DNA of 24,000 nucleotides, taken from NCBI RefSeq assembly GCF_000313565.1, contig NZ_HE578926.1:105370-129369 (forward strand), in the 5' to 3' direction. Of this stretch, positions 1-24,000 are shown in pieces. Under the pieces are notes generated by a model. It searched no databases. It had not been told where the DNA came from and was given only the letters and a program-made list of their open reading frames with translations. The stretch comes from Dielma fastidiosa. GTDB taxonomy: Bacteria; Bacillota_I; Bacilli_A; Erysipelotrichales; Erysipelotrichaceae. A program made the position numbers and the translations under genes. Numbering within the stretch: position 1 is the first letter of the stretch; the number at the start of each line of letters is the position of its first letter.

Positions 1-653
1 TATTCTTCTCCAATAAAGGTAAAATCCTTGCCGATTTCAAGAATAAAATCTTTTAAATTCCGTATAATAGATTTCTGCAAATCACGTTCAGAAACAGTTT
101 CCGGCACATCAAGAAAGTCAAGCACATAATTATCAAGAAAAACATTTCCAGTTGCTCTCTTTGATTCTGCAATAGCAGGTGTTAGTGTTTTTTGTGATAA
201 CATATATCGTTCAAAATAACTGCTATCTATTTGTCTTTCTAATTCTCTTTTTGAAAGTCGCTCTTTCACACACATATTCATGTAAAAAATACGTTCTTCC
301 ATTGTTTTGCACGCAGACATAATCTTCAAATGATTCGTCCAGCTCAATTGTGTCACCAGTGGTGACACTTTTTCTTCATCTTTGTACATTTCATAAAATT
401 GCTTCATTCTATATAATCCACGACGATTAAATCCTTTTAATTCAGGATAATTTTCAGAAAAGAAATTAGCAAGCCTCTCTACAAAAGCATCTCCATATTC
501 CGCATTTTTTGATTCTCTGCTAATGTATTCACCTATATCACGATACATCAAGATCAGTTCTTCATTCACTTTACGATACGCTCTATCTTTAGCTGATTCA
601 ATAATAGTAATGATTTTTTGAAACTGTTCTCCATGCGATACTATATCTTTCAT
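1..653 (-). CDS. DUF1016/YhcG-family protein (PD-(D/E)XK nuclease superfamily), N-terminal ~217 codons; the 3' end lies beyond the left window edge
   Basis: Absent from the ORF track because there is no stop codon in the window. Hand translation of the reverse complement from the ATG at 651-653 gives MKDIVSHGEQFQKIITIIESAKDRAYRKVNEELILMYRDIGEYISRESKNAEYGDAFVERLANFFSENYPELKGFNRRGLYRMKQFYEMYKDEEKVSPLVTQLSWTNHLKIMSACKTMEERIFYMNMCVKERLSKRELERQIDSSYFERY..., open to position 1. RBS GAGGAGGG (659-666) lies 5 nt upstream. The pattern (P.LKGF..RNL..M..FY..Y, LSW.HH, W S.R.L..QI) matches my memory of the YhcG N-terminal domain. Confidence 0.7.
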   Translation of the reverse strand, partial: MKDIVSHGEQFQKIITIIESAKDRAYRKVNEELILMYRDIGEYISRESKNAEYGDAFVERLANFFSENYPELKGFNRRGLYRMKQFYEMYKDEEKVSPLVTQLSWTNHLKIMSACKTMEERIFYMNMCVKERLSKRELERQIDSSYFERYMLSQKTLTPAIAESKRATGNVFLDNYVLDFLDVPETVSERDLQKSIIRNLKDFILEIGKDFTFIGEE

Positions 654-680
654 TAAATCCCTCCTCTCGAACAATTAAAT

Positions 681-2081
681 TTATTTACTCTTAGAAGAAG
701 TCAAATCTAATTCATCCGCATGTAACTCTATGTTGACATGTTTTTTTGTAATAAGTTTGGAAAGTAACACAACCGTCTCCACATGATACGTCCACGGAAA
801 CATATCCACCGGCTGCACCCGTTCCACCCCATATCCTCGCTCCCCCAAATACTTCAAATCCCTCGCCAGCGTCGACGGATCACACGACACATACACAATC
901 CGCCTCGGCGCCATCGTCAGCATCGCCTCCAGCGTCCGCTCATCACAGCCCTTACGCGGCGGATCCACACAAACCACATCCACCCTTTCCCCGCTATCCG
1001 CAATCCGCGCCGCATACTCCCCAGCATCCGCGCACACAAAATCTACATTCACAATCCCATTCCGCGCCGCATTCCGTTTCGCATCCTCGATCGCCGCAGC
1101 CACAACCTCAACCCCCTGCACATGCGCTGCCTGCCTTGCCATAAACTGCGTAATCGTCCCAATTCCGCAATACAAATCAACCACACGATCATCCTTCGAT
1201 AACTCCGCAAACGCCACTGCCTGATTATACAGCTTCACCGTCTGCACCGGATTCACCTGATAAAACGACTTTGATGAAATCTCAAAACACAGCCCATCCA
1301 ACTCATCTACAATCGTCGGCCGCCCATAAAGCAGCTCCTCCTCATCCCCCAAAATCACATTATCCGCACGCTGATTCAAATTCAAAATGACACTCTTAAC
1401 CTCTGGTACCTCAGCCACCAGCATGCTTGCCATCTTTTTCAGCTCAGCAACCCTTTTCTCCCTAACAATAAAAACCACCATTATCTCACGGGTACTGAAC
1501 CCCACCTTCACCAATAAATGCCGAAACACCTCCGCGTTGCCAAACTCCCCAATCAGCCGCTTCATGCACTGCACCGTCTTATTAATCAGCTCATGCTGAA
1601 TCAAACACACATCCATATCGATAATATCATTGCTGTTGATCCGATAAAACCCACACACCGTCTTCCCAGCCTTATCCACACCAACCGGCACCTGCCCCTT
1701 GTTGCGGTAATACCAGCCATCCTCCATCATCAGCGCATCCTCGACATGACAATCCAAACCACCGATCCGCTCAAGCGCATCCTTCACCCGCTGCGTCTTA
1801 AATCGCTGCAGCTCCGCCAACGAAAAATGCTGCAGCTGACAACCGCCGCACTGCTTAAAAATCTTACAAGGCGGTTCTGCCCGCTCAGGACTCGCACTAA
1901 TCAGCTTCATCAGCCTGCCGTAGCCAAAATTCTTCCTCACCTGCGTAACCACAATCTCACCGCATTCCCCAACTAGCATATCCTTCACAAAAAGCGGAAA
2001 ACCATCCACCTTCACAACTCCCAGACCTTCAAAAGTATAATTCAGGCACGTCCCTGTAACACGATCATTTTTCTTCATCAT
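681..2081 (-). CDS. rlmD: 23S rRNA (uracil-C5)-methyltransferase, RumA/RlmD type (TRAM domain, Fe-S cysteines, SAM MTase)
   Basis: The ORF 681..2087 begins with GTG-TTG; the first ATG is at 2079-2081 (MMKKNDRVTG...). N-terminal TRAM-like region (GLGVVKVDGFPLFVKDMLVGE). Cys cluster CKIFKQCGGCQLQH plus a later DVCLIQH, as in the [4Fe-4S] of E. coli RumA. SAM motif VVDLYCGIGT, catalytic region VDPPRKGC, C-terminal YVSCDPSTLARDL...HVETVVLL. The start codon choice is uncertain. Confidence 0.85.
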   Translation of the reverse strand: MMKKNDRVTGTCLNYTFEGLGVVKVDGFPLFVKDMLVGECGEIVVTQVRKNFGYGRLMKLISASPERAEPPCKIFKQCGGCQLQHFSLAELQRFKTQRVKDALERIGGLDCHVEDALMMEDGWYYRNKGQVPVGVDKAGKTVCGFYRINSNDIIDMDVCLIQHELINKTVQCMKRLIGEFGNAEVFRHLLVKVGFSTREIMVVFIVREKRVAELKKMASMLVAEVPEVKSVILNLNQRADNVILGDEEELLYGRPTIVDELDGLCFEISSKSFYQVNPVQTVKLYNQAVAFAELSKDDRVVDLYCGIGTITQFMARQAAHVQGVEVVAAAIEDAKRNAARNGIVNVDFVCADAGEYAARIADSGERVDVVCVDPPRKGCDERTLEAMLTMAPRRIVYVSCDPSTLARDLKYLGERGYGVERVQPVDMFPWTYHVETVVLLSKLITKKHVNIELHADELDLTSSKSK

Positions 2082-2111
2082 CAACACTCACTCTCATCAT
2101 TAATTATCACC

Positions 2112-2120
2112 ATTATAACA
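2112..2120 (-). promoter_or_regulatory. Candidate extended -10 promoter element (TGTTATAAT) for rlmD
   Basis: The minus strand reads ...GGCTTTTTTATGTTATAATGGTG..., about 30 nt upstream of the rlmD start. No convincing -35 was seen. Confidence 0.4.
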
Positions 2121-2121
2121 T

Positions 2122-2149
2122 AAAAAAGCCGCCTAATTTTCATCAGGCA
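2122..2149 (-). terminator. Weak candidate intrinsic terminator overlapping the TetR stop codon
   Basis: Minus-strand RNA UGCCU-GAUGAAAAUU-AGGCG (5 bp including one G.U pair) followed by GCUUUUUUA. The stem is short, so confidence is low. Confidence 0.3.
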
Positions 2150-2714
2150 GCAAGTTCGGCAGCAGATTTTTAATATTCCTCAAATTCGTAGAATCCTTAC
2201 TGATCCAGCAGGAAATCAGATTCCCATGAATCAGCGTCAGCAGCATCTTCGAATACTGATCCGCATGCATCTCATCATAACCGCACGCCATCAATTTCTC
2301 ACGATACAAAACCTCCCACTTTCGATACACTTCCTTTGAAGCCTCATCCAGCTCCTCACTGATATAAGTAGCCTCAATCCCCATAAACGTGATAATCAGC
2401 GACTTCAGACCTTCCCTGCCATTTTCAATATCTCTGGCAAGACATTCCGCCATCCAGCAAAAAACCTCCACCGCATTATCAGAGACTGAAAATATATTCT
2501 TGCGAATCCCCATCTCCATCTTATCATAAGCGTCATGAACAACAGCCACCGCCAGCTGATTCTTACCGCCAGGAAAATAATGATAAAAAGATCCTTTTGG
2601 AATATCACATGCACTTACGATCTCATTGATACCAACACCAAAATAACCCTTCTGCGAGAATAATGTAGACGCCTTTTCAAGTATCATCTCCCGCTTTTCC
2701 GCACTGTGATTCAT
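2133..2714 (-). CDS. TetR/AcrR-family transcriptional regulator
   Basis: 193 aa. N-terminal HTH signature REMILEKASTLFSQKGYFGVGINEIVSACDIPKGSFYHYFPGGKNQL is typical of TetR_N. ATG at 2712-2714 with GGGTGGTGG upstream. Confidence 0.85.
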   Translation of the reverse strand: MNHSAEKREMILEKASTLFSQKGYFGVGINEIVSACDIPKGSFYHYFPGGKNQLAVAVVHDAYDKMEMGIRKNIFSVSDNAVEVFCWMAECLARDIENGREGLKSLIITFMGIEATYISEELDEASKEVYRKWEVLYREKLMACGYDEMHADQYSKMLLTLIHGNLISCWISKDSTNLRNIKNLLPNLLPDEN

Positions 2715-2740
2715 ACTGCCACCACCCTTACAATTAAATA

Positions 2741-2776
2741 TATAATAAAGGGGCTGACTTCTAATATCAACCCCTT
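2741..2776 (-). terminator. Rho-independent terminator downstream of the flavin reductase gene
   Basis: Minus-strand RNA GGGGUUGA-UAUUAGAAG-UCAGCCCC (8-bp stem with one G.U pair, 9-nt loop; stem at 2750-2774) followed by UUUAUUAUAUAUUU. It lies about 50 nt after the stop at 2826-2828. Confidence 0.6.
2742..2770 (-). promoter_or_regulatory. Candidate promoter for the TetR gene, embedded in the upstream terminator hairpin
   Basis: Minus strand: TTGATA (2765-2770), 17-nt spacer, TATTAT (2742-2747). The -35 lies in the loop and 3' arm of the terminator stem. Confidence 0.35.
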
Positions 2777-2825
2777 ATTTATAAAATTTTCGCTTATTTC
2801 TTCTGCTTTTTTACATTCACAAGCA

Positions 2826-4613
2826 TTATTTAATCATTGAGGAAGCAGACACACCAGCATTTCTACCGCTAGTCATAGCCCAACCGAACAATGAACCGCC
2901 ATAATAGATATCGCCTTCAAGACCGCCGACAACCTCACCGGCAGCAAACAATCCATCAACAGCCTCCTGCTTCGTATTCAGAACCTGCATCTGATCATTA
3001 ATATGCAAGCCGCCTAATGTTGCATAATAACGCAGCCACATCTGCACTGCATAATAAGGACCATCATTGCTGATTTCAACCGTTAGCTTTCTGCCGAATT
3101 CATCAGTACCTGCAGCCACATCAGCATTATACTTCTCTGCCGCAGCAGTTAATGAACCTTCAGGCAGATTCAATGTCTTCGCAAGATCTTCAAGCGTTTC
3201 ACCCTTAACCATCACTGGATTTGATGAACCATTATTTTCAAGCCATTCCTTAACATTCTCTTCAGTATAAATTGCACTGCCGATCATTCCCTTATTGAAG
3301 GCATCAAAAGAAGCCTGATCAAGAATTAAATAATTAGTCTTATTCTGTTTCATAGCCTGAATCAGATCATAAGCCTTACCTTGTTCATTCGCAAAACGAA
3401 CACCGTTTTCATTTACTAAGAATGCACCACTTGTCGCATAAGCACCGCCGACACCTGGATTGCAGTATTGACCTAATCCGCTAGGCATTACAATACTGTT
3501 AGGCTGTACATTCACAAATTCCATATTGATCAAATCAGCATCAACAGCTTTAGTCATTTCAATTGCATCACCTGTCGCACCAGCTGCACCGGCATAAACA
3601 AATTCCTGATATTCAGCCGGAACTAACTCGTCATTAGCACCAAAGCCGCCAGTCGCTAAAATAACAGCCTTCGCATTAATTGTATAAATCTTATCCTTGC
3701 TTTCAGCTTTAGCACCCACAACCTTGCCATTTTCAATAATCAATTCAGTACCTGCAGTATTCAAATAAACATCACCGCCGGCATCCTCTACACGCTGAAG
3801 CAATGTCTTAACAACACCAGCACCGCGTCCAACACCTGAGTAAGTACGTCCCGGTTCAGAATTATCGTATTCAACATTAGCGCCTTCCGGATCAACCAAC
3901 CAGTCAAAAGCAGCACCTACTGTATTTACGAAAATATCCAAGGTAGCTTCATCATTATAATTATGTCCATTAGCCAGCATATCCGCCTTAAGCATTTCAG
4001 GACTGTCTTCATAACCTGATTCAATCTGCCACTTACTGCCTGTCGCCGTCGTTCCAGCACCAGCCATTGATGACGCACCGCCGGCAAAAGACATCTTTTC
4101 TAATAATACAACTTTATTGCCTTCCTGAAGGGCAGATAATGAAGCTGTCAAACCAGCACCACCAGCACCAATTACCAAGATATCCGTTGTTAATTCAACT
4201 GTTTCCTTCTCAGTATTGCCAGTTACAGCCTGGCTCATCTTATCCAGATCAGCACCAGCCTGAGTCAGCGCATCCTTTAATGCTTCAATAAAGCCATTGC
4301 TTGTTACTGTAGCACCGCTAACCGTATCAATCGCAATACTTTGACTATCCAGCACTTCCTGTACCAAAGTTGGCAGCGCCGCACCGCCGATCGCTTCAGT
4401 TTCTGAATTCTCTAATACATCAATAGCCGTGATCTTATCAGCATCCACAGTCACCGAGATCTTTAAATCACCGCCAAACCCTTTTGCTGTTGCTTCATAT
4501 GTTCCAGCTGTCATCCCTGTTTTGTCATCGACAGGTGCATCGCTCTTAGGCGCACAACCGGAGAACAACATTGCTCCAGCTAAGCATAAACTCAATAATT
4601 TAGCCTTTTTCAT
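2826..4613 (-). CDS. Lipoprotein flavin reductase: N-terminal FMN_bind domain fused to an FAD-dependent flavocytochrome-c/fumarate-reductase-like (FrdA/UrdA-type) domain
   Basis: 595 aa.
- Signal peptide with lipobox: MKKAKLLSLCLAGAMLFSG|C.
- FMN_bind domain carrying the ApbE flavinylation motif D-T-V-S-G-A-T (Thr102; SGAT codons 4308-4319).
- Dinucleotide-binding motif DILVIGAGGAGLTASLSA.
- C-terminal FAD motif GLFAAGEVVGG.
- AGGAGG RBS at 4618-4623. Confidence 0.85.
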   Translation of the reverse strand: MKKAKLLSLCLAGAMLFSGCAPKSDAPVDDKTGMTAGTYEATAKGFGGDLKISVTVDADKITAIDVLENSETEAIGGAALPTLVQEVLDSQSIAIDTVSGATVTSNGFIEALKDALTQAGADLDKMSQAVTGNTEKETVELTTDILVIGAGGAGLTASLSALQEGNKVVLLEKMSFAGGASSMAGAGTTATGSKWQIESGYEDSPEMLKADMLANGHNYNDEATLDIFVNTVGAAFDWLVDPEGANVEYDNSEPGRTYSGVGRGAGVVKTLLQRVEDAGGDVYLNTAGTELIIENGKVVGAKAESKDKIYTINAKAVILATGGFGANDELVPAEYQEFVYAGAAGATGDAIEMTKAVDADLINMEFVNVQPNSIVMPSGLGQYCNPGVGGAYATSGAFLVNENGVRFANEQGKAYDLIQAMKQNKTNYLILDQASFDAFNKGMIGSAIYTEENVKEWLENNGSSNPVMVKGETLEDLAKTLNLPEGSLTAAAEKYNADVAAGTDEFGRKLTVEISNDGPYYAVQMWLRYYATLGGLHINDQMQVLNTKQEAVDGLFAAGEVVGGLEGDIYYGGSLFGWAMTSGRNAGVSASSMIK

Positions 4614-4641
4614 AGTTCCTCCTATCCCGTTTGTATTTCAC

Positions 4642-4656
4642 TAGACGAACGGTCTA
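4642..4656. promoter_or_regulatory. Operator-like inverted repeat TAGAC-N5-GTCTA at the predicted transcription start of the reductase gene
   Basis: Plus strand TAGACGAACGGTCTA (arms 4642-4646 and 4652-4656), immediately downstream of the -10 at 4662-4667. The only regulator nearby is the TetR gene at 2133-2714. Confidence 0.4.
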
Positions 4657-4661
4657 CTATT

Positions 4662-4689
4662 AGTATACCTGAAGTTGCTTCAATGTCAA
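4662..4689 (-). promoter_or_regulatory. SigA-type promoter for the flavin reductase gene
   Basis: Minus strand: TTGACA (4684-4689), 16-nt spacer, TATACT (4662-4667). About 45 nt upstream of the ATG at 4613. Confidence 0.65.
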
Positions 4690-4859
4690 GACAGTTTTGT
4701 GAATTGTTTAGCTTACAAGCATCAATAATCACTTGTGGATTTATTATCCCTTACATGTAATGTCATCATAGATCTATCAAAAACTCAGCTCCACTTACAA
4801 AGAAAAAGAGAAATGCATAATACATTCCTCCACAAAAAAGCCCCAATTTTTCGAACCTA

Positions 4860-6077
4860 TTATTTCTGCTTCAGCAATCCCATAAACGAGCTGCCATTCT
4901 GCGGCGCCGCCACTCCAAAGAAATCGCAGACGCTCGCACCCACATCCGACAATGACTTCCGCAAGCCTAACTCAACGCCATGCACCTGCCCATGCCATAC
5001 CAACAGCGGCACATTTTCACGCGTATGCTTATTATGACCGATATCCGGATCGTTGCCATGATCTGCCATCACGACCAGCACATCCTCATCATTCAGCAGT
5101 TCAATGATTTGAGCAATCTTCGCATCCGCCAGCTTCAGCAATTCCATATACCACTTAGCATCCTGACTGTGACCGGCAAGATCGGTCTCCTGCACATTGG
5201 TACAAATAAAACCATGCTTCATAGACTTCACGGCATCCAGCGTCAGATCCAGCACTTCACCAGTATCCACACAGGAAATCGACTTGCCATCATCATTTGC
5301 GACAATGTCTGCCACCTTACCAAGCAGCGTTACTTCAATCCCCGCCTCACTCAAAATCGTCGGTGCCTGAACGCTCTTATCCACACCATAACCAAGATGG
5401 CGGCACATATAACCTTGTTCATATGACTTTGACTTCACGGCATGAATCCCGATAAAACGATCCTCACGCGTCTCCTCGGCAGCCAGAATATCCTTAATCG
5501 TATTACCTGTACCGCCAAAAGGAATCACCCGGTTGACCGTTACTACCTCTCTGACCTGCCGGGCCAGCTCCAGCTCTTTTTCAAACGGCATGACATCCAG
5601 CGGCGCCGTACAATTATACGCCATGCCAAAATCTGCATCAATATTATCCGCCACCGTACACGCATCATCCACTAACAGATAACGCAGCTTGCCGCGGCTG
5701 ATAACATCAACCTTATGACCCAAGGAAAGCAAATGCTCAGCAACCTCATCCACCTTATCCTGAAAAGGCTGTACCTTTGGAACCTTTGGCAAAGTGCCCA
5801 TAATTTCCTGATGTCCCATAAACGTATCAGCGCCAAAATGCATCAACTCACATTTTCCAAAATTAGCTTCCTTGCTGAAATGCATATTTTTGCTTGTCTT
5901 GCCAAACGCATTCATCAATCCCAGCCGTTCCAATGCCGGCAGCTTTAAATCCGGATAATCATTCAAAATACTGCCTAATGTAGAGCTGCTTTCATCGCCG
6001 GGCCGTGCCGTTGCCGCATCGCTCATCGCGCCGATGCCAAAACCATCCAGTACAATGACTACAAATCGCTGATTCAT
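4860..6077 (-). CDS. yhfW: YhfW-like phosphopentomutase-family (alkaline-phosphatase superfamily) phosphomutase
   Basis: 405 aa. DeoB-like motifs: N-terminal VVIVLDGFGIG; nucleophile region GADTFMGHQE; TDLAGHSQD; MADHGNDP. The start overlaps the upstream stop as ATGA (6074-6077). Confidence 0.75.
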   Translation of the reverse strand: MNQRFVVIVLDGFGIGAMSDAATARPGDESSSTLGSILNDYPDLKLPALERLGLMNAFGKTSKNMHFSKEANFGKCELMHFGADTFMGHQEIMGTLPKVPKVQPFQDKVDEVAEHLLSLGHKVDVISRGKLRYLLVDDACTVADNIDADFGMAYNCTAPLDVMPFEKELELARQVREVVTVNRVIPFGGTGNTIKDILAAEETREDRFIGIHAVKSKSYEQGYMCRHLGYGVDKSVQAPTILSEAGIEVTLLGKVADIVANDDGKSISCVDTGEVLDLTLDAVKSMKHGFICTNVQETDLAGHSQDAKWYMELLKLADAKIAQIIELLNDEDVLVVMADHGNDPDIGHNKHTRENVPLLVWHGQVHGVELGLRKSLSDVGASVCDFFGVAAPQNGSSFMGLLKQK

Positions 6078-7231
6078 TTTATTTCATCTCCCAAGCTGTT
6101 GTAAATTCCAAGCAGCTTCATCTCGCCTGTATGGATGCCTTCAACAACCGCTACATTGCTGCGCGTCACAAAAATCTGAAAACGGAAAGCCATGACCACC
6201 GTATCACTCACCGTACAAGGCTGATCCAATTCAAAATAATAGTCAATACTTTCCAGACTCGGCGGTTCTACATGGTACAGCCTTGCATGATCCGCGGACT
6301 GACCAACCAATGCATTCGCAACATGAGAACGGCGATAAAAACCACCGCCATAACAATAGGAACGCTCATCAAAATTATGCGATATCTCACTGACATAAGT
6401 CACGCAGGGAATCTCCACACATTCCTTATGCGCATGAAGCGGCGTTGTTCCACTCAAACCATGCCCTGGTTCACCGCTGTTTACCGGATAGCCCTTCATT
6501 TCATTCAAGGTAAAGGTACAAGTCGCTGACGGCGCATTCACATTTTCAATCTCGATGCCATGTTCTGCCAGCATTTCCTGTGCCTTCAGCAATGATTCCA
6601 TATTCGGTGTCGGTGCAATCGTATCCTTTTCTTCATCATAAAGAAAGCATGGGAACGAAGTCACACCGGCAATTTCAATCGCTTCAAGTTTTTTTAATTC
6701 CTCAATAACCGCCGGCAAAACATCTAAGCGAAAGCCCGCTGTCTGGCCGCTGTAAATCATATCCCTTGGACCGACAACTTTCAGCAAAACCTTTTGCCTG
6801 ATACCAAGCGCTTTCGCACATTCATTAATTTCCCGTGCCTTTTCCACAGAAAATATAGTGAAATAATGACAGCCATAGGCTACTAATGCTTTAAGCATCG
6901 CTTTCGGTGCCTGAACCAGATGACCGACATTGGCGATTGGTATCTGATGATCAATCATCACCTTGGCTTCTTTAAAGTCTACCACCACAGCTCCTTCAAA
7001 CCCTAATTCAACAAGCGTCTTCGCAATCAAAGGATTACGGCCCAGCTGTTTCAGCATAAAGTACAAAGCGATATGCTGCTGATTTGCAGCCGCCAGCATC
7101 TGTTTCGCATTCTTTTTTAATGTATCAAGATCTACCACATACGTATCCGGCAAAATAAGTCCCTGCTGATGAAGCTGAAACGATGCCTCGATAAGTTCAC
7201 GGTTTCTTCTTAACGTAGAGCTTAAGAACAT
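6074..7231 (-). CDS. yhfX: YhfX-like PLP-dependent alanine-racemase-fold (fold type III) protein
   Basis: 385 aa. The N-terminus MFLSSTLRRNRELIEASFQLHQQGLILPDTYVVDLDTL resembles E. coli YhfX as I recall it. Candidate PLP lysine in YFMLKQLGRNP. RBS AAGGAAGGTGA. 10-nt overlap with the upstream gene. Confidence 0.7.
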   Translation of the reverse strand: MFLSSTLRRNRELIEASFQLHQQGLILPDTYVVDLDTLKKNAKQMLAAANQQHIALYFMLKQLGRNPLIAKTLVELGFEGAVVVDFKEAKVMIDHQIPIANVGHLVQAPKAMLKALVAYGCHYFTIFSVEKAREINECAKALGIRQKVLLKVVGPRDMIYSGQTAGFRLDVLPAVIEELKKLEAIEIAGVTSFPCFLYDEEKDTIAPTPNMESLLKAQEMLAEHGIEIENVNAPSATCTFTLNEMKGYPVNSGEPGHGLSGTTPLHAHKECVEIPCVTYVSEISHNFDERSYCYGGGFYRRSHVANALVGQSADHARLYHVEPPSLESIDYYFELDQPCTVSDTVVMAFRFQIFVTRSNVAVVEGIHTGEMKLLGIYNSLGDEIK

Positions 7232-8325
7232 TCTTTCACCTTCCTTATACTTTCCTTTAAAATCCGCAGAATAGTCTCACTGCCGCCGCGCATTGGATTG
7301 ATACGAATCATTCGTTTTTTCAATGTCGGATCGTTTTTAAGGAAAGTTCCCGATACCCGATAAAACATCGGTACCACTTCATATTTAGATTCAGCACCTA
7401 CCGGATTTGGCGCCGCACCCAGTTTTTGCGCTTCTTCCAGTACAGCTTCCGCAATATCTTCCCTAAATTCAACCAAAAGTACCTTTGATTGGGCATTTGC
7501 CAAGAAGGCATCTTTAATTTCCGGGATTCTGCCATCATTTAATGCATGTACGATTCGTTCATTTTCCTCTGCCTGAATCGCCAGAGCTACCGGAGCATAG
7601 ACAAGCATTCTCAGCAGCTCCATCGCCTGCCAGCCCTGTACCTTACTGCCGCCGGAATAATTATTGCGTTCTACCTCATCAATGAGTTCAGCCTTGCCAA
7701 GCAGGATGCCGACACCTTCCGGACCCAGCAGTTTGAATGCTGAGAAGGCACTTAAATCCGCCCCTAATTCAACACCGATTTTGCTGACCTTCATCGCCGC
7801 GTAATTATCATCAGTAATAATTGGAATATCCTTGCACGCTTTAATCGTATCAATGACCGCCTGCATTTCATAGCTGTCGTCAGGCTTCTGCCTTGTGTAC
7901 TGCACAATGGCTCCATCGACATCCTGTTCCTGCATCACTTTGCGAATATCCTCTAAATCATTAAAATCAGCCTCTATCAAGGTCGCATTCAAACCATTTA
8001 AAGAAGTCAGCGTGGTTGGATAAACCGGTGCTTTATGTACCAGCACACGGCTGTTAGGCTTCAGCATCGCGGTTAAGCCCCAGCGAATCGCACCAGTACC
8101 GGCGCCGGTTACCAGGATTGCTTTCTCCGCATGGAAAAAACGTGCCAGCACCCGTTCAGCTTTTCCCGCATAGGATGGCTTATTACCTGGCTGAACAACA
8201 CCTAAATCACCCAGATTCAAAAATTCTGCGCCTTCAAATTCACGGCATATTTCATCAACCAAAGCAAATTGCTTTTGTTTAGCTTCCTCCAAAGAAATGG
8301 AGTGCAGCGGATATGTTTTCATCAT
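7222..8325 (-). CDS. yhfS: YhfS-like fold-type-I PLP-dependent enzyme (aminotransferase/SelA-like)
   Basis: 367 aa. Glycine-rich TGAGTGAIRWG, ITDDNYA (Asp contacting the PLP ring N) and SAFSAFKLLGPEG (Schiff-base Lys). RBS GAGGAGGAAAG. ATGA-type overlap with the upstream gene. Confidence 0.7.
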   Translation of the reverse strand: MMKTYPLHSISLEEAKQKQFALVDEICREFEGAEFLNLGDLGVVQPGNKPSYAGKAERVLARFFHAEKAILVTGAGTGAIRWGLTAMLKPNSRVLVHKAPVYPTTLTSLNGLNATLIEADFNDLEDIRKVMQEQDVDGAIVQYTRQKPDDSYEMQAVIDTIKACKDIPIITDDNYAAMKVSKIGVELGADLSAFSAFKLLGPEGVGILLGKAELIDEVERNNYSGGSKVQGWQAMELLRMLVYAPVALAIQAEENERIVHALNDGRIPEIKDAFLANAQSKVLLVEFREDIAEAVLEEAQKLGAAPNPVGAESKYEVVPMFYRVSGTFLKNDPTLKKRMIRINPMRGGSETILRILKESIRKVKECS

Positions 8326-9317
8326 CTTTCCTCCTCGCTGAGATAACCTTTTGAAAAATACATTGATAGATTTTGGAAATAGCGGTGTACCATCACATCT
8401 GGTTCCCCCGCCAGCTGACCTGCCAGTGCCAGCATTCCCGCAATCTTTGTTTCTTTACTTTCACAAATTAATACAAACCCACAGCCCAATGCCGAAGAAG
8501 GTACGCACAGCGCTGTAGCATTTACCATATTGACAACCCGGATCAGCCCTTTTGAGGCCGCCTTTTGAATAGCCTGCGACCGTTTATCAAAATGACCGAA
8601 TAACGTATCGCCAAACCCCTCCAAATCAATAGGACCTTCGTAGGAAATCAAACAATCGCATGTTGGCAGCACGCTATTCAAAAAATCAATCAAATCCAAG
8701 CGGCTGCCGCCAAGATCAGGAAAGGAACAGGATCTAACCGCAAATGGATAGTTCTGTGAATCCCTATCGCTGATTAAAATATCGCTTTGCGTTTCTGCCT
8801 CAGGCAATGGATAAGCATCCTTTACAACCTTGATCATCATCTCATAATCTCGGGTCATGAAACCGATAGAAGGGGTAAATGATATACCATCCGTTGATTG
8901 CTTCGTGTATTGTTTCATACTTTCCGCCTCAATCAAGGGGGAAATAAAACCAAACAAATTCACTGACATAGCCGGAGCCAGCACAGAACCGCCGCCATCA
9001 GTCCCAATTCCCACATCATTAATATAAGTGAGCACATTGATGGCTGTACCGCTTGAACTGCCGCTCATCCACCGGCCGCTGATTGGATTAATCAATTGAA
9101 GATCAACCGCCCGGCCGCCCAATGCATGAGCATCTAATGTATGCAGCGCATAACGATCCTTGCTCTGCAGACGCTTTAATAAAGAAGCGGGAATCTGTTC
9201 AACATTTTTAATACCCACCAAGAGTTCATTATGATGCACTTCAAAACACTGTTCCACCGAATGATAAGGATTTAATTCAGCTAACGCATGACGTTCTTCA
9301 ACATCAGGCATCATCAT
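8322..9317 (-). CDS. Truncated amidase-signature-like protein of unknown function; an extra gene relative to the E. coli yhf cluster
   Basis: 331 aa. SGSSSGTA and GTDGGGSVLAPA mirror the GGSSGGSA and GTDTGDSIRKPA motifs of the GatA encoded in this same window (15912-17330). LLVGIKNV resembles the VAVKDN catalytic-Lys motif. It is about 140 aa shorter than GatA. Three consecutive ATGs (9309-9317); the GGAGA position favours the third. Confidence 0.55.
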   Translation of the reverse strand: MMMPDVEERHALAELNPYHSVEQCFEVHHNELLVGIKNVEQIPASLLKRLQSKDRYALHTLDAHALGGRAVDLQLINPISGRWMSGSSSGTAINVLTYINDVGIGTDGGGSVLAPAMSVNLFGFISPLIEAESMKQYTKQSTDGISFTPSIGFMTRDYEMMIKVVKDAYPLPEAETQSDILISDRDSQNYPFAVRSCSFPDLGGSRLDLIDFLNSVLPTCDCLISYEGPIDLEGFGDTLFGHFDKRSQAIQKAASKGLIRVVNMVNATALCVPSSALGCGFVLICESKETKIAGMLALAGQLAGEPDVMVHRYFQNLSMYFSKGYLSEEER

Positions 9318-10192
9318 TCTCCAAAAATCCTTTGCGGATTATGAATCAGCATCTGATCCAGTGATGCCTGTGATAAACCAGCTTCAAGCAGCTTTGGAAT
9401 AAAGCTTTCAAACAAGTAGCAATAACCGATGCCGCCTTTATATTTCAGATGGGATTTGCGGGTCAGATCCTCCGACAGCACCACCTGATTCAGCAAGCCG
9501 TCTTTTTCTAACGCAAGCAGGAATTCAATTCTTTTTTCATCTGGGAGATAATTATTTTTGCCAATTGTGTCAAAGCCAACTGTAACCCCGCATGCTATAA
9601 CGGAACGGATCATATCAAGATCACCGCTTAAATCAACATGCCCAATTACAACCTTATTTGGATCTGCGCCATGATCAACTAAATATAATGCCTGATCTTT
9701 TGCCAGCGTAGCCAATGTAGTATGGGTATAAATGGGTTTATGTGTTTCCTTATGGGCGATTAATGCCGCTTCAAACAACTTGCGTTCATTCGCTGTCCAT
9801 TCATTTTTACTTGTTCCTATCTCACCGATGGCATCTGCTTTAACTGTACTTCCATCAATGCCTTCCATGATCTCTTTAATCATGAAATCAGCCAGCTCTT
9901 CTGCTGTCAGCCGATTCATCGCCTCTGGAATAAAAGGATCCTTATAGCAGCCGGTAGAGATCATAAAATGGATGCCTGATGCCTTTTCCAGTTTTAAAAT
10001 CGTATCTACATCACGGCCCATGCCAACATTAGTAACTTCCCAAATATTGCGTACCCCATAAGCATAAAGCTGTTTCAATTCAGCACAGATTTCATCAAAA
10101 CAGTCAAGACAGCAATCCTGATCTTTTTTCACACCGGATAAATCAATATGCATATGCTCATGCATCATCGTATAGCCATCGTTTAATTTCAT
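9314..10192 (-). CDS. php: Phosphotriesterase homology protein (Php/YhfV), amidohydrolase superfamily
   Basis: 292 aa. The N-terminus GYTMMHEHMHIDLSGVKK closely resembles E. coli Php (GYTLAHEHLHIDLSGFK), including the HxH metal ligands. Later HTT...GHVD...D motifs fit the binuclear-metal TIM barrel. Confidence 0.85.
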   Translation of the reverse strand: MKLNDGYTMMHEHMHIDLSGVKKDQDCCLDCFDEICAELKQLYAYGVRNIWEVTNVGMGRDVDTILKLEKASGIHFMISTGCYKDPFIPEAMNRLTAEELADFMIKEIMEGIDGSTVKADAIGEIGTSKNEWTANERKLFEAALIAHKETHKPIYTHTTLATLAKDQALYLVDHGADPNKVVIGHVDLSGDLDMIRSVIACGVTVGFDTIGKNNYLPDEKRIEFLLALEKDGLLNQVVLSEDLTRKSHLKYKGGIGYCYLFESFIPKLLEAGLSQASLDQMLIHNPQRIFGE

Positions 10193-10261
10193 TATTCTTA
10201 TCCTTTCTTAAAATAAATGACGAGCAAGTGATTGTCACTTTACCCGCCATTTTCATGAAAT

Positions 10262-11569
10262 TTAAGCTGCCAGTGTTACTAATTGAATAACAACCAGCAG
10301 GTTAATCAAAATACCATAGAGAATACAAGCAACCGGTCCAACGGCAAGTTCAACAATCGGTTTCTTGGAAACACGGTTCAGCAGCAGACAGCCGATTACA
10401 AATAATGCACCGATACCGCTTAACCCAACTGCCGCAGACATAGCTTCAGCTGATGCGACAGCACCAACAAGTAAGGCAACCTCTAAGACTTTATTCATTG
10501 AAGTACGGATATGCTCACCCATGTCTTTTACACCTGGGAACTTATCCATGCCTTTTGCGAAAACATTGATCAGCAATAATTCAATAATCATAACCGCCGC
10601 ACCGGCAATCATTGCAACTAATGGATTATTAAAGAATAACAGACCCATAACGAAGACAAATGTACAGCCTGCCGGTCCATAAACACCAGTAACGATTGCT
10701 GTTGTGAATACCAAAGGAATGAAACCAATAGCCCGTGCCGCCGCAGCCATAGCTGCTTCAGAAATTGCGCCATTGCTTACTAAAGCTAATGAAATTGGGT
10801 CACCGGCAATCATTGCCATACTTGTACCGCAAGCCAGCAAGCCGCCCATGATAGCAAGCAAGAACCAATTCTTTCTGATTTTAGCTACTTTTTCTGAGAA
10901 CACATTTACCAGATCCGTATTGGCCGTACCTGCTTCTCCCTTTACAGAAGCCGCGAAAGCCAGCATCGCAATCGTACCTGCGAGCATTGCCATACCCTCG
11001 CCATTTAACGCGATACTAACACCTTCACCAAGTGTAATAACACCAAACTTTTTAATCAGGAAATAAACGGCAACCACAATACCTGCCGTAATCGCGCCTT
11101 TTTTAAAGCCATGCTGATAAGCAACCGCGAGAGCTGGGAAAATGGCAAACGCAACTGTTACATATTTAGAAACGCTGCCTAATGCATCAAGGAAATTATA
11201 TGGCAGATAACTAAATGCTGTTACGACAAAATCAAGTCCGACCAGAATCAGCAAACCATACAGAGCGCCGATTACACCAGCCATGATTGTACCCTTATTA
11301 TTATCAGGACACCATGTACCAATGATATCCGTAGTCAGAAGCAAACAGTGAATTAATATAATTGTAGCCGCAATTGAGGTTGGAATACCAAAACCGATAA
11401 CTAAACCAAAGCTAATTGCGAAACTCATGGTAGCCAGTTCTTTACGTGAAATCTGACCATCAAAATACTGCGGAACGATGGGTCTGAAACCATCATTAAA
11501 CACCGCAATCCCCTTGTTCGCCAGAATTGATGCCAACGCACCAATTGCCGCGATGATAATGTACTTCAT
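10262..11569 (-). CDS. yhfT: YhfT-like polytopic membrane protein (putative transporter)
   Basis: 435 aa, Gly/Ala/Ile-rich with many predicted TM segments. It sits directly after a DUF2620 gene, as in E. coli yhfU-yhfT. GGAGGA RBS lies inside the end of the upstream gene. Confidence 0.65.
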   Translation of the reverse strand: MKYIIIAAIGALASILANKGIAVFNDGFRPIVPQYFDGQISRKELATMSFAISFGLVIGFGIPTSIAATIILIHCLLLTTDIIGTWCPDNNKGTIMAGVIGALYGLLILVGLDFVVTAFSYLPYNFLDALGSVSKYVTVAFAIFPALAVAYQHGFKKGAITAGIVVAVYFLIKKFGVITLGEGVSIALNGEGMAMLAGTIAMLAFAASVKGEAGTANTDLVNVFSEKVAKIRKNWFLLAIMGGLLACGTSMAMIAGDPISLALVSNGAISEAAMAAAARAIGFIPLVFTTAIVTGVYGPAGCTFVFVMGLLFFNNPLVAMIAGAAVMIIELLLINVFAKGMDKFPGVKDMGEHIRTSMNKVLEVALLVGAVASAEAMSAAVGLSGIGALFVIGCLLLNRVSKKPIVELAVGPVACILYGILINLLVVIQLVTLAA

Positions 11570-11572
11570 TTT

Positions 11573-11941
11573 CTAGTCCTCCATTTTTTCTAGAATAGCC
11601 TTCATTAATACTGGCAGCACCTGTTCAGCATGCTGGGCTGTAAAGCCAAATGCCTTTTTGCCCTCTTTCACTGCCGCGATGATTTCCTCATCAGGGAAAA
11701 CCTTGCCCGGCATAGAAATCGTCTTGCATTGATTCTGTCCCAATAAAGCAATTGCCATTGCCAACGCACCGCCGCCGCCCGTATTACAGGCACCTACATA
11801 ATAATCAAACTTCCCCATCTTTAAAGCATTTACTGCGTCCAGATCATTCTTAACAGCTAATTCAATACCTTCATAATTTTTTTGAAGAAAGTCATGAATC
11901 TCCTGCTTATTGATCTGACCGCCAACTACGATTCTCACCAT
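11573..11941 (-). CDS. yhfU: YhfU-like DUF2620 protein
   Basis: 122 aa. MVRIVVGGQ... beta-alpha start and a Cys-containing glycine loop DYYVGACNTGGGGALAMAIA. Size and position match E. coli YhfU. RBS AAAGGAGGA. Confidence 0.6.
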   Translation of the reverse strand: MVRIVVGGQINKQEIHDFLQKNYEGIELAVKNDLDAVNALKMGKFDYYVGACNTGGGGALAMAIALLGQNQCKTISMPGKVFPDEEIIAAVKEGKKAFGFTAQHAEQVLPVLMKAILEKMED

Positions 11942-11959
11942 CCCGCAAATCCTCCTTTC

Positions 11960-12301
11960 TTATTGATATAGATTGCATAGATGCATCAGCAGAAAACGTT
12001 TCTCACCTTCCGGGAAAGTACAAGGCGACTTTTCCATCAATGTTTCATAAAGCTTTTCTGCCTGATGAATACCCGAACTATTCACTACCTCATTCCAGAT
12101 GCTCTCATCTAATGTTTCTACTTCCTGACCTGTGCATATCCGTTGGGCAGCCATTGCCAAGTGAGTCGTAAACATTTCAAGAATACTTTCTTTATCCATG
12201 AATGCCACCAGATCCTCATCGATGACTTGGTTCACAAACTCTGCAACTTCCGCTGAGATAACTCCTGCATTTTCTAAAATTGATATACGCTCCTTCAGCA
12301 T
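11960..12301 (-). CDS. yhfY: YhfY-like stand-alone PRD-domain protein
   Basis: The track ORF 11960..12370 is trimmed to the ATG at 12299-12301 (MLKERISILEN...; 113 aa), preceded by GAGGAGGAG. All-helical, with two His 60 residues apart (TTH47LAMA and LMH107LCN), which is the spacing of the phosphorylatable His pair in PRD domains. Confidence 0.7.
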   Translation of the reverse strand: MLKERISILENAGVISAEVAEFVNQVIDEDLVAFMDKESILEMFTTHLAMAAQRICTGQEVETLDESIWNEVVNSSGIHQAEKLYETLMEKSPCTFPEGEKRFLLMHLCNLYQ

Positions 12302-12313
12302 AACTCCTCCTCT

Positions 12314-12331
12314 AATATACATTTTTTTGTA
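12314..12331. repeat. Copy 1 of an exact 18-bp direct repeat AATATACATTTTTTTGTA, abutting the yhfY RBS
   Basis: Identical to 12384-12401. Here the repeat extends into a 22-bp inverted repeat, AATATAC-N8-GTATATT (12314-12335). Confidence 0.8.
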
Positions 12332-12349
12332 TATTGATTGAATGAATAA

Positions 12350-12368
12350 GATTTGCATGATGCAAATC
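12350..12368. promoter_or_regulatory. 19-bp perfect palindrome GATTTGCAT-G-ATGCAAATC, centred between the two 18-bp repeats
   Basis: Read directly from the sequence. Its centre is at 12359; the midpoint between the two repeat copies is ~12357.5. Confidence 0.7.
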
Positions 12369-12383
12369 AATATTTATAATTCC

Positions 12384-12401
12384 AATATACATTTTTTTGT
12401 A
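12384..12401. repeat. Copy 2 of the exact 18-bp direct repeat, covering the predicted transcription start
   Basis: Identical to 12314-12331 and exactly 70 bp from it. It lies 8-25 nt downstream of the -10 hexamer at 12409-12414. Confidence 0.8.
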
Positions 12402-12408
12402 CAAATAA

Positions 12409-12437
12409 ATTATAGACTGATTCCCGATGAATGTCAA
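12409..12437 (-). promoter_or_regulatory. Perfect consensus SigA promoter for the yhfY-to-yhfW operon
   Basis: Minus strand: TTGACA (12432-12437), 17-nt spacer (12415-12431), TATAAT (12409-12414). Confidence 0.8.
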
Positions 12438-12477
12438 CCCTATTATTCGCAAGTATTCACATTAATAACTGTATGCT

Positions 12478-12512
12478 AATAAAGTAAAAGGCAACGTAAT
12501 ACCGTTACCTTT
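12478..12512 (-). terminator. Rho-independent terminator after the yhfZ-like gene
   Basis: Minus-strand RNA AAAGGUAACG-GUAUUA-CGUUGCCUUU (10-bp stem with one G.U pair) followed by UACUUUAUU. It starts 16 nt after the stop at 12529-12531. Confidence 0.65.
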
Positions 12513-12528
12513 AGTTAGATTTCAAAAT

Positions 12529-13452
12529 TTAATAGCTTGGTGTGATCTTTCCTTCCAGTACCAGCTTCTGATTATCCAGTACGATCTGTACATCAATCAA
12601 CTCACTCAGCAAGCCAGCCATTTCACGCCGCCGTGCATTCACTACCATAACAGCTTCCGTATCATCAATGTTATCGGATGGCAGCGAAACATAATTGATA
12701 TGCAGATGCTTATCAGTAATTTCATCTTCGTTCCAAATCGCCGCATCAAGCTCACCGCTGATAATTTTCTCAAGGATTTGGTTATATTCCACCTGGACAA
12801 ACTCCACCTGCCTGCCTTCACATGCATGCTCGGTCAATACCTTTTGGTCAATAGAATCATTATCGATACCAATTTTCATGCCATTTTCAATTGCCTTGCA
12901 TTTGGCATCATGAAATACAATCACATGCTCCGACAAATAAGAATGTCGGCCAAACGCTTTCACAATCTGTACGGAATCATTCTTCTTCATAATATTATTC
13001 GCCGCATAACGGGATATAATCGCAAAATCATACCGATCCGCAAGCAGCATCGCGATACGGTTGGTCGCTCCCCGCATATAGGCCATGGATGCCGGTAAAT
13101 TATACTGGTTTTCCATCGCCACAATCAAACCCGTCGCAAATCCCTCATAGCGTTTTGAATACGGCAGCGGCATAACTCCGACAATCGATGTAATGCCGGC
13201 AAAGGCCAGTAAGATCGCCGTGTTCTTCGCGATCAGAAAGGTTCCCAGATGTCCCTTAGATTCAAGCTTGATCGCGCCGTTTTCCTGAAGGAATTTAATT
13301 GAATTTTGAATTGTCCCCCGTGCAAGTCCTACTTTCTCTTTTAGATCAGAAACGGTTGGTATCTTCTCCCCAAGCTGCCAAAATAAAAACTCCTTCGCTA
13401 ATGTCATTGTTGAAAGACCGTTTTTACTCAATAATTTCTGATGGTAATCCAT
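12529..13452 (-). CDS. yhfZ: YhfZ-like regulator: N-terminal winged-HTH plus C-terminal solute-binding-protein-like domain
   Basis: 307 aa. HTH-like IPTVSDLKEKVGLARGTIQNSIKFLQENGAIKLESKGHLGTFL, followed by a ~230-aa alpha/beta region. Bracketed by terminators at 13497-13525 and 12478-12512, so probably monocistronic. A possible weak promoter is TTGCCA (13495-13500) with TATAAG after a 19-nt spacer, which is suboptimal. Confidence 0.65.
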   Translation of the reverse strand: MDYHQKLLSKNGLSTMTLAKEFLFWQLGEKIPTVSDLKEKVGLARGTIQNSIKFLQENGAIKLESKGHLGTFLIAKNTAILLAFAGITSIVGVMPLPYSKRYEGFATGLIVAMENQYNLPASMAYMRGATNRIAMLLADRYDFAIISRYAANNIMKKNDSVQIVKAFGRHSYLSEHVIVFHDAKCKAIENGMKIGIDNDSIDQKVLTEHACEGRQVEFVQVEYNQILEKIISGELDAAIWNEDEITDKHLHINYVSLPSDNIDDTEAVMVVNARRREMAGLLSELIDVQIVLDNQKLVLEGKITPSY

Positions 13453-13496
13453 CCCCTCACCTGCTTCCTCTTATAATTAAATTTAATCAGCAATTG

Positions 13497-13525
13497 GCAA
13501 GAAAAACCCGGATCACTCCAGGTTT
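13497..13525 (-). terminator. Rho-independent terminator ending the pcrA-to-13532 transcription unit
   Basis: Minus-strand RNA AAACCUGG-AGUGAU-CCGGGUUU (one G.U pair) running into UUCUU. It starts 6 nt after the stop at 13532-13534. Confidence 0.5.
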
Positions 13526-13531
13526 CACTTA

Positions 13532-14446
13532 TTAATTGCTGTCAGCTTGATTAACAACCGACCAGTCCGCGGCATCAGCCATCTTTGCCTTTACATAATA
13601 GATCTGCGGCAGATCATCCGATCCCTCTGCTATATTATAAACATGAACCTCAAGATTCATATTCTTAGCATCTTCCGCATCTGAGAAATATGTTTCGATC
13701 GGCAATACTGAAACAACCTTTTCAGCGGCATCATTTAAAAGCCAAAGCAAATCATCTTCGCCAATGTTATCATTAGCGTCAATGCTGACCCGCAGAAGAT
13801 TGTCTATAACACTGACCCGAACACTATCGACATTGTCATAGCTTAATGCAGCCTTCACATTTTCAATATCGGTATCTGTAATATTAGGATCAAGAATTGA
13901 TTTTGCCAATTCTGGATTTTTGGCCACGGTATAATTATCAATGACCCAATCCTCATTAGCCGCATTCTTTGTTTTCACATAATAAATCTGCGGCAATGCT
14001 TCACTGCCCTTGGTTGTGTTATACACATGAATTTCAAGATCATACATCTTGGTTGCAGCACTGTTTGTGAAATAGGTTTCTATCGGCAGTACCGCAGCTA
14101 TTTTATCAGCAGCATCGTTTAAGATCCAAAGAAGATCTCCCTCTGCCATATCATCACTGGTATTAATCATCACTCTAAGCGTTGCGCTGATCAGATTTAC
14201 TTCCAAATTATCGATATTGTCATAATTCAAATTACTTCTGATACTGGCAAGATCAGTTTCGGTAATTGCCGGATTCAGCTCATTCTTAAAACGATCCGCA
14301 ACCACTGGTTCACGGCTGTTTTCTAATGAGTTCATCAGCACGACACCAAGGATGATACATGGTACCAATACAATGATAATGCCCAGCCACAAGATAACGT
14401 GCGGCTTTTTCAGCTTAACGGGATTCGATGTTTTTTTAGCCATCAA
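13532..14446 (-). CDS. Membrane-anchored protein of unknown function with two tandem ~115-aa repeats
   Basis: 304 aa. Basic N-terminus and one TM (HVILWLGIIIVLVPCIILGVVLM). Then two copies of a module sharing ...YDN(I/V)D...LRV.I...DLLW(I/L)LNDAA.K...VLPIETYF...L(E)(I/V)HVYN...LPQIYYVK...DW. About half of the aligned positions are identical by eye. RBS GAAGGAG. Only 44 nt from the gatB stop, with no hairpin between. Confidence 0.6.
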   Translation of the reverse strand: MMAKKTSNPVKLKKPHVILWLGIIIVLVPCIILGVVLMNSLENSREPVVADRFKNELNPAITETDLASIRSNLNYDNIDNLEVNLISATLRVMINTSDDMAEGDLLWILNDAADKIAAVLPIETYFTNSAATKMYDLEIHVYNTTKGSEALPQIYYVKTKNAANEDWVIDNYTVAKNPELAKSILDPNITDTDIENVKAALSYDNVDSVRVSVIDNLLRVSIDANDNIGEDDLLWLLNDAAEKVVSVLPIETYFSDAEDAKNMNLEVHVYNIAEGSDDLPQIYYVKAKMADAADWSVVNQADSN

Positions 14447-14490
14447 CTCACTCCTTCACGTACTATTGTACTTCAAATTATGCTGTTTGG

Positions 14491-15915
14491 CTATCTTTTC
14501 TTAAGCTCTTCCTGAACCATCTTATTGGTCATAGCCGGATTAGCAGTTCCCTTGCTGGCCTTCATAACCTGACCAACTAAAAAGCCGACTGCCTTATCTT
14601 TACCATTTTTAAAGTCTGTCACTGACTGCGGATTGGCTTCAATAGCGGCAGTAATCAATGCCAGAATTGCAGACGGATCACTCATCTGCTTCATACCCTT
14701 CGCTTCCGCAACCGCTTTTGGATCTTTACCCTGCATCATTTCCTCAAAGACAACCTTAGCCTGCTTGCCGGAAATCTCACCCTTAATGATCATATCAATC
14801 ATTACTGCAAGATGTTCTGGCTGCAGCTTATTTTCTTCAAAGCTGATGCCTTCCTTATTCAGATAAGCTACCATCTCAGTAGTCACCCAGTTGCTGGCAA
14901 GCTTATACTCATTAGTATGCATGATTACCTCATCATAGAAATCAGATAATTCCTTCGTAGCAGTCAAGGTAACGGCGTCATAATCACTCAAGCCATATTG
15001 ATTCATATAACGCTCTTTGCGCTGTTCAGGCACCTCATTCAAGTTCTCCTGAATACTCTTAATCCATGCCTCATCAAGCTGAATCGGGAAAATATTAGGC
15101 TCTGGGAAGAATTTATAATCGACATTGCCTTCCTTTTTACGCATCGAAATGGTCGTTTTGCTTGCTTCATCAAAACGGCGGGTTTCCTGAATCACCGTAC
15201 CGCCTTCAAGATAGATTTTACTTTGCCGCTGGATTTCTTCATCCACTGCTTTCTGTACGTTGCTTAATGAATTCAGATTCTTGATTTCCGTTTTTGTGCC
15301 ATAGCCGTCATAGCCATAAGGGCGCAGGGAAATATTTACGTCACAGCGCATGCTGCCCTCTTCCATCTTACAATCTGATACACCCAAATAATAAAGCATA
15401 TTGCGCAGCTGTTCCACATAGGCAGCCGCTTCCTTACCACTGCGGATATCCGGTTCTGAAACAATTTCCACAAGCGGCGTACCGGCACGGTTGAAGTCGA
15501 TCATCGTACCATTAGCAGTATGGAACTGCTTCGCCGTATCCTCTTCCATATGAATGCGGTTAATGCGGATCTTTTTCTTACCGGCTTCTGTATCGATGGT
15601 TAGATAACCATTGCTGCCGATTGGGTGGAACTGCTGAGTAATCTGGAAGCCCTTTGGCAAATCAGAATAATAGTAATTCTTACGATCAAATTTAATCAAT
15701 GGATCAATCGTACAGTGAGCGCCGCTGCAAGCGCGGATTGCTAATTCTACCGCGTGCATATTTAAACATGGCAGCGTACCCGGCATACCCAGATCAATTT
15801 CATTGGTACAAGTATTCGGCGCCGCGCCAAAGCGTACCGGTCCGGCGGAGAACATCTTGGTATTGGTTTTTAATTCACAGTGGATTTCAATCCCGATGAT
15901 GGTTTCAAAGTTCAT
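14491..15915 (-). CDS. gatB: Asp/Glu-tRNA(Asn/Gln) amidotransferase subunit B
   Basis: 474 aa. The N-terminus MNFETIIGIEIHCEL, the later NRAGTPLVEIVSEPD, and the C-terminal YqeY-like tail GFLVGQVMKASKGTANP are all classic GatB. ATGA overlap with gatA. Confidence 0.95.
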   Translation of the reverse strand: MNFETIIGIEIHCELKTNTKMFSAGPVRFGAAPNTCTNEIDLGMPGTLPCLNMHAVELAIRACSGAHCTIDPLIKFDRKNYYYSDLPKGFQITQQFHPIGSNGYLTIDTEAGKKKIRINRIHMEEDTAKQFHTANGTMIDFNRAGTPLVEIVSEPDIRSGKEAAAYVEQLRNMLYYLGVSDCKMEEGSMRCDVNISLRPYGYDGYGTKTEIKNLNSLSNVQKAVDEEIQRQSKIYLEGGTVIQETRRFDEASKTTISMRKKEGNVDYKFFPEPNIFPIQLDEAWIKSIQENLNEVPEQRKERYMNQYGLSDYDAVTLTATKELSDFYDEVIMHTNEYKLASNWVTTEMVAYLNKEGISFEENKLQPEHLAVMIDMIIKGEISGKQAKVVFEEMMQGKDPKAVAEAKGMKQMSDPSAILALITAAIEANPQSVTDFKNGKDKAVGFLVGQVMKASKGTANPAMTNKMVQEELKKR

Positions 15916-17330
15916 GCGTTTACCTCCACAGTCTTTCCTTCTAATCCTGTTTCTTCTTCAATTGCTTTTGCGATATTCAATAAATTCTGTTCATCAAATG
16001 CCTTAGCTGTTAAATTCACACCGATTGGCAGACCTTCCACAAAACCGCACGGCACTGTAATACTTGGATATCCGGACAGATTGCCCAGCACCATATGGTT
16101 TTCAGCAACCAAATAAGTATCTGACATCTTTTCATCATTCGATTCATCCGGTTTCGGTGCTGTTGTGCTGGCAGCACTAGCCAAAACCACATCATAATCC
16201 TTTAATACATCCGCATAAGCATTAACGATCACACGGCGTACTTTTTGGGCCTTTCTGAACAATTTTTCCTGGTTTTCTACAAACAGCGACCAGCTGCCTA
16301 AAACAAAACGCTTACGCACTGCGGATGAGAAGCCCTTAGTTCTGGAATTGATCATGATTTCTTCCAGATTAGCTCCCTCTTCACGCATACCAAAACGCAC
16401 ACCATCAAGGTTAGAATGGTTTGCACATGCCTCCGCATTCGCGATAATCAAATATACCGGCAGCAGGGTTTCTAAAAGCTCATCATTCATTTTAACCTTT
16501 TCTACGATCGCGCCGCGGGCTTTAAGCTTTTCACATAAAACGTCAAAGTTTTTTAAGATAGCCTCATCCTTGATGGAATCCATCACATTGGCAAGCACCG
16601 CAATACGTTTTCCTTTTAAATCACTGTTTAACGCTTCAGCATAATGTCCAACTGGTTCATAGGAAGAAGTCATATCCCGATCATCTCTGCCCGCCAGCAC
16701 TTCTAAAGCGGCAGCCGCATCTTTAACACAGGTTGTGAAACAGCCGACATGGTCTAAAGAAGAAGCATATGGAATGACACCATAGCGGGAAATGCGTCCA
16801 TAAGTTGGTTTAAAGCCAACAACCCCACAATAGGCTGCCGGTTTACGAATCGAGTCACCGGTATCGGTTCCCAGTGCTAACGCAACAACACCCGCTGCTG
16901 TCAATGCCGCACTGCCGCCGCTGGAACCGCCTGAAATACGTTCAAAGTCATATGGATTATTCACCTTACCGGTATAGGCATTCAGATTGGTTCCACCCAT
17001 ACCCAGCTCATCCATGCTTGTTTTCACAGCAACAACGGCCCCGGCCGCTTTCAGCTTCGCAATGACATGGGCATCAAAAACCGGTACATAGTTATCTAAA
17101 ATTCTTGAAGAAGCAGTGGTACGGATACCCTTTGTGGAAATATTATCCTTAACCGCCACCGGTACACCATAAAGCGGTAAATTCTGATCCAGCTTTTTAA
17201 CTTCTTCAATCTGCTTTTCACAATCGACAAAAGTAACAACCGCATTCAGCTTATCCTGACTCGCGTGAGCCTTAGCCAGCACGCATTCTACGTTTGCTTC
17301 AACATTCTTTCCTAAATCATTCAGCTTCAT
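15912..17330 (-). CDS. gatA: Asp/Glu-tRNA(Asn/Gln) amidotransferase subunit A (amidase signature)
   Basis: 472 aa. VAVKDNISTKG, GGSSGGSAAL, GTDTGDSIRKPAAYCGVVGFKPTYG. The start overlaps the gatC stop by 1 nt (TAATG). Confidence 0.95.
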   Translation of the reverse strand: MKLNDLGKNVEANVECVLAKAHASQDKLNAVVTFVDCEKQIEEVKKLDQNLPLYGVPVAVKDNISTKGIRTTASSRILDNYVPVFDAHVIAKLKAAGAVVAVKTSMDELGMGGTNLNAYTGKVNNPYDFERISGGSSGGSAALTAAGVVALALGTDTGDSIRKPAAYCGVVGFKPTYGRISRYGVIPYASSLDHVGCFTTCVKDAAAALEVLAGRDDRDMTSSYEPVGHYAEALNSDLKGKRIAVLANVMDSIKDEAILKNFDVLCEKLKARGAIVEKVKMNDELLETLLPVYLIIANAEACANHSNLDGVRFGMREEGANLEEIMINSRTKGFSSAVRKRFVLGSWSLFVENQEKLFRKAQKVRRVIVNAYADVLKDYDVVLASAASTTAPKPDESNDEKMSDTYLVAENHMVLGNLSGYPSITVPCGFVEGLPIGVNLTAKAFDEQNLLNIAKAIEEETGLEGKTVEVNA

Positions 17331-17623
17331 TATTTCACCACCTTTGGCACTACAATATGATTCGCTGCCACCCGCGGAGCATTCGCCAGCGCATCTGCCG
17401 CGCTTAATGCATACTCATGCTCATCATCACGGATAAATGTTGTAGGTGTTTCAAACGGATATACCATTTCCTCTACATTTTCCGTATCTATGCGGTTTAA
17501 CAAATCCATCTGCCGCACATAAATCTCAAACTCTTCCTGCAATTCGCTGATTTCCTGATCATTTAAATCAAACATGACATCATTAGCCAGTTTTTTCAGC
17601 ATTCCTTTTTCAAATTTCTCCAT
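17330..17623 (-). CDS. gatC: Asp/Glu-tRNA(Asn/Gln) amidotransferase subunit C
   Basis: 97 aa. Position immediately upstream of gatA and a typical GatC pattern (...LNRIDTENVEEMVYPFE...RDDE...). RBS AGGAGGAAG. Confidence 0.9.
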   Translation of the reverse strand: MEKFEKGMLKKLANDVMFDLNDQEISELQEEFEIYVRQMDLLNRIDTENVEEMVYPFETPTTFIRDDEHEYALSAADALANAPRVAANHIVVPKVVK

Positions 17624-17637
17624 CGATCTTCCTCCTG

Positions 17638-22998
<5,361 letters not shown>

Positions 22999-23017
22999 GC
23001 GATCACCTCTGCGTATC

Positions 23018-23026
23018 ATTATACCA
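23018..23026 (-). promoter_or_regulatory. Extended -10 element (TGGTATAAT) upstream of pcrA
   Basis: The minus strand reads TTTTTGGTATAATGATACGCAGAGGTGATCGCATG. No good -35 (an A-run occupies that position). Confidence 0.5.
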
Positions 23027-23056
23027 AAAAACCTGTCTACTTTTTTAGTGAATTAC

Positions 23057-23078
23057 ATAGAAAAGATTCCTTTTCTAT
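23057..23078. promoter_or_regulatory. 22-nt perfect inverted repeat ATAGAAAAG-ATTC-CTTTTCTAT in the divergent pcrA / LCP intergenic region
   Basis: Read directly: arms 23057-23065 and 23070-23078, loop ATTC. No converging gene exists that it could terminate. Confidence 0.5.
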
Positions 23079-23164
23079 ATATTTTAAATATCTCACATAT
23101 ATAATGGCTGTTTAATGTTTCTTTCAATTTTCTGAAACTGCTGTTAATCTTTATTTGCTTAGGG

Positions 23165-23170
23165 TATAAT
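23165..23170 (+). promoter_or_regulatory. Candidate -10 (TATAAT) for the LCP-family gene
   Basis: TATAAT lies 27 nt upstream of the ATG at 23197, with GGAGG RBS at 23187-23191. The -35 is poor (TGTTAA at 23142-23147). Confidence 0.4.
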
Positions 23171-23196
23171 GATACATGAAATAATTGGAGGTTTTT

Positions 23197-24000
23197 ATGA
23201 AGGCGGAAAAAAGACCAAGAAGGAAAAGGACAAGGATTCCTGATCTGATTCTATTACTGATCCAAGTCAGTGTTATGATTTTATTTATTTATACACTGAT
23301 TAATTTGAATATGCTGAATTTTAAATGGCTGGTATTAATTATTGCCCTCTTATTCGTCTTATTGGCAATGTTTACTGTATTAATGATTATGAAGCTTGGA
23401 CGCGGTGTTACCACAGTAAAAAGAGTAGTTCAGGTTCTGCTGATAGCTGTCATGCTGGTTGGCAATCATTATGCCGGAACGCTGACCAATACGCTTAAAA
23501 CTATAACGAATGAGACACAGACGCGCATTGACAAAATATCACTGCTGACATTGGCTGATAACGAAGGTAATTCAATTGAAGATTTCAATGGCAAGACTAT
23601 TGGCCTGCAGACAGGGACGGATAAAGATTTAACTGAATTTGCGCTTGGCAAGATTGATCAGCGCATTGAATACGGCAAGTATGAGTATGTTGATTACTCG
23701 GTGATGATTAATGATTTCCTGCTGGGCTATGATGACGCAATCTTAATTAATGACGCATACATAAAAATGATGGCTGATTCAGTTGAAGGGTTTGCTGGTT
23801 CTTATAAGGTAATCGAAACATTTACTAGAGAGATTGAGCTGACACCGGCAGAAGTTAATGCAAAGCTGCCTGATGAACCATTTGCGGTCTATCTCTCCGG
23901 CATGGATGAATTAGGCGATCCGCATCAGCAGCTGCGCAGTGATGTAAATATCCTGATGCTTGTTGACCCGGTGGCGAATCATGTTACGATGATTTCAATA
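23197..24000 (+). CDS. LytR-CpsA-Psr (LCP) family cell-envelope phosphotransferase, N-terminal 268 codons; continues past the right edge
   Basis: Absent from the ORF track (no stop in the window). Hand translation gives MKAEKRPRRKRTRIPDLILLLIQVSVMILFIY...: a basic N-terminus, two hydrophobic segments, a ~150-aa accessory region, and then the start of the LCP core FAVYLSGMDELGD...LRSDVNILMLVDPVANHVTMISI (compare the canonical RSDT(I/L)M(L/V)...P....(I/L)SIPRD). Confidence 0.75.
   Translation, partial: MKAEKRPRRKRTRIPDLILLLIQVSVMILFIYTLINLNMLNFKWLVLIIALLFVLLAMFTVLMIMKLGRGVTTVKRVVQVLLIAVMLVGNHYAGTLTNTLKTITNETQTRIDKISLLTLADNEGNSIEDFNGKTIGLQTGTDKDLTEFALGKIDQRIEYGKYEYVDYSVMINDFLLGYDDAILINDAYIKMMADSVEGFAGSYKVIETFTREIELTPAEVNAKLPDEPFAVYLSGMDELGDPHQQLRSDVNILMLVDPVANHVTMISI

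What the first reader, a model, noticed from the sequence alone, without database searches (positions are those of the whole stretch)
4860..13452. Orphan php/yhf-type catabolic-looking operon (eight coupled genes plus YhfZ regulator), rearranged and expanded relative to E. coli
**Seen in the sequence**
- The genes run 12301 to 4860 on the minus strand: stand-alone PRD protein, DUF2620, YhfT membrane protein, Php, truncated amidase-signature protein, fold-I PLP enzyme, alanine-racemase-fold PLP enzyme, DeoB-like phosphomutase.
- They are joined by ATGA overlaps (6074-6077, 8322-8325, 9314-9317), a 10-nt overlap (7222-7231), and gaps of 3, 18 and 69 nt. This reads as a single translationally coupled unit behind a perfect consensus promoter.
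- A YhfZ-type HTH plus ligand-binding regulator sits upstream on its own transcript.

**Established knowledge**
- These families correspond to the E. coli K-12 yhfS-yhfT-yhfU-php-yhfW-yhfX-yhfY-yhfZ block, next to the fructoselysine frl genes.
- Php has been crystallised as a phosphotriesterase homologue. To my knowledge neither Php nor the cluster has an assigned substrate or pathway.

**Inference**
- The enzyme set (metal-dependent lactone/ester/amide hydrolase, amidase, two PLP enzymes, phosphomutase, PTS-linked PRD module) suggests uptake, probably with phosphorylation, and stepwise breakdown of an unusual nitrogen-containing compound, such as a glycated or otherwise conjugated amino acid, or an amino-sugar acid.
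- The transcription order differs from E. coli (Z-Y-X-W-php-U-T-S there; Z | Y-U-T-php-amidase-S-X-W here), and there is an additional enzyme. This may therefore be a more complete version of the pathway.
Basis: partly seen in the sequence, partly recalled or inferred. Interest (0 to 1): 0.72.

Follow-up and report, generated by a model that had tools for sequence, protein, structure and literature searches.

The report
Orphan yhf/php operon with amidase
This is a real nine-gene nutrient-breakdown-type operon of the still-uncharacterised E. coli yhf/php family, in the form that is standard in gut Firmicutes, where a compact amidase belongs to the set; comparison across 160 related loci gives testable leads but no substrate.

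Summary
Nine minus-strand genes (4860-13452) fall in the YhfW, YhfX, YhfS, amidase-signature, Php, YhfT, YhfU/DUF2620, YhfY/PRD and YhfZ families. The stated overlaps and gaps are correct, and a 12/12 consensus promoter is present. The window is from Dielma fastidiosa.

New findings:
- **Amidase.** The "extra" amidase is not a truncation. It is a conserved ~330-aa amidase-signature subfamily with an intact Lys-Ser-Ser triad. It occurs in 64 of 72 complete yhf loci, and 71 of 72 testable amidase loci lie in yhf clusters.
- **Gene order.** Order is reshuffled in more than 12 ways, but gene content is constant. The E. coli version is the reduced one.
- **Other accessory genes.** A secreted beta-lactamase-family lipoprotein and a Cys phosphatase recur in some loci.
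- **Operator.** A palindrome, TACA-N6-TGTA, marks the operon promoter across genera and is probably the YhfZ operator. The window has two copies.
- **YhfU.** Its predicted fold is RpiB-like, with an invariant Cys.

No substrate is published. The most likely function is YhfZ-controlled catabolism of an amide- or ester-linked, nitrogen-containing compound handled as a phosphorylated sugar-like intermediate. This is an inference. The finding is a solid example of a known orphan operon, of moderate interest.

The parts
12529..13452 (-). yhfZ: HTH (HTH_41/GntR-like) plus ligand-binding-domain regulator, on its own transcript
   Evidence: NF041241 YhfZ_full scores 386 bits against a cut-off of 260. 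Pfam gives YhfZ_C 247 bits and HTH_41 57 bits. A terminator-like hairpin follows at 12512..12487.
12487..12512 (-). terminator-like hairpin after yhfZ
   Evidence: One search reports a 10-pair stem followed by TACTTTATTA.
12409..12437 (-). sigma-70/sigma-A type promoter of the eight-gene operon
   Evidence: TTGACA-17-TATAAT, 12 of 12 matches. It is the only perfect site in 4400-13800.
12388..12401 (.). operator candidate O1, palindrome TACAAAAAAATGTA, starting 8 nt downstream of the -10 box
   Evidence: The window has only two matches to TACA-N6-TGTA in 24 kb, against 0.17 expected. The same palindrome lies within 400 nt upstream of the first operon gene in most related loci: 91 of 141 hits in 1.45 Mb are upstream of Y, Z or U.
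12318..12331 (.). operator candidate O2, identical palindrome, abutting the Shine-Dalgarno sequence of yhfY
   Evidence: It lies 70 bp centre to centre from O1. Paired sites are mostly 63-75 bp apart (106 in one locus) in eleven other loci (L002, L003, L024, L063, L065, L067, L070, L073, L076, L077, L080, L081).
12350..12368 (.). 8-bp inverted repeat GATTTGCATCATGCAAATC between the two operators; role unknown
   Evidence: The leader folds with dG -22 and z -2.7.
11960..12301 (-). yhfY: stand-alone PRD protein (113 aa)
   Evidence: Pfam PRD scores 35.5 bits and no CAT or DNA-binding domain is present. Both PRD histidines, H47 and H107, are at least 95% conserved in 78 homologues.
11573..11941 (-). 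yhfU: DUF2620, small soluble protein with an RpiB-like fold and an invariant Cys52-Asn-Thr-Gly4 loop
   Evidence: Pfam DUF2620 scores 148 bits. The AlphaFold2 model has pLDDT 94.9. The best Foldseek matches in the PDB are ribose-5-phosphate isomerase B (1o1x, 5ifz, 3he8, 3k7s; TM 0.56-0.69). hhalign aligns C52/T54 with RpiB C66/T68. The gene is adjacent to yhfT in all 72 complete loci.
10262..11569 (-). yhfT: polytopic membrane protein, presumed permease
   Evidence: Pfam YhfT scores 500 bits and no other family matches at E<=1. There are many hydrophobic 19-mers, consistent with roughly 10-12 TM segments.
10209..10255 (-). intercistronic hairpin plus U-rich tract in the 69-nt yhfT-php spacer
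   Evidence: dG -22.3 kcal/mol, z -4.16, and 0 of 200 shuffles fold as well. It coincides with the recombination breakpoint against L002.
9314..10192 (-). php: binuclear-metal amidohydrolase-superfamily hydrolase of the PTE family
   Evidence: Pfam PTE scores 275 bits. NF007373 scores 339 bits, below its equivalog cut-off of 486. The match to E. coli Php structures 4LEF/1BF6 has E about 5e-85. H11, H13, E124, H157, H185 and D242 are at least 95% conserved.
8322..9317 (-). compact amidase-signature enzyme (331 aa), the ninth family of the cluster
   Evidence: Pfam Amidase scores 31.8 bits over residues 81-159. The AlphaFold2 model has pLDDT 88. Foldseek finds GatA, malonamidase E2 and FAAH at TMq about 0.6 and 11-16% identity. 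K37, S87 and S111 are invariant. At least 1190 homologues of 320-350 aa exist.
7222..8325 (-). yhfS: fold-type I PLP enzyme
   Evidence: Pfam gives YhfS-like_C 151 bits and Aminotran_5. PDB 4J8L matches at E 1e-129. K198 and D172 are conserved. There are weak hits to Met gamma-lyase, cysteine desulfurase and DgaE-family models.
6074..7231 (-). yhfX: fold-type III (alanine-racemase-fold) PLP enzyme
   Evidence: Pfam gives YhfX-like_C 127 bits and Ala_racemase_N 62 bits. PDB 4KBX matches at E 1e-99. K61 is conserved.
4860..6077 (-). yhfW-type phosphopentomutase-like metalloenzyme
   Evidence: NF009049 scores 566 bits against a cut-off of 254. The DeoB models score below their cut-offs. B. cereus phosphopentomutase structures match at E 1e-30. 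D11, T95, D299, H303, D339, H340 and H351 are conserved.
4807..4831 (-). terminator-like hairpin after the last gene
   Evidence: One search reports an 11-pair stem followed by TTTTCTTTGT.

Best explanation
**What it is**
This is a locally regulated, probably catabolic operon of the yhf/php family, in its nine-gene Bacillota form.

**Shown**
- yhfZ is transcribed alone.
- A consensus promoter drives yhfY-yhfU-yhfT, then a hairpin spacer, then php-amidase-yhfS-yhfX-yhfW.
- Two copies of a palindrome (TACA-N6-TGTA) sit over the transcription start and against the first ribosome-binding site. This palindrome marks the operon promoter in many genera.
- All enzymes keep their catalytic residues.
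- The compact amidase is a faithful member of the gene set.

**Inferred mechanism**
1. Without inducer, YhfZ binds the two palindromes and blocks transcription.
2. The stand-alone PRD protein YhfY, almost always encoded next to yhfZ, couples this switch to the PTS/carbon status of the cell.
3. YhfT, with its constant partner YhfU, imports the substrate.
4. The amidase-signature enzyme cleaves an amide (or ester) bond of the imported conjugate. In some lineages a secreted beta-lactamase-family lipoprotein does this.
5. Php opens a lactone/lactam ring or cleaves a phospho-ester in an anionic, probably phosphorylated, sugar-acid-like moiety.
6. YhfX inverts an amino-bearing carbon, and YhfS removes the amino group or eliminates a leaving group.
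7. YhfW, perhaps with the RpiB-like YhfU, converts the remaining phospho-sugar into a central pentose-phosphate-type metabolite.

The substrate itself is not known.
For: **Architecture and regulation**
- Gene families are confirmed.
- Junctions, promoter and terminators are confirmed.
- The palindrome occurs twice in the window, and only there.
- Across the 80 genome loci, 91 of 141 palindrome hits lie within 400 nt upstream of Y, Z or U, whichever gene order a locus has. In L076, L077 and L081 the palindrome lies directly upstream of the beta-lactamase-family gene that heads the operon.

**Gene-set fidelity**
- 64 of 72 complete loci carry the amidase, across more than 12 gene orders.
- 71 of 72 amidase-centred metagenome loci carry yhf neighbours.
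- U and T are adjacent in 72 of 72 loci. Z and Y are adjacent in about 65 of 72.

**Catalytic competence**
- The amidase triad K37/S87/S111 is invariant, with the canonical 24-residue Ser-Ser spacing, and the protein has an amidase-signature fold.
- The Php metal ligands, the PLP lysines of YhfS and YhfX, and the metal and Thr residues of YhfW are conserved.

**Phospho-sugar theme**
- YhfW falls in a phosphopentomutase family.
- YhfU has an RpiB-like fold with aligned Cys and Thr.
- Among Php's NCBIfam matches, the best one naming a specific substrate is phospho-furanose lactonase, at 95.6 bits.
- A Cys phosphatase (PF13350) was recruited into 12 loci at two different positions.
- php overexpression in E. 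coli feeds a route ending in a phosphorylated C4 keto-acid (PMC3010111).

**Amide or ester cleavage as a pathway step**
- A lipoprotein beta-lactamase-family hydrolase is present in 6 of 8 amidase-less loci, against 10 of 64 amidase-containing loci. Fisher p = 0.001, not corrected for phylogeny.

**Parallel cluster**
- An SFCGS - membrane proteins - metallohydrolase - DgaE-type PLP lyase - KDPG aldolase cluster exists in E. faecium (PMC11934601).
- DUF2620 is weakly related to SFCGS: 14 of 37 members match, best E 1.2e-3.
- DgaE acts on D-glucosaminate-6-phosphate (PMC9529869).
Against: - No experiment links any of these genes to a substrate.
- No kinase or recognisable PTS EII component is encoded in or near the cluster, so the origin of a phosphate on the intermediates is unexplained.
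- Php scores below the equivalog cut-offs for both E. coli Php and phospho-furanose lactonase.
- The similarity of YhfU to RpiB is weak at sequence level: hhalign E 0.15, and Pfam LacAB_rpiB matches 1 of 37 members.
- Assigning the palindrome to YhfZ is circumstantial, and E. coli lacks the motif.
- The anticorrelation between amidase and beta-lactamase-family genes rests on a few related lineages.
- The 80 genome loci are those closest to the Dielma YhfT, out of 286 species hits. The 89% figure therefore describes Bacillota-like clusters, not the whole family.
Confidence: 0.6

Rival explanations
1. YhfY, YhfU and YhfT form a non-canonical, PTS-fed group-translocation system. HPr~P would phosphorylate a PRD histidine of YhfY. 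YhfY would pass the phosphate to Cys52 of YhfU, acting like an EIIB. The substrate would then be phosphorylated as it crosses YhfT. This would explain phosphorylated intermediates without a kinase.
For: - The cluster has no kinase, yet it encodes phospho-sugar-type enzymes.
- H47 and H107 of YhfY and C52 of YhfU are invariant.
- U and T are adjacent in all 72 loci.
- The analogous SFCGS cluster (small Cys/Gly-rich protein plus membrane proteins) ends in enzymes that need a phosphorylated substrate, a DgaE-type lyase and a KDPG aldolase.
Against: - The top structural matches of YhfU are RpiB isomerases and receiver domains, not PTS EIIB proteins.
- No Pfam or NCBIfam PTS model matches U, T or Y.
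- PRD domains are known as phosphorylation-controlled regulatory modules, and yhfY sits next to yhfZ in about 90% of loci, which fits regulation.
- No PTS gene recurs in the flanks.
Confidence: 0.12
2. The operon degrades an N-acylated amino-lactone or amino-lactam, of the N-acyl-homoserine-lactone type or a related amino-acid lactone. The amidase would remove the acyl group and Php would open the ring. YhfX and YhfS would racemise the homoserine-like product and then gamma-eliminate or deaminate it.
For: - PTE-family enzymes include many lactonases, and Php matches them at E about 1e-35.
- Amidase-signature FAAH binds an acyl-homoserine lactone (PDB 8ey1, among the fold matches).
- The best non-YhfS sequence matches of YhfS are Met gamma-lyase, O-succinylhomoserine sulfhydrylase and cystathionine gamma-synthase models, all of which act on homoserine derivatives.
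- YhfW has a faint hit to a "proposed homoserine kinase" model of the same superfamily, at 19 bits.
Against: - This gives no role for a phosphopentomutase-like enzyme, an RpiB-like protein or a recruited phosphatase.
- All the hits invoked are far below family cut-offs.
- The cluster is common in gut and lactic-acid Bacillota, where such signals are not known to be abundant. That last point is my own judgement.
- Php differs from the lactonase subfamilies in its bridging ligand: Glu124 here, against a carboxylated Lys in those enzymes (from memory).
Confidence: 0.1
3. The cluster is a detoxification or resistance module, or a salvage or biosynthetic module, for example one that inactivates an amide- or beta-lactam-type or nucleoside-type antibiotic, rather than a nutrient catabolic pathway.
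For: - A beta-lactamase-family serine hydrolase and an amidase recur in the cluster.
- The enzyme half of the operon has been exchanged by recombination between close relatives, as is often seen for genes under diversifying selection.
Against: - A dedicated importer, a ligand-binding local regulator, a PRD module typical of carbon-source control, two PLP enzymes and a phosphomutase fit stepwise catabolism better.
- The beta-lactamase-family protein is present in only about a quarter of loci.
- The library search turned up no resistance phenotype; one genome-wide antibiotic-survival screen in E. coli that mentions yhfW (PMC12924614) was not read.
Confidence: 0.08
4. The amidase-like gene is a decayed or non-catalytic passenger, a truncated remnant, and the functional pathway is the eight-gene E. 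coli set.
For: - The Pfam Amidase model matches only residues 81-159, at 31.8 bits.
- The protein is about 100-150 residues shorter than the solved amidase-signature enzymes.
- E. coli lacks it.
Against: - Homologues have a conserved length of 320-350 aa.
- The AlphaFold2 model is confident, covers the whole amidase-signature core, and has pLDDT 88.
- The Lys-cisSer-Ser triad and GGGS motif are invariant in 70 sequences.
- The gene is retained through more than 12 independent gene-order rearrangements.
- It is translationally coupled on both sides in the window.
Confidence: 0.03

Closest known systems
Escherichia coli K-12 yhfZ-yhfY-yhfX-yhfW-php-yhfU-yhfT-yhfS cluster (b3383-b3376)
   Same: All eight protein families are shared, at 27-56% amino-acid identity. 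The genes are co-oriented and contiguous, with the regulator first. No function is known.
   Different: The gene order differs. E. coli has no amidase-signature gene and no TACA-N6-TGTA site in the 18 kb examined, which cuts yhfZ at its 5' end and so omits its upstream region. The frl neighbourhood of E. coli is not reproduced in any of the 80 genome loci.
Glycine-rich SFCGS / DUF4312 / DUF4311 / DUF4310 / amidohydrolase / DgaE-family lyase / KDPG-aldolase cluster (e.g. E. faecium TnEFM-UMCG-1)
   Same: The layout is parallel: a small Cys- and Gly-rich soluble protein next to polytopic membrane protein(s), then an amidohydrolase-superfamily metallohydrolase and a fold-type I PLP enzyme. DUF2620 weakly matches the SFCGS model. 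YhfS weakly matches the DgaE-family model. From memory, such clusters also carry a stand-alone PRD protein.
   Different: The membrane proteins belong to different families. That cluster has no aldolase counterpart here, and it has no YhfX, YhfW or amidase. It is also uncharacterised, so it lends analogy rather than function.
[quoted passage not shown]
   Same: It provides a precedent for PLP-dependent deamination of a phosphorylated amino-sugar acid delivered by a phosphorylating transporter (PMC9529869).
   Different: The Salmonella system uses a canonical mannose-family PTS (from memory). YhfS reaches only 16 bits on the DgaE-family model, whose cut-off is 385.
Amidase-signature enzymes (GatA, malonamidase E2, FAAH, peptide amidase)
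   Same: The fold matches (TMq about 0.6), the GSSSG...GTDGGGS signature is present, and the Lys-cisSer-Ser triad has 24-residue Ser-Ser spacing.
   Different: The protein is 331 aa against 412-600 aa for these enzymes, with 11-16% identity. Its Lys-to-cisSer distance is about 19 residues shorter than I recall for malonamidase E2 (K62/S131). The family is confined to yhf clusters.
Ribose-5-phosphate isomerase B / LacAB family
   Same: This is the best structural match for YhfU. The strand-Cys-x-Thr-Gly-x-Gly-helix motif aligns with RpiB C66/T68.
   Different: YhfU is 122 aa against about 150 aa for RpiB. The Pfam LacAB_rpiB model is essentially not matched. YhfU is always encoded next to a membrane protein.
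Phosphopentomutase DeoB and phospho-furanose lactonases of the PTE family
   Same: YhfW shares the metal and Thr core with B. cereus phosphopentomutase. Php shares the binuclear-metal TIM barrel.
   Different: YhfW scores 139 bits on TIGR01696 deoB, whose cut-off is 341. Php scores 96 bits on the phospho-furanose lactonase model, whose cut-off is 630. Neither is an equivalog.

Membership tests
yhf/php operon family (E. coli yhfSTU-php-yhfWXYZ) | All eight protein families present above curated thresholds | tested here: met
   Pfam and NCBIfam matches all exceed their cut-offs: YhfT 500, DUF2620 148, PTE 275, YhfS-like_C 151, YhfX-like_C 127, PRK12383 566, PRD 35.5 and YhfZ_full 386 bits.
yhf/php operon family (E. 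coli yhfSTU-php-yhfWXYZ) | Genes contiguous and co-oriented with the regulator at the head | tested here: met
   The same holds in 72 related loci.
yhf/php operon family (E. coli yhfSTU-php-yhfWXYZ) | E. coli gene order Z-Y-X-W-php-U-T-S | tested here: not met
   The window has Z | Y-U-T-php-Ami-S-X-W. Order is variable across the family, with more than 12 orders seen, so order is not really a defining feature.
Amidase signature family (PF01425) | Pfam model above its gathering score | tested here: met
   31.8 bits against a cut-off of 27, but only residues 81-159 align.
Amidase signature family (PF01425) | Ser-cisSer-Lys catalytic triad | tested here: met
   K37, S87 and S111 are invariant in 18 and at least 95% conserved in 70 homologues. 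The S87-S111 spacing of 24 residues matches that of malonamidase E2 S131-S155; the residue numbers of that enzyme are taken from the mutant names.
Amidase signature family (PF01425) | Amidase-signature fold | tested here: met
   The AlphaFold2 model has pLDDT 88. 109 PDB matches have E<=1e-3, and all of the top 50 are amidase-signature enzymes.
Amidase signature family (PF01425) | Amide-hydrolase activity | not testable with these tools
   Needs an enzyme assay.
E. coli Php equivalog (NF007373) | Score above the equivalog cut-off | tested here: not met
   339 bits against a cut-off of 486. The protein is a member of the PTE family (PF02126, 275 bits) and the closest relative of Php (E 5e-85), but it is not certified as the same function.
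E. coli Php equivalog (NF007373) | Binuclear metal ligands (His-x-His, bridging Glu, two His, Asp) | tested here: met
   H11, H13, E124, H157, H185 and D242 are at least 95% conserved in 77 sequences. The offset of one residue from the E. coli numbering agrees with the alignment ranges.
Phosphopentomutase DeoB (TIGR01696 / NF003766) | Score above the equivalog cut-off | tested here: not met
   139 bits against 341, and 176 bits against 256. The separate YhfW-type model NF009049 is met, at 566 bits against 254.
RpiB/LacAB sugar-phosphate isomerases (PF02502) | Pfam model matched | tested here: not met
   1 of 37 YhfU homologues matches, at E 0.23.
RpiB/LacAB sugar-phosphate isomerases (PF02502) | Fold and catalytic Cys/Thr loop | tested here: inconclusive
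   Foldseek matches have TM 0.56-0.69 and E from 6e-4 to 1e-2. hhalign aligns C52/T54 with C66/T68, but only at E 0.15.
Phosphotransferase system enzyme II | Recognisable EIIA, EIIB or EIIC domains | tested here: not met
   No PTS model matches YhfT, YhfU or YhfY. No EIIB structure appears among the top 50 fold matches of YhfU.
BglG/LicT-type PRD antiterminators | CAT RNA-binding domain plus two PRDs | tested here: not met
   YhfY has a single PRD and 113 aa. The GlcT and LicT models score 19-22 bits against cut-offs of 300-320.
YhfZ regulators (NF041241) | Full-length equivalog model | tested here: met
   386 bits against a cut-off of 260.

The most novel reading that the evidence does not exclude
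The constant trio of stand-alone PRD protein (two invariant His), RpiB-like YhfU (invariant Cys52) and YhfT membrane protein is a new kind of phosphotransfer-driven uptake system. It would be paralleled by the SFCGS/DUF4310-4312 clusters. It would phosphorylate its substrate without any canonical EIIA/B/C, and it would feed a nine-enzyme route for a still-unknown amide-linked amino/phospho-sugar nutrient.
Probability: 0.12. Interest if true: 0.85.

Novelty: new variant of a known kind. Interest (0 to 1): 0.45.

Why it matters
**The open problem**
- The yhf/php cluster is one of the long-standing orphan operons of E. coli K-12.
- Three of its proteins were crystallised by structural-genomics groups (1BF6/4LEF, 4J8L, 4KBX), yet no substrate has emerged.

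**What the window adds**
- The window shows the fuller form of the system, which is the common form in gut and lactic-acid Bacillota.
- The comparison done here turns a vague "unknown catabolic cluster" into concrete handles:
  - a ninth enzyme faithful to the cluster, which implies an amide or ester bond in the substrate;
  - alternative or extra accessory enzymes: a secreted serine hydrolase and a Cys phosphatase;
  - a cross-genus operator motif usable for regulon prediction and reporter design;
  - an RpiB-like identity for DUF2620.

**Payoff if solved**
- Identifying the substrate would annotate more than a thousand gene clusters and eight E. coli y-genes at once.
- It could also reveal a new nutrient niche in the gut.

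Tried and rejected
- **Literature.** Eight full-text searches on gene names, b-numbers, DUF names and "phosphotriesterase homology protein" found no functional assignment. Most hits for yhfS, yhfT, yhfU and yhfW are the unrelated Bacillus subtilis genes of the same names. "B3379" in PMC9396866 is a strain name. The yhfW mentions in PMC3423039 and PMC5293155 are uninformative.
- **Nucleoside hydrolase link.** An IU_nuc_hydro gene lies upstream of the cluster in five Lactobacillales-type loci. It sits outside the operator sites and is absent from the equivalent metagenome loci. I treat it as lineage synteny, not as part of the system.
- **frl link.** No fructoselysine-type genes recur next to the 80 genome loci, so the E. 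coli adjacency looks coincidental.
- **Neighbouring genes in the window.** The flavin reductase (2826-4613), TetR gene (2133-2714) and 304-aa membrane protein (13532-14446) are shared only with the closest relative, L002. They are not part of the cluster.
- **YhfT.** No Pfam or NCBIfam family other than YhfT matches even at E<=1.
- **YhfU as EIIB.** This is not supported by the fold search.
- **Leader as riboswitch or antiterminator.** The leader hairpin is modest (z -2.7) and YhfY lacks an RNA-binding domain. I did not pursue this with Rfam.

Full report
**1.

- The ORF list gives nine minus-strand genes at exactly the stated coordinates.
- Direct reading of the junctions shows ATGA start/stop overlaps at 6074-6077, 8322-8325 and 9314-9317. 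It also shows a 10-nt overlap (ATGTTCTTAA) at 7222-7231. The gaps are 18, 3 and 69 nt. A Shine-Dalgarno-like motif precedes every start.
- The yhfY start at 12301 is preceded by AGAGGAGGAG.
- The promoter scan finds one perfect TTGACA-17-TATAAT at 12437..12409. It also finds terminator-like hairpins after yhfZ (12512..12487) and after the last gene (4831..4807).
- Pfam and NCBIfam place the proteins in the following families:

| Gene | Family match |
|---|---|
| yhfW-like | NF009049 phosphopentomutase family, 566 bits (cut-off 254) |
| yhfX | YhfX-like_C + Ala_racemase_N |
| yhfS | YhfS-like_C + Aminotran_5 |
| amidase-like | Amidase, 31.8 bits, residues 81-159 only |
| php | PTE, 275 bits |
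| yhfT | YhfT, 500 bits |
| yhfU | DUF2620 |
| yhfY | PRD |
| yhfZ | YhfZ_full, 386 bits (cut-off 260) |

- The E. coli K-12 record shows yhfZ-Y-X-W-php-U-T-S next to frlABCDR. Every product is still named putative or uncharacterised.
- The closest database protein to the amidase is from Dielma fastidiosa, at 99% identity, so the window comes from that gut Erysipelotrichaceae species.

One refinement concerns the 69-nt yhfT-php spacer. It folds into a strong hairpin followed by a U-rich tract (dG -22.3, z -4.2). The eight genes are therefore two tightly coupled blocks (Y-U-T and php-Ami-S-X-W), joined by a structured spacer that could set different expression levels.

**2. The "extra" amidase belongs to the system**

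- The protein has at least 1190 homologues, nearly all 320-350 aa.
- An alignment of 18 diverse members shows invariant K37, the GSSSG motif (S87-S89) and GTDGGGS (S111). The same residues are at least 95% conserved in 70 cluster-encoded copies.
- The S87-S111 spacing of 24 residues equals that between the cis-Ser and the nucleophile Ser of malonamidase E2 (S131, S155).
- AlphaFold2 gives a confident model (pLDDT 88, pTM 0.89). Its Foldseek matches in the PDB are all amidase-signature enzymes, including GatA, malonamidase E2, FAAH and urethanases. These match at TMq about 0.6 and 11-16% identity.
- It is therefore a compact, catalytically equipped amidase-signature subfamily, not a truncated remnant.

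**3. Gene-neighbourhood comparison**

*Loci found through YhfT*
- A scan of one genome per species with a YhfT alignment hit 286 species, and the best 80 loci were kept. These are mostly Bacillota: Erysipelotrichales, Lachnospirales, Oscillospirales and Lactobacillales. A few are Spirochaetales and one is Coriobacteriia.
- I labelled ORFs by BLASTP against the window proteins. 72 loci have T, U, Php, S, X and W, and 64 of these (89%) also carry the amidase.
- The gene orders found were:

| Loci | Order |
|---|---|
| 10 | seven further rarer orders (1-3 loci each) |

*Loci found through the amidase*
- A metagenome scan with the amidase alignment returned 80 loci. Of the 72 with at least 1.5 kb of flank, 71 have yhf genes beside the amidase. 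The exception has only 285 nt upstream.
- Further orders appear there, including Z-Y-T-U-Ami-Php-S-X-W and Z-Y-T-U-Php-X-Ami-S-W, sometimes with a second Php-S pair.

*Conclusions*
- Content is constant while order is shuffled, which is the signature of a functionally coupled set.
- U and T are adjacent in all 72 loci. Z and Y are adjacent in about 65.
- The E. coli cluster has none of the accessory genes and is the reduced form.

**4. Other accessory genes**

- *Beta-lactamase-family lipoprotein.* It is a lipoprotein (signal peptide plus Cys) with a Beta-lactamase PF00144 domain of about 210 bits and an S-V-T-K motif. It occurs in about 21 genome loci, usually directly upstream of yhfU or between yhfY and yhfU. 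It is present in 6 of the 8 amidase-less loci, against 10 of 64 amidase-containing loci. Fisher p = 0.001. This is not corrected for shared ancestry, and the six amidase-less loci are mostly related Clostridia.
- *Cys phosphatase.* A Y_phosphatase3 protein (PF13350, HCATGKDRTG) occurs in 12 of 160 loci. It sits either between Z and Y or after W, and the two groups are only about 44% identical, suggesting separate recruitments.
- *Nucleoside hydrolase.* It is adjacent in five Lactobacillales-type loci, but lies outside the operator sites and is absent from equivalent metagenome loci. I do not count it as part of the system.

**5. A conserved operator**

- The yhfY leader has two copies of ATACAAAAAAATGTAT (core TACA-N6-TGTA). 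One starts 8 nt after the -10 box (12388-12401). The other abuts the ribosome-binding site (12318-12331). They are 70 bp apart.
- These are the only two matches in the 24-kb window, where 0.17 are expected.
- Across the 80 genome loci (1.45 Mb) there are 141 matches. Of these, 91 lie within 400 nt upstream of yhfY (42), yhfZ (31) or yhfU (18), whichever gene heads the operon in that lineage.
- In L076, L077 and L081 the pair of sites sits directly upstream of the beta-lactamase-family gene that heads the operon.
- Paired sites are mostly 63-75 bp apart in eleven other loci from several genera, and 106 bp apart in one (L073).
- This is strong comparative evidence for a cluster-specific operator. 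Assigning it to YhfZ is an inference, based on YhfZ being the only DNA-binding protein of the set and on the sites upstream of yhfZ itself.
- E. coli lacks the motif in the 18 kb examined, which does not include the region upstream of yhfZ.

**6. The small proteins**

*YhfU (DUF2620)*
- It gives a very confident model (pLDDT 94.9).
- The best PDB matches are ribose-5-phosphate isomerase B structures (TM 0.56-0.69). Receiver domains and flavodoxins follow. No PTS EIIB appears in the top 50.
- A profile-sequence alignment to E. coli RpiB is weak (E 0.15). It does pair the invariant G-A-C52-N-T54-G-G-G-G loop with RpiB L-I-C66-G-T68-G-V-G.
- DUF2620 members also weakly hit Pfam Gly_rich_SFCGS: 14 of 37 match, best E 1.2e-3.
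- SFCGS proteins head another orphan cluster. It runs SFCGS, DUF4312, DUF4311, DUF4310, amidohydrolase, DgaE-family PLP lyase, KDPG aldolase, and is documented in an E. faecium transposon (PMC11934601).

*YhfY*
- It is a single PRD with both canonical histidines conserved (H47, H107). It has no RNA- or DNA-binding domain.

**7. How it most likely works**

*Shown*
- Operon structure.
- Intact catalytic residues in all five enzymes.
- Fidelity of the nine-gene set.
- A promoter-associated palindrome conserved across genera.

*Inferred*
- YhfZ represses by occupying the two palindromes, and YhfY links the switch to PTS status.
- YhfT, with YhfU, imports the substrate.
- The amidase, or a secreted serine hydrolase in some lineages, cleaves an amide or ester bond.
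- Php opens a ring or ester in an anionic moiety.
- YhfX and YhfS carry out PLP chemistry on an amino-bearing carbon.
- YhfW, and possibly YhfU, rearrange a phospho-sugar.

*Support for the phospho-sugar theme*
- YhfW falls in a phosphopentomutase family.
- YhfU has an RpiB-like fold.
- Among Php's NCBIfam matches, the best one naming a specific substrate is phospho-furanose lactonase, although at 96 bits against a cut-off of 630.
- A phosphatase has been recruited into some clusters.
- php overexpression in E. coli opens a bypass ending in 2-oxo-3-hydroxy-4-phosphobutanoate (PMC3010111).

*The gap*
- There is no kinase or canonical PTS permease.
- That gap motivates the most novel reading: YhfY, YhfU and YhfT might themselves be a phosphotransfer-driven uptake system. 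I give this about 12%.

**8. Comparison with the known, and novelty**

- The cluster is a member of the yhf/php family by content (membership met). It does not follow the E. coli gene order, but order is not conserved anywhere in the family.
- None of the enzymes reaches an equivalog threshold for a characterised function. This holds for Php, DeoB, phospho-furanose lactonase, DgaE and RpiB.
- No publication in the searchable library assigns a substrate.
- The solved structures are deposited as uncharacterised proteins.
- The window instance is therefore an ordinary representative of a widespread nine-gene variant of a known orphan operon, and this variant has not been described in the literature.
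- Interest is moderate. The finding is not surprising to a specialist. The comparative results do give concrete experiments for an old open question.

**9. Noticed in passing**

- Against the closest relative in the genome set (L002, Clostridiales bacterium VE202-08), the window is 93-98% identical in DNA over 10037-21561 and again at 4952-5251.
- Identity falls to 74-82% over about 5250-10036, and to 54% inside the amidase gene. This region covers php, the amidase, yhfS, yhfX and most of yhfW.
- The enzyme half of the operon has therefore been exchanged by recombination, with one breakpoint at the hairpin spacer.

Noticed in passing
window 5250-10036 versus L002 (Clostridiales bacterium VE202-08): The operon is a mosaic. 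DNA identity is 93-98% on both sides (10037-21561 and 4952-5251). It falls to 74-82% across php, the amidase, yhfS, yhfX and most of yhfW, and to 54% inside the amidase gene. This indicates recombinational replacement of the enzyme half of the operon between close relatives.
   Followed up: partly
window 10209-10255 (yhfT-php spacer): A stable hairpin followed by a U-rich tract (dG -22.3 kcal/mol, z -4.2) lies inside the operon. It could be a partial terminator or a processing or stability element. It coincides with the recombination breakpoint.
   Followed up: partly
window 12350-12368: An 8-bp inverted repeat, GATTTGCATCATGCAAATC, sits exactly between the two TACA-N6-TGTA operator candidates. 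It may be a site for a second regulator or a leader hairpin. Its conservation was not checked.
   Followed up: no
L010, L018, L021, L023, L034 (between yhfY and yhfU); L076, L077, L081 (upstream of yhfU); about 21 loci in all: A lipoprotein with a Beta-lactamase (PF00144) serine-hydrolase domain is a recurrent accessory gene of the cluster. It is enriched where the amidase is missing. The window itself has no such gene.
   Followed up: partly
L013, L022, L098, L100, L101, L105, L111 (Z-PTP-Y); L015, L093-L096 (after yhfW): A Y_phosphatase3 (PF13350) Cys phosphatase has been recruited into the cluster at two different positions, in two sequence groups about 44% identical to each other.
   Followed up: partly
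L075-L077, L081, L056: An inosine-uridine nucleoside hydrolase (PF01156) gene lies just upstream of the cluster in five loci. It is outside the operator sites and is not found in equivalent metagenome loci, so it is probably lineage synteny.
   Followed up: partly
window 13532-14446 (minus strand): A 304-aa protein with an N-terminal membrane anchor and no Pfam match consists of two tandem copies of a module of about 120 aa. It is conserved (97%) in L002 only.
   Followed up: no
window 2826-4613 and 2133-2714 (minus strand): An exported flavocytochrome-type reductase (FMN_bind + FAD_binding_2) has its own near-consensus promoter (4689..4662). A TetR-family regulator lies directly downstream of the operon. 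Both are shared only with the closest relative and so are not part of the yhf set.
   Followed up: partly
L113-L117, L122, L129 (metagenome): Some clusters (order Z-Y-T-U-Php-X-Ami-S-W) carry a second Php-YhfS pair at the end, and a small 135-aa Cys-rich membrane protein inside the cluster.
   Followed up: no
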